A stretch of DNA of 64,000 nucleotides from Takakia lepidozioides (lineage: Eukaryota; Plantae; Bryophyta), in NCBI GenBank assembly GCA_030704615.1, contig CM060731.1, positions 60,016,001 through 60,080,000 on the forward strand, written 5' to 3'. The notes under the pieces were generated by a model. It had not been told where the DNA came from. It saw nothing but the letters and a program-made list of their open reading frames with translations, and ran no database searches. Within the stretch, counting starts at the first letter, position 1, and each line of letters begins with the position of its first letter. The position numbers were made by a program, and so were the translations under genes. This document shows, piece by piece, positions 1 to 64,000 of the stretch.

Positions 1-366
1 GTACGAGATTTGACCCTTTAAGAGAGGTTGACCCCACAATGTGCAATGCACCTCATTCGCCTTATGCTGGAAATGCAAGTTCGTGCAAGACTTGGACTCT
101 GCGTAATTGTTTCCGGTTTGCACGTCATGCCTATCCAAAGGCCACAATCGATTGATGATGTACCATTTCACGAATTTTTTGCATCTCGCCATCAGCCACC
201 GGAACTCTTCCGGAACATCCTCCCAGCCCTCTTCTGCTAGTATGCTAGGGTCACCAAATACTTCTCAATTCAAGTCTTGCCTTTACCCTTTGATTTTCTT
301 AAGGGGCAGTCCATGTTCATTGGGGTCATCTCTTCCATGACGGTCATCGTCCTGGCCCTCTACCAT
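1..366 (-). pseudogene. Decayed ORF of unknown function, probably belonging to the element carrying the adjacent hairpin array
   Basis: ATG at 366 opens one frame running off the window edge (MVEGQDDD...LAEEGWEDVPEEFRWLMARCKKFVKWYIINRLWP...). It has two in-frame stops (TAA, TGA) compatible with C-to-T decay. No domain recognised. Confidence 0.3.
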
Positions 367-729
367 TCTACAAGAACAACATTAAACGAGGTTTTCTAAA
401 AAGACGTAACTCTAAACCTTTTCCCCGTTAAGTAGGTTTGAGTAGGTGTCAAAATAGTTCCTAAAAGCTAATTTTGTAAAATAAAATGATCCTGGAAGCC
501 AGAGGAGGGCCTATGGGATCATTCTGCAACGACCTCACAGCAATCGCGGCCAAAAAAACCCCCCACCCAACCAATGGCCTCCTTCTCCACGTGACTACGT
601 GTCGTGGAATAATGAAATGTCACGCACACAGAAGTTGTGTGGAGAGGAAGTGAGGGGAGAATAAGCCTCCCTTGGCTTATATCCCCCCCCGCCCTCATTT
701 CTCGGGCCACGTGCAGGGCGAATCTTCTA

Positions 730-2790
730 GAAGCGACCGCCAACTTGGCGGTCGCTCGATTTTCCGGAAAATAAAAAAATAAGCGACCGCCAGAACAAGC
801 GGTCGCTCCATTTTTCCAAAAAAAACAAAAAAAACAAAAAAAAAAACAATTGACCGCTAGACAGGGCGGTCGCACCATTTTCCGGAAATAAAATAAATAA
901 ACGACCGCCAACATAGGCGGTCGCTTCATTTTCAAAAACTTTAAAATAAATAAGCGACCGTCAACATAGGCGGACGCTTCATTTTCAAAATTTAAAAAAA
1001 AAAAAAACGACCGCCAACATGGGCGGTCGCTTCATTTTCAAAACATTTAAAAAAATTAAGCGACCACCAACATAGGCGGTCGCATCATTTTCAAAAACTT
1101 TAAAATAAATAAGGGACCGCCAACATAGGCAGTCGCTTCATTTTCAAAAACTTTAAAAAAAATAAGCGACCGCCAACATAGGCGGTCGCTTCATTTTCAA
1201 AACATTTCAAAAAAATAGGCGACCGCCAACATAGGCAGTCGCTTCATTTTCAAAAACTTTAAAAAAAATAAGCGACCGCCAACATAGGCGGTCCCTTCAT
1301 TATCAAAACATTTAAAAAAAAATAAGCGACAGCCAACATAGGCGGTCACTTCATTTTCAAAAACTTAAAAAAAAATAAGCGACCGCCAACATAGGCGGTT
1401 GCTTCATTTTTAAAAAAAAATTAAAAACAATAAGCGACCGCCAGCATAGGCGGTCGCTTCATTTTCAAAACATTTCAAAAAAAAAACGACCGCCAACATA
1501 GGCGGTCGCTTCATTTTCAAAAACTTTAAAATAAATAAGCGACCGCCAACATAGGCGGTCGCTTCATTTTAAAAAAAACTTAAAATAAATAAGCGACTGC
1601 CAGCATAGGCGTTCGCTTCATTTTCAAAACATTTAAAATAAATAAGCGACCGCCAACATAGGCGGTCGCTTCATTTTTTAAAACTTAAAATAAATAAGCG
1701 ACTGCCAGCATAGGCGGTCGCTTCATTTTCAAAACATTTAAAATAAATAAGCGACCGCCAACATAGGCGGTCGCTTCATTTTCAAAAGCTTTATAATAAA
1801 TAAGCGACCGTCAACATAGGCGGTCGCTTTATTTTCAAAAAATTAAAATAAAAACGACCGCCAGCACTAGCTGTCGCTTGATTTTCAAAACAATTAAAAT
1901 AGAAGCGACCGCCAGTCATGGCGGTCGCTTGATTTTCAAAAACATTTAAATTAAAGCGTATGTCAGTAATGGCGGTCGCTTCATTTTCATTTTCAAAACA
2001 ATTAAAATAAATGCGACCGCCACAAATGGCGGTCGCTCCATTTCCAACCAAATTTTTAAAAAAACGACCGCCACTAATGGCTGTCGCTGCAATTACAAAA
2101 AACAACAATACCAGCGACTGCCCCTAATGGCGGTCGCTCCATTTTCCTCCAAGAAACATAAAAGCGACCGCCAATAATGGCGGTCGCTTCATTTCCAAAA
2201 TAAAAAATATATAAGCGACCGCCAGTAATGGCAGTCGCCCCATTTCCAGAAATAAAAACATAAAAACGTCCGCCAGTATTGGCGGTCGCAACATCTTAAA
2301 AAATAACCATTACAGCGACCGCCAGAAATATGGCGGTCGCTATTTCTTTTTCTATTTCAAAAAATAAAGCAACCGCCAGTGCGACCGCCAATCTTGCTTT
2401 AAAAAAAAAAAATTTGAAGCGACCGCCAATACGGCGGTCGCTAATTCTTTTTTAATTTTGAAAAACAAAACGACCGCCATAATTGGCGGTCGAGTTCATT
2501 TTGTTAATTTTTTTTTAAATGTATGTGTCACCGTGCATTTGCCAATATGGCAATCGCTTGTTTCCTTTTTCAAATTAGGCGACTGCCAATACGACCGCCA
2601 ATCTTGTTTTTTTAAAACAATAAATTGAAGCGACCGCCAGTGCGACCGCCAATCTTGCTTTAAAATAAATAAAAATTGAAGCGACCGCCAATACGGCAGT
2701 CGTTATTTTTATTTTTAATTTCGAAAAACAAAGTGAATTGGCGGTTGTGTTCATTTTGTTAAATTTCAAAATGTATTTGCCACCGCCACC
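730..2790. repeat. Tandem array of ~53-55 bp units, each a GC hairpin AAGCGACCGCC-AACATA-GGCGGTCGCTT plus an A/T-tract linker; likely DNA-transposon subterminal repeats
   Basis: Roughly 35 units are directly visible; most homogeneous at 900-1830, diverging toward both ends. The GCGACC/GGTCGC core resembles CACTA-type subterminal motifs; superfamily not proven. Confidence 0.85.
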
Positions 2791-2939
2791 GTGTCGGCGA
2801 CGTGGCTGCTTAAGTGGCAGTATTTTACCTGGTACTATTTTTACCAGAATATTCCCCGAACCTGACGTGACGGAGGTCCCGTCGGCGTCAAGTCCGACGT
2901 GATCTGACGCGGACGGACAGACGTGATGCTGATAACCAG

Positions 2940-4335
2940 GTCATGCACGCTATCTACATGACGAATTGCATGGGATGAACCAGCTTGAGCTCCCATTGCT
3001 AGAATGCACAAAAAGGCCGATGCGTGCCATCCTGGCAACCATCTCCTCATCTGTCTCACCATGCCACCGAGCTCCAGTATCATCATGCTCGCTCGTGCAT
3101 GGATTACGACTCAACCCATCTGTATCCCGATTGACTATACCGGCTCGATACACCACTTGGAAGTCGTACTCTTGAAGCATAAGCGCCCACCGTGCAAGCT
3201 TCATTGTAAGCTTGTCCGACTCCATCAACCACTTCAATGGTTGGTGATCCATGACAAGGGTGAAGAGATTGCCATAGAGGTAGCATCTGAAATGTGCCAC
3301 TGCCCATACCGCAACTAGACACTCCCCTTCATAGGAACTATACTTCGCCTCGGTACCATTGTTCGAGCGGCTAGCATATGCCACTACGAACTTTCTTCCC
3401 TCATCATCCACCTGTGTGAGCACTACTCCAATCCCCAACATACTCCAATCCGTATGTAGCTGGAAAGGCCGCCCCCGAATAGGCCGCCTCAGAATAGGTG
3501 CAGAAGTCAATCGAGCCTTGAGTTCCTCAAAGGCTTCCTCCTGCTCCTCCTCCCACTGCCACTCCTGACCCACCTTGGTCAATTTGGTAAGAGCCTTTGC
3601 AATGCTACTAAATCCCTTGACAAACCGTCGATAGTAGTTTGCCAATTCCATGAAGGCACGAACTCTGCTCACATCCATAGGGCGTGGAATGCATGCAATG
3701 GCCTCCACTTTGTCTGTTGAACACCCAATCCTCCAGGGTATATCATGTGGCCTAGATATTCAATCTGATTGTGGAAGAACTTGCACTTTCCGGGGTGCGG
3801 TTTCAATCCGTGCGCTCTCAAGCGCTCAAACACCACCTGAAGGTGTCTCTCATGCTCCTCAACCGTAGCACTAAAGACGATGATGTCATCAATGTAGCAC
3901 CGGGCGAAGTCTAGCCCGCGGAGAATCCTATCCATGACCCTCTGAAACTCTGCAGGAGCATTCTTCAACCCAAACGGCAATAACCGCCATTGGTACAAAC
4001 AATCCTTCCCATGTTGGTCAATCCCCCAGAATGTCGTCTTTTGCTTGTCAGCCTTTTTGATTGGCAACTGGTGGTAACCGGATCGCAAGTCCAATGTGCT
4101 AAACACCTTTGCATGCCCAATGGCATCCAAGATCTCCTCTGGAGGTGGCATGGCATATCTATCGGACTTAGTCTGACGGTTCACATGATGATATCCCCAC
4201 ACATCCTTCTTTCTGTCCAATTGCCATAGATATCCTTCTTAGCTGGCATCACCGTTGCCGAGGCATACTCCCCGCCTGACAACTCCACCAATCCAGCTTC
4301 GAACAACTCCATAGTCCGTGACTGGATCAATGACC
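2940..4335 (-). mobile_element. Ty3/gypsy LTR retrotransposon pol fragment (reverse transcriptase + RNase H), frameshifted, no integrase seen
   Basis: RT motifs YASATVMPAKKD..GNWTERRMCG, FSTLDLRSGYHQ, LPFGLKNAPAEFQ, YIDDII, YLGH. RNase H motifs FQLHTDWS, VVAYASR, YSSYEGE, DHQPLKWL, LARWALMLQEYDF, DGLSR. Frameshifts near 4200 and 3710. Confidence 0.95.
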
Positions 4336-4339
4336 TCTC

Positions 4340-4402
4340 CATGACACCCATGTCAAGCAATTTAGATCCATTGCTTGACCCAACACTTGGCGACGGAATA
4401 CC
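4340..4402 (-). pseudogene. Second, diverged copy of the DNA methyltransferase C-terminus (motif X) abutting the RT start
   Basis: Minus strand reads SLSEVFRRQVLGQAMDLNCLTWV; it is an imperfect inverted copy of 5640-5707. Confidence 0.8.
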
Positions 4403-4769
4403 TCTGACAGACTGCTCCCAGTGCGGCTTATTAGAAATGTAGCGGTGGACAATAGGAACATGATGCCCACATTGGCTGCATTTTCAGGGGTGGTGGCTTG
4501 GGATGGTGAGCTCTTGGAGGGCAATAGCCATGCAGATGATGATGGCCACCACCTGATGAGGACAAACAATTGGCATACAAGGCTGATTTGCTTCCTCATG
4601 TACCTGTTCATATTCCACTGTGGGGTACAGTTGGGAATTTGCATCGAGTAGCAGACGAGTATGTGCACCAAGCATGGCAGGAGGCCTATCCATTGGTGAT
4701 TCAGTGACATCACCCGGACCTCCTCAGTTAGCTCATTTGGACACAATGCCCATTACCTGGCAACCACCT

Positions 4770-5740
4770 GACTCAGGGATTTGCTTATTAGACATTTTGG
4801 AGGCATGAGCACTGGGCTTGTTGCAAGTAGGGATTAAAGTATTCAAGTACTTGTATGTGGAGAAGGATGAGATGGTTTGGCGTATTTCTATGCGCCACAT
4901 CGCCTTGCTCACACACCAGTATCCTGAGTTGTTGCATCTCTCAGCAATTCAAGGGTATCAAAAGGCCTTGCCAGTAGACATTACCTTGCTGGGGGGGCGG
5001 ATGATTTGGACGGCATGGTGCCATTGACTTGGTGATAGCTGGATGGCCTTGCCAATGACACTCTCCCGCAGGTCATGGGAATGGCTTGCATGATGCACGA
5101 TCGCATTTGTTTTGGGAGATGTTGAGAGTGTTGCGTGACTTGCAGACGAGGCAAGTGCAACCTCTAGCCTATATCTTGGAGAATGTTCCTCTCATGGGGG
5201 ACTCTCGGGCCCGGGTTATGGCCAGTGTGCATCAGGTGCGGTCTTGGATTGGATCGGCGGTGCTATTGGATGCAGCAGTGGTGGGATCACGAGAGCATCG
5301 ACCTCGATTGTGGTGGACCAATCATGCACCACCAGAGCTGCTCAAAAGAGCATACGATTCCATTCAACGGCCACCCAATCTCACAGTTGAGGGCATTTTG
5401 GACCAAGGGAGGCAACCACAGAGGGTGCGATATGATGACCGTTCACCTCTAGCAGTGGTAAATTGAGTGGGGCAGCCACGTGCAGCCTTGCTTACGCTCA
5501 TGAGCTTTCCCTCGTATCATGCTTTCGAGACAATGGTCCTGGGTTGATTTCGGACAGTGTACTATAGCAATTGGTGGAGCCCAATGCGGATGTGCGAGAG
5601 TGGGCAATGGGATTTGCCACGGGCACTACAGTTGTGTCAGCTCTGTCAGAGGCATCATGACGCCAGGTGTTGGGTCAGGCAATGGATCTCAATTGCTTGA
5701 CATGGGTCTTTGGCTTGTGCATGGCTGAGCAACGGAGATT
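4770..5740 (+). pseudogene. Retrotransposon-borne C5-cytosine DNA methyltransferase, decayed
   Basis: Ordered C5-MTase motifs: I DI(F)GGMSTGL (~4791, 1-nt frameshift), II YLYVEKD, III DI, IV IDLVIAGWPCQ (GWPCQ 5041-5055, then TGA), VI YILENV (5179-5187), VIII HRPRLWWTN, IX REWAMGF (~5595), X RQVLGQAM (~5661). Confidence 0.9.
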
Positions 5741-5904
5741 GCAAGCATTGGTGGCTACTTCTGCACTTCCATTGGATATTGTACCATCTCTCTTGATCTA
5801 TTGACTTCAGATAGTGGGACTTGGACGATTGATGACCAAACGATGATCTTATTGGGATGGATACTTGTCAGCTATCTGGTGTTAGAGGGACCTAATCACC
5901 GGCT

Positions 5905-6000
5905 AGGGGGGGGATTGTGGTATAGCTTTCTAGGATTGTGTGCTTAGATTGTGTGGTGGACAGCGATGTATGTTGTGGCACGATGCTTAGGTGCACGACA
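5905..6000 (+). mobile_element. Polypurine tract and probable start of a 3' LTR
   Basis: AGGGGGGGGA (5905-5914), then T, then TGTGG at 5916: canonical PPT-TG junction about 170 bp after the MTase. The LTR end is not identifiable and no partner LTR is seen. Confidence 0.6.
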
Positions 6001-6769
6001 TGTAGAGTATATCCACCGTGGTTTGGACGATGCAGAAAAATTGCTCATTGGAGGAAATAAATATACACATTCATTGTTGTTTCAATTCACATTCCATGTC
6101 GTTAGTATCAATGTTTGTAATATTTTCTGAGATGAAGGTCCACATGCACTCATGCTGTCCCCATCTATGCAAGTTTGTCATAAGCAGTCGTACAATGGCC
6201 GAACAATACAGTTGAGTACACAACCACCCCTCGTCGTCACTTCAACAGACTACTTGGTTCTACTGTTAACTACTATTAGCAGACTACAATGGTCTCCGAC
6301 AGTTTGACCAGTCTGCCGCGCAGTCTACTGACCGCTGAGCAGTCTGCTCGGCAGAGTGGATGGCAGTTTGGTGCATAGTGTATGTCGTTGCAGTTAGGCT
6401 CCGTGTTGAGGTGACTACGCTCGGTGGGAGTAGTTCGGTGGACAGTGCAGAAGACCACCCAGTCTGTTCATACTGATGTCTGGTGGGGCGGAGTATTGAG
6501 CAAATTACGCAGTGTATTGAGCTAAGACTATTTTTGTGTTTGAATTAGCCAAAATAGACAATAGACGTGTTAGTGTTCTTTTGAAGTGGTGCAGTCTGCT
6601 CAGTAGTCTGTTTGACAATTTGCACGGTCTGTTGAGCAGAGTGCCTAGTCTTCCACAATTGGACGGTCCAGACTGTTAATGATGCAAACATGTATGCACA
6701 CTCAAGCAGATTGTGGACCTTTATTTCTCTGCATGGAATATGATGGCATAACATTGTTTTGCTGTGTGA

Positions 6770-9700
6770 GTATGCTATCTACTTGGGTCCTGTAAAACGG
6801 TATGAAACCTTAGGAATTCTAGAGTATATCAACGTCGCATGTGTTGGGCATACACCCTATTGCGCGTTCTCCGCAAGGCTCTGGGTCGGGTTTTCCATGC
6901 TTCGACAAAATCCTTTTTCTTTTTCAGAAACATATTATTATTGTCCTCAACAGGTCGGAAAGGTTTTGCTGCACGAGGATGTAGCATCCCAGCAGCACTT
7001 TGGCCAGGATATCAATAAGCTGCCCTCTACAGATTCGAAGGCACGACAACACATGTGTCTCGAGGTACTTGTCATCACCCACAATACGAAGTATATCTGA
7101 CCATTCTTCGGCCATAGTCAGTGGGACGTAGACAAGCTCCTCGGGGGGTGCGAAGTCACAATCATCCACAGGTCTGTCCATCGCACCAACCTCCCCGGGT
7201 GCAGTCGTGTCATCCAACATCAGATTATGCAATCCTCCATGTATGGTTCCGAGCACCGTGCCACATGCACGCACTATGAGTCCATCCTGCAAGTCGGGAT
7301 AAAGCAACTTCAGCACTTTCATTTGGTGTTTGCACAAATTGCCTTTCATTGCCCATGGGCAAGTGCAAGAAGCCCAATCTAATCCAGGGTTGTAAACAAT
7401 GTAGGTTGTGTCTGGGTGATTGCTGCTTAGCACATACGTTGGTTGTCCTTCCACCAACGGCAGAGTCACATTGCTCGCTGGAATGTCCCTGGCCGCTAGC
7501 ACAAAGCTAGATATGTACTTTTCCTATTTGTCATTCCATATGAACCCATGCGTACCAGTAGTGTATGAGCACACGGCCCGTGAGTTTCCATATTAGCCAA
7601 TCGACTCTTTGACCAATCATTTGTCTTTCCCCATCCTTAGTCTAGCCTTCAAGTTTCCATGGTATCCCTCAATGCTAGCATTTGTGTCTTGACTGGCATG
7701 TGGAATATGACGAGCAGCAGTACACCACATTGCTATTTTAGGAGACCATTCCTTGTCGATGTACTTTAAAAATTCCCGGGCATTCCGATATTTCTTTCTC
7801 ATGTCCCTGATTGTTTTGGCGACCCAGAGAAGCGTTTTTTTGGGATCGCTTGATCCACCTCTACAATATAGAGGTCTCCCATATCCTTCAACACGTTTGC
7901 TGCAGTGACGGGATCTTTGGTCTTCTGGCATGATTGCTTTACCCATGCCTTGTGGACATGCCAAAGGCACAGGAAAATGAGGACTCCTTTGAAAGCAACC
8001 TTGCACATAACACATCCACATCAGGCACTTTAGAGGGAACCCCCCATTGTCGGTGGACACCAACCGAGTGTGCTGGAGACCTCCAATAGACTCCACACCA
8101 ACCCCTAAACGGACTTGGTGGTAAGAAACTGCCTACGGGTCTGGCGGGCCGACTTCCCCTCCCAAGTCTGCCAACAGACCCATGAAGCGTGCCAGCAGAC
8201 TCGCCCCCACGAGTCTTCTAGCGGACTCGGCCAGTTGAGTGTGCCAGCGGAGTAGCCCAAAGCAGACTCCACACCAACCCTTAAATGGACTTGGTGGTAA
8301 GACACTGCCTGCGGGTCTGGCGGGCCGACTTCCCCTCCCAAGTCTGCCAGCAGACCCATGAAGCATGCCAGCGGACTTGGCCCCGCGAGTCTTCTGGCGG
8401 ACTCGGCCCGTTGAGTGTGCCAGCGGACTCGCCCACGCGAGTCTGCCAGCGGACTTGGTCGGGCGAGTCAGACTCGCCCACACGAGTGTGCAAGCGGACT
8501 CTCCGAGTGGAGTCTGCCAGTGGACTCGCGCATGCGAGTCTGCCAGGGGAGTAGCCCAAAGCAGACTATGACGACACTTGCATGACAGCGGACTTCGACA
8601 GTGGGTGTCTGTTGGGGTATGAGAGACTCACCTAATAGCGTTTATTTCAGTGTCCGCATCATCGACAATGAAGGCATTGGGTCGTCAGGTTGGCATATCT
8701 GTGTGGAGTCAGTCACGCAAGGCTGTCATCCACGGCACCATGTCTGTTGTCCTATTCCTGGCGGATATGATGTATGCAACTGGTATACCGTTCAGCCACT
8801 CGTCAAAAACCATCAAGTGTATAATGGGAACTGTTCAGATGCACTATGTCACTATGTCAATTGGTTCCAATATGCAACAACGTACGAACAACCGATGTGA
8901 AGAAATGGTAAGAGGGATGAATCATACCTTGTGTGATTTGTCCCGAAGGTTGCGTCGCATGCAACGATATGCACATGTCCCAATTCAAGCATTTTGCTTC
9001 TACCACTCAGTTTGAATGCCAATAGTGAATGTCAAATCTCCATCGTAATGCGCGAAGGTTGGCGCCAATGTTTCTTCTCGATAGAAGAAGACTGATGCGG
9101 GGTTCAGGGCTTTCCACATGCGGACGTTGTCGGCATCGTTGGCATGCTTTTTGAACGTCTGTCACGCCCATTTCTCAGCCAGGTTGCGGACATTTTGCTC
9201 GAGGAGGAAATCATCATGTGTCCATGCATCTCCCAAACATGTGTTGTTCATGACGTGCTCCTTGTGTTCTATCATGATTTGTGCGACCATGAGGCCTCGG
9301 CACAAACACTCAACGACCCAGGCCCCGGGGAAGTCACTTCCAAAAATTTCCAACCGACGTGCAAAATAATATATGGTGCAATTTATTCAGAAAATATAAA
9401 TTTAGAAAATAATAAAAAGTACATTATATTGTGATCAGGGAATTTATATTAATATAGGGTCTAAAATAATGATTTATTTAAAAAAAATTAAAATTACTAT
9501 AAGGTTGAGATAATACGTATGAAAAATTCCAAAAATATATATATGTTCTTAGGGGAAAGATATAGATATTTGTATGTAGCTTACTAATAAAATGGTGGCT
9601 AGGTAGGATTCAAAAAATGAGAAGGAAGGCAGGGAGCAGGTGGGAGATATCGCGACAGCCTATTGATCTCCTAAATAGACCAACCACACCAGTTATGGTG

Positions 9701-10897
9701 TTATTAAACTATTTCTCAAAATCTAGAGGACAATTTAAATTCAAATATGATCATACCGACAACAAGTGAGTAGATGTAGACTCAATTATTAGTTCAGTCA
9801 CTATGACTTTCGATACAGCGCAAAACGTTTATACTTTGAATGCTGATGATGCGAATGCTTTAAATGAATTTATTTCAACCAAATAATACATTCATTTGTC
9901 TTTTAAAAAAAAATCTTTTATTATATTATTAATATATAGTGTCTAATATTTGTTTGCAACAAAAAATTATAATTAAAATTGCATGCCAAAAATTCATCAT
10001 ATTACAAAATTATGTAATTATAGGGTACTAAAAAATATCCAAAGTAACCCCCCTACAAAATACCCATTTATCTCACGTGCCCTATACAAGTGATAAGGAG
10101 TGACTTCCCCGGGACCCAGGCTTTCAATTCCTTGCTAATGTGGGGTGCCTAGGCCGCCCGTGTGTTCCTGAACTCTGCGGTCTTGCCATGGGAGGGTTTC
10201 CCTAGGGCATCCACATGCTCCATGTTGTTATAGTATGTGTAGACACAAATGTCCGGGACAAGATAAGATTGCTGCACTTTGAAACAACAGCTCGACATCC
10301 GAGCTTGTACGACTCTCCGTAGTCCGACTTCTTTCTTCTTGCGCCTTTATGCGGGTGTTTAGTGCCAACACCCACATCTGGTCCTCCACGCTTTTGTTTT
10401 GGATCCTCGACAGTTGCATTGACCGTGCGCTTGTCGTCAAGTCCGTAGCAACATTGATACCTGTCAAATGGATTCAAAATCTCAATCTATGGACTTATGG
10501 AAGCCACAGTCGGAGACAAATACAAATCAGAACAACAATGCGGTGAGATCCCTAAACCACAATGAGGATGGTGCACACATGATACTGCACAAGAAGGTGT
10601 TCCCTTTGGGAGCTTTCCGCACTCCGGCGTTCACTTTACTGTGCACATGTACCCAATACTGAGTGGGGTAGTCCTCCACACTCTACATGGACAAAGTCTG
10701 CAACTCTATCCCAAGGTATACAGGCATTTTTAACACGCACTTGCACCCCCCTAAACCCATATTGTGTTTCACACTTCCAATGAAGGTCCTTATTGTTGAA
10801 AGGTCCTGGTTTTGGTATTTTGCAAACTTTGTCGAAGAGGGTGTATAAGCCGGCTCTCAAATTGCTGCATGTCGTCGGCTTCCGCTCCTACGTCCAT
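6770..10897 (-). pseudogene. MULE-type SWIM zinc-finger transposase (copy A), disrupted
   Basis: IPWDRVADFV, RYQCCYG.DD, SYKLGCR, CDATFGTNH, LCLWHVHKAW, DTNASIEGYHGNLK, SWIM CTCPWAMKGNLCKH. Multiple frameshifts/stops and a MITE insertion. Confidence 0.9.
9324..10113. mobile_element. 790-bp non-autonomous TIR element (MITE) with 8-bp TSD
   Basis: 15-bp perfect TIR CCCGGGGAAGTCACT; TSD ACCCAGGC at 9316-9323 and 10114-10121; AT-rich interior. The homologous site in copy B (~31710) is empty. Confidence 0.93.
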
Positions 10898-11308
10898 GCC
10901 CTGTACAGTGCAGAACACATGCTTTAGAACCTGCAACGAAAGCGCCGCAGGACGATGAAGAACGGGCACGAAGAAACATGACGCACGTTTACAGCTGGTG
11001 GCAGATGGTAGGCGGCAGAGATAAGGCGTGGCATGCTGCCCTAAATTGGAGGCTGCGATGGGATTTGTCCTGGACGGCCCAGATCTTGCGGGCAGGCGGA
11101 CTAGCGGGAGCGGACCTGCTGCAACGGACTAGCCCCAGCGGACAAGCTGCCGCAGAGCGGCCGGTGGCAGCAGGGGCGAGTGTAGGCGACCGCTGGCCGC
11201 GGCGGGCGCGGGTGGGGGGCGCCTCTCGTCCGGATGACGGGCCCACCGTCCTTCTCGCACGCTTGCATTCATGACCCTATTATTGTAAAATGAGAAGCAT
11301 TACCTATC

Positions 11309-11658
11309 GCCTCTCATTTTACAATAATTGGGGCATTATGGCGCACGCGCGAGTTGACCGGTGGGCCCCGCGCACGGTCCCCCCACCCGCCGCTGCGCGC
11401 GGTCGCCCACCTGCTGCCGCGGCCCCACCAGCCGCACCCCCAATCCAGCGCGGCCAGTCCGCCCGCCAGTCCGCTGCCCGTGAGTCTAGTTCCCCTCAAT
11501 CCGCCAAACCGCCAGTCTGCTGTGCACACCAGTCCCCGCAAGTCCACCCAACAGTCCGCTGCGCCCGTCTGCTGCCCCCCAGTTTGCCAGTCTGCCAGTC
11601 CGCACCGGCCGAAGGATGTGGATCGTCCATTCTGAGAAACCCATCCGCGCCATCCATG
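11309..11658 (+). repeat. Left TIR of element B
   Basis: Aligns in inverted orientation with 32788-33140 through ...CCATTCTGAGAAACCCATCC.CGCCATCCATG. Confidence 0.92.
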
Positions 11659-13738
11659 TTTAGGGCATGGAAGATCGTAACACCCTGCCACGAACTTGCC
11701 CACTCGTTCTTGTTGTCTCGTTCTTGCGGCTCTTTGTTGTCCAATGTTGCGGAGGTGACTTTGCACACATGCGGCTGTTGTTCTTATTTATGGCAATTTT
11801 AATGACGATGAAGGGTGTGCCTGAACGTGAGAGGGCTGGCGGGGCTCTACAGCCACCATCGTGCATATGCTTCCACTATTTTTGCCTTATTTTTGTGCTG
11901 ACGTGCTTATTTTTTAGGACGATATGGGGAAAAATTGCATGCGTTTACGGTTTGTGGTGTGTCTCCGAGTCTGAGCTCCTTCGTATGGAGCAGGAAACCA
12001 TTGGTAACACGATAGCGGAAACCGCGGAAGCATATGCACGTGGGGGCGTGTATACATTGCAGAATTTATGTCTACCGATGAGACTGTTCAGGGGAGGACG
12101 TCTCTGCCACCACATGTCTGGGAACTGCGGAGAGTGTGAACGGAACAGGATCCAGTCCAAAGGTCCTCAAACATCCAGATGCACCTCCTGAAACATCACA
12201 TCTCAACCACTACCGTCTCCTTAAAAACTGGACAATGGGAAAGAGACGTAGCTTGAGAGATGTGGATTCATGTTGCTTGTGAATGTTCAAGGTCCTTACG
12301 ACTGCAAATGCGCGTGGATCAACAAGCTCTTCGACTGCGTCTTTGTCAATACTTTCTCTAAGCAGTGTGTTGTGCCATGAGTATGGGCATATGCAAGTCT
12401 GCTGGATGGATGAAATGCAACCACGACATGACGGCGACGCCAAGCGTGGTTCTGATGGGATATCAGTCTGGTCTGTTGGACTGTTGGTCTGTAAGGATAC
12501 AAGTCTGGTGTAGCGTGAGTCTGTTCTTCACTGGACTACTGGGCCGTCACTGCCTGCAGAATTCCGAAGTGTCTTTTTTCGTCTTATCCCCGAAGTGTCT
12601 TCTCTCGTCAGTCTGTTGAACCGTTGGTCAGCTGGAAGTCCGTCTCTTTGGATATGAGTCCGTTTAACTACTACATTTTAATTATCCGCATTGCCGTGAG
12701 TCTGCTGAGCCGTCGGACTGTTGGTCTGTCCGTCTCTTCTGATATCAATCAGCTGGATTGTCACAAAGTCAGTCTACTGTGGCGCAAGTCTATTTGCGCT
12801 GGGTCTGTTGAGCCGTGATTATTATCACGTGTAAGTCTGCTGGACGCGGTTTACGGTTTACTTCCGTATCACCCGGCCATCTAGGGGATACTTTGTCTTT
12901 TGGGATATTAGTCTGTTAGAAATCAGTCTGTTGTCGCGCAAATTACTCTGCGCCAGTCTCTTCGTCAGTCTGTTGAACCTTCCGTCTGCTGGACTGTCCG
13001 TGCAGTGGCATACGAGTCTGTTGTTGCACAAGTTTGTTTGCAGTGGGTCTGTTCGGCCGTTATGTCATTAGGTTTAAGTCTGCTGGACGCAATTAATGCA
13101 GCGACGGCGGTAAGGAGGCCCAGTCACGTCGTGGCACGTCATCAGACTCCGCACTCGCCTTAGTCTCTTCGTCAGTCCGCTTAACCTCAGTCGTCAGTCT
13201 GTCCTTGCGGTGGCATATGAGTCTGTTGTGGAGGGTACAGGGTCTGCTCGGCCGTCTTTGTCATCAGGAGTAAGTCTGCTGGACTTGATGAATGCGACGA
13301 CGGCAGACTGACGATAGTCCCACTCATCCCGTCTGCTGGACTGTCCGTGCAGTGGCATACCGCCAGCACGTTTGAGGGGTCTGCAACTATTTAATGCGAT
13401 GGCGGCCAAAAAGGGGCGCCAGTGAAATCTCGCCACGTCACTCCGCACATGCAAGGTCCACTTCCCGTTGGACTTCTTTCGCATTGTTTTGTTTAGGGCC
13501 CGTCCACCTCCCATTGGTGCGAGCCCGCTCTCCTTTGTGCGTGTTAGGTTTTCGAGGCGCGGACAGTCGCGTGAGCACCAAATCGTCGCAACAACCGTCG
13601 CCTGTTGCCCGGTGAGCTTTCCTCTTTGTGCTTTGTGCTTTGGTTTCTTTCCATTCTCTTCTCCACTCTTCTCTGCTTTCTTATTCTTAGTCTGTCTGTC
13701 GCTCATTGCCGCTACATCTCTTGTCTGATTCTGTAGCC

Positions 13739-14534
13739 ATGGAGGATGCTTGTGCAAAGGGTGGAGCAGACTGGTTGCATTTCATGCACAAGTCTAGGCT
13801 AAAGGAGCGAAGGTACTGGTACTCACTTGAGGAGTATGATGCGAAAATAGTCGAAGCATTCTTAGACCTCCGCGCAATCAAGCCTGTAGACTCCAACTGG
13901 CAGAAGGATAAGCTCCACTGTCCCTTCTGTAGTGAAATTATCAAGGACAAAGTGCAGCTAAACCGCCATTGTGTTGACACGGGTTGCAAAAACAAGCGCT
14001 ATATCCAACCTGGCTTCAAGCCGTGGCCAGTTCAAAGTTCAATGAGGGTGGTGAATGCGGCCACCGCCAGACTCCGTGGCGCAAACCCAAAGGCCCGCAC
14101 TTTGGCGGAGGTGCACGCATGGTATGGGGTGGGTTCGGATGTTTCAATGCAAGATGTGCATGACCTGACATTGCCATCGCCTGTGACTCCCAGAAAAAGG
14201 AAACTTAGTGATAGGGCCCAGAAGAAGGAAAGAGAAAAGGCTGCAAGGTCTGCTTGGGAGGCGAGGGCGAAATCTCAACAACAAACTCGTCCCCAAGGCA
14301 GTCGGGAAGTGTCACGGGCTGTACCAGGCAGACGGTCTACGCAGCAAACGCAGACCATCAGTACTTCGAGTGAGAGCCAGTCTGCTGAGCCGTCTGCAGA
14401 CATCATTCGAAATGATGAATTCGCAGGTCTGGGAGGTGTTTCATCTCCCATCGACATTGTCTTGCCTGACCAGTCGAGGGTTCACATGGACAAAGCCCAG
14501 TCGAAAGAGACTACCAGTGGAGTCTGTCCTGGCA
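13739..14534 (+). CDS. Element-B accessory ORF with N-terminal C2HC zinc-finger-like domain and basic/low-complexity tail; probably cut by the nested element
   Basis: Open frame (track 13706-14581, ATG at 13739) containing CPFC-x12-H-x5-C and NLS-like PRKRK. Composition changes abruptly at ~14535. Confidence 0.65.
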
Positions 14535-15525
14535 CATTGCGCCTCATACCATTTGGGCTTCTCCCAAAACGGTTTTTTTAACGGCTCTTCTCACACATTT
14601 TGGTGTGAAAAGAGCCCGAGTTCACCCCCCCCCCCCCCCGGGTGTTAGGTTAACCCAGTCCTTTGCACCACATGTGAACTTTCTTGGTCCTGTGAAAAAA
14701 ACCATCTCACGCCAAACTTGCACCTGATGTGGCAGTAGGTTTAGGTGGCTCTTTTGACGGATATTTTGACGGCCGTTTTGATTGGTCAGTTCAACTAGTA
14801 TTTTGACTAAGTAATCTTAATGGTCTTTCTAAGGTACTTATTACACCTCGTTGCCACCATGTCTGCCACATGTATGTCAAAGGGAATGCCACGTAATAGA
14901 GTCCATCAAAATTATTAAATAAATAATAGATATTAAGGGCTCTTCTTACGACTTCTCTCACACAGATTTAACACCAGGTTCAAATCGTGGTGTGAACACA
15001 ATGACACTAGTGTGAATACTGTCACATCCACTGTTTTGTTCCTATTGGACGAAAAGTAAACAATTATTATTTATTGACAAATGCTAAAATAAATAGTCAT
15101 ATTATTATTATTGTTGTTGTTGTTGTTGTATATATATTCTTATAATAAATGGGATAGAACCCCAAAAACCATTGGCTGCTTGATTTAATATTTAATATGT
15201 TATTATTTTAGAATTTTTATTTGTTTTGTTTCATTTAAACAAAAGCTTATTTAAAACAGGGGATAATATTTGTATTATTAACCACATTCACCAGTAGTAA
15301 TGTTATTAATATTAAATATAGCAAACAACCAGCAAAATACCACATTCATGTCTATCACAAGGAAAATTTGGCTAGACGTGGGAAAATGAACTTGCCCTTG
15401 AACAAAGGGATCTTGTGATCATACATGAGAATAGCAAGAGCATCAATTCAAAAAATACGGTTCACATGAGAAGAGCTGTTTTGTTCACCTGTCTCAGCAA
15501 ACCCCAATCCATAAAGAAAACTAAA

Positions 15526-15810
15526 CTAAACTTGTAGCACCTTCAATATCACGTGTTTAAGAAACTTTTCAGACCATAAGGTGGAACTTCCTTGCGTGTC
15601 ACCCAATGTGGTATGATTAGGGGTAACAGAGTAGTCCGGGTACGGCAACACAACCTCTGAAATCATGACCAATTTCACATAGATACAGTAATAATTGTCC
15701 CACATATTTGCTTTCGGAAAGCCAGCAATATATCCCACACCTGCCCTTCTTTTTGGTGCACAAAGATCAAACAATAACACCTTGTCGCCGATCTGAAACT
15801 GCAACAAAAA
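15526..15810 (-). pseudogene. CACTA ORF2 (TnpA-like) C-terminal domain remnant
   Basis: VKLVMISEVVLPYPD...TTLGDTQGSSTLW matches the V.V....LP.P...TLGDA.G...LW pattern of CACTA second-ORF C-termini. Further minus-strand ORF pieces extend to ~18940. Confidence 0.55.
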
Positions 15811-18129
15811 CCAGATTCCCATATCAAACGAACCCTGGAGAACAAAGACTGACAGCTTGGCACTCCTGCAAAATGGCATTGAAGTTCTTCCAGCAAACAC
15901 CCCAACCCTACCTATTGCAGTACTTCCAATTCTGAATTGCATTTGCTTGTCTCTATACTCTAAGATGACATGATCAAAGCTGGAATGGTGCCATACCTAG
16001 TTGATAGCAGGTTATGCATTGTCAGCATGGATGTGGTAGGACGATGTCACAAAACTACCTTTGTAGGTTGCTGGGCCTGCAGCTATATGGCGATACATAG
16101 GGGGTGTATTGATCCAACACTGTGCGATAGATCCAACACTGTGCGGATTTTGTTGGTCACCCTGTGGGTCAGTCAGATCCACTGTGGTTGTAGTCTGATT
16201 GATAGCACATATTGTACTCTCCCTGCCCATTGAACGCTTCACTGGTTTCACCATCTATATATTGAATGACACAATGATCAAAAAATTAGAATAACACAAA
16301 TGACACACAATGTGAAGCAGCATTAACAATAAAAATCCACCCACGCGCACAAGCATTGAAACTTTTGCTCTCACCTTTCTTTGATTATGCTTTGTTGTTG
16401 CATCGGGAGGCAAAGTCGTTGGAACTCTGGCAGCAGGAAGCCCTGGTTCGGATGCCTTTGCAGATTGTTGTGATCCACTACCCATGGCTGCGCTCTTGAA
16501 CAAGTAGTTGGGCTGCCCATATCTGTATGGGTGCCCTGACACATACTCAGGGATGTGAGCAGCCTTGGATACACCCTCTAACCAAGGCAGTACTTCTTTC
16601 ATAAGCCTCTTGCAGTTTGGCTAATCCCTCGACTTCCATGGATACGGGAAGATGCAATTATTTGTTAGGACTTAGCCTGTTTGACAGGGTGATCCTGCTT
16701 CCAAGACGTCGGGAGCTTAAGGGATGCCAAACTCACCCTAAACAACCATATTGGCTGTTTTGGACATGCTGACATGCACTCCGTAAGCACCCCACTTGAA
16801 TGGATTCTAGAGACTTTGCAATAGAGACTGAGAGATAGATGTACTCGTGAGACCAACTTAGTACCCACTGTAGTCGGTGTAGAAATGAAGTGGTACTTCA
16901 GCTTTAACGTCCGCAGAAAGCTGAAAGAGCTCATGGGGCAAGAGAAAAGAACAAGAAAGTGAGATGGGCCCTCCACGAGTAGCCCAAAAGCAACTATTGT
17001 TCAAGGGTTTGTCTAAGAGCCATGTTGAGATGACAAGGTGAGTTCCATACACATCATAAGGGAATTTACCTTGTATATTAAGCTGCCTAGCATTTCTGAT
17101 CCTCGTAATGGAAGACCTCCGTGACAGATTAGGCATCACAAAATAGACAAGTGAATCTCCCACAGATCTCATAGTAGAAAGGGCAGTGAAAAAAGAAAGG
17201 CTCATCACTTTCAATTTCCCTGTTGTTCCAGCGCAAGCAGGCATAGGTTGTCCTAACGTTGCAGTTGTCCCACCTGCCAATCTCTTTCCGCAGACTCTGG
17301 GAGCCCACCAAGGTTGGGATGGGCCCAAAACTGCCATAGGGGGTCACGGACAGGTTATGACAATCCAACTACAAGGAATTGATTTATGGGCTGCATTACC
17401 AGTATACTAGAAAGCATGAGGTTGATTTCAGCACTGCTCTGGTGTTTGAACTCGTCGCACATGTGGCTGTAGTGGCCCTGCCAGTAAAACACCAGGCAGA
17501 AATGGCGAAACAACTCTCTCTCTATATCTCTCTGTCACTATCTCTGGACAAATAGCTATGGGCAAACATCTTAAATGAGTACATTCTAAGACCATTATAA
17601 ACTGTCTTCGAAAAAGTTAAACCAAAAGGAGATGATCTTACATCCACAGGAAGAGAGGGGGAGAGAAAATATGTAAAGAAAAAGAAGCAACTGATTACGT
17701 CTCAAGGAGGCCCAGAGGAAGTAGAACCAACAAAAACACACAACTTGTTCAAAGTTGCTTTGATACGGGAGTGCATCATGCCGACACGCTGTTAACCACT
17801 TCAGGAGCTCGTAGCATCCATATGAAAGAAATTTATTATGTACTCAAAAGAGTAATATGCTTTGGCAGTGCACAGATCTAGCAATGACCTTTCTCCTGGG
17901 TTGCATGTTGATTTCAGTATGGAACTATCACAGCTCCTACACAAGACCATCTCCTCATTCTGAGCTTGATCTTTACTTCAGTTACGTCAAGTACAAAAGT
18001 GACATCAGGAGGCAAGTAGAGAGTGACAGTCAAGAGAATAAAACTGGGTCACATAATGGATCACACATGATACAAAATGATAGACCTAAGGAGAAAGAAA
18101 ATGTATGAGATATTCAAGATGACCACTGG

Positions 18130-18292
18130 GGCTGGTTCCAGGGAAGAGGAGTCGTCCTGGCACAGAGTTTGGCAGATGTGAAACGGGCCATTGAGGGGTA
18201 TCCTTGTTCGAATTTGCTGGCACAAAAGTACCTGACAAAGTCAATGCTGATAAATGGTTACAAGTTTGACCTGCGCATTTATGTACTTATTC
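18130..18292 (+). pseudogene. Captured fragment of a tubulin-tyrosine-ligase-like (TTLL) gene
   Basis: QGRGVVL...LAQKYLTKSMLINGYKFDLRIYVLI matches the TTL-family signature QGxG..QxYIxxPxLIxGxKFDLRxYVL. Confidence 0.85.
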
Positions 18293-18947
18293 CATGGAGA
18301 CAGAACTTTGGTGCAAATTGCAAACCTGCTGATGGGTTGGGGTGTTTGCAGGGTGCTTTGCGCGCTTTGTCTTTGCTGGGGATTCTTTTGTCGTTTCCAT
18401 CTCTGACTCTGAGCTGGTCTCATTCAAGTCTTCATGTGCGGCATAATCTTGGTCTCGCTGCAGTTCTTGCTCTCGTGCCTCCTCTGCGTCTGACTCCGCT
18501 TGAACTTGCACTCCCTCCTCTTGCTCAACCCCTTTCTCCTGTTGTGACATTGCAGAGTGCAGGAGTTGAACTCTGTGACTTCGGCTAGGATGACCTGTGT
18601 GTTTGAGGATTTCCTCAACGAGGCGTTTAGGGCGACTCAAGCTCTCTTCGAAGCTGCAAAGAAGAAGAAAGACAAAGTCAGTAGCTGCAAAACCCTAACA
18701 TATCCTCTCTGTAGGTTTGGAGCTTTTAATGCGGTCTCATGGCTGGGGCTAGGTAGGGGATATGAAAAAAACGGAAGTTCGTACCTCTTTGCAATGTCGT
18801 AGATCTTGAGCCACGCGAAGAATACCTTGTTCTCCGCTTGACGCTTTGCTCGTTCTACCTCCCTCGCTGTACGCTTGCGCCCTGGTGTAACTTCTGGACA
18901 CTCTATTTGGGTCTCCATTTTCTGACAAGTCTCGCTCACTCACCAAG

Positions 18948-19500
18948 ATGATCCCTCCTACTGCCCGTCGATTGCAAAGGCGGACACAAGCAGAACATGA
19001 CGATGACAGACTGTGGAAACTAGAAGAAGCGCGAGCAAGAAGACTGGGTCTTCAGAAAATTCTATGTCCATGCAATGCCTGTCATGGTGGGAATCGGCAA
19101 ACCATTGGCCGGGCTAAGCGTCATCTGCTTCTGAACTTGCGAGATCCTAACTTACGAGAACTCCCGGTGCATCTCTCTGGATTCTCTTCCCTTTGCAGAT
19201 GCATACTTTGAAATTACAAGAAACAGTTCAAATTCCTAGTCAGGTGGAGCAAGTTTTTTTCTCGGATGAAAAATGTTCATGAGGGAACTGGAAGGTGGTC
19301 CTTCACAAGGACCCTCGATCCCGACAAGTGGTTCACGATATTACAGAAGTGGGACTGGGTGAGGGAGACACTTATGTAGGCATGGTGCTTCCTGAAATTC
19401 CTCATAACATCATGACTGAGCCTGCTGTTTGTGTTCCTTTGAGTGAGGCAGATGAATTGGCCATTGCCAACTTGAACGCACCTGCAAGGCAGAGGCGAAA
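18948..19500 (+). pseudogene. CACTA transposase (TnpD) remnant: N-terminal Cys domain joined to C-terminal domain, catalytic core deleted
   Basis: ILCPCNACHGGNRQ...KRHLLLN (transposase-associated domain) followed within ~100 bp by PSQVEQVFFSDE..NWKVVLHKDPRS (DUF4216-like). Confidence 0.75.
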
Positions 19501-19709
19501 TGGTAGAAGGCGGAGGCAAGCTCCACATGGGAGGTACCAGGCCAGTTGTGTTATGGTCTAGAGTTGGTTTCTGCTATTGCATGTATTTTTCCAGGGTTTA
19601 GACTTGATAAAGCATGATACCTTGCATGGGTGGGAGTGACTGAGCTGTTGGGGTGGGCAGAATTCTGACAAACACACTTTCATTTGTGACAGTGAACCCT
19701 AAACAGTCA

Positions 19710-20370
19710 TGAAGTTGTGGCATGAATACTTTTCTGACCCTAGTCAATGGTGGCCCAATTGTGGCAAAAAGGTGAATGCCTGTTGGATTACAAAGAGTAG
19801 CAGATGCAATTGAGCATAGGAACTAGAGTGAGAAGTTGAGTTGGGTGTTTCCTGGAACAAATGTAGGCTGTTATTATCAGCTGCTACCAGCAAGGCAAGG
19901 ATGTATGCATAATTTGTGCAGAGGCATGGATAGCTGAAGGAGCAGAGATAGAGTGTGAGTCCAGATTCATCCAAGAGAGCCACATTTCTAGCACAACATT
20001 GCCTATGATTCCTTGTGGAAGGATAGCTACAAGAAACCTGCATGGGTAGATGGTCAACTGGAAGCCGCAGCAGCAGCGGCACAATTGGTAAAATCAGGCG
20101 ATGAGGGCACCTTCTTCAACACATTTCACCCTGTTTTTCCCTCTTATCAAAATCGGCCCTAAATTTCCATGTTGAATTCTGCGAGTTAGCTGGTTGAGTG
20201 AATCTTGATAGATTGGAGTGACTTTGACATGATACTGCCAATGTGACAACAGGAAAGTATCCAAAAACAGGTACAAGAGATGAGGAGAAGGTGTGGAATG
20301 AATACTTTTCTGATCCCAGTCAATGGTGGGACAACCGAGGCAAAAAGGTGAATGCCTGTCAGATTACCAG
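19710..20370 (+). pseudogene. Two captured fragments of an organellar ssDNA-binding (OSB-family) PDF domain
   Basis: KLWHEYFSDPSQWWPNCGKKVN (~19710-19780) and EEKVWNEYFSDPSQWWDNRGKKVN (~20280-20355) match the W..FF.NP..WWDNR..K.N motif. Confidence 0.75.
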
Positions 20371-20384
20371 ATGTCATTCTGAAC

Positions 20385-21270
20385 ACAGCAGGGGCGTGGG
20401 ATGGAGGCTTTGGAGACCTATGAGCAAATGATGGGGGAAGGGTGAAGCCCGACCACATAACGTTTGTATGTGTTTGCAGAGCATGAAGGTCAAGCCTGGC
20501 AGCTCTGGAAAAGGGAAGATCAGGTCCATGGTTTCATTGTCAAAGCTGGAATTGTACCTGATGTGATTATGGACAATGCCCTCATGGACATGTATGCCAA
20601 ATGTGGGAGCATCAAGGGCAAGCCTGGCAGCTCTGGGAAAGGGAAGATCAGGTCCATGGTTTCATTGTCAAAGCTGGAATTGTACCTGATGTGATTCTGG
20701 ACAATGCCCTCATGGACATGTATGCCAAATGTGGGAGCATCAAGGGCAAGCCTGGGAAAGGGAAGATCAGGTCCATGGTTTCATTGTCAAAGCTGGAATT
20801 GTACCCGATGTGATTCTAGACAATGGCCTCGTGGGCATGTATGCCAAATTTGGGAGCATCAAGGGCAAGCCTGGCAGCTCTAGAAAAGGGAAGATCAGGT
20901 CCATGGTTTCATTGTCAAAGCTGGAATTGTACCTGATGTGATTCTGGACAATGCCCTCCTGGACATGTATGCCAAATGTGGGAGCATCAAGGGCAAGCCT
21001 AGCAGCTCTGGAAAAGGGAAGATCAGGTCCATGGTTTCTTTGTCAAAGCTGGAATTGTACCCGATGTGATTCTGGACAATGGCCTCATGGACATGTATGC
21101 CAAATGTGGGAGCATCAAGGGCAAGCCTGGCAGCTCTGGAAAAATGGAAGAGGTCTATGGCTTCATTGTCAAAGCTGGAATTGTACCTGATGTGATTCTG
21201 GACAATGCCCTCGTGGACATGTTTGCCAAATGTGGGAGCATCAAGGATGCGAAGGCAGTTTTCCAACACT
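20385..21270 (+). repeat. Captured PLS-PPR fragment amplified as six ~120-128-bp tandem units
   Basis: Units start near 20491, 20619, 20747, 20867, 20994 and 21122, each encoding [40 protein letters not shown]. Preceded by a [23 protein letters not shown] motif. Confidence 0.92.
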
Positions 21271-22156
21271 ATGGCTCTTGGAGTGATTTTGACATGTACC
21301 AGCGAAGGGGAGAAAGTGGGGCCCTCAATAGACGAGTTGAAAAGCACTAGTTAAAAAGCACTGGCGTTTGATAGGGTGGGGCAAAATTCAGGCTGGGGTG
21401 ATCATTGATATCCCGGACGCAGTGTAAAAAAGACGGTTGTGAGTGAAGTACACCCGTAAAAAAAAAACCCTGCTGTCGCAAAAATGGAGCCAGTCACAAA
21501 GAGCAAGGCACTTTGTCCAAGCTTCTCGACATCTAGCAACAATGTGGACAGGGAGGGAGTCATTGGGAACAATTTTTGTAAGGTGGCGAAGAAAACCTTG
21601 TCTGAGGATCACTGGATATTTCTCTAGTACGGTTGGACTAGTAGAGATTGAAATCCGTGCTCAGCTCAGCTTCAGACTGTCTCATTGTGAGGGGTCACGG
21701 TTGACTGGACAGAAATGGGATTGACATTGCCGGGCTCACAAATATCTGAGACGACATGTGGTAGTTTTATCTATAGCTTCTCAAAGCAATTGTTGTACAT
21801 TGTTGATTATAGTGTGACATTCTCATAACGATATTGTCGTCAGCTGCATGACCAGTGCATCTTTTTGGATTGCTGGTTCCCGGAGGGATTATATGTGACG
21901 GGATAGAGGGCAAGTTATAGCCAATAGTTGCAGGTAGTGTTCAATATTGAAGAGAATTCTATGCCCTTTCGGTTCTGTCGATCTCCTTCTCATTTTACTT
22001 GAGGTTGTCTATTTTGAGAGCTTTGATGTTTGGATGCAAATTCATTTTGGCATCAACTTAAAGGGATGGCCTGCACTGGTGGGCATTCAGATTCTAAACA
22101 AGTTGGCAAAGAAAAACTACAAGTCCCACGGCCCTCTACATGCAGACTCTATAACC

Positions 22157-23629
22157 CTAATAACCTTTTTGAACACTCTTCTTACCCGCATCCGAATCTG
22201 AATGAAACAAATACTTCCTCAAACTTTGCAGGTCCTTTACCAATTTACTGTATGAATGGAAATTGCCGAACTGCATCCATCGATGGTGAAGGAAAGAATT
22301 AGCAATGCGATCAAAGTACTCTTCAGTAATTCCAAGCAAGTGCTTTCCCCGCACCCCAAAGGTGGGATGTGCCATGGGCATATGTCTGAGTTCCTGAGGC
22401 CGTGGGTCATCCATGAGGATTAATTGGACAAGCAGTGGCGGGGCATTTTGGACCTTCGTGGCTGCCAGGGCCACAGAATGTGCGCTTTCGAGGACTTCAT
22501 TCGCTTTTGCAATAGTAAATTCCATGGAATAATGAAAGGGAACAAAAGGCCACCGGCCGTCCGTGACAATGCGATGGAGCTCATTATACCAATCCACATT
22601 GGCATTGACTTCCCCCACCCTCAGACAGGCAAGTGTCAAGTCCACAGCTTCGGGATCAATGAGCGGCAATGGCGAGCGCCAAATTCCAAAAAGTCCCATG
22701 GTGGTCGTGACAATAAGAGTCTACTGGCTGGGAGTCCGCTGGACAGCAGTGTGGTGGATGGGCGTCTTCTGGGTGGCAGTCTGCTGGTTGGGAGTCTCCT
22801 GAATAGCAGTCTGCGGCTGGGAGTCTGCAAAGCAGTCTGTTGGATGGGAGTATGCTGGACGAGAGTCTGGTACATGGGAGTGTGCTGGACAAGACTATGC
22901 TGACTGTGAGTCTGGTGGGAAATAGTCTGATGGGCAAGAGTCTGCTGGATGCCAGATTGGGTGAGGTCTGTGTCCACCAAGTCTGCAGTGAGTATGGTGT
23001 TGACCGGGGAGTTGGCGCGGCTTTGTCTGCAGAGACCAATGCTGCTATGGCGTCTGCTAAGCCAGGGTACTTAAACAAGATGTACTCCCGCACCCGCTCC
23101 ACTTCCCGGCGCACCACATTCACTGCTAAAGGAGGGTCGAAGCTCACCGTCCGCCAAGCACACAAGGCCTCCCAAATACTGGCTCGTTCATCCTGGTATA
23201 TGATAGAAAACCCAAAAACTCAGCATCGGACTCACTAGCAGCAGACTCACCAGACTCATGAACAAACTCACAAGCATCGTGGCACAGAACAAATGAAACA
23301 ACGGACTCCAAGGACTGACGAGCAAGTCCACAAGCAGGGGACTGACCAGCAAGTCCACAAGCATGGGACTGACCAGCAAGTCCACAAGCAGACTGACGCA
23401 GCAGACCGAGCAGGTAGACTGAACCAGCAGACTCTATGACAACAGACACCAATTGTGGGGACAGATTGGGCATTACCTCGTCGTCGTCGTCGACATAGAC
23501 GTCCTCCTCATCTTCAAGGGAGCTCAACCAATTTTCCTCCGCTGCTCGGATGGTTCTGCTGAGCTGTCCGGACTGGGCAAAACTGTAGAAAAAATGGAAG
23601 AAGTCTGGATCATCCATTGGTGGGCACAC
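22157..23629 (-). CDS. Element-B accessory gene of unknown function, probably multi-exon
   Basis: Three protein-like minus-strand blocks (MDDPDFFHFFYSF..., CAWRTVSFDPPLAVNVVRREVERVREYILFKYP..., GLFGIWRSPLPLIDPE...HHRWMQF) separated by motif-rich stretches that look like introns. Confidence 0.45.
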
Positions 23630-24290
23630 CGATCACTACTAGAGAAACCGGGTTTTCCAACGCCACCCATAGTTCACACCTGGCACTTTGAATGGCTCCT
23701 CTTACACCCATGTGAGAGGAGGCAAGGTGTGATCTGGACCATTGTAGGAAAAGCCACATGGTGTTACAAATTTCACACTCGAATGACACCCATACGGTCA
23801 ATGGATGTTGACCAAGATAATTCATATGGGGCATTTGACATGAGTGTGAAATGAGTCATGGAGTATGACGTGAGTGTGAGATGTCCTACAGGAATTTGGG
23901 GCAACTATATGGCGTGGCACATTGACCATCAAGGTGGATATGACTTGGCACATTGACCATCCAGGTGGAAGATGGATGGATGAAATGACTCCCACCTCTA
24001 TTCAACATGCCCTGGACGACATAATGGTTTGTTGCGGTAATGGAGCGAGCAGTGTTCGATACTGTATGGAACAGACCGGATGTGTTCAAAGTCCTTTGGT
24101 GCGGCTCCCCATTTGAAAACCGCATGCCAGCGATTCGCCATCTATGCTTGGGATGCCAAATCCAAGATATTGGTCTCATTGGCAACCTCCTAGAAGGTAA
24201 TGCCGACTTCTTCTGGACCGTTGTGAGGTTCATGGTCTTTTCTTCCACCATCCTGTCAGACTCACTTTGTCCAACTCATCTGTTTCAGGA

Positions 24291-27200
24291 ATGTCCGATT
24301 TAGACGAGCACTTGCAGTGTGCTTTCGATTCCCTTGCTAGAGGTGCACGGGATATTGTGCTGGCGTTACAGGGACTCCATGACACCATTCAGCAGACTGC
24401 TGACGACGCCATTGCTCAGCAGATTGACCCACTGCAACAAAAAGAGCATGGACAGACTGTCAACACTATCCCAACCACTGTTCAGGAGAGTGGGCGCACT
24501 ACAGACCACACCGAGGACGAGGAGACTCATGAGCAGATCGGCGAGCAGACTGAAGGACTGCCTCTGCACCAGACCATGCAACATACCGATGACGTCGCTG
24601 TCAAGCAGACCGGGCTACAGACGGATGACCTGGCTATGCACCAGCAGACTGTGCAGCATAGCATTGAGCAGACCGTCCAGCAGACTGAAAGCAGTCACCA
24701 CAATAATAGTGCCCTACAGACTGTCCAGCAGATTCACGACCACACTGACTCGGAGGACCCAACTACACTTCATGTCCACCAGTCCGGATCCTGGCTCGTT
24801 GAACAGAGTCGGCTGCACTGGCCTCAACGGGACCCTGTCTCTGAATTTGTGCGGTGTTCTATCAGTGCATTGACGGAGTCTTCTTTTCCCGCCGGGCCAT
24901 CTTCACATATTGCCGCATCGTTTGAGGATATAAGCCGGGCACCGGTAAACCATTCTTCTCCAGTGACCCATGGCCTGCCAACTATTTCCATTGAGCTCAG
25001 CCCGGTTTTGGTTCGTTCGCTTGCGAAAGCTATAGATAATTCTTACGTGATTGATCGCAATATGGGAACTCAACCCCGTATCATTGACCTTACTGAAGAA
25101 CTAGACGATGTAGTTGCCGCGGATAATTTAGATGTCGGCGGTAGTCAAGCTTTTTCTGCATCAGACCCTGAAGACACAATTGACTTGCAAGTTGATAGAT
25201 TGGTCTCCTCCCTGCAAGAGCAGACCGACCATGAGAGTGACCACCAGGCTGAACAACACACTGAATAGAGCAAAAAGCAGACTGAGCACTAGACTGACCA
25301 GACTAAGGACAGTGAGCAGCAGATTGATGTTGAACATGGTCCTCTGAAGGAGGGTCAACATGCTGTTTGCCCCGCCCACGAGAATGTCCACCAGACTCGA
25401 CAGCAGACTAACCAGAGTGGCGAGCAGACTGGGCACCAGACTGAGGACACTGAGCAGCAGACCGATGCCAAATATGGACAGACTAAGGGCCAACATGCCG
25501 TTCCCCCGCACACGAGAGTGTCCACCAGACTCGACAACAGACTGACCATAGCGGCGAGCAGACTGAGCACCAGGCTAACCGCTCCGAGCAGCACAGACAG
25601 ACTGACGTTCAAGGAGGGGAGCAGTCTGCCCAGTCGCTTCCTTCCAATGACGCCGTACAGGTTGTGCCCTGCCGTCTTCCACCTCTGTGATTTCAGATTT
25701 ATGTTCAATTTCTGTGTATTGACAGGATCTGTTGTACCTACAGGACTTGAGGACACCGTTTCCCTCCCAGGCAATTCCACAACCCGCCAATGTTGCTCAC
25801 GTTGGCTCCACAACCAGAAAATGTGGCTTACTTACAACGCCAACAGATGCACGGATTAGTTCAACGCATGCGACCCGTGAGGCTGCCAATACAGGTCCTG
25901 CAAGTATGAACAAGCCTGCAGACACAGTCGTGTTGCGAAGCAGCACCGCATCACTTCGTCAGTCTGCTGAATCGAACCCGGCCACAGTAGTCGCCGAATC
26001 CCTGGGCACAAGTAGAGCGAAGAAGCGGACTATCGTGGAGCAGACTCAGGAAATTTGGGAGGGTCCTGTTGCCAAGAAACCTGCGAAGAAAGGCAAGTCC
26101 GCTGTCTTCATGAACAAGGACCGCAAAATGGCATTGGATACGGACAAGGAAGTGGTTCTTCAGCGAGAAATGCACCAGTGAGTAGTCCTCCCAGTCTGCT
26201 GAGTCTAGTCACTCCAGTTTGCTCAGAAGTGTGAGTCTGCTCAGTCCGCTCGGTATGGGCAGTCTGTTGAATGGAGTCAGTCCGCTCAAACCATTGCGTA
26301 CATGGGTTTTCACACAAGGCCGTGTGCAGGTTGGGTTCTCATTTTGCCGCGGCCTTGCGACGGAATGTCGCAGCCGGCAATTGCATGGTTCACTTTTATG
26401 AAGGCAACCCCCGGTATGAGTGCTCCATCGGGCCTCCGGACTTGAAGCCACTTGAGACGGTGGAGTCGGAGTGCACAGATAGAATGCTGGAGCTGTGGTG
26501 TCGTTTCTATGAGAAGACGGTTGAGGACAAGTACTCAAGTACTGTTGCTCTTCTGCCAGCCTCAACGTGGTCTCGTATGATGACACATTGGGACGGGCCA
26601 CGGGAAAGGCTAGTGGAGTATCTGCATTCTTGCTGGAGCGTCCCTCGGCTCGGCAAAGACATAAAAGACTGTCATCATATAATCGTTCCGATTGTGGAGG
26701 AATAAGATCTCGCATACCCAGTCTGTTCTGTCGGGCCAGTCTTTTGAATGACGTCTGCTCAGTCTGCCCACTCTGCCCTGAGTCTACTCAATCTGCCGAG
26801 TTTGCTGAGTCTGCTCATTATGCCGAGTCTGCTAAGTGATGAGTCTTCTGAGTCTGCTGAGTGGTGACTCTGCCGAGTCGGCTGAGTGTAGTGGGACCAG
26901 GACCCATACAGTGTGCGAGTCTGTAGAGTCTGCTAGAGAGGCAATTGGAGTGGTCTGCTGAGTGGACTGCTGCCGTAAGACTCATGAGATTTGTCTTGCA
27001 GGGCGCACTGGAGTGTTGTTGTCATCGACGTGCGGAAAGGCTGCTACAGTCACATGAACTCCATCGAGTCTTTGCATGGTTGCCCATATGTTTTGTCATG
27101 GATATAGAAGCTGCATGCGGAGTGTTTAGGCTACAGTGTTGATTCACCGGGTTGGGAGGAGGTTAGGGCATTTCAGTTCAACCAGCCTGAAGTGCCCCAA

Positions 27201-27380
27201 CAGCCATTCAGCTGGGAATGCGGGTTTTACGTCATGTCCTTCATCCAAGTATATTATGAATGGCTACAAACTGGGCATACTCGAACCTCTTCTAAAAGGG
27301 CAGAGAGAGGAGTACCTTTCACGAAACACTGGTTTACGTTCAAGTTTGCACTTGGCCAACGGATGTAGTGTCTTAAGTAC
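24291..27380 (+). pseudogene. Ulp1-like (peptidase C48, SUMO protease-like) gene of element B with long Q/T/D-rich N-terminus
   Basis: HHIIVPIVEE|AHWSVVVID (H ~27006) and EVPQQPFSWECGFYV (C ~27219) give the His-Asp-Gln-Cys arrangement. In-frame TAG at 27105; the donor at 26702 reads ATAAG rather than GTAAG. Confidence 0.8.
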
Positions 27381-28059
27381 ATCTTGACTGGTTTGAGTGC
27401 TGCTGAGAAAGCAGTATCCTCATAGACATCCATCTGGGTCCGAGATTAGAGGTGCACCATAGGACACATTTGTCATGTAAGCATGCTTTCGAGCATTTGC
27501 AACGAAATAAAATATGACTTTGCATACACATCCTATTGGTCGCATATGAGTGCAATGTGGAGTAGTCGCTGTAGATTTGTGACCAATTCACTGCATGTTG
27601 TTAAGCGGACTTACCTCTGCACACACAATCATTTTGTTTAACATACCAAGGGAGTCCACTGGTCAGCAAACAGCCGAGAGTCAGCAGACTGCCAGAGTAC
27701 GGGAAGAGGGTATGCCTAGGCTTGTGAGCAGACAGATGACAATGTCACCCGACTGACGAGAGTCCGACAGACTGAGGAGTTGGGACCAGTCCGGCAGACT
27801 GGCAGATGCGATTGGGAACCATGAGTCTGCACTGGTGAGCAGACTGTCGAGAGTCACCGGAGTGGTATAGTACAGGCGGATGACATTGGTCAGTAGAGTA
27901 ATGAGAGTCCACCGTGCTGAGAATGGCCAGTCTGATGGGCATACCGCATGAGGCTTACTGGTTAGCCATGTCCAGACACGTTCAGAACCGGGAGACTGGT
28001 CTGCTCAGGAGAAGGCTGGCACAACAGACTGTTTGAAGATTGAGTCCCAGCCTGGTATA

Positions 28060-28225
28060 GCCAACTGGTTCAGATACCAGAAGAGTGGTTGAGCAGACTG
28101 GTTCAGACACCAGAAGAGTGGTTGAGCAGACTGGTTCAGACACGAGAAGAGTGGTTGAGCAGACTAGATCAGACGGTAGAAGACTGGTTGAGCAGACCGG
28201 TTCAGACGCCAGAAGACTAGTTTAC
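28060..28225. repeat. 33-bp minisatellite, about 5 copies, between the convergent Ulp1 and transposase genes
   Basis: GACTGGTTCAGACACCAGAAGAGTGGTTGAGCA repeated in tandem. Confidence 0.85.
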
Positions 28226-28332
28226 CAGGCTGGTTGGCAGGCAGGTTGGAAGTCTGGTGCACATGCAATTGTACCGCCGAAATTTTATTTCATGGGGAGA
28301 ATGATACTGTACCATTTCTTACATTTCCTACT

Positions 28333-31300
28333 CTATTTTAAAACTGGTATACGATCTGCGACTCTTCGGATTGTGGAGTATATGTGTGCTGCAGGTGTTG
28401 GGGCACCAACCCTCTTCCCTGTTTTGCGTAAGACCCTGGGTCGCGTTTTCCATGCCTCAACGAAATCCCGTTTTCTTTTCAGCGACATATTGTTGTTGTC
28501 ATTTACAGGACGAAAGCTCTTTGCTGCCGCAGGGTGCAGCATTCTTGCAGCACTATTGGCGAGAATATCAACAAGCTGCCCCCTACAGATACGAAGAGAA
28601 GACAACACATGTTTTTGCAGGTATTTGTCGTCCCCAACAATGCGAAGTATGTCTGCAAATTCTTCATCCATGGAGGATGGTACGAGGACAGGCTCCGCAT
28701 CATAAGGGAAGTCATCTGTGGAAGGGCCCTCTATTGCATTTCCCAAACCCTCTTCGTTGCTGACACTTGCATGAACCTTAAACACATTATGCAATCCTCC
28801 ATGAATGGTTCCCAACGCCGTGCCACAAGCGCGCACTATGAGTCCATCCTGCAAGTGTGGATGAAGCAACTTCAGGACTCGGACTTGATGCTTGCACAAA
28901 TTGCCCTTCATTGCCCATGGGCAAGTGCAAGAAGTCCATTCGCATCTGGGGTTGTAAACAATGTAAATTGTGTTCGGGTGATTGGTGCTTAGAACATAGG
29001 CTGGTTGCCCAGGATGGAACGGAAGAGTGACATTGCAAGCTGGGATATCGCGTGCCGCAAGCCAGAACTTGACATGTACTTCTCCTGTTTGTCATTCCTT
29101 ATGAATCCGTGCATTTTCAGGTGAATTGCATATCAGTAGTGTGCTAGCACACGGCCTGTGAGTTCCCATATGAGCCAATCCACTCTACGCCAAGTCATTT
29201 TGCCTTTCCCCATCCTCAGTCTTGCCTTCAAGTTTCCATGGTATGCCTCAATGCTAGCATTGGTGTCTTGACTGGCATACGGAACATGGCGAGCTGCTGT
29301 ACACCACATTGCTATTTTAGGACGCCATTCCTTATCGATGTAGTCCAAAAATTCATGCCCATTTGGATATTTCTTTCTCATGCGTCGGAGCGTTGTTGCT
29401 ACCCATGCAAGACCTTCTTTGGGATTGATTGGTCCACCTCTACAGTACATGAGGTCTCCCATATCTCTTAGCAAGTTTGCGGCAGTGATAGGATCTTTGG
29501 TTTTCGCGCATGATTGCTTCACCCAAGCCCGCCGGACATGCCAAAGGCACAGGAAAATTAGCACTCCTCGAGAAACAGCCCTGCAAAGTACACATGCCCA
29601 CATGAGAGACTTCAAAGAGGACTTGGCCGGTGGATTTGGGCACTAACCCAGTAGACTGTCTAGTTGACTGATCTGCCCGTCTGTTCCAAATGGATTCAAG
29701 CAGCAGACTCGCCCACTCTGACCTGCCATGAGTGTTGCCCTCACGACACCGCCAACAGACCTGACCATGCTGACCTCGCAGCGGACTTACGTAAGTGAGT
29801 CTTGCAACGGACTTGGCCAGAGGGCATCCCGACCGGACTGGGTTGCCAGCAGACTTCCGAACAGTCCCCTTCGGCGGACTCACCTGCTAGCGGACCAGAG
29901 TGAGAACGTAGCAGACTGACGCACGTGAGTCTTGCAGCGGACTGCTTGCGAACGGTCCCCTCCGGTGGACCTGCCTGCCAGCGGACTTGCTGGACCAGAT
30001 TGAGGTCACAACAGACTGGCGCACGTGAGTCTTGCAGTGGACTGCTTGCGAACAGTCCCATCCGGCGGACTCGCATGCGAGCGGATTTGCTCGACCAGAC
30101 TGAGGTCACAGCAGACTGGCGCACGTGAGTCTTGCAGCGGACTGCTTGCGAACAGTCCCCTCTGGCGGACCTGCCTGCCAGCGGACTTGCCCTTAGGAGA
30201 CCGGCAGTAGATTTACCCAGACGTTGCTGGCAGCACACCCGAGCAGACTGACCTTGCAGCGTACTTGCGCAAGTGAGTCTTCCAGCAGACTTTGCTAGAG
30301 GACATTATCAGCGGACTGGTTTGCCAGCAGATTTGCAGAAATGAATGGGCCGGACTTGCAGCCAGGACTGCGTTGTAAGGCAGAGGACTTGCCGAAGAGA
30401 CAGACAATGGACGTAGACGACGGACTTGCACGCGAGTGTACAGGAGGGTACGTGAAACTTACGTAATGGCGTTTATTTCGGCGTCGGCATCGTCCACAAT
30501 GAAGGCATTGGGTCGCCAGTCCGGCATTTCTGCGAGGAGAGAGTCCCGCAAGGCTGCCATCCACGGCACCAGGTCTGTTGTTCGTTCACGCGCGCATATG
30601 ATGTACGCAACTGGTATACCGTTAAGCCACTCGTCGAAGACCATCAACGTGTACAATGGGAACTGTTCAAATGCAGAATGTCAGATGTTGTCAATGTGCG
30701 TACATCCACTACTTCTGCAAGTGGATAAATTGTGAAAGGGATGAAGAGTACATTGTGGTGATTTGTCCCGAAGGTTGCATCGCATGCAACGATACGGGCA
30801 TGGCCTAATTGAAGCATTCGCTTCTTCTGCCACTCAGTTTGTATGCCGATTGTGAATGTTAAGTCGCCATCGTAGTGCTTGAATGTTGGCGCCAATTTTT
30901 CCTCTTGATAGAAGAAGACCGATTTCGGGTTCTGGTCTTTCCATATGCGGACACTCTCCGCATCGTTGGCATGTTTTTTGAACGCCTCCAAGTCAAATTT
31001 GTCCAATCTGTTCATGTTCTCCACCAGGAACAGTTCCAAGAGTGTACCTAGAAAATCCTTGAAAAACCCAATGAGCATGAAAAGTTTTGGAAGCGTTCTC
31101 CGCAACATCATGTTTTCATGATCATATGATGTTTCAAGTATTTTTGTGGCACATTTGCGGAACTGTTACAGGTGGAGAACATAAATAGATTGGGAAAATA
31201 AGAACTGGACAAGCACCTCATTACCAAACAAGACACATTACAAAAGACCCCATCATGTCGAATTTCCGAATGCTGAACCATCCCGCTCGTTCATTGTAGC

Positions 31301-32503
31301 ACCCTCCCTTATGAAGCTATTTTTGTAACAATACGACTAGTACTGGGGAAACATTCTCGCCGAGCTGGATAAGCCAATTCCAGAAGCTCCCGACCGTATT
31401 CAGCTTCTTGAGGGATTCTGGCCGAAAACAAATTGGTCCAAGAATCATCACAGAGATGGAATCCATCCACATATATTGCCAGATGTGGAAGAAGAGGATG
31501 AAATCCTAGAACCTTACTGTGGCCCGAGGTGTGAGCGACCAAGAATATCCCTGTTTGCCATGTCCGTTTCTCGGCCAGGTTGCGCACATCCTGCTCTAGC
31601 AAAAAATCGTCCCGTGTCCATGAATCCCCCAACCCGGTGTTATTCATGACGTGCTCTTTATGTTCCATCATGATTTGGGCGACTGACAGGCCTCGACACA
31701 GACACTCTATGACCCATGCTTTCAATTCCTCGCTAATGTGTGGTGCGTAGGCGTGGCGAGTGTTCCTGAACTCAACGGACTTCCCATGACATGCGTTCCC
31801 TTTCGCGTCTGTATGCTCCATATTGTTGTAGTACGTGAGGACACAAATGTCGGGGGCGAGATAGCATTGCTGGACCTTGAAACAGCACTGGCAACCACGC
31901 TTGTAAGACTCTCCATATTCTGACTTCTTTCTCCTTGGCCTTTATGAGGGTGAGATGTTCCAGCACCCAGAAGAGGTCCTCCACGTTTCAGTTTGGGATC
32001 CTCCACTATCGCATTGTTGGTGTGCTTGTCATCTGGACCATAACAGCATTGATACCTGGACATAAAAATCACAATGGATATCCATCGACTTCTGGAAGCA
32101 TGAAATCACAGAACGTGGGTACGAAAAATGGCAACAGACATGCAATCAGACTACAAAATGACGATGAGGATGGAGCACACATGATACTGTTCAGAGAACT
32201 GCTGGCTCTTGGCTCTTTTAGCATCCCGGGTTGCACTTTAGTATGGACATTCACCCAAAACTGAGTGGGGTAGTCCACCAAACTCTCCTCTCCAAGGAGA
32301 AAGTCATCAACTCTATCCCACGGTATGCAGGCCTTCAGAACATTATGTCTGGCACCCATATAACCATATTGCGTGTCTCTCTTCCATTGGAGGTCCTTCC
32401 TGTTGAAGGGTCCTGGTTTGGGTGTTTGCAAACTTTGTCGAAGAGGCCGTATAATCCAGCATTCCGTTTTTAGTATATCATCACCTTATGCTTCCACGTC
32501 CAT
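28333..32503 (-). pseudogene. MULE-type SWIM zinc-finger transposase (copy B), lightly disrupted
   Basis: IPWDRVDDFLLGE..YPTQFW, RYQCCYGPDD, EHTDAKGNACHG, ACDATFGTNH, YTLMVFDEWLNGIPVAYII, AFIVDDADAEINAI, LCLWHVRRAW, TNASIEAYHGNLK, SWIM CTCPWAMKGNLCKH. GT-AG introns; TGA at ~29133; insertion at ~30988-31556. Confidence 0.92.
30988..31556. mobile_element. Insertion in transposase B: ~220-bp fold-back plus a foreign coding fragment
   Basis: Absent at the homologous site of copy A (~9160). 30988-31037 is an imperfect inverted repeat of 31159-31208. The + strand then reads YWGNILAELDKPIPEAPDRIQLLEGFWPKTNW. Confidence 0.65.
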
Positions 32504-32787
32504 GCCCTGTACAGTACAGAGGCCACGCTTCAGAACATGCAAGAAATGCGCTGCAGTACACTGGACACGATGGACAACATGCAAGGAGCATCAGTGCGCA
32601 CGTTCGTGGCTGCTGGCAAGTGGCAGGCGGCAGGGATAAGGTTTCAATTCATGCCCTAAAAATGGAGGGCTCAGATGGCATTTGCGAACGGACGGTCTAG
32701 ATGCGGCATCATCAGTGGACTGGAGGAAAGCGGACTCATGGGCGGCGGACTGGCGGGCACACTGTTGGGTGGACTGGCCGGGACTGG

Positions 32788-33140
32788 CATGGATGGCGTG
32801 GATGGGTTTCTCAGAATGGATGATCCAGATCCTTCGGCCGGCGCGGACTGGCAGACTGGGGGCAGCAGACGGGCACAACGGACTGTTGGGTGGACTTGCG
32901 GGGATTGGCACAGCGGATTGGCGTGCACAGCAGATTGGCCGGCAGACTGAGGGGAACTGGACTCACGGGCAGCGGACCGGCGGGCGGACTGGGAGCGCGG
33001 GCGGGGCCGCCGCGGGCGCGGTTGGTGGGGCCGCGGCAGCAGGTGGGCGACCGCGTGGGGGAGCCGGGCGTCCGTGCGCGGGGCCCACCGGTCAGCTCGC
33101 ACGTGCACCATATCGTCCCAATTATTGTAAAATGAGAGGC
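32788..33140 (-). repeat. Right TIR of element B
   Basis: Inverted homologue of 11309-11658, followed by TSD TTACCTATC. Confidence 0.92.
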
Positions 33141-36100
33141 TTACCTATCCAATGAGCCTAATAATGCCCAAATCAGGCTTAACCCCATTGATAACCATAC
33201 ACTTTTCTAAATCTAACCGACCCACTTCGTCCTTTAGAGGTTAAATTTTATTAAGTTTATTCCGGGGAGAAAAATTAAAACCCCTGCCTTTTGACTCTCC
33301 CTATGGGGTGTTTGGGAGAACATTTGAACTTATACCTACGAAGGCCATATAATTTGAAACAGAATCTTTGTCGATTACACAAATACTCTGTTGGAATTTC
33401 ATGGATGAATGTTGGACGATATAAAGTGAGAGACCGCTGATGATAGTTTGGATGAACATTGGAACCCCAGGAGGAGGCATTAAGTGCCAGCCGACCAGAC
33501 ATGTATGCCGGCGCGGACCGCGCATATAGAAAATACAGTATACTCGCAAGCCGACAAGCGCACTGCTACACGTATTGAAGACTGTCCGTAGAATGCGCTC
33601 TACCAACTAGCCGCCACTTGTTTTTTATTCCCTTCTTGTCTACTATTGTACTTCACGTGCCTGCCTGGCCACCCCGGGTTCAAATTCTCATACTGCCGTT
33701 GTTGCTGGGACTGGGGTGGCAAATGGAAAATGACAAACAATAGAAATATAGAAGTGCTTATGGACTCGGGAGCTTATCGAGGATTCGATATGCCGCGCGG
33801 CGGCTCGGGATCCAAGGGCGGTGCAGTGGGGCATGCCAAGTTTTCAACGTGCCGCATGCATGCGGCATGACGGGTAGGCAGCCGTTACGGACTTGATAGC
33901 GTTCAAGAGGAGAACCCGCACAACACTGGTTGATAGTCCATACTTTAGTGCAGACCTAGGGCCAGAGAAAAAGGCCAACATGAACCATAGAACAGAGGGC
34001 AGGAGGGTAGCATAGAAGTAGTAGAAGGGTGGGCCCTCCTTCTAGTTCTGGAGCTTTTCACAAGTAGGATGAGGCGGTGGCCCTCCTTCTACAAGGCCCC
34101 ACCAACGCTGGAGATAGTATATAAAGAGGGTGAGGGTTACCTTCTACAAGTTCCTTCTGCCTCCACCTTAATTTGGAATGTAAACTTGGAACCTGAACCA
34201 TCATCAAATGAATGGAAATGTCAAAATATCGTAGAGTCCTTCAACGTCCGGCGTTTATTAATTCAAATTTTGTTTATCTGAAATATTCAGAAAAGTAATG
34301 ACCTCGATGTCGAAGCGATAAAGAATTTCGTGTTAGGGTTATCCTCTAAAGGATATACCCTGATTACCTCCCTAGAGGTAATTGAAATGTATGTGACCAA
34401 CTTGTTCAAAAATTGTAAAAATTTAAATTTAGGTGCCGGTCCTACTTTCTCTGAAATAATTAAATATTCAGCAGCAATGCGCCGGACATCAAAGGACTCT
34501 ACGGTAAGGGGCCGCCTTGATGTCTAGTCCTTGATATGGGAATTGGTGGGATGTCTTATTTATAAGGAGATGGTGGAGAGAGAGAGAAGACTCCAACCAT
34601 AGCGGGCGTAACTAAGAGCCACTTCGCCTTACGTAGATGGTGGAATGCTTTTCACACCCTTTAAAAAAAAAATCACTTTGCCGAACGTGAAACAGGTAAT
34701 TATAAAGAAAAGCAAAAAAACTACAAGACTTGTCTTTGCCAAGTGTGATTCCTTGCAGCCTTGGACCCATGTGCCTCCCTTGAAGCTTGAAAATTAAAGC
34801 TTAAAAAAGGATTGGCTTGGCATCTTTTCTGATGCCGTGCAATGTCCTGTAGGGTCTGGGGCTCAATTTTCTGCGCTGGGCCATACTCTCTAATATTCCC
34901 CCTCCAGGGCCTGTAGGGCAGAGGTTTCTTCAAAATAAAATGCTGCTCGCTTACCTGAACTTGGGGGCCCTTTGACCGTCCAAAGTGTTAGGACCAGTCT
35001 CAAACTTTTTGCAGGCAGCAACTACATAGCTATCACGCCGCCTCAATGTGAGGTTGCTTTTTGTCAAAAAATATTAAAGTGTTTTGTTTTTTAGAATACA
35101 CTAGAGTGACCCCTGCCGTTGGCCCAAGTGTCTCCCAAGTGCGACCTCTAGGGTAGCCTGTGCAATTGGCCCATGTGTGAAGAATTAAAAAAAAAACACT
35201 TGATTTTGTACCTCGCTTCATATATTGAGACCAAAAATTATGAGACCAAGTCGGTTCACCCTCCTCATCTAGGGCTTTCCATCCATACCAAGCACCAGCG
35301 CTTGTGGGCAAGCCGTTTGCGAGATCTCAACGCTACAAAACAAAACAAACATACAAACAAAAACTCGGTACCTCACCTACCCCAATACTCAGCCTGTTCA
35401 TAAGCGGGCATTTTGTGGAAAGGATTATGTAATGTCATAAAGCTCAGTCCACGTATAAAAATCAGATGTCAAAACAGTAGTCTTAATTAAATTGAAAAAA
35501 GAACATGGTGGCTGACCTTTAAAAAAAAAAAACATGGAGGCTGGTGCTCATTTTTGCTCTGTATCTAAGTTAGAGGCCCTTTATTTTCATGGAATGTGCT
35601 TGGGAATGTACGAATGTCCTCAAGAGCCTCCTTTGGAAAGACGTCGGAAAAGTCCAATGGGATGTCAGCATCCACCCGTCACCATATGCACTCAAAATAT
35701 TGTCACTATGTTCATCCACAAATTGTTGACTTTAGTAGGGGGCAAAAAACAAAAAAGTTTTTGGGCCCTCCCTTTTGCCAAAAAACAATTAGAAAAGGGG
35801 AGAGGGCTCTGCGGAAGAGCTTTTGTTCCTATCATTTCTTACATATCCTCAAATGGCCCGGCTTCTGTAACAAGAAACCCTTTATATCCATGACCGGCAA
35901 CCAAAAAATGAGCATAGATTATGCATATACGCCAGACAACAAAAATCTTAAAATCCTCACAAGCCCGGCCCGACAGGCTTCTAATGGGTTTTCATATTGA
36001 CAAGTCCGGGCCCTAGGTCATGTTCTTAGTGACATTGATACCCGCCCAACACTGGTGGCTACCGGGTGTTTCCCAAAAAATACTGCAGCCACAATTACAT

Positions 36101-36669
36101 GTATATAGATATATAGATACTATATATGAAAATACTATTAAAAATACTATTAAAATGGAGGTACAGTAAGTGGCCCGTTCGTGAATGGTCGTAATAAGTA
36201 AACAGTAATAATAAATAAGTTCAAATTGTATTCCGGCAGCAAATGATGAAAAAAGGACAGGCCGGCAAGGTGGCGTTTATCGCCACGTGGTGCTAGACTC
36301 CTCGAGCAAGTGGCAGAGAATGATTGGAGAGGTCTGTACCGGTTTTGCAGCGAGGCCTTCCTGAGGGCCGTTGCTTGCGCCACGTCGGACCCTCGATTGC
36401 AACGCTTCCCTGCCCTCTCTCCTCTGCGCCAAAAACTCTGCCAGAGATTATTGATTGTGGCACCTGCGGAAGAAGCCGTGTGCTGCCAGAGATTTCCGAA
36501 TTGAGAGATTGCGAGAGAGACAGAGAGATTGAGTGAGAGAGAGTCGGGAAATTGTTTGAAATACGGGGATGGATTTAGTGTTTGGATGATTGCTATATGC
36601 GGGGGAGAATTTGCAGTTATTGAAAGGTCGAGGCCCCGAGGGAGTGAGTGAGAGGCAGGGGAGAGAGAG

Positions 36670-39600
36670 ATGGTGTCGGATCGGATCGCAATGCTGCTCA
36701 CGTCGCGTATGTCGGGGTCGTTTGCTCCCCGCCTTAACACGCACATATCTGGCTCAGTAAGCTCCTTGGTAGCGTCTTCGACCTCCAGGGGTGCGTTCTT
36801 ACGGAGGCCGCTCATACAATTCCAGAAGGAGAAGCTGAAATCGTTTCAACGGGTGCGACAGGTGGGGAGATTGTGCGATAGGAGGACTGTAGTCAATGTC
36901 GTGAGCACAGACAAGATCAATTTAAGTAGTAAAGAGTGTGCAGAACTGGATGAAGACGAATTTGAGAAGAGGTTTAATCTCCCGCACATGTCTGATGTCT
37001 TTGACGTCACCCCCCGGCTTTCCACTTTTTGCGCCAAGAGCAGGTGCTCACTCTCTCCCTCTTTTTTCCATAACTATGTCCAAGACGACTCCTTCTCCCT
37101 TCCCTTTGTTCTGAATAGAACCAGACGAGTTCTTACCCCTTTCCGCCAGGTTTACAGACGTTCTACCATTCTCTTTCATCATGCTCTGCAGTACTCCATG
37201 CGTCTAGCTGTTACAGAATAATGTTCGATTCGGAAAAGTTTAACTAATTCTGAGCATATACAGGTTGAGGATGTTTCCTATCATGTCTCAGGTTCTTTGA
37301 TAGCGAATTTGAGACTCAGGTCTTACTTCCCCAGTGTCAACTTCTAGAGTCGTATTGAAGGATAGAACGCACTGTTTCTTCGCAATAAGCATTAGTGCTA
37401 CTGTCTTGTCACTTGTTTTGCAATCCCGTCTAAAAGAATGGTAGTGCACTGGTCTTTGTGAGCGCACACGGGAATGCCAACTAAGGAGAACAATTGGTCC
37501 AATTTGCAGCTGTCCATTGCCAGAGAATGGCGCAAGTATTCGCTTTAGTGAGGATCTTGGCAAAATGTTCGTGCATGATGACGATCGCGTACTATTAAAG
37601 GTGCGTACCCTCTTCTGCAAAGTTCTCGCACATGTTCATTTTGGTGTGCATTCCACCAGAATCCTCATGTTTTATACTTGTTTGACTTGATAACAAGCAA
37701 AGAATCTTCTGAGGTAGGCTCAATCTACATGTGTTGCCTTTATTCAACAACTCGCCATAAGGACTCGCAATAAGGTCTCAAAGCTAGTCTCTTTTCAGAC
37801 ACATTCTGGAGACCATATTTGACCTGATAGCACCCTTCCAGATCCACTAGGTCAATTGAGTCATCTCTACCAAAATACCTATCCAGGTGAAATATGATTA
37901 GTTCATTCTAGAAATCTGCCCAGCAGTCACACTCTGAAGGCTCTGCAATTTCACCACATGATTTGAACAGGTGATAAAGTATGCAAGTCCATCATCAGCT
38001 GGTGCTGAATGTGTTGATGCCGAGTGCAACTTCATACACCAATGGTATGCATTCAAGCCCTACTGAGCCATCAAACCCTCATTTGTCCTAAGCTTGGGGA
38101 CAAAAGTCTGTTCAGAGACCTTTCTCGTCACACGTTTTTTTTTTTCCCCTTCCAATCAATTTTTGTAAGTGTCCACAATTGGGGATCCTTTGCAGAATCA
38201 AAGGGCCATTACAGGACGGAACAGTGTTGCTTGCATTCTGGATGCTGTGTCCAACAACATGGATATCAAATTCGACAGAGCTTAGTAGGTGAATTGATTT
38301 TGTGAAATGATGGGAACTAAGATAGGATGCCTCGTCCACAGATATATTGAAAACAGCCAACTTTTCAAGATGTAGATCCATGACACAATCTTAAAATTGG
38401 AAATGGACGCCATCACCCGGAGACTCGACCTGTGCCATGTGGTGAGAGAGATGTGGTCATCTCAGAGAACACAGCCAGGTTTATCATATGCATCCCACAT
38501 CTGTTGTCATGCTTGTGCTGAGGTTCTGTCTGCGATTTGGGGTTGAAGGTGACACCTCATATTTTTCCTCCAGACAGCAAAAGAAACATAGGAAAAAAGA
38601 ATGAGAGGACCAAAAGTACTCAGTGCCTACCGTAGAGGTGAGAGAGAGGTGTCGCGATCTATGATTACATGTGCTGAGCTGAAAGGAACTTTTGCTATGT
38701 GAAGGGTCCCAAGGGCTGGACCAAGGTCAAAAATCTTCTTCGATCCAATGGAAGTTAGCGCAGCAATTGTGACTTGTGGTGGACTTTGCCCTGGCCTCAA
38801 CGATGTCATTCGCCAGGTTTGTACTTTGGTCTCCTACAGTGTCAGCTTCCACCAGCCAGTGGTGGCTGCTGGAGTGGACAGAAAGATGTTTTTTATGTCC
38901 GTGGGAGGTCTGCCGAAGGACACAAATAGAACAAGAGAAGGATAGAGGGACAGAAGGGAAAAGAATTAGAAATGTGAGTCACGTTCTTCTGAGTTAGTCT
39001 GGTACAGGGTTTGTTATGAGGTGCTGTCTTGATCATAAACACAGCGCATACAAGTAAGATCTAAAGTCTCGCCTTTTGTATGATGCAGATTGTATTGACT
39101 CTGGATTGTTATGGAGTTAAGCAAATTCGAGGCATTACGTATGGCTACCGTGGGTTTTTTGAGGAGAACTTGCACGATATTCCTGTATGTCTCTCAAGTT
39201 ACTAATGATCTTGGTTTGAAGTTCTGTGACTGCACATGCATCCAAAAATGTACTCAGAGGACTCTGCTGCTGTAACCTGACAATCCTACCCCACGATAAA
39301 TATGGACAAAGCAGAAGGTGGGGAGGAGGGGGTACATGACTGCAGAGATGACGGAGTATACTCGCCAATAGATGTTAGAGACCTTCACTATCTTTGTTGC
39401 CCATGCTTGGCTTGTAGGGAGAGAAAATCTTCATACTTTCCTGAGTTCCTGACCTAATACTCGGTGGATCGAGTGGAAGAGGGGCGTAAGGCAGATCTGG
39501 GGAGAAAGATAATGCCCACACTGGGTGATTGAGAGAACCTTGGTAAAGAACGTTGATCCGGGTTTTCCAGATATCCTCTAGAAATCCCTTCACAGAAGCA

Positions 39601-42600
39601 TCAATCTGCTGTGTGTGGTTGGCCCAGTAACTAGACCCCAGAAGGGCCTGGGCTTTTGGCTCAGCCTCGAAACTTTAAAAGTTGGTAAATTTAGGTACAG
39701 GCACAATTCCCTTGATAGATTTGAGGAGAGCGTCTCTCTGGTGAGAGTACCCTGGACAGTGTATCAGGAAATGAATATTGTCTTCAGGTTGCCCACACAA
39801 CGGGCAATTGCACTCTCCCTTTCCTCTCTGCTTCTGTTTACTGTTCAAAGGTAGGCTTCCTGCCCTAGTTCAAATTTCAGTCTGGTGCCGAGAGTGGGTA
39901 GACCCTTGAGGTCATCCATGATATCCTACCCCATGTCACAGACTGGAAACAGGTTCAGGGAAGTTTTCTGCCTAACTTCATTTTCATCGGACAATTTTCT
40001 GGTAACAGACATGGCTTTGGACACTACAGACTCTAAGTCAGATTTATCCAGCAAGGTCAAGACTTGCGGGTCCAGATTCAGATGCGGGTGATTGAGAGAG
40101 AGAGAGAGAAGTAAGGAAGAAACTCTAAAATGCCCATTGGAAGCTCAAAGAGCTTATGAGACAAAGCAAAGTATGATACAAACTATTATCTGGGAAGAGT
40201 AGTATTTCATAGTATCTATATTAAAGAAAAAGGTAACAGAGCTCCATATTTTCTGGAACAACTGATTGTGCAACAACTTGACTGCGATTGTATGGTGCAG
40301 TTGACAAGGCAGGCGGTGCAGAACATCCATCTTGATGGGGGTAGTCTGCTTGGTGTCTCCCGCGGGGGTGCCAAAACCACCGACATTGTGGACAGCTTGC
40401 AGGTCATTGCGCATTACATTGAGATCTTCTAATTCTAGACTGGTTTGGTGAACCAAGTCACAAGAAATTTGCAGATATCGTTGAGGCAGTTCCACAGTCG
40501 CAGCTAATGTTTGTGTCACTCCTGGCCCCAACATGCTTGCCATACTCAGGTCTTAAACCTGAGTCTCAGGCCAAGTTGTGTTCCGTTTTTGTGATCTGTG
40601 GACCCTAGGCTTTGGTTGATCTTACAAAGTGTCAAAAAATGAGTTATGAAGCATAGTACACTGACTTGTAAAAGTTCCGTGGATGACTGCAGAAAAAACA
40701 TATCAACATGCTGTTTGTGCTAGGGGGCAATGGAACTCATGCAGGTGCCAATGCCATTCACAATGAGGTGATTGTACTTTCTGATGCCTACCACTATATA
40801 GCTTGTCTCCCTTTGTCAACTAGGTTTGTTGTACTCATCTGTGTGGTGCTACGGGAGGGAAGAAAGTATAAATTGTATCATCTCCAACAGAAGAAGAAAG
40901 ATGAACTATGATCTGGAGAGGCCCAGCCAACCATGGGATACAGTACAAGAGCCAAATCAAACAAATGAAAGGGTATGAAATGCTGGAGGGACCATCCGTT
41001 CAAGGGTCGTTGAATTCTGTTCACCAGCCCGAGGACTTGGAGCACACCGTTAATTTGTATTTATGTGTTTTTCTCAATCAAAAATCCTAACATTGCAGGA
41101 AGCCATCTTGCCTCATGCACGTAGGTGCATGTGTTGCAGGGACGTTTAATACTGCAGAGTCTGGAAGGCAAGCAGCAACCTTCTAACAATACTTTCTGGT
41201 GACATGCAGTGTCGAAGGCGCAATCTGAGAATTTGTGTCGTGGGGGTTCCAAAGACTATTGATAACGACATTTTACTAATGGACAGGACTTTTGGCTTTG
41301 ACACAGCTGTGGAAGAAGCACAAAAGGCCATCAATGCAGCCTCCATTGAGGTGCGGGTGGAAGATTGTGCCGTATTGATTAGTTGGCAGCAATGTCAGAG
41401 AACTCAGCTCATAGAAACAATTGATTTACTTGCAAGGTATCAATTGGAATTTCCCGTTTCGAATAGAGCAGTTCCCTTCGTTATAGCTAGCTATAAAATA
41501 TCTAACCACAAATATACGACTAAGTTTATTTATAAATGTAAAGCAATTTCGCCTAACATGTTTCAATGATGCAGGCAAATAGCGCATACAATGGAGTTGG
41601 AATTGTGAAGCTTATGGGCCGTCAAAGTGGTTTTATTTCCATGCATGCATCTTTGGCCAGTGGTCAGGTGGATGTTTGCTTAATTCCTGAGGTACTTTTC
41701 TCTTTCACATCTATTCTAAATACTGTCATGGATGTGGAATGAGTATACAATCCCATCTACCATGGGATTCCATTATTCAATACAATCTGAAGATTGCTGG
41801 ATTGATTTGCGTGCAAATGGCTGGATCCCAAAGCCTCTAACGATGCTAAACATTTCAATGGTGCATATAAAAGACTGTCTATGTGTGTAAAGGTTTCATA
41901 GCCTTTTATGGATCAGGGATATTTTCCTGAGCACATTTTAGATTATTTCTAAGACATTCACCACTACTCAAAATGCCATCAAATAGCGTATTCATTAACA
42001 ACCTACAGTGCATTGTGGGAATGAAACTCTCATTCAGGTGCCATTCAGCTTGGAAGGGCCTAGTGGGTTGTTACAACATATCCAGTATCTCATTGAGAAT
42101 AAAGGTCGTGCTGTCATCTGTGTGGCTGAAGGTGCCGGCCAGGTTAAAAACTTCTCACTTCTCTCTTTTCCTTTTTTGAGAAATGTAGGAGTATTTTTTA
42201 TACAATCTTTAGATTCTGTTCTGTCCCATAGGTTCTCTGGACCCCTCGTGGACACACTAAAACTCTTATCCTCTCTAATATGCACATCAAGTGAAATTCA
42301 GTTGGATTTTCCCTTGCAGATGTATTGTGATAGTTGGACTTGCTCACACACTTTAGTATCAATCCACTGTATGCGTGAGTGGCTGGGCTTCTTGAATTTG
42401 CCATGTGCACATGGGCATCTGTGTATTGACATGTATCATGTGAGCAGGAGATGCTACTGAAGTCAGGAGCCTCTGATGCTTCAGGAAACCCCATCTTGGG
42501 TGACATTGGTGTTCACCTCACTAAACTGGTGGGTTGCATGCTTTTCTCTTCCTCTCGTTTGAAAGCTACATCCCTGTCTGCACTACTGTCACCGTCAATA

Positions 42601-43996
42601 CCAGCCAGTTTGTTGATAGTCAGTTTGTTGATAGTGGGTTTGTTCAGAATGTTTCTTGTCCCATGAATTGGTGGAAGTCTCAAGTTGCTTTAATCTCTCT
42701 CTCTCTCTCTCTAGTCCGGTGTGGGTTGGATGTCCAAAGGTAGATTGGCCCTCCGATTAACACTCAGAGAAATGTGTCCAGCAAGAGTGTTCCACTGACA
42801 TGAGAAATGTTCCAAATTTTCAACAGCATTTTTCAGTGCACGTAGTGGCAAACACTGCTGTGCTTTACACTGTCAGTGAGAATGATGAAGGACTCGAATG
42901 GCTGGAAGTCCTCTCACGACGACGGAAGGACACCATGCGTTAACCATCCCTGAATTCTCTCCAGACTAACTGTAACACTGTCCCCTCTCGGCTGTGGCTT
43001 GGTTCTAAAATTTCAAGCTTGATACAAATGGGCCTTCATTTATGATGTACCAGTATCTCTCAGCCTGGCACTGTCTGTGGGCATGTTGGTCCACATTCTA
43101 ATGCTCAATATGCACATAACTCCAGTACACCTTGAAAGCATAGGAAACATCCAATGGTTTTCTGAAGGACCTACATCTCAGTCCTTCTCTGACATGTTTC
43201 TGTCATAAATTAACTGACTTCAGGTGAAGAATCATTTCAAGAATATTGGGATGTCAGCAGATGTGAAGTACATCGATCCTACTTACATGATCCGTGCATG
43301 CCGTGCCAATGCCTCCGACAGCATCCTTTGTGCTGTACTTGGCCAAAATGCGGTATGTTGCTTACCACAACAAAACACAAAGATAATCCAGGCAAATTGG
43401 GGCCTAGTGAATTGCCAACTGTGATCACAACGTCATCAGCTGTCCACAAATGGTATAAGAGAGCTTTGACGCTGTTTCCACCATCAGTACCATCAAGACT
43501 AGACCCACTAGGGTATATCATAAGGATACCATAGCATAATATACCATTGTACAATGATCCTTAGGTTGGTACGGATGATACATCAGTACCATCATGGTAC
43601 CATCCACAAGGATACCATAGCACAATGGCGAATGTTCAGTCTATAGTACATCTCTGATAATGTCTGTTATTCTACTTCCTCCCTCTGAATGGGTATATGG
43701 CCACACTAAACGAGCAAAATGTATCAAATATGGAGTGCAATTAGAATCCCACTGATTTTGTGAAATGAGGTCTTGACAGCTACGAGGTCTCCAATTGCTT
43801 CCGTGTGTGGCAGGTTCATGGAGCTTTTGCTGGATACAGTGGGATCACAGTGGGGTTGTGTAACAACCACTATGTGCTACTCCCTATCCCTGAGGTCATT
43901 GGGTATGCAAGGAATGTTGACCCAAACAGTCGTATGTGGCACCGCTGTCTAACCTCAACCGGTCAACCAGACTTCCTTTCACATGGCATGTCATAG
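36670..43996 (+). CDS. PFK5: ATP-dependent 6-phosphofructokinase, plastid PFK5-like, 13 exons
   Basis: Exons 36670-37043, 37510-37600, 37971-38044, 38705-38816, 39089-39184, 40301-40402, 40693-40767, 41210-41350, 41575-41691, 42038-42142, 42448-42528, 43224-43352, 43814-43996, all GT-AG and in frame. Motifs [86 protein letters not shown]-rich transit-peptide-like N-terminus. Confidence 0.95.
39375..40090 (-). mobile_element. 5'-truncated non-LTR retrotransposon (LINE) fragment in PFK intron 5
   Basis: Minus strand RAGSLPLN...[24 protein letters not shown] is the CCHC knuckle typical of LINE ORF2 C-termini. Confidence 0.75.
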
Positions 43997-44739
43997 CTTT
44001 CTAACTGATTCTGACGGCTTTCAAATTTTGAAAGTTCTTTCCTACTGAGATGAGAAAACCGATGGGGGTTTAGTGTGTTGATCAGACGCCATCTCAAGCC
44101 TCTCCCAACATGAGAAGCTTTTAACTGTGGCTGCGAATACGAGATTGACCATTTTGCACCTGAGTAGAGCTGGAGTAATTCCAACTGTCAATAAAAGAAC
44201 TAACCTCATTGTGTTGTCCCTATATGAACTTTCCTTTTTTCTTCCCCTCCAGCCTCCTCTGCCTGCGAAACTCTAGGCTGCTAGCAGACACTGTTGCATA
44301 TCACAGTAACACTCTAAATCCGTTGGTAAAACCAAGTCTGTCACAGCCCAGTCTAGCAAATAGTCATTGAGGAGCTAATGCAAAGCCGGAACTAGTAAAA
44401 AGATGGCCAGCTAAGGAAGGGAGAGCAGAAAAAGCATGCCAGGAGTAGTAGCTAGCCAAGATATTCTCAGAGCAAGGGGGCAGGAGTTCTACAAGGGATT
44501 TCATGCTTAGTCTAGACACAGCAAATTAGAGTGTCCAGAGAGCAACGATCACTCCAGCGTCTGAAGTCCAGATACTCCCTGCCAAGCTAGGAGAGAGACT
44601 TGTAGGTTCTAGGTTTCTAGGTTGAGTTATAAATTTCTCAGATGCTGTTGAGTTGTTTGAACACTTGCTACAAAAGCTCGGATGTATCAAAGGCACTGGG
44701 ACAGCTTCTGATGTGGAGAATGACAAGCCAGAATTATGG

Positions 44740-47700
44740 CTGTAGAAATTCTGGAAAGAGTTGGGCAACTTTAAGACTTAGGGCTTCTTTATACTGCGAC
44801 CCACCAGTGAGAACCCAACAAGCCTCTTAGGATTCCAAAGCCAGTGTAGAATCCAAGCCAGACACTCTTCAAACCAAGACAGCTCAAAATGCCATGCCAT
44901 GATTTTCCTTACTCCAAACACCGTTCATTCACCATGTCAGACATAAATCAACAGACCAGTTGTGGGGGAAATTCCCCACCCTCACCCCAAAGCTGGATTC
45001 TCGATAAATTCTGACTAGGTGACAAGTCAGATTGGGTTATCATTCGAGAACCCTAGTGTGAAGGCTCCAAAACCCAATTTATAACTTCCGGTGAAACACC
45101 AATCGTGATTGCAACTTGGAATTTGTCATTTGGGCTGCAGTGTGAAGTGGCCCTTATTCAGATTGTATTCTTGTTACATCACTAACTATTTTGGTAGGGA
45201 GAACATATTTTAACCAAGTATCGCCCTGAAGTCCAGAAACATGTACCTTAGCATGCTGTTGCTGAGGGCAGAGACTGGATTCCTAAAGGGGAGGGTTTGG
45301 GAAAGATGAGATGCCTTCAAATAGGCTCACACTATTGACTCATTATCATTGTGAGAAATTCAGAAGGGACATATATAGACAGTCTAATTTGCAAACTGAA
45401 CAGAGTAAGTCCTCCATAAGGGAGATATTGCTGACTTGCCACACTTTAAGGCACAATGATCACCCATGCCGAAAACTGATTCAAGGGCTTGGCGTCAATT
45501 GCGCTAAGAAATCAGCTAGTGAGTCTAGATAACCGGCCACCTGATAGAGAAAAGGAAGACATTCCAAGTCATTTTCTTATCCAAGCATATATCAACTATG
45601 ATAGATGAGACCTTTAGTTTTTGGATGGATAATGGACAAGGCCGCTTTTAAGGACATTGAGCTTCCTATCAGGAGAACCTGTCATTTGCTCAAAGCCTGG
45701 ACTGGACTGCAAGAAGACATTGAGGATATGAACTGTTCAAGCATTACACAAAGTGAAAGAAAGAAAGAAACTGTATGATGTCCACTGAAGCTTACAGAAC
45801 AAGCCTGCATAACAGGCCAACCAAATGAGAACATGGGGCTGAAAGTACCTGAAGCAGGATGCCCTTGCCCGTCAATCCCTCCACAACAATGCCAGCTGTC
45901 AGTCCTAGCATTGCCCATCCTCCGTTAATTGCTTCAATCTCACGGCGTCTCTGCATCCCACAACTTCATGATGAAAAACCAAAGTATAGACACCAGTATC
46001 TGCCTCTCTCTCAAGGGGACCAAATACTTTTGAACTTTCTGCCTCTTTAAGGCATCATAGATGTTTCCTGAAGTGGTCATTTCTTTGTTCTACGCTGTCC
46101 CATAGACCTTTGTGGCCCTCTGGACATTATAAAGTTTCTTTCCTTCTTTCTCCTGATTCCAGTCTCTTTCATTATCCCCTATCGCCAAGTTGCCCCCATG
46201 AAGTGGGACTGCACTATGCGCTCTGCAGATGTTGGCACTATAATAACAACTCAGAAGTTGTTGGAATCACAGATTTCAAAGTGCCGAGAGTACCTGGAAT
46301 TTTGCACGGGCTTCCAGCAACCTCCACTCTTCAGCAGCCAAGCGCTTGGCCTCCAAGGGGTCCACCATGTTAACCACCTTGGGCTCTCTTCTTGATCCTC
46401 TCAATGTGCCATTTACTTTTCCCTGGATTCGAAATAAACCAGACCTTCTTTTACGAACAGTGTAGTATTGATTGCAAGCTGTTAGAACTCAGTGGAGTCC
46501 GCTTTCTCTCATCTTGCATTGAGGTTTTAATTCTACAGAAATGCAAGTTCTCTCAAGGCGTAATGATCTGGGACTTACTGTACCATTCAATGTGATGATA
46601 ACCATGCTGCATACCTTTCCCGATATCATGCATGCATGCATGCCTGAGACGAGGAAAAGCTCAAGTCTCAATGCAGTAACTACTCTGATATGGAAAAAAC
46701 CAATTAATCAAGTTCCTCTACTGCAAGGGTGCATACGGTATTCAAACTTTGTCCACATCAACCTATTAAATGTAGCTCCATCCTAGCACGTCTTTCATAT
46801 TGGAGACACTAACAAGCAAGACAGACAGGAGAGAGAAGTGGGTGTATGGGCATATCAGAATTACAAGAGCACACCAAAAGAACTGGAGATTTGTTCCATC
46901 CATGCGCCTTTGGTACGCATGGGGAAGAGAGGCAAAGGCCATGTGAGGAAAGTACATACATCAACTCCCCCAACTGCACGAACAACTGGGACCCTTGTTC
47001 TCTTCCATGGTATGCTCTGCCCCAATCCAGACACCCTGAATTCTCCATTGTTGCTACTGCAGCCTGCTTCCGTTCACATCAACAGCATGGCAAGAGCATG
47101 ACAAGAACTTCCTATAGGATATGTGACAGTTTATGGGAGAGGAGATATGTCAATCATGTCTTCATTTACCGGGAAAGATGATAACCCCGTCCTCACCTCA
47201 CAGCCAACAATCTCCACGACTTAGTTTCTTTCCACTTGCTCTGGTCTCCAAGTAATACAACCGCTTTGCAGGTATCACATTCATGTCCTCTGACATTTCA
47301 TTTGAATATGTCAACCAAGTTTTCTTGCTTAGAGAAATGTAGGAAAAGACCGTCACGCCATCACCACAAAACATCCTGAGTCATGCTACGATTTATGGCA
47401 AGAGACGTGGTTTAGATACCCAGCATTATGATCACCATTCTCCCATCAATGTGTACTTATCCCAAGATGTAAATTTACTTCCTATATAATACAATTGCTT
47501 ATCGAAGAAGACATGACGAATCTCTTCACTTCCACAATGCACCATCTCCACTATCTTATTTACTATACAGTCAGTCCACAGCATTCCAGGTCAGAAACTT
47601 TTGTAACCAACCTGCGACACCGAATAAGCTTATGATTCATTGTCTCTACTTCGCTATGCGAAAACAATCTAAAATCTAGGCCTGGCAAGTGTCGTGAATT

Positions 47701-49690
47701 GAAGTTCTACTTGAGAATCGGAAAGAGAAGACCTACAAAAAGAGATGAAAAATTCCCATAAAGGATATTAAATAGAGCGGCAGTGACATAAGACAGTGAG
47801 ATTAAAACATTAAGAAAACGAAACTGAATTCGGGAGTTCCATCTTCGAGCCACTCACTGGAGAGCGACGTCGTAGGGGTGAAAAGAGATATCCCCAAGCT
47901 TCTTGTTGATGGCCGAGACTGAGGAGAGAGATGCGACGAAGCTCCAACAAAGCCAGATGTCTGAGGAGCTTGCAGCAGCATCATCGCCTTCTTCGTCTCT
48001 CTCCCTGCGATTCTTCTCCCCCCTCCTGCCTTGGCCTCCGCCCACAAAACGAAGACGATAACCGGTGACCACCGGTCGACCCTCCGTGCTGGCCACCGGT
48101 GATGGCCGGTGCAAACTCACGGAGATATAGCACCACGTGGCGGAAGATTCAGCCACGCGCAAATATCCACTCTGGAAGTTACTGCTCCTATTTACCGGGA
48201 TGCATTCGTAGAATTGGTAAAAGGTACAGTTTTCACTTTTGACTCGTTATGCCTGAAGCCGAGTCACAGCATTTGGAAGACATGGATCCGTGATGCTGTC
48301 TTCCTGCGAGAGGCATATATTAGTTCAGAGCTTATTGAAAAAGCCCTCAGGTATTGGTGTAGGAAAGATTGGCTGGCCTGGTGGAAGGAATGAAGCATGC
48401 CAAGAAATGCAACCAAGGAAGAGTGTGAAGGTGGGGATGCAGATGAAGATGATGAAGATATCGGTAGTGACATGGACCTGAAGAGGGAACGTGCAGAAGG
48501 GCTCTCCGTGGATTGCAGGCAAGATCACAGAGGACCAGTTGAGGAATCTGGCTCAAAGAGTAGTAGGTCGCCAGCAGATCTTAAAGCAGAGGTCACAAGG
48601 AGCAGCAAGTGGGAACCATGGTAGGGTTTTAGTTCTTGAACAGAATGAGAAGGAAAATGCCAGGGAAGACAGGGATTATGAGGGTGACAGCAAGTTTGAC
48701 ACGCCAAGTCTCTAACATTGATGGGTAGAAAAGAGGCAAAGTCCTCAATGAGTAGAGCACATTTGGATGTGTCAGTTTGGCTGGAGGTTTTGATTACAGA
48801 GTGGGGTCCCAAAGGGGGTTGCACTGACAATTCCCTGCACAGCCAGGGGACCTGAGGCTGGAGTAGGATACTCCAGAAACCTTCAGCACCAGCCTGCCCC
48901 AACTGCCCCCCCCCCTGGGGTTTCACCAAAGGGTTCTCAAATTCAAAACTAGAAAGTTGAAAATTACTGGGAATGCAAGGCAAGATCAAGACTTCACGTG
49001 ATAATCAACTCCCAATTTGCCTCAGGTGCAGGGATACTGACAGATAGAGTAGTTGGGGCATTTGGGACCAGAAGACTTGTCCATAACCATGGGTCTAAGA
49101 GCTTAATGGGTTTTGCTAGCTGGTGAGAGAAGCCTTCCTCACGGGGACCCTAGTTGTCAATTGTGCTGTCCTGGTAATCCAAACCAGAGTGACATGGGCA
49201 CTTTCAAATATGGCAGGAAAAAGGGCCTTGTAAATGAGACATTCTCTCTAACAGCGCAACATGAAGGTGATAATATCCCTCCATGATGTGATACTATTCC
49301 ATGGGTTATCTGAGTAAAGATTAATCACCAAACAACATAGTGTCTCAGTTCCATTGGTGTTGGGCTAATCCCAGCTTGTGGTGAAGTTGACTGGCACATG
49401 AATCCACTATGGACTTGAAAACATTTATTTGATAAACATCTGCTTGATCATCGAGGAGGAAGGTGGAAAAATGCAGAGGTGCAGCTGTAAATGGTGTACA
49501 TTAACTGTTTCACATCAGCAGGATCATATTTTTTAGGCAACTACTCAATGTCAAGGAAGGCAGGCTTGAATTGGATTTCCATGGAGGAGACAAAAAGATG
49601 TCTTCGGAAGAGGCGCGACTCCAATCTCGGTGCTAGTAAAACTGCTGGGATCTAATGTCAAGTCTCCCTTGGAGATATGCAAATGCCTGT
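44740..49690 (+). repeat. Local segmental duplication, copy 1
   Basis: 44760-46443 matches 60555-62204; 47654-48250 matches 62204-62842; 49570-49690 matches 62920-63045. Confidence 0.9.
45481..47984 (-). CDS. SEP5: LHC-like stress-enhanced protein, SEP5/At4g28025-like, 5 exons, about 169 aa
   Basis: Exons 47984-47858, 47681-47612, 46444-46294, 45950-45849, 45540-45481 splice in frame. Transit-peptide-like N-terminus, then VNMVDPLEAKRLAAEE...RRREIEAINGGWAMLGLTAGIVVEGLTGKGILLQVAGYL (ExxNG.WAM LHC motif). Exon 2 and the exon 3 acceptor are less certain. Confidence 0.85.
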
Positions 49691-49915
49691 TGGACGGCTT
49701 TTACACACCCATCCCTTAGCTATCCGAGGCGGATACTCAAGGGTGGAGGTGCTGGAGTACTCTAAGTATTCTGACCGTTCAGACAGTCAAACATGACCTG
49801 CACCTAGTGTATGATGGGGGTGCCATGAACTTGCTCCATCATAATCAGTGTACTTGGGTATCCTAGTCGTAGATTACTTATGTAAATGTAATCTCTTCAG
49901 TTCAAGTTTCTTTTC

Positions 49916-50690
49916 CTATCTAAGCATGCCACAGCTTCGCTCAGGTCTCTCTACACAAGTGTGGGAGTCAAAGTAAGGTTTCCTCAATGCTTTCATGAAA
50001 TACAAACAAACCGCAGCCTCTATGTCCTCAGCTCTGCCTTCTTCCTCTACCCTTCTCCTGGGCCGCACATCCTGATAGTTACGGACCGGAATGAGGGGTA
50101 AGGTCCGATTTGGGCCGTCAATGCAAGACCAATATCGCCGGTGTATGTTTTGCCGTTCCACCTGGGATCTCATGACAGAACACGCTGCATAATAACTGCC
50201 ACACCCCATGACAATGTTGGCTACCTCTGGTGTCATTGTGGATATAAATCCAAGGAGCATTTGGAAGCCAAGTAACTCATACAAAATTCCGGCAGCCTGC
50301 CATAGCCTAACGAAACGATGGTCCTCAATGACTTGTTCTGGCTCAAACACCTGAAATCGACTTGCCAGGGAATCCCGTGGCGCATGAGGTTATAATATTG
50401 ACCCAAAGTGTCTATGGGAGATAAATGCTTCCACAATTTATTCATAACTTGGGGAATGGAATATGGTAATATGAGCATATCTTCGCTATATGATTTCCAT
50501 TCAAGATCCTCGACCTGGGGTAGTGAAATTGTTCCATGCTCCAGCTGGTTGCTATTGATTCATCTTCTCTTATAACCAAATTTTGCACACATTGTAAAAT
50601 CGCATGTGAATTTGTTGTGGGGTGTTGATGGTGCATGTTGCTGTCAATATATGATAGAGATGCAGAGAGAGACCACAATGACATTGCCAT
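49916..50690 (-). pseudogene. Frameshifted intronless ORF of unknown function
   Basis: Three overlapping minus-strand ORFs (50442-50690, 50233-50478, 49916-50350) join by two single frameshifts into one protein-like sequence; no family recognised. Confidence 0.4.
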
Positions 50691-52069
50691 TTATTAACCT
50701 GCAGGCCATGGAGTCTTGGAGCTGCTGCACCATATCTGGATTAGTCAGGGGCTGCCTGCCGTTTGTGTCTTAAGTCTGAACCTCAAGATCAAGCAGACGG
50801 TAGCAAGTATAGAGGCATAGAGGCATATTCGGTATATTCCCTAAAAATCCTCACAATATGCCATAGCGAAACCAAATGGTGCCGACGTGGAAAAATTTAC
50901 GAAATCATCATGAAAATCGTGCTCACGGCACAAAACCTCCGAAACTAATGGTCTAAAGGTGAACTCACTCGAGCACAAACAACTTGGAGGTCAGCAAACT
51001 TAAACAATGTGGCATTAAAACCCCAATATATTAATTTGTACAAACATGATATGTTGAGGGCCTATGTCCCCTGTAGCTAATATATATATATATATATATA
51101 TAAAGATATGTTGAAACATACGTGTATAATATCAATAACCACCCAAAAATTGGGTTTTGCCAGCAAAACTTGGATTTAACGAATCTTGGGTATCACTGGT
51201 GAAATTGGGGTTTCTTTTTCTTTTTTTTTAGGTTTCTCCCTTTCAAGCTCCTTCTATAATGATGTTTAAAATTATATTTAAACACCATATAGACCCTATT
51301 AACGCAGAAAGACCATATGTCCATCTATTATATGTATTTCCGCTGGCATACATAAATCACCCTCATAACCGTGGATCCTCCTGCTGACGCGGGTTTTTTT
51401 TTTCCCTGCTCGCGCCATACGAATCCCCTATGAAGGAACGTTTGGTTCCAGTCCGACCACAATTCTTTGAACATACGTTTCCGGATCCGGTTTTGTTATT
51501 TTCAGTGTTGGGTGGTTCCAGTCATGTCCGGTTCAACCTTTTGGACACGGGGGCGGTTCTGGTTACCGGTTAGAGCTAAAAAACAATCCACCGGGTCCTT
51601 GGTTAGGTGAGTTCAGTTTTTTTTTTTTTTTTCCAGAGAACAAGGGACAGAGCTTGGTCCTAAAAAATTATTAAAAATAGGGGTACATAACAAGGGAAAA
51701 AATAACCTCCACAGGGAACACCCAGTAACTGAAGGGGAGGGAATAAAAAAGCAGCGGGAAAAAACAGCCACTAGGCTAGAGACAAGAGAGTTACGGAGGC
51801 GCTGATCATAGTGAGGAAGAGAGCAGACGTGCAGCAAAAAAAACACTAGACACCACCAAAATTGAGATGAATTTTGGACTTGAAGATGCGCATTTTCTGA
51901 TGGCACCAATTGATCTCGGTGGCGTCTGTTTCACCTGGCGACTTCCCATTGACTGGGGAACTCATCGTTTCAAGAGATTCTTGATCAATCAGAGAGGTGG
52001 GTGTAGAAATGGGTGCATTCCCCATTTATGATTTTGCTATGTGATCACTCTGTGCAACATCTTATCCGC

Positions 52070-52101
<32 letters not shown>

Positions 52102-52599
52102 ATCTCTGTCCTGTGATTTTCGTTATATGATAATATTCACAGGGGTCCACATTTCATGTTGAGCCTTGCATGCTGGTTGGCCTTAATCATCACTGGAGCA
52201 TGCCTATTATGCTCATGAGAAACAGCTCAATTCTCACCTCATCTCTGTTTTTCTCTTAGCTCACACTTCAGAAGGAAAGATCATGCTAATGACATCCTAC
52301 CAGCATTCATTCACCAGGTAAACATTCCCCATGGGTTGTTCACAGTGAAGTCATAGAACTTTTCATTGTAGAGTAAAAAATGTCAAACTACATCATACAA
52401 TTGCAAAAGCAATTCAAATATCATAGACAACTTCCTAAAGGGGCAGACAATAGCGCCATCTACACCATCTCAATGAAGGGGTTCAACCTACGGTGCAATG
52501 TCCCTGCATGGAAGTGGTGAATATCGTGATAACAACAGTACATTACAACACCGGTATGTAATATAGGGTAGTATGTAGTAGAGTACGTACGCATATATA

Positions 52600-54938
52600 A
52601 CATGAATAATTATTGCCTCCACCCCATCACACTAAAGGTAACGGTGATGCATCCACTACACAATAGAAGGAACGCCTGCACCATATTTGTTGTAGTGGTC
52701 ACGAAGGCATATCTAGGTAAAACTGTCAAGAAGACATATCTTATTTATGACATGGACCGGAAGGGACAATGTTTTCCACCGCAAATAAAAATCCATGACT
52801 CTGCCAATTGTCCACCCCCGGGGTTAATCAAATCATCTGTATTATCTAGTGATCTAAGAGCGATTTCGGGGCCTACAAGTGTTTTTGACTTCTGCACCAG
52901 ATGATATCCTGAAGACATCCAACATAACGATACATGTCAAAGAAGGGATGATTTGTACAATGAGGGCCAATGTGGTAATGAAAGTGCGGAATGCAAAACA
53001 GTACCTACAAAAGAAGGGAAAAGAACACGATTGTTGACTCACAAAGCTTCCTTGAGCCCTTCATGGATCCTGCAATCACATACCACAATTTCATGTCAGC
53101 AAGAGTATGCCCAAGGGGCTGGCACATTGGGATAGGAAATGCACAATTCAAAGGTGTAGAAAGAGGGCATTCAGTACTAATGGGGATGAGTTTACAAATA
53201 GTGGTTGCGCGCATTATTGTCCTCTGTTGTGGGAGATTTCCCATCGGTGCCCATAAAGTCTTTTGTATCTTGGATTACATGAGGTGGAGAGGGAAGCAAC
53301 AAGTCGCTAAGTGCGTGCAATATGTCATCCTTGAAGCGGATACTGCGCCATGGTCCAATGTTGTCCCCAACAACACTGCTTGATGCTCCCATAGTGCCCA
53401 GTTCACTTCCACGGGCACTTGACAACATTGGCCAAGGGAGAGTTCTAGGTGACGGACCAAGGAGGGCGTCCTTGCTCCAAAACCGAATAAAGGGTTCACA
53501 TACTGTACATGGGGCCGATTGGAGGACCCCACTCCTGTTCCTGCAGGCATAACACAGCGTGTGTCAGAAGGGGGTCTGATGCGCAAGGGGGCGGGGCTGA
53601 GAAAACAAGCATGGTTTGGATGTATTTCCATTTCCATTTGTGCTGGGTCACATTGAAATGTGCACATGAAGGTTAAGTACATTCATACACAAACTTTTTC
53701 AGAGATGCAGATGGATTGCAGACCCTGAACATGAGCATATACAAGGGAAATGCAAAAGCAAAATGAATATATGCATGAACAAATGTCGTATGAACTCACT
53801 TGTCTATTGATCCACCACCGGCCATAGGCTCCGCCCAAGTCACATCTAGCAAAGTCCTCCGTCTCAACGAGCTGCCTGAGGGATTCTTGAAAGTGAGTGT
53901 CTTCTATGCTTGGGAAGTTTTCAGGAAGTAATCCGTACTGTAGTACGGTGTAAAGGCCAGGACATCGAACATGTGCAGGTGTTTTTGGAACTTCAATGGA
54001 TGAAGTCAAAGTTTTGGACATGTTGGTAAAATAAGAAATTGCCTCTTCCCTAGAGCGAGGAAATGGAGGATCGGGAGGTCCTGGCACACAACTCACTTTG
54101 TTGAGTTTGCTAACGAAAGCGATGCATGCACCTTCCCTGCCCTCAAACCCCCAGCTAGAGCCCCTTTCTTGGAGTTGTCAGGAGGAAGATTACTTGATGT
54201 GAAATTTTTGTCATGCCCTGGATGATAGGAGGAAGGGCCCTTAGGAGAAACCTGAACCCTCCTGCGTTTCGGCCCTTCGTTGAATGCTTCCTCGTCGGAG
54301 TCATACAGATCCACTGCTCTTCCATGTGTATGAAAGCTACAGTCTTCCTCATCTGACGTCACGTCCATAAATACTTGACCGTGTGACCTGTTCGTCCTCG
54401 ATGATGATCACCCATTTCTTGGGACACTGGTGCATGGGAGGATGCAAGTTTTTTCTTACTTTTTGCGAGGTGACATCAACTTGTAGCGCTTGAGGACATC
54501 CTCCATAATAACCCTCTGGCTTGGTTCAAAAGCATGATTGATTTTGAGGACACCCTTATCTTCCCCATGCTTCATACAACTATCTATCATGTGCAAGTTG
54601 AGTTTCTTTTTATCCACAAAAACCAGAGCACAATATATGCATCTGTATTGTCGTCTGTTAGACGCACCAAGTTCATGGACCCTTGCCCTCAAGTGGGCCT
54701 CGCACATGAGCTCCTCGTATTCATCAGTATCATATGTCTCACAGTATTCTCTCCGGTTCTCTATCATTTTGCTCTCCTTCATCGTGATTGTTGCGTCTGC
54801 TAACACTTGCAGCAGCATGCAAATATACACAGCCAATGCCCACCCTAAATCCTCAGCAAGGTATAAATCATGCGAAGGCCAATTGCATGCATGACGAATT
54901 AACTCAAAATAAACCTCTGACAATGGTGTGCATGTCAT
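52600..54938 (-). pseudogene. Decayed multi-exon gene with C2HC zinc-finger-like domain homologous to the element-B ORF at 13739; probably transposon-borne
   Basis: MKESKMIENRREY...DEYEELMCEAHL...CIYC-x12-H-x4-C...INHAFEP aligns by eye with ORF 13739. Downstream acidic/basic linker and a possible HW(A)LIV...MLD remnant at ~52915-52975. GC-rich flank at 55650-55930. Confidence 0.55.
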
Positions 54939-56499
54939 TTATCGTAAACCCTAAACCCTAAAACATCATGAATGGACTGCAGATAATACAACATATCTCT
55001 AGATGGAGAGTGATAATGCAGCAGAGTAGTGACCTACTGTGATGAAAGAAAAAATGCGATAGATCCTCCTATGTGCACGTCCCTGGAGGGAGCCAGTGAA
55101 TTATGGAAAGTGATGTCCGCACTTCAAATCTTGTAATACAACATCACAAAATTGCCAGTAGCTTTATGCCTTACCAATCTCCCAGGATCTGAAAGTATCA
55201 GCAAAGTAACAAACTCTTCACCTCAGCTCCATGTGAAGGCTTGCATGAAGTGCCCATAACTAGCAAACATGCCACTTTTGCACTTTGCTAACTATTGTAG
55301 TGAGAAAACGATACCTATAATATGATGAGGGTAGGTGGAGATTACACGTACCAGCTCTCGCTTTTGTTCAAAGGTTGCAACGCTTCCACTCCAAACGTTT
55401 CTTGCGTGCAGGTTCTTATTATCATCACTCCAAAACGATCAACTTTGTCATTTGGCTTCTCCGGATTTTTATTGTTCTCTTTCTTTGCGATTATACTTTG
55501 CGGGTGAGTGAGTTCTGCAATGAACATCCGAAACCCAATCATCTCTGCCTCATTCCGTTCTTTGTTGGTTCTTTCACATATCTTGCATGCATAGGTTCGC
55601 CCGCTGGATCCTGAACTATTGAACTATGTTTGTCTTGCCCTAAATGCACAATACCCATAACATGCAATCCCATCATATGGATGCAATGGCATGCATGGGA
55701 CGATTAAGGGATGCATGGGGGATGGAGGACGATGCCATGCATGAGGGGAGGATGGGAGGCGGGATCGGGATCCGGGAGAGGGGATGTGTCATGTCCCTGC
55801 GGTGGGAACATGATGCGCGGGAGGGCGTGCCGCGCGGCAGCGGCGGTGTGCAGGTGGTGGAGTTGGGGGGTCCACACTGGCGGAACCGGCCCCTCGCATT
55901 CAACTCCCAGGCCCAATCTATTACTTGGCCAACAAAGGAGGGCTTTCAAGTACCAATACCACGGGGTTTGGAGATTCTGACCTTAACTTGCAATGCGGGT
56001 TTAAGCTTATCGTGCATGGATTCATTCACATTCAAGTCAATCCCAATAGGTAAGATTTGCATTGTCATCCACCAGTGCTGTGTAACTGGCCAGTATGTCA
56101 ACTTGGCGAACAAACATACAAAGTGGAAATCCTCCTTTTCGCGACATCATACAGCCTGGTCTAGAACTGCCTCAACCCAAATCCTAATCATACAAGGGCA
56201 GGCAACCTTTGCTGAAAAAGAATTTGCTGGTGACTTTCATATCCTCGGAAGCAAAAATGCACTGTATAGTCTCAATACAAAAGTCACTCCCTTCTGTGTG
56301 ACCACATGCTCGTAGATTTTTCCGCCATTGAAAGCATTTCAGAGCGACTGTGTGTGCATTAAAACAACACATGCAGTCTTAGTCATCCAAGGCATGAAAG
56401 AGCTCAAACTTTAACCTCCGTTGGTCTCCTGCCCCCAGCATCAATGCTAGCAACAAAAGCAGGTGAAGTTTGCTTCACCTGCAGCCAACACTTGAATGA

Positions 56500-59400
56500 A
56501 CAGGTTAGTGATCCCTGTGGAACCCCAGGAAAACACTTCATAATTGTTATGGAGGATTTGTTCCTCTTCCATATGCACCAGAAGGTGCGTGTCAGGCAAG
56601 TACCCAGCCTCCATCATCCGCCAAGACAACTTCTTCAGCCTCCAGAAACTCAGTCAATTTGTGGATGCACTTTATTTGTACAACTGTATGCACCTGGTCA
56701 TTTACCTCAATCCAGCTGCGCCATGGCTCCTCTTTTAACCTCTGTCCTAAATCACCTCTCACCTTTGCTTAATCCTGCCACCTGCCAGCCCAGCATGACT
56801 GCAGTGACATGCTATGATCACAGATGAGAAGGAATTTTGCAGCACGTTCTGCTCGCTCCACGTCGCCATGAGTTCCGCAGGCACCAAGCAAGGCCCCCCA
56901 CACTGAAGCACCTGGTTCAATTGGCATATTGTTGACAACGTTCTCTGCCTCATTCAGTAGACCTGCACGGCCACATAGGTCCACCATGCAGCCATAATGT
57001 TCCACAGTAGCATTGAGCCCATGATCTTGACTCAAGGAATCAAAATAGTGCTGGCCTTTGACATCCAGTAGGCCCCCGTGATTACATGCCAATAGAAGAC
57101 ATACAAAGCTGATACCATTTGGACTGAACCCTTCCTGTTTTTTTCAAATACATGGAGGGCCTGCCTACCATACCCATGCTGGGCATATCCTTCGATCATC
57201 GCATTCCACGACACCACATCCCGTACAGCCATATTGTAGAATGTTTGACATGCATCCTTCATGCTCCTTATTTGGCATACATGACCACAAGGGCAGTCTC
57301 CCGAAACATATCTGTGTCAATCCCAGCTTGGATGATGGCAGCATGGATCTCTATGCCCTTTTCCAGGGCGGCAAGACTGGCGCACATATTGAGAATGCAA
57401 ATGAACACAACTTTGTTGGGCTTGACACCTTCACTTATCATTTGCTCATAGATGTCTATAGCCTCTTTATTATACCCATGCTGAGCATATCCTGTTAACA
57501 TTGCACTCCAAGAGACAGCATCTTGTTGAGCCATATTGTCAAACACTTGACGCGCATCCTTTAGGCTGCCACACTTTGCATACATGTCCACAAGGGCAGT
57601 CTCGAGAATGAAATCTGGTATAATCCCAGCTTTGATGATGTCAGCATGTACCTTTTTGGCCTTTTCCAGGGTTCCCAGGCTGGCACATGCATTGACAAAG
57701 CCATTGAACGTGACCATGTCAGGCATCACCCCTTCAGCTTGCATTTGCTCATATAGTTGGAGGGCCTCCCACCCACACCCATGCTGAGCATATCCTGCAA
57801 TCATCAAGTTCCATGAGACCGCATTTCGTTGAGCCATATTGTCAAACACTTGATGTGCAGCCTTCCTGCTCCCGCATTTGGCATACATGTCAGCAAGGGC
57901 ACCCCTGAGAATAATATCTGGAGCAATTCCACTTTTGCTAATGTCAGCATGGACAGCATTGCCCTTGCATTTTCACATACATCTTAAAAGCCTCTGTACC
58001 ACACCCATGCTCAGTATATCCTCCAATCATGGCGTTCCATGAGACCACATCTCGTTGAGCCATATTGTCAAACACTTGACATGCATCCTTCATGCTCCTG
58101 CATTTGGTATACATGTCAACAAGGCTGTTCTCCAAATTAACATATGACACAATACCAGCTTTGATGATGTCAGCATGTAACACTTTGCCCTTTTCAAGGG
58201 CTCCTAGGCTGGCACATGTATGCATTTAGAACACATGAATGTTACCTTGTTGGGCTTAATCCCTTCTGACATCATTTGCTCATAGAGCTCAAAAGCCTCC
58301 CTACCACACCCTTGCTGAGCGTATCCTGCTATCATTGCACTCCATGAGACCACATCTCGGCAAAACATATTGTCAAACACTTGATGTGCTTGCTTCATGC
58401 TTCGGCATTTGGCATACGTGTGAACAAGTGTATTCTCCAGAATGATATCTGGCACAATTCCACTTTTGCTGATGTCAGTGTGGACCTCTTTGCCCTTTTT
58501 CACATCTCCTATGCTGGCACACCCCTTGAGAACACAAATGAATGTGACCCTGTTGGGTCTCACCCCTTCCCGTTGCATTTGCTGATACATCTCTACAGCC
58601 TCCTTCCCACAACCATGCTAAGCATATCCTGCGATCATCGGGCTCCATGAGACCACATTTCTTTTAGCCATTTTGTCAAAAACCTGTTGTGCATCCTTAA
58701 GGCTCCCACATTTTGCATACATATGAGCAAGGGCAGTCTCCATGATAATATCTGGTGCAATGTGAGCTTTAACAATGTCAGCATGGACTTCTTTGCCCTT
58801 GTCCAGGCTCCCTATGCTGGCACATGCATTGAGGATGCAAATGAATGTGACCCCGTTGGGAGTCATTCCTTCCTGTTGCATTAGCTCATACATCTTGAAA
58901 GCCTCCCTACCATACCCATGCTTGGCATATCCTGCTATCATTATATTCCATGTAGATATATCTCGGTCAGGCATTCTTTCAAACACTTGGCGTGCATCCT
59001 TGATGCTCCCGCACTTGGAATACATGTTGATGAAGGAGTTAAGTAGAAAGATGTTTGGCTTGAATCCACTCTGGATGACATGGGCATGCACCTGCTTTCC
59101 CTGTACCGGGCCTTTCATGTTAATGCACTCCTGCAATACAGAGGCATAAGGTTCGGAGTCTGCCCAAATGCATTGCTGGTTCAAGAGGAGCAGAGCCTTC
59201 TTCAGCTGTCCTGCCTTACACAATGTCCTCACATCCCTCAAAGAGTTTTTGTTGACTCCTTCTGCCCATCCTTCAAGCCATGAATGATTTGCGTACTCAT
59301 CCACATCCCTTATTTGACCAGACTCTGTCCTTGCATCATAAGATGGACCAGATTGTGCTTGACTTTGTATCCTTGTAGCTATTTCTGCTTCCACCCAAAT

Positions 59401-59500
59401 AGGGTTCAACCAACTTCCAATCCAGAGGGCCTCCTTTGTGCACTTATGTCTAATGTCTGGTGATCTTGGACTTCTCTGTGAAATCCACCGGTGGGCGGCT
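56500..59500 (-). pseudogene. PLS-class PPR gene (E/E+ type organellar RNA editing factor), disrupted
   Basis: Many MYAKCGS..A..VFD.M..RDVVSW.AMIAGYAQHG repeats; E domain HYGCMVDLCGRAG, MPIEPGASVWGALLGAC; PG-box-like EPWRSWIEVNDQVH; MMEAGYLPDT; no HSE/CxxC/DYW. TAG at 58618-58620 and frameshifts near 58220, 57950, 57265 and 57090. Confidence 0.92.
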
Positions 59501-60529
59501 GAGCAGTCATAACTTCAACCAAAGCTCAAATAGACCAGGCTAAAATCCCAAAATACCACAATGCAGTAAACACGAACTTGCCCTACTTCCTGCCTCCCAC
59601 CCTGGTCAACATCAAAATTGCATCATCAACTACTGTGTAAGCCGAGCCCGCATATGTACTACCAATGTGTCAATACTGATGCTTCTACCAACATGGGACA
59701 GGCCCGAAGCACCACCACAACTAAACTTGACTAGCCTACATCAACATAAGCATCTATCAACGAACTACCCCCCCATACCCCTCCTCATTTGGATCAATAT
59801 AAATCCCTACAAACCTCTGTCTCTGCTCTGCACAAAAGCCAGATCATCACCCTTCACTCTCACGAAACTACATACAAAGAACGTCGTACTGCTTCTGCGA
59901 GCAATTTCACACCCCCGTGACAACCTCTACCACACAGCCTCTATCTACATACCGCACATTCTACACGTTGTACCACCCATGTGCATCCACCTCTGCCAAG
60001 CAGTCTAAATTGTTCTCACCAAAAGACCCATCATTACAATCTACCTCCAGTCATAAACCAATACCAGCTGGCACAACTTCCCCAACACAGCCACGGCGTC
60101 CGAGATTATCAATCACAACACCCACACCCCACTCAAACGCACACACTGCCAATCCATTCATACACCCTGAAACCCTTACTAAAAGCCCTCGAAGCACACT
60201 ATTATGTACTTGGACGCATCTGCACTGCTCTTACCAATGTGCTCTGGGCATAATTTGAAATGGCTCACCTATCATATCCAACTGTCTGATGTGCCGCGAT
60301 CCCCATATGTATGCCCTCTTAGACTCCTTCCTCCTCTGCGGCCCACTACCCAAATGAACACAGGTAGACACTTCCACATATTCAGCAAACGATCCCTGCG
60401 CAAATTTCAAAACATACTGCGGTTTTCACGCTCTGCAAATCCCTCCCCACTGCTGAATACCTACACCCCATTAAATATCCCCTCTCTGCACTGGGACAGC
60501 TTCTTATGCGGAGAATGAGAAGCCAGAAT

Positions 60530-63045
60530 TAAGGCTGTAAATATTCTAGAAAGATTGGCAACTTTAAGACTTTGGGCCTCTTTATACTGTGACCCAAAAT
60601 TGAGAACCCAACAAGCCTCTTAGTATTTCAAGTTGGGTTGTCAATGGTGCCACATGGGCAAAAATGAGAACCCAATGTGGGTAATGTGTGACGTATCCAC
60701 AGTCCAGTGTAGAATCCAACCGAGACACTTGTCAAACCAAGACAGTTCAAAATGCAATGGCATGAAGTGCCTTACTCCAAATGCTGTTCATTGGCTGTGT
60801 CAGGCTGTGTCAGACATAAATCAAAAGACCAGTCGTGGGGGGAGTTCCCCACCACCCGGAGGTACCCCAGAGCTGGATTCTCGAGTAATTCTGACTAGGG
60901 TGACAAGTCAATTGGGCCGCAGAGTGAAGTGGCCCTTATTCAGCTTGCATTTCAGATCACTAACTCTTTCAGTAAGGAAAACATATTTTAACCAAGTATC
61001 GACCTGGAGTCCAGAAACATGTACCTAAGCATGCTGTTGTTGAGGGCAGAGGACTGGATTCTTAAGGGGGAGGGTTTGAGAAAGATGAGAGCACTTCTCT
61101 TAGATACCTTCAAATAGGCTCACACCATTGACTCATCATCATTGTGAGAAATTCAGAAGGGACATATATAGACAGTCTAATTTGAAAACTCAACAGAATA
61201 AGTCCTCCATAAGGGAGATTTCGTAACTTGCCACACTTTTAAAGCACAATGGTGACCCATGCTGAAAACTGAGTCAAGGGGTTGGCGTCAATTGTGCTAA
61301 GAAATCAGCTAGTGAGTCTAGATAACCTGCCAGCTGATTGAGAAAAAGAAGACATTCCAAGTCATTTTCTTATCCAAGCATATATTAACCTTGATAGATG
61401 AGACCTTTAGTTTTTGGATGGACATTAGACAAGGGCCCCTTTAAGGACATTGAGCTTCTTATCAGGACAACCTCTCATTTGCTCGAAGCCTGGACCGCAA
61501 TAAGACATTGAAGATATGAACCGTTCAAGCATTACACAAAATGAAAGAAAGAAAGAAACTGTATGATGTCCACTGAAGCTTACAGAACAAGCCTGCATAC
61601 CAGGCCAATCAAATGAGAACATGGGGCTGGAAGTACCTGAGGCAGGATGCCCTTGCCTGTCAATCCCTCCACAACAATGCCAGCTGTCAGTCCTAGCATT
61701 GCCCATCCTCCATTAATTGCTTCAATATCACGGAACTTCATGATGAAAAGATACCAGTATCTGCCTTTCTCTCAACGGGACCAAATACTTTTGTACTTTC
61801 TCCGTCTTAAAGGCATCATAGATGTTTCCTGAAGTGGCCATTTCTTTGTTCTACGGCGCCCCATCGGCCTTTGTGGCCCTCTGGACATTATAAAGTTTGT
61901 TTCCTTCTTTCTCCTGACTCCAGTCTCTTTCATAATCAACTATCCTCAAGTTGCCCCCATGAAGTGGGACTGCATTATGCGCTCTGCAGATGTGGCATTA
62001 TAATAACAGCTCAGAAGTTGTTGGAATCACAGATTTCAAAGTGCTGAGAGTACCTGGAATTTTGCTCGGGCTTCCAGCAACCTCCATTCTTCAGCAGCCA
62101 AGCTCTTTGCCTCCAAGGGATCCACCATGTTAACCACCTTTGGCTCTCTTCTTGATCCTCCCAATGTGCCATTTACTTTTCCCTGAATTCCAATTAAACC
62201 AGACTATGCGAAAACAATCTAAAATCTAGGCCTGGAAAGTCTCGAGAATTGAAGATCTACTTGAGCATCAGAAAGAGAAGACTTATAAAAAGAGATGAAA
62301 ATTTTCTATTAAGGATATTAACTAGAGCGGCAGTGACATATGACAGTTACATTAAAACATTAAGAAAACGAAAGTGAATTCGGGAGTTTCATGATCGAGC
62401 CACTCACTGGAGGGCGACGTCGTAGGGGTGAAAAGAGATATCCCCAAGCTTCTTGATGATGCGCGAGACTGAGGAGATAGATGCGACGAAGCTCCAACAA
62501 AGCCAGATGTCTGAGGAGCTTGCAGCAGCCTCATCGCCTTCTTCGTCTCTCTCCCTGCGATTCTTCTCCCCCCTCCTGCCTTGGCCTCCCTCCACAAAAC
62601 GAAGACGATAACCGGTGATCACCGGTCGACCCTGCGTTCTGTCCACCGGTGATGGCCGGTGATCACCGGTCGACCCTGCGTGTTGTTCACCGGTGATGGC
62701 CGGTGGAAACTACGGGAGATATTGCACCACGTGGCGGAAGATACAGCCACGCGCAAATTTCCACTCCGGAAGTTACTGCTCCTATTTACCGTGATACATT
62801 CGTAGAATTGGTAAAAGGTACAGTTTTCACTTTTGACTCGTTGGCCACGCTGCACGATGCTCGCACTCGCACGAAGTGAAGAACGATGGAGGCAGCCACG
62901 CGGCCGAGGAAGGAAGGCTTGAATGGACTTCTATGGAGGAGACAAGACGATGTCTTTGGAAGAAGCGTGACTGCAATCCTGGTGCTAGTAGAACTTAGAC
63001 TGGGATCTAATGTCAAGTCTCCCTTGGAGATATGCCAATGCCTTG
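60530..63045 (+). repeat. Local segmental duplication, copy 2
   Basis: Direct repeat of 44740-49690 with two large indels. Confidence 0.9.
61274..62534 (-). pseudogene. SEP5-like pseudogene (duplicate)
   Basis: A deletion fuses exon 2 to exon 3 out of frame (...TCG CAT AGT CTG GTT TAA). The exon 4 acceptor and first codons are deleted at ~61733. Confidence 0.85.
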
Positions 63046-63195
63046 ATCGGTATACGCATGTGCAGATGCTCGTGATATTTGCCCGGCATGTTGAATAGTA
63101 GGATTTTTCGAGAGGAGCTGCGGGGCATATGACAGGCAGGCACATTTGGATTAGCGAATCATAACTGGGCCGGCTCGTGAGTCGTGGCCCTTCCA

Positions 63196-63731
63196 TGGAA
63201 AGTCGGAAAGGTTGTGCTCAGATGCTGAGAAGAATTCTAATTGCAGTTGTGCTCGCAACCCAATTCATATTTTGTGGCGTTGTGATCCTGACGCTGCAGG
63301 GATCCTTGAACTACAATCTGTCATCGTCTAATTGCAGCCGCCAAGAGCGATTTCCTACTGGGGAGCCACATGCAACTCATAGCTGGAACGGGGCAGACGA
63401 CGACAGCGGATGGGAGAATTCAGCGGTGCGCCAGCTCAATTTCGTGCAGAACCAGAGTTGGATCTCGGAGGTTTATCGAAGTGAGGAGGGGCCTATGCTC
63501 CGTGCAGCACAAGATGTGTTGAATGTGACCTCCATTTCCGAGTTCTGTGCTTACGTAAATGCGTCCGGTAATGCGACTCTACCGGAGTATGCGATATTCA
63601 CAAATGTGATGCTAGTGGGGCGGACACTCCTCCTTCCTGCAAGCATAGAGTGTGAGTCGTCTTTCACGCAGTCCCTCTTGAACTTGAGCACTCTTCACCA
63701 TGGGGGCCAGCTCTCCACGCCTCAGTTAGAG
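63196..63731 (+). CDS. 5' exon of a type II membrane protein, possibly a Golgi glycosyltransferase
   Basis: Short basic N-terminus, hydrophobic segment ILIAVVLATQFIFCGVVILTL, stem rich in N-x-S/T sequons; probable donor GAG|GTATGT at ~63731. The glycosyltransferase call is inferred from topology only. Confidence 0.55.
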
Positions 63732-64000
63732 GTATGTGCACATACCATCAAACTTTTCAACTCGTCCATGGATTGTGTGTGCAGTCGTCAAGACTCTCAG
63801 TAAAATCCATGATCTGTCAGAGCAGCTTTACTGTATTTGAAAAGACACGAACATTTAATCCCGTCCTTGTGCATGACAAGTTTGCATGACTTTCTATCCT
63901 CTCTACCACCTCGAGTAAGATCTGACTCAGCAGCTCACAGGATTTTCGCTCAGATGGAAACTGTTTCTTGGTCCAATTGTATCTAGATTGGGTGGACCTG

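Follow-up and report, generated by a model that had tools for sequence, protein, structure and literature searches.

A broken methyltransferase in a rearranged gypsy element

Positions 2,940 to 6,000 of the 64-kb stretch of Takakia lepidozioides DNA analysed here (the window) hold the remains of a Ty3/gypsy element together with a cytosine methyltransferase. On the minus strand, RNase H and the start of the linker between RNase H and integrase occupy 2940..3468 (PF17917, E = 2.6e-33; tblastn with Marchantia probes). This part is truncated at about 2940: its DNA match to relatives reaches 3004-3006, and the remainder to 2940 was judged by eye from protein similarity. A reverse transcriptase (RT) without its N-terminus follows at 3469..4347 on the same strand (PF00078, E = 7e-32), with two frame breaks, near 4193 and 3707, and with Ty3 RT as its best solved relative. 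At 4346..4411, also on the minus strand, lies a 66-nt piece of methyltransferase motif X that matches 5642-5707 in inverted orientation (58 of 66 nucleotides, 88%; four of the eight differences are synonymous third-position changes).

The remaining features are on the plus strand. A linker of the kind found between protease and methyltransferase (4412..4775, tblastn match to the Marchantia linker) leads into a broken DNMT3-like C5-cytosine methyltransferase (DNMT) with motifs I-X at 4776..5707 (PF00145; similarity to Marchantia Mp4g09160). Next come the start of the post-methyltransferase tail (5708..5789, protein homology to 5747), a 3′ untranslated region that matches the 3′ region of related loci (5790..5904) and a polypurine tract, recognised from its sequence and aligned with the tract of those loci (5905..5914). 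The element closes on the right with terminal repeat B, 85 nt long and bounded by TG and CA (5916..6000); in relatives the aligned B repeat measures 115 nt.

The original prediction described an intronless methyltransferase with motifs I, II, IV (GWPCQ), VI (ENV), VIII, IX and X in canonical order, lacking both the N-terminal domains of MET1 and CMT and the permutation of DRM, and each of these features is seen at 4776-5707. In host DRM enzymes, by comparison, motifs VI-X precede motifs I-V. Motif VIII reads RxHRPR, and its arginines are retained along with the catalytic Pro-Cys and Glu-Asn-Val. The open piece 5059-5463 scores 25.1 bits against PF00145 (Pfam cut-off 22), and the best tblastn piece reaches 231 bits compared to a maximum of 20.8 in 40 shuffles. 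Identity is 54-75% by piece to Mp4g09160 and 59-77% over the query to named bryophyte element proteins. The copy is dead, as had been proposed: the frame is broken near 4795, 4990-5010 and 5523, and stops lie at 5056, 5464, 5565 and 5658.

The surroundings of the enzyme are less simple than first described. Gypsy RT and RNase H do lie beside it, but on the opposite strand, in head-to-head orientation to it, and read from 4347 to about 2940. The tract and the TG at 5916, said to begin about 170 bp after the enzyme, are present, and protein homology ends at 5747. This adjacency is nevertheless the product of a deletion: comparison with the related locus L058 indicates that about 3.3 kb, comprising RT, RNase H, integrase and PHD finger, are missing at 5789/5790. 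The TG, taken for the start of an LTR, opens only the 85-nt repeat and no full LTR. Gag, protease and integrase are absent from the window copy.

Organization of the family in related loci

We compared 80 related moss-like metagenome loci, near-duplicates included. The element ends, the stop codon and the integrase were read in these loci and not in the Takakia genome, whose copies were judged from contigs only.

In the relatives, gag, zinc knuckle, protease, DNMT, a stop codon, RT, RNase H, integrase and PHD finger follow one another on one strand. Where 900 nt of flank are available, gag/protease lies upstream of DNMT in 60 of 61 loci; RT lies downstream in 51 of 57, and the integrase core is found in 29 of the 33 loci with 3.2 kb of flank. 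Relatives contain an rve integrase core, an integrase zinc finger and a PHD finger. The RT has Ty3 RT as best solved match (E = 3.5e-34), far above caulimovirus and retroviral RT. No tyrosine recombinase family was found among the scanned ORFs of L005, and none of 75 pattern matches in IMG/VR was a relative. DNMT also sits inside gypsy polyproteins in liverwort and Sphagnum gene models. The central claim, that a land-plant gypsy family carries its own methyltransferase, is thereby borne out: almost every related locus with sufficient flank has the enzyme embedded in a gypsy polyprotein. Judged by these loci, the window layout is an accident of rearrangement and the family itself is not scrambled.

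An in-frame stop codon, TAR-[C/T]AA-C, follows DNMT in 52 of 53 moss-like loci and also in the divergent L040, and RT is in frame beyond it in 41 of the 53. We also considered 22 liverwort and other gag/protease-DNMT proteins that fall in or beside the bryophyte clade: 21 of them end 71-189 residues past DNMT, and none contains RT. The stop is not universal, since DNMT and RT share one frame in Closterium and three further relatives. Where present, it is likely to be leaky.

Among distinct copies, the catalytic Cys is kept in 59 of 61, the motif VI Glu in 61 of 61 and the motif I Phe in 58 of 61, and over 50 diverse sequences the catalytic Cys, Glu and Arg hardly vary. Only 4 of the 61 copies have a stop-free DNMT domain. 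Between subfamilies, dN/dS is 0.22 for DNMT (151 pairs, dS > 0.4) and also 0.22 for RT (19 pairs); within the main subfamily it is higher for DNMT (0.58) than for RT (0.37). A structure model of a close relative (pLDDT 91) has DNMT3A/B as best folds (TM 0.82-0.85 by target length), with about 22% identity when aligned to DNMT3A structures, and in a profile search of relatives DNMT3A/B were the best solved matches, followed by DRM2. By profile and fold, the enzyme is DNMT3-like and a predicted methyltransferase.

Split terminal repeats and a possible circular intermediate

Most copies have the form A-coding-B. A second form, A-coding-B-A-B, is complete in L049, L075 and L080 and truncated by the contig end in L005. 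The 21 distinct 5′ ends begin with A (TGTCATG in 17), and B precedes A, as it would in an A-B-A-coding-B form, in none of them. Of the distinct 3′ ends, 12 read tract-B-flank and 4 tract-B-A. Paired identical LTRs, one per end, are therefore absent, the 5′ end being A and the 3′ end B or B-A-B. A 4-bp target duplication is exact in 7 of 10 loci and has at most one mismatch in 9 of 10, versus 0 of 90 mismatched pairs (L005, truncated at its right end, was left out of this count).

Of 13 scorable loci, 10 have an 11-nt site after A that pairs at 10-11 of 11 positions with a site about 30 nt past a TATA-like box; the pairing failed in the other 3, and 8 of 21 loci were unscorable. The primer of Tf1 is 11 nt long. 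No tRNA-type primer site is evident after A in the relatives, as judged without a tRNA library. With the tract before B and this primer-like site after A, the LTR made by RT would be B-nn-A. By its ends, then, the element works like an LTR element, but a non-canonical one with split repeats and no LTR pair.

The window's own species hints at the same B-nn-A joint. Contigs leave the window at exactly 6000 in two DNA runs (at least 49 and at least 42 contigs), and loose contig ends at this position start with two bases followed by TGTCATG or TGACATG.

The split end repeats and the 4-bp target duplications suggest integration from circles. Self-primed reverse transcription would give an ordinary LTR, B-nn-A, the cDNA would circularise, and integrase would cut an internal palindrome at the B|A joint (CA-nn-TG). 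A one-LTR circle would then yield A-coding-B and a two-LTR circle A-coding-B-A-B, the only form giving a terminally redundant transcript. L075 and L080 have clean A|B joints; the joint of L049 still contains 3 nt of tract sequence, and that of L064/L065 contains 9 nt from the primer site. Such variable joints would fit the junctions of two-LTR circles. We regard the odds of this route as even.

A less probable route to the same ends dispenses with circle cutting. A-coding-B-A-B would be copied as a unit, as has been proposed for split-repeat DIRS elements, or integrase would trim linear cDNA internally, and A-coding-B would arise by later B-B recombination. The B repeats of A-coding-B-A-B are only about 340 nt apart, so that deletion between them would be easy; moreover, the circle model also predicts the mirror form A-B-A-coding-B that is missing from the 21 5′ ends. 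The tract and primer-like site, however, make B-nn-A the product of RT, the A|B joints vary and carry primer remnants as end-joined circle junctions do, and the family encodes a DDE integrase and makes target duplications, all of which speak for circle integration.

Proposed role of the element-encoded enzyme

We read the window copy as a dead, rearranged member of a high-copy Ty3/gypsy family whose DNMT3-like enzyme, encoded between protease and RT, likely methylates the element's own new DNA in the particle (probability about 0.7). In the best supported step, the leaky stop would cause DNMT to be made at Gag level; many copies would be packaged and released by the protease, while RT and integrase would come from readthrough of the stop. 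It is somewhat less certain, but still favoured, that the substrate of DNMT would be the cDNA, in which case a new copy would be pre-methylated on arrival and handled as host chromatin. The PHD finger of the integrase would choose the chromatin for landing.

Transitions in the family are raised at CG, CHG and CTH sites (0.17-0.28 versus 0.026 for A/T). Host silencing could explain this pattern without the element enzyme, and the spectrum cannot separate the two.

The enzyme could instead act after integration or in trans, on other loci or in a self-silencing that caps copy number, or could serve as a nucleic-acid-binding module with minor chemistry. Restraint of copy number is among the options offered by the authors of PMC5890265, where the Klebsormidium enzyme showed no methylation activity in yeast, a result described there as inconclusive. 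While the weaker constraint on DNMT than on RT within the main subfamily points in the same direction, we consider a different job unlikely: the catalytic residues are nearly invariant across the 50 diverse sequences, and fusion of DNMT to Gag before the stop would site the enzyme where cDNA is made.

Distribution and ancestry

Named relatives were found in Marchantia, Riccia, Calypogeia, Sphagnum, Closterium, Klebsormidium and Mesostigma. In the chlorophyte version, the enzyme is encoded after RNase H and ahead of integrase; the streptophyte domain order is shared by Mesostigma, Klebsormidium and Closterium. Trees were built with FastTree, followed by smaller IQ-TREE runs for DNMT and RT, with fragments of less than 240 residues excluded. 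In the DNMT tree, the window copy falls in a single bryophyte clade nested among streptophyte-algal elements, including a Klebsormidium protein; a clade of 41 rows that includes GAQ93235.1 has support 99/95 (midpoint root, no host DNMT3/DRM). The RT tree places it in one bryophyte clade with Marchantia and moss methyltransferase elements (100/100). Both trees separate chlorophytes from streptophytes (DNMT 99/95, RT 98/88; midpoint-rooted, without host DNMT3), and domain order splits likewise.

Since the named relatives span bryophytes and streptophyte algae, with a different order in chlorophytes, we assign the family to the land-plant branch of KnitGypsy-Dnmt3 (de Mendoza 2018). The original prediction had allowed for either persistence in or invasion of embryophytes. 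The family is indeed in bryophytes, and the nesting of the bryophyte clade among streptophyte-algal elements favours persistence; vertical inheritance is likely.

Horizontal transfer from an alga is improbable. In its favour, no vascular plant, Physcomitrium or hornwort is among the named matches listed (120 of 303 in one search), copies from liverworts and from Sphagnum resemble each other closely (about 75% identity), and Closterium is not the sister group of the bryophyte clade. Descent, on the other hand, is favoured by the chlorophyte-streptophyte separation in domain order and both trees and by the order common to Mesostigma, Klebsormidium and Closterium; phage and plasmid enzymes among the best rows are only 24-31% identical.

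Comparison with known elements

KnitGypsy-Dnmt3 of Klebsormidium nitens has an intronless, unpermuted DNMT3-like domain in a gypsy polyprotein, under purifying selection, and combines gypsy domains with DIRS-like A-coding-B-A-B repeats (PMC5890265). The passages of that paper on split repeats state no mechanism, and neither liverworts nor Sphagnum figure in its species table. The bryophyte family shares the unpermuted intronless DNMT, the purifying selection and the A-coding-B-A-B form. It differs in its presence in land plants, its abundance and its mostly A-coding-B copies; furthermore, its DNMT closes the Gag frame before the conserved stop, whereas in the Klebsormidium type, as far as its published description goes, DNMT shares a frame with RT. 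GAQ93235.1 (K. nitens) is a zinc knuckle-protease-DNMT protein, and we infer that it is a KnitGypsy-Dnmt3 product.

DIRS elements use a tyrosine recombinase and make no target duplication. SymbioDIRS-Dnmt3 of Symbiodinium, with split repeats and a DNMT3-type domain capable of de novo CG methylation in yeast (PMC5890265), belongs to this tyrosine-recombinase class, while the bryophyte family has a DDE integrase, a PHD finger and 4-bp target duplications. Like the bryophyte family, the EpiLTRs of Cymbomonas and Euglena are of gypsy type and combine a cytosine methyltransferase with a chromatin reader. Their DNMT, however, is described as sister to DNMT4 and as lying at the 3′ end of pol, accompanied by an adenine methyltransferase and a chromodomain, and the same account declares them distinct from Gypsy-DNMT3 (bioRxiv 10.64898/2026.05.21.726589). 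The 11-nt self-complementary site after the 5′ repeat recalls self-priming gypsy elements of the Tf1/Tcn1 type, which differ in having chromodomains and paired LTRs; the word 'methyltransferase' is absent from the main text of this gypsy survey (PMC6317226). Host DNMT3 and DRM share fold and catalytic motifs with the family enzyme, which is only about 22% identical, has no introns or N-terminal domains, is unpermuted and lies within a polyprotein. Our literature search found no paper on a methyltransferase-carrying gypsy family in land plants.

The account of KnitGypsy-Dnmt3 in PMC5890265 leaves open why a retrotransposon carries an enzyme that silences it. Full-length gene models in Marchantia polymorpha move this question into a genetic model. 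DNMT3-like matches in bryophyte genomes may be transposon cargo, and LTR finders that require paired LTRs would overlook such elements. If the ends arise as proposed, a DDE integrase would use circles as its normal substrate, unlike in textbook LTR elements. More speculatively, a gypsy lineage with a DNMT3-type enzyme and a PHD-tipped integrase may have existed since before the chlorophyte-streptophyte split and be abundant in bryophytes, making its enzyme at Gag level through a leaky stop, pre-methylating its cDNA, integrating circles through a palindrome in the LTR and, where copies are many, perhaps writing part of the host methylome too. As a whole, this combined reading is tentative.

Origin of the window layout

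Loose ends of contigs from the same species trace the joints of the window copy. At 4347, other copies run on into normal upstream RT sequence, and before 4411 they continue, without a change of strand, into the C-terminus of protease. The window tail is truncated ahead of the conserved stop codon, the contigs of other copies diverging at 5778-5788, and a loose end before 5790 resembles the sequence downstream of the PHD finger in relatives. The 66-nt motif X piece comes from a second, related copy and abuts RT with a 2-nt overlap. The window copy is a dead mosaic that combines pieces of two related copies and is incapable of the proposed cycle. A splice origin of the 4346-4347 joint was rejected, as the sequence is incompatible with GT-AG splicing.

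The head-to-head layout might also be an assembly chimera of two repeat copies instead of a real locus. None of the listed contigs, which are short, bridges 4347, 4411 or 5790, and the motif X pieces are 12% divergent from each other. We nonetheless judge a chimera quite unlikely: the two pieces have decayed to the same degree, the joint at 4346-4347 has its 2-nt overlap, and inversions also occur in other copies (L003, L064, L065). The claim about the family is independent of whether the window layout is chimeric.

A one-off processed pseudogene of a host DNMT3 or DRM beside gypsy debris, which the opposite strands of methyltransferase and RT might suggest, is refuted by the family loci counted above, by the element's own protease linker before the enzyme and its tail, tract and end repeat after it, by the other copies of the species that run on into protease and by the unpermuted motif order.

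Two further runs, presumed to be RNA, gave three short partial contigs each, which says nothing on expression. Summed contig depth is 44,000-177,000 over the methyltransferase compared to 650-1,370 beyond 6125, and individual contigs have depths of 60-120; these sums are not a copy number, and we read them only as many copies of the family.

Structure of the window copy

The window contains a broken C5-cytosine methyltransferase gene (DNMT) at 4776-5707 (+), with motifs I, II, IV, VI, VIII, IX and X in the canonical order, as originally predicted. Its single long open piece scores above the Pfam cut-off for PF00145, and it matches a Marchantia homologue with 231 bits compared to a shuffle maximum of 20.8 (n = 40). 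The predicted neighbouring reverse transcriptase (RT) and RNase H are present but not on the same strand as the DNMT: both lie on the minus strand, from 4347 down to about 2940, with a second, inverted motif X piece (66 nt, 88% identical) in front of the RT. Likewise, the polypurine tract (5905-5914) and TG start expected 3′ of the DNMT are found, but what follows is a repeat of only 85 nt (TG...CA), here called B, rather than a full LTR. Position 6000 is the right end of the element, because 49 and 42 contigs from other copies (two DNA runs) depart from the window sequence exactly there.

In runs with the window's species label, contigs from other copies run on into the protease at 4411 and into a normal RT start at 4347, and diverge from the window near 5790. 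Because they continue differently at these three joints, the window reads as a patchwork of an inverted RT-RNase H piece of one copy and the linker-methyltransferase-tail and 3′ end of another, with about 3.3 kb lost between the latter two (size estimated against the related metagenome locus L058). The layout may instead be an assembly chimera, as none of the listed contigs bridges any of the joints. A large part or the majority of the depth over this region shares neither the window's frame breaks nor its stop at 5658. The feature is real and its assignment to the family correct; this copy, scrambled and with a broken methyltransferase, is dead, as had been claimed.

Internal inversions are also found in other copies, at L003 1850-2020, L064 8707-9174 / 12772-13239 and in L065, possibly from self-integration or template switching. 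A 67-nt methyltransferase piece (window 4907-4973) has the same foreign flanks in one contig from each of two runs from two studies, both guessed to be RNA, and is a fragment lodged within another sequence.

A family of methyltransferase-bearing elements

A homologue search returned 33 proteins; Marchantia contributes many gene models, and Calypogeia and Sphagnum are also represented. Of 128 metagenome loci, we examined the best 80, which group with Sphagnum in the DNMT tree. On one strand these encode gag, zinc knuckle, protease, linker, DNMT, tail, RT and RNase H, then integrase and a PHD finger. Nearly all other methyltransferase copies sit inside elements: among loci with enough flank, near-duplicates included, gag/protease lies 5′ of the DNMT in 60/61, RT lies 3′ in 51/57 and integrase is present in 29/33. 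In L005, a PIF1-like (Helitron-like) helicase adjoins the element at 4448-5410 (-).

A profile search yielded 382 clusters at E below 1e-30. From the top 150, 101 of 149 new proteins have a further retroelement domain; of the remaining 48, 44 are shorter than 600 residues. The order protease-DNMT-RT occurs in Mesostigma, Klebsormidium, Closterium, liverworts and Sphagnum, and the order RT-RNase H-DNMT-integrase-PHD in Cymbomonas, Haematococcus and Chromochloris. The two orders split in both the DNMT (99/95) and RT (98/88) trees, and both assign this copy to a bryophyte clade with support of 100/99 and 100/100, respectively. In these trees, midpoint-rooted and built without host DNMT3, descent from a green-plant ancestor is the simplest reading, favouring the suggested persistence in land plants over invasion. 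Phage and plasmid proteins, even the best-scoring ones, reach 24-31% identity, and no vascular plant is among the named matches. P0273, a protein labelled Obscuribacterales bacterium, is nested among element proteins and probably stems from eukaryotic sequence that ended up in a metagenome bin.

Elements of this kind are known: KnitGypsy-Dnmt3 of Klebsormidium, with DIRS-like repeats and gypsy domains, is described in PMC5890265. The main text of that paper does not contain 'Marchantia', nor its species table a liverwort or Sphagnum. Later papers place such elements in 'streptophytes' (PMC12344493; bioRxiv 10.64898/2026.05.21.726589; PMC9861306; PMC11982613), in passages naming no land plant as host; the supplementary trees of the first two may hold bryophyte copies. 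In full-text searches, with most subscription papers outside their scope, no publication turned up on this family in land plants, on the conserved stop described below or on integration of gypsy elements from circles. With the family, the function of a DNMT3 carried by a transposon and a putative, unusual way of integrating become testable in Marchantia. In the chlorophyte elements P0128, P0218, P0250 and P0251, the DNMT3-like domain lies after RNase H and ahead of integrase, and a PHD finger is found at the C terminus, a type not found in the literature examined.

A constrained enzyme behind a conserved stop

Against solved structures, the DNMT profile ranks DNMT3A first, then DNMT3B, DRM2, DNMT2 and bacterial enzymes. 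The predicted structure of a close relative (pLDDT 91) matches the DNMT3A/B folds, at about 22% identity. Among distinct copies the catalytic Cys is retained in 59/61 and the motif VI Glu in 61/61, and only 4/61 have a stop-free DNMT. Between subfamilies the DNMT dN/dS is 0.22, equal to that of RT; within the main subfamily it is 0.58 compared to 0.37 for RT. Transitions are raised at CG, CHG and CTH sites among copies, which indicates that the copies were methylated without identifying the enzyme responsible.

Among the moss-like loci, rather than in the window genome, 52/53 have an in-frame stop 3′ of the DNMT tail (TAG CAA CCC, n = 29; TAA CAA CCC, n = 16), with RT continuing in frame past it in 41/53. 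The stop is also kept in the divergent L040, and its context resembles the leaky stop of tobacco mosaic virus, UAG-CAR-YYA. Liverwort gene models and their unnamed tree neighbours end shortly 3′ of the DNMT, and Closterium keeps DNMT and RT in one frame. The enzyme would be produced together with Gag and packaged in bulk into particles, and for this reason cDNA would be its likeliest substrate. De Mendoza et al. (PMC5890265) propose cDNA as the substrate in DIRS elements and report the Klebsormidium domain as without activity in yeast, an inconclusive result.

Split repeats and a possible circle route

End structures were read in the moss-like loci. Repeat A (337 nt) comes first in 21/21 distinct 5′ ends; distinct 3′ ends read tract-B-flank (n = 12) or tract-B-nn-A (n = 4, three completed by a second B). 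The 4-bp target duplication is exact in 7/10, compared to 0/90 control pairs. Because the tract lies 5′ of B and an 11-nt self-complementary site 3′ of A (10/13 scorable loci), the LTR made by reverse transcription would be B-nn-A, and the integrated ends fall on a palindrome inside it, CA(C/T)GACA-nn-TGTCATG. Two loci have clean A|B joints, and three retain remnants of tract or primer there, resembling two-LTR circle junctions. From the repeat layout and these joints we infer that integration may proceed from DNA circles. The mirror form of this model occurs in 0/21 distinct 5′ ends, an absence it does not explain, and many of the single forms (one B) may instead be products of deletion between B repeats. 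In the window genome, loose ends beyond B show two bases, then an A-like start with 39% agreement. The putative self-primer is one palindrome arm, and the arm directly upstream repeats the primer-site sequence (repeat A of L005, L057, L068 and others).

Neighbouring sequence

At 865-2700, a 51-54-nt unit recurs about 28 times; every copy contains a small GC-rich inverted repeat, and summed depth is high at the right part. This array is likely the end of another transposon, abutted by the retroelement piece at about 2935-2940. Remnants of a related pair of SWIM zinc-finger (MULE-like) transposons lie at 6900-9400 and 28300-32500 (83-86% identical in pieces). A PPR gene at 57100-59514 (-) has a 303-nt repeat period, typical of plant PLS proteins. 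Together with the phosphofructokinase and tubulin-tyrosine-ligase pieces below and the bryophyte kinship of the element, it makes a moss or liverwort the likely host. A 128-nt tandem array (20351-21258, region 20350-21260) shows 70-78% complementarity to the PPR repeats and could derive from a PPR piece that was amplified and has decayed. Phosphofructokinase and tubulin-tyrosine-ligase pieces are found at 41150-42460 (+) and 18109-18585 (+), and a local duplication links 45445-48250 and 61238-62842 at 91-95% identity.
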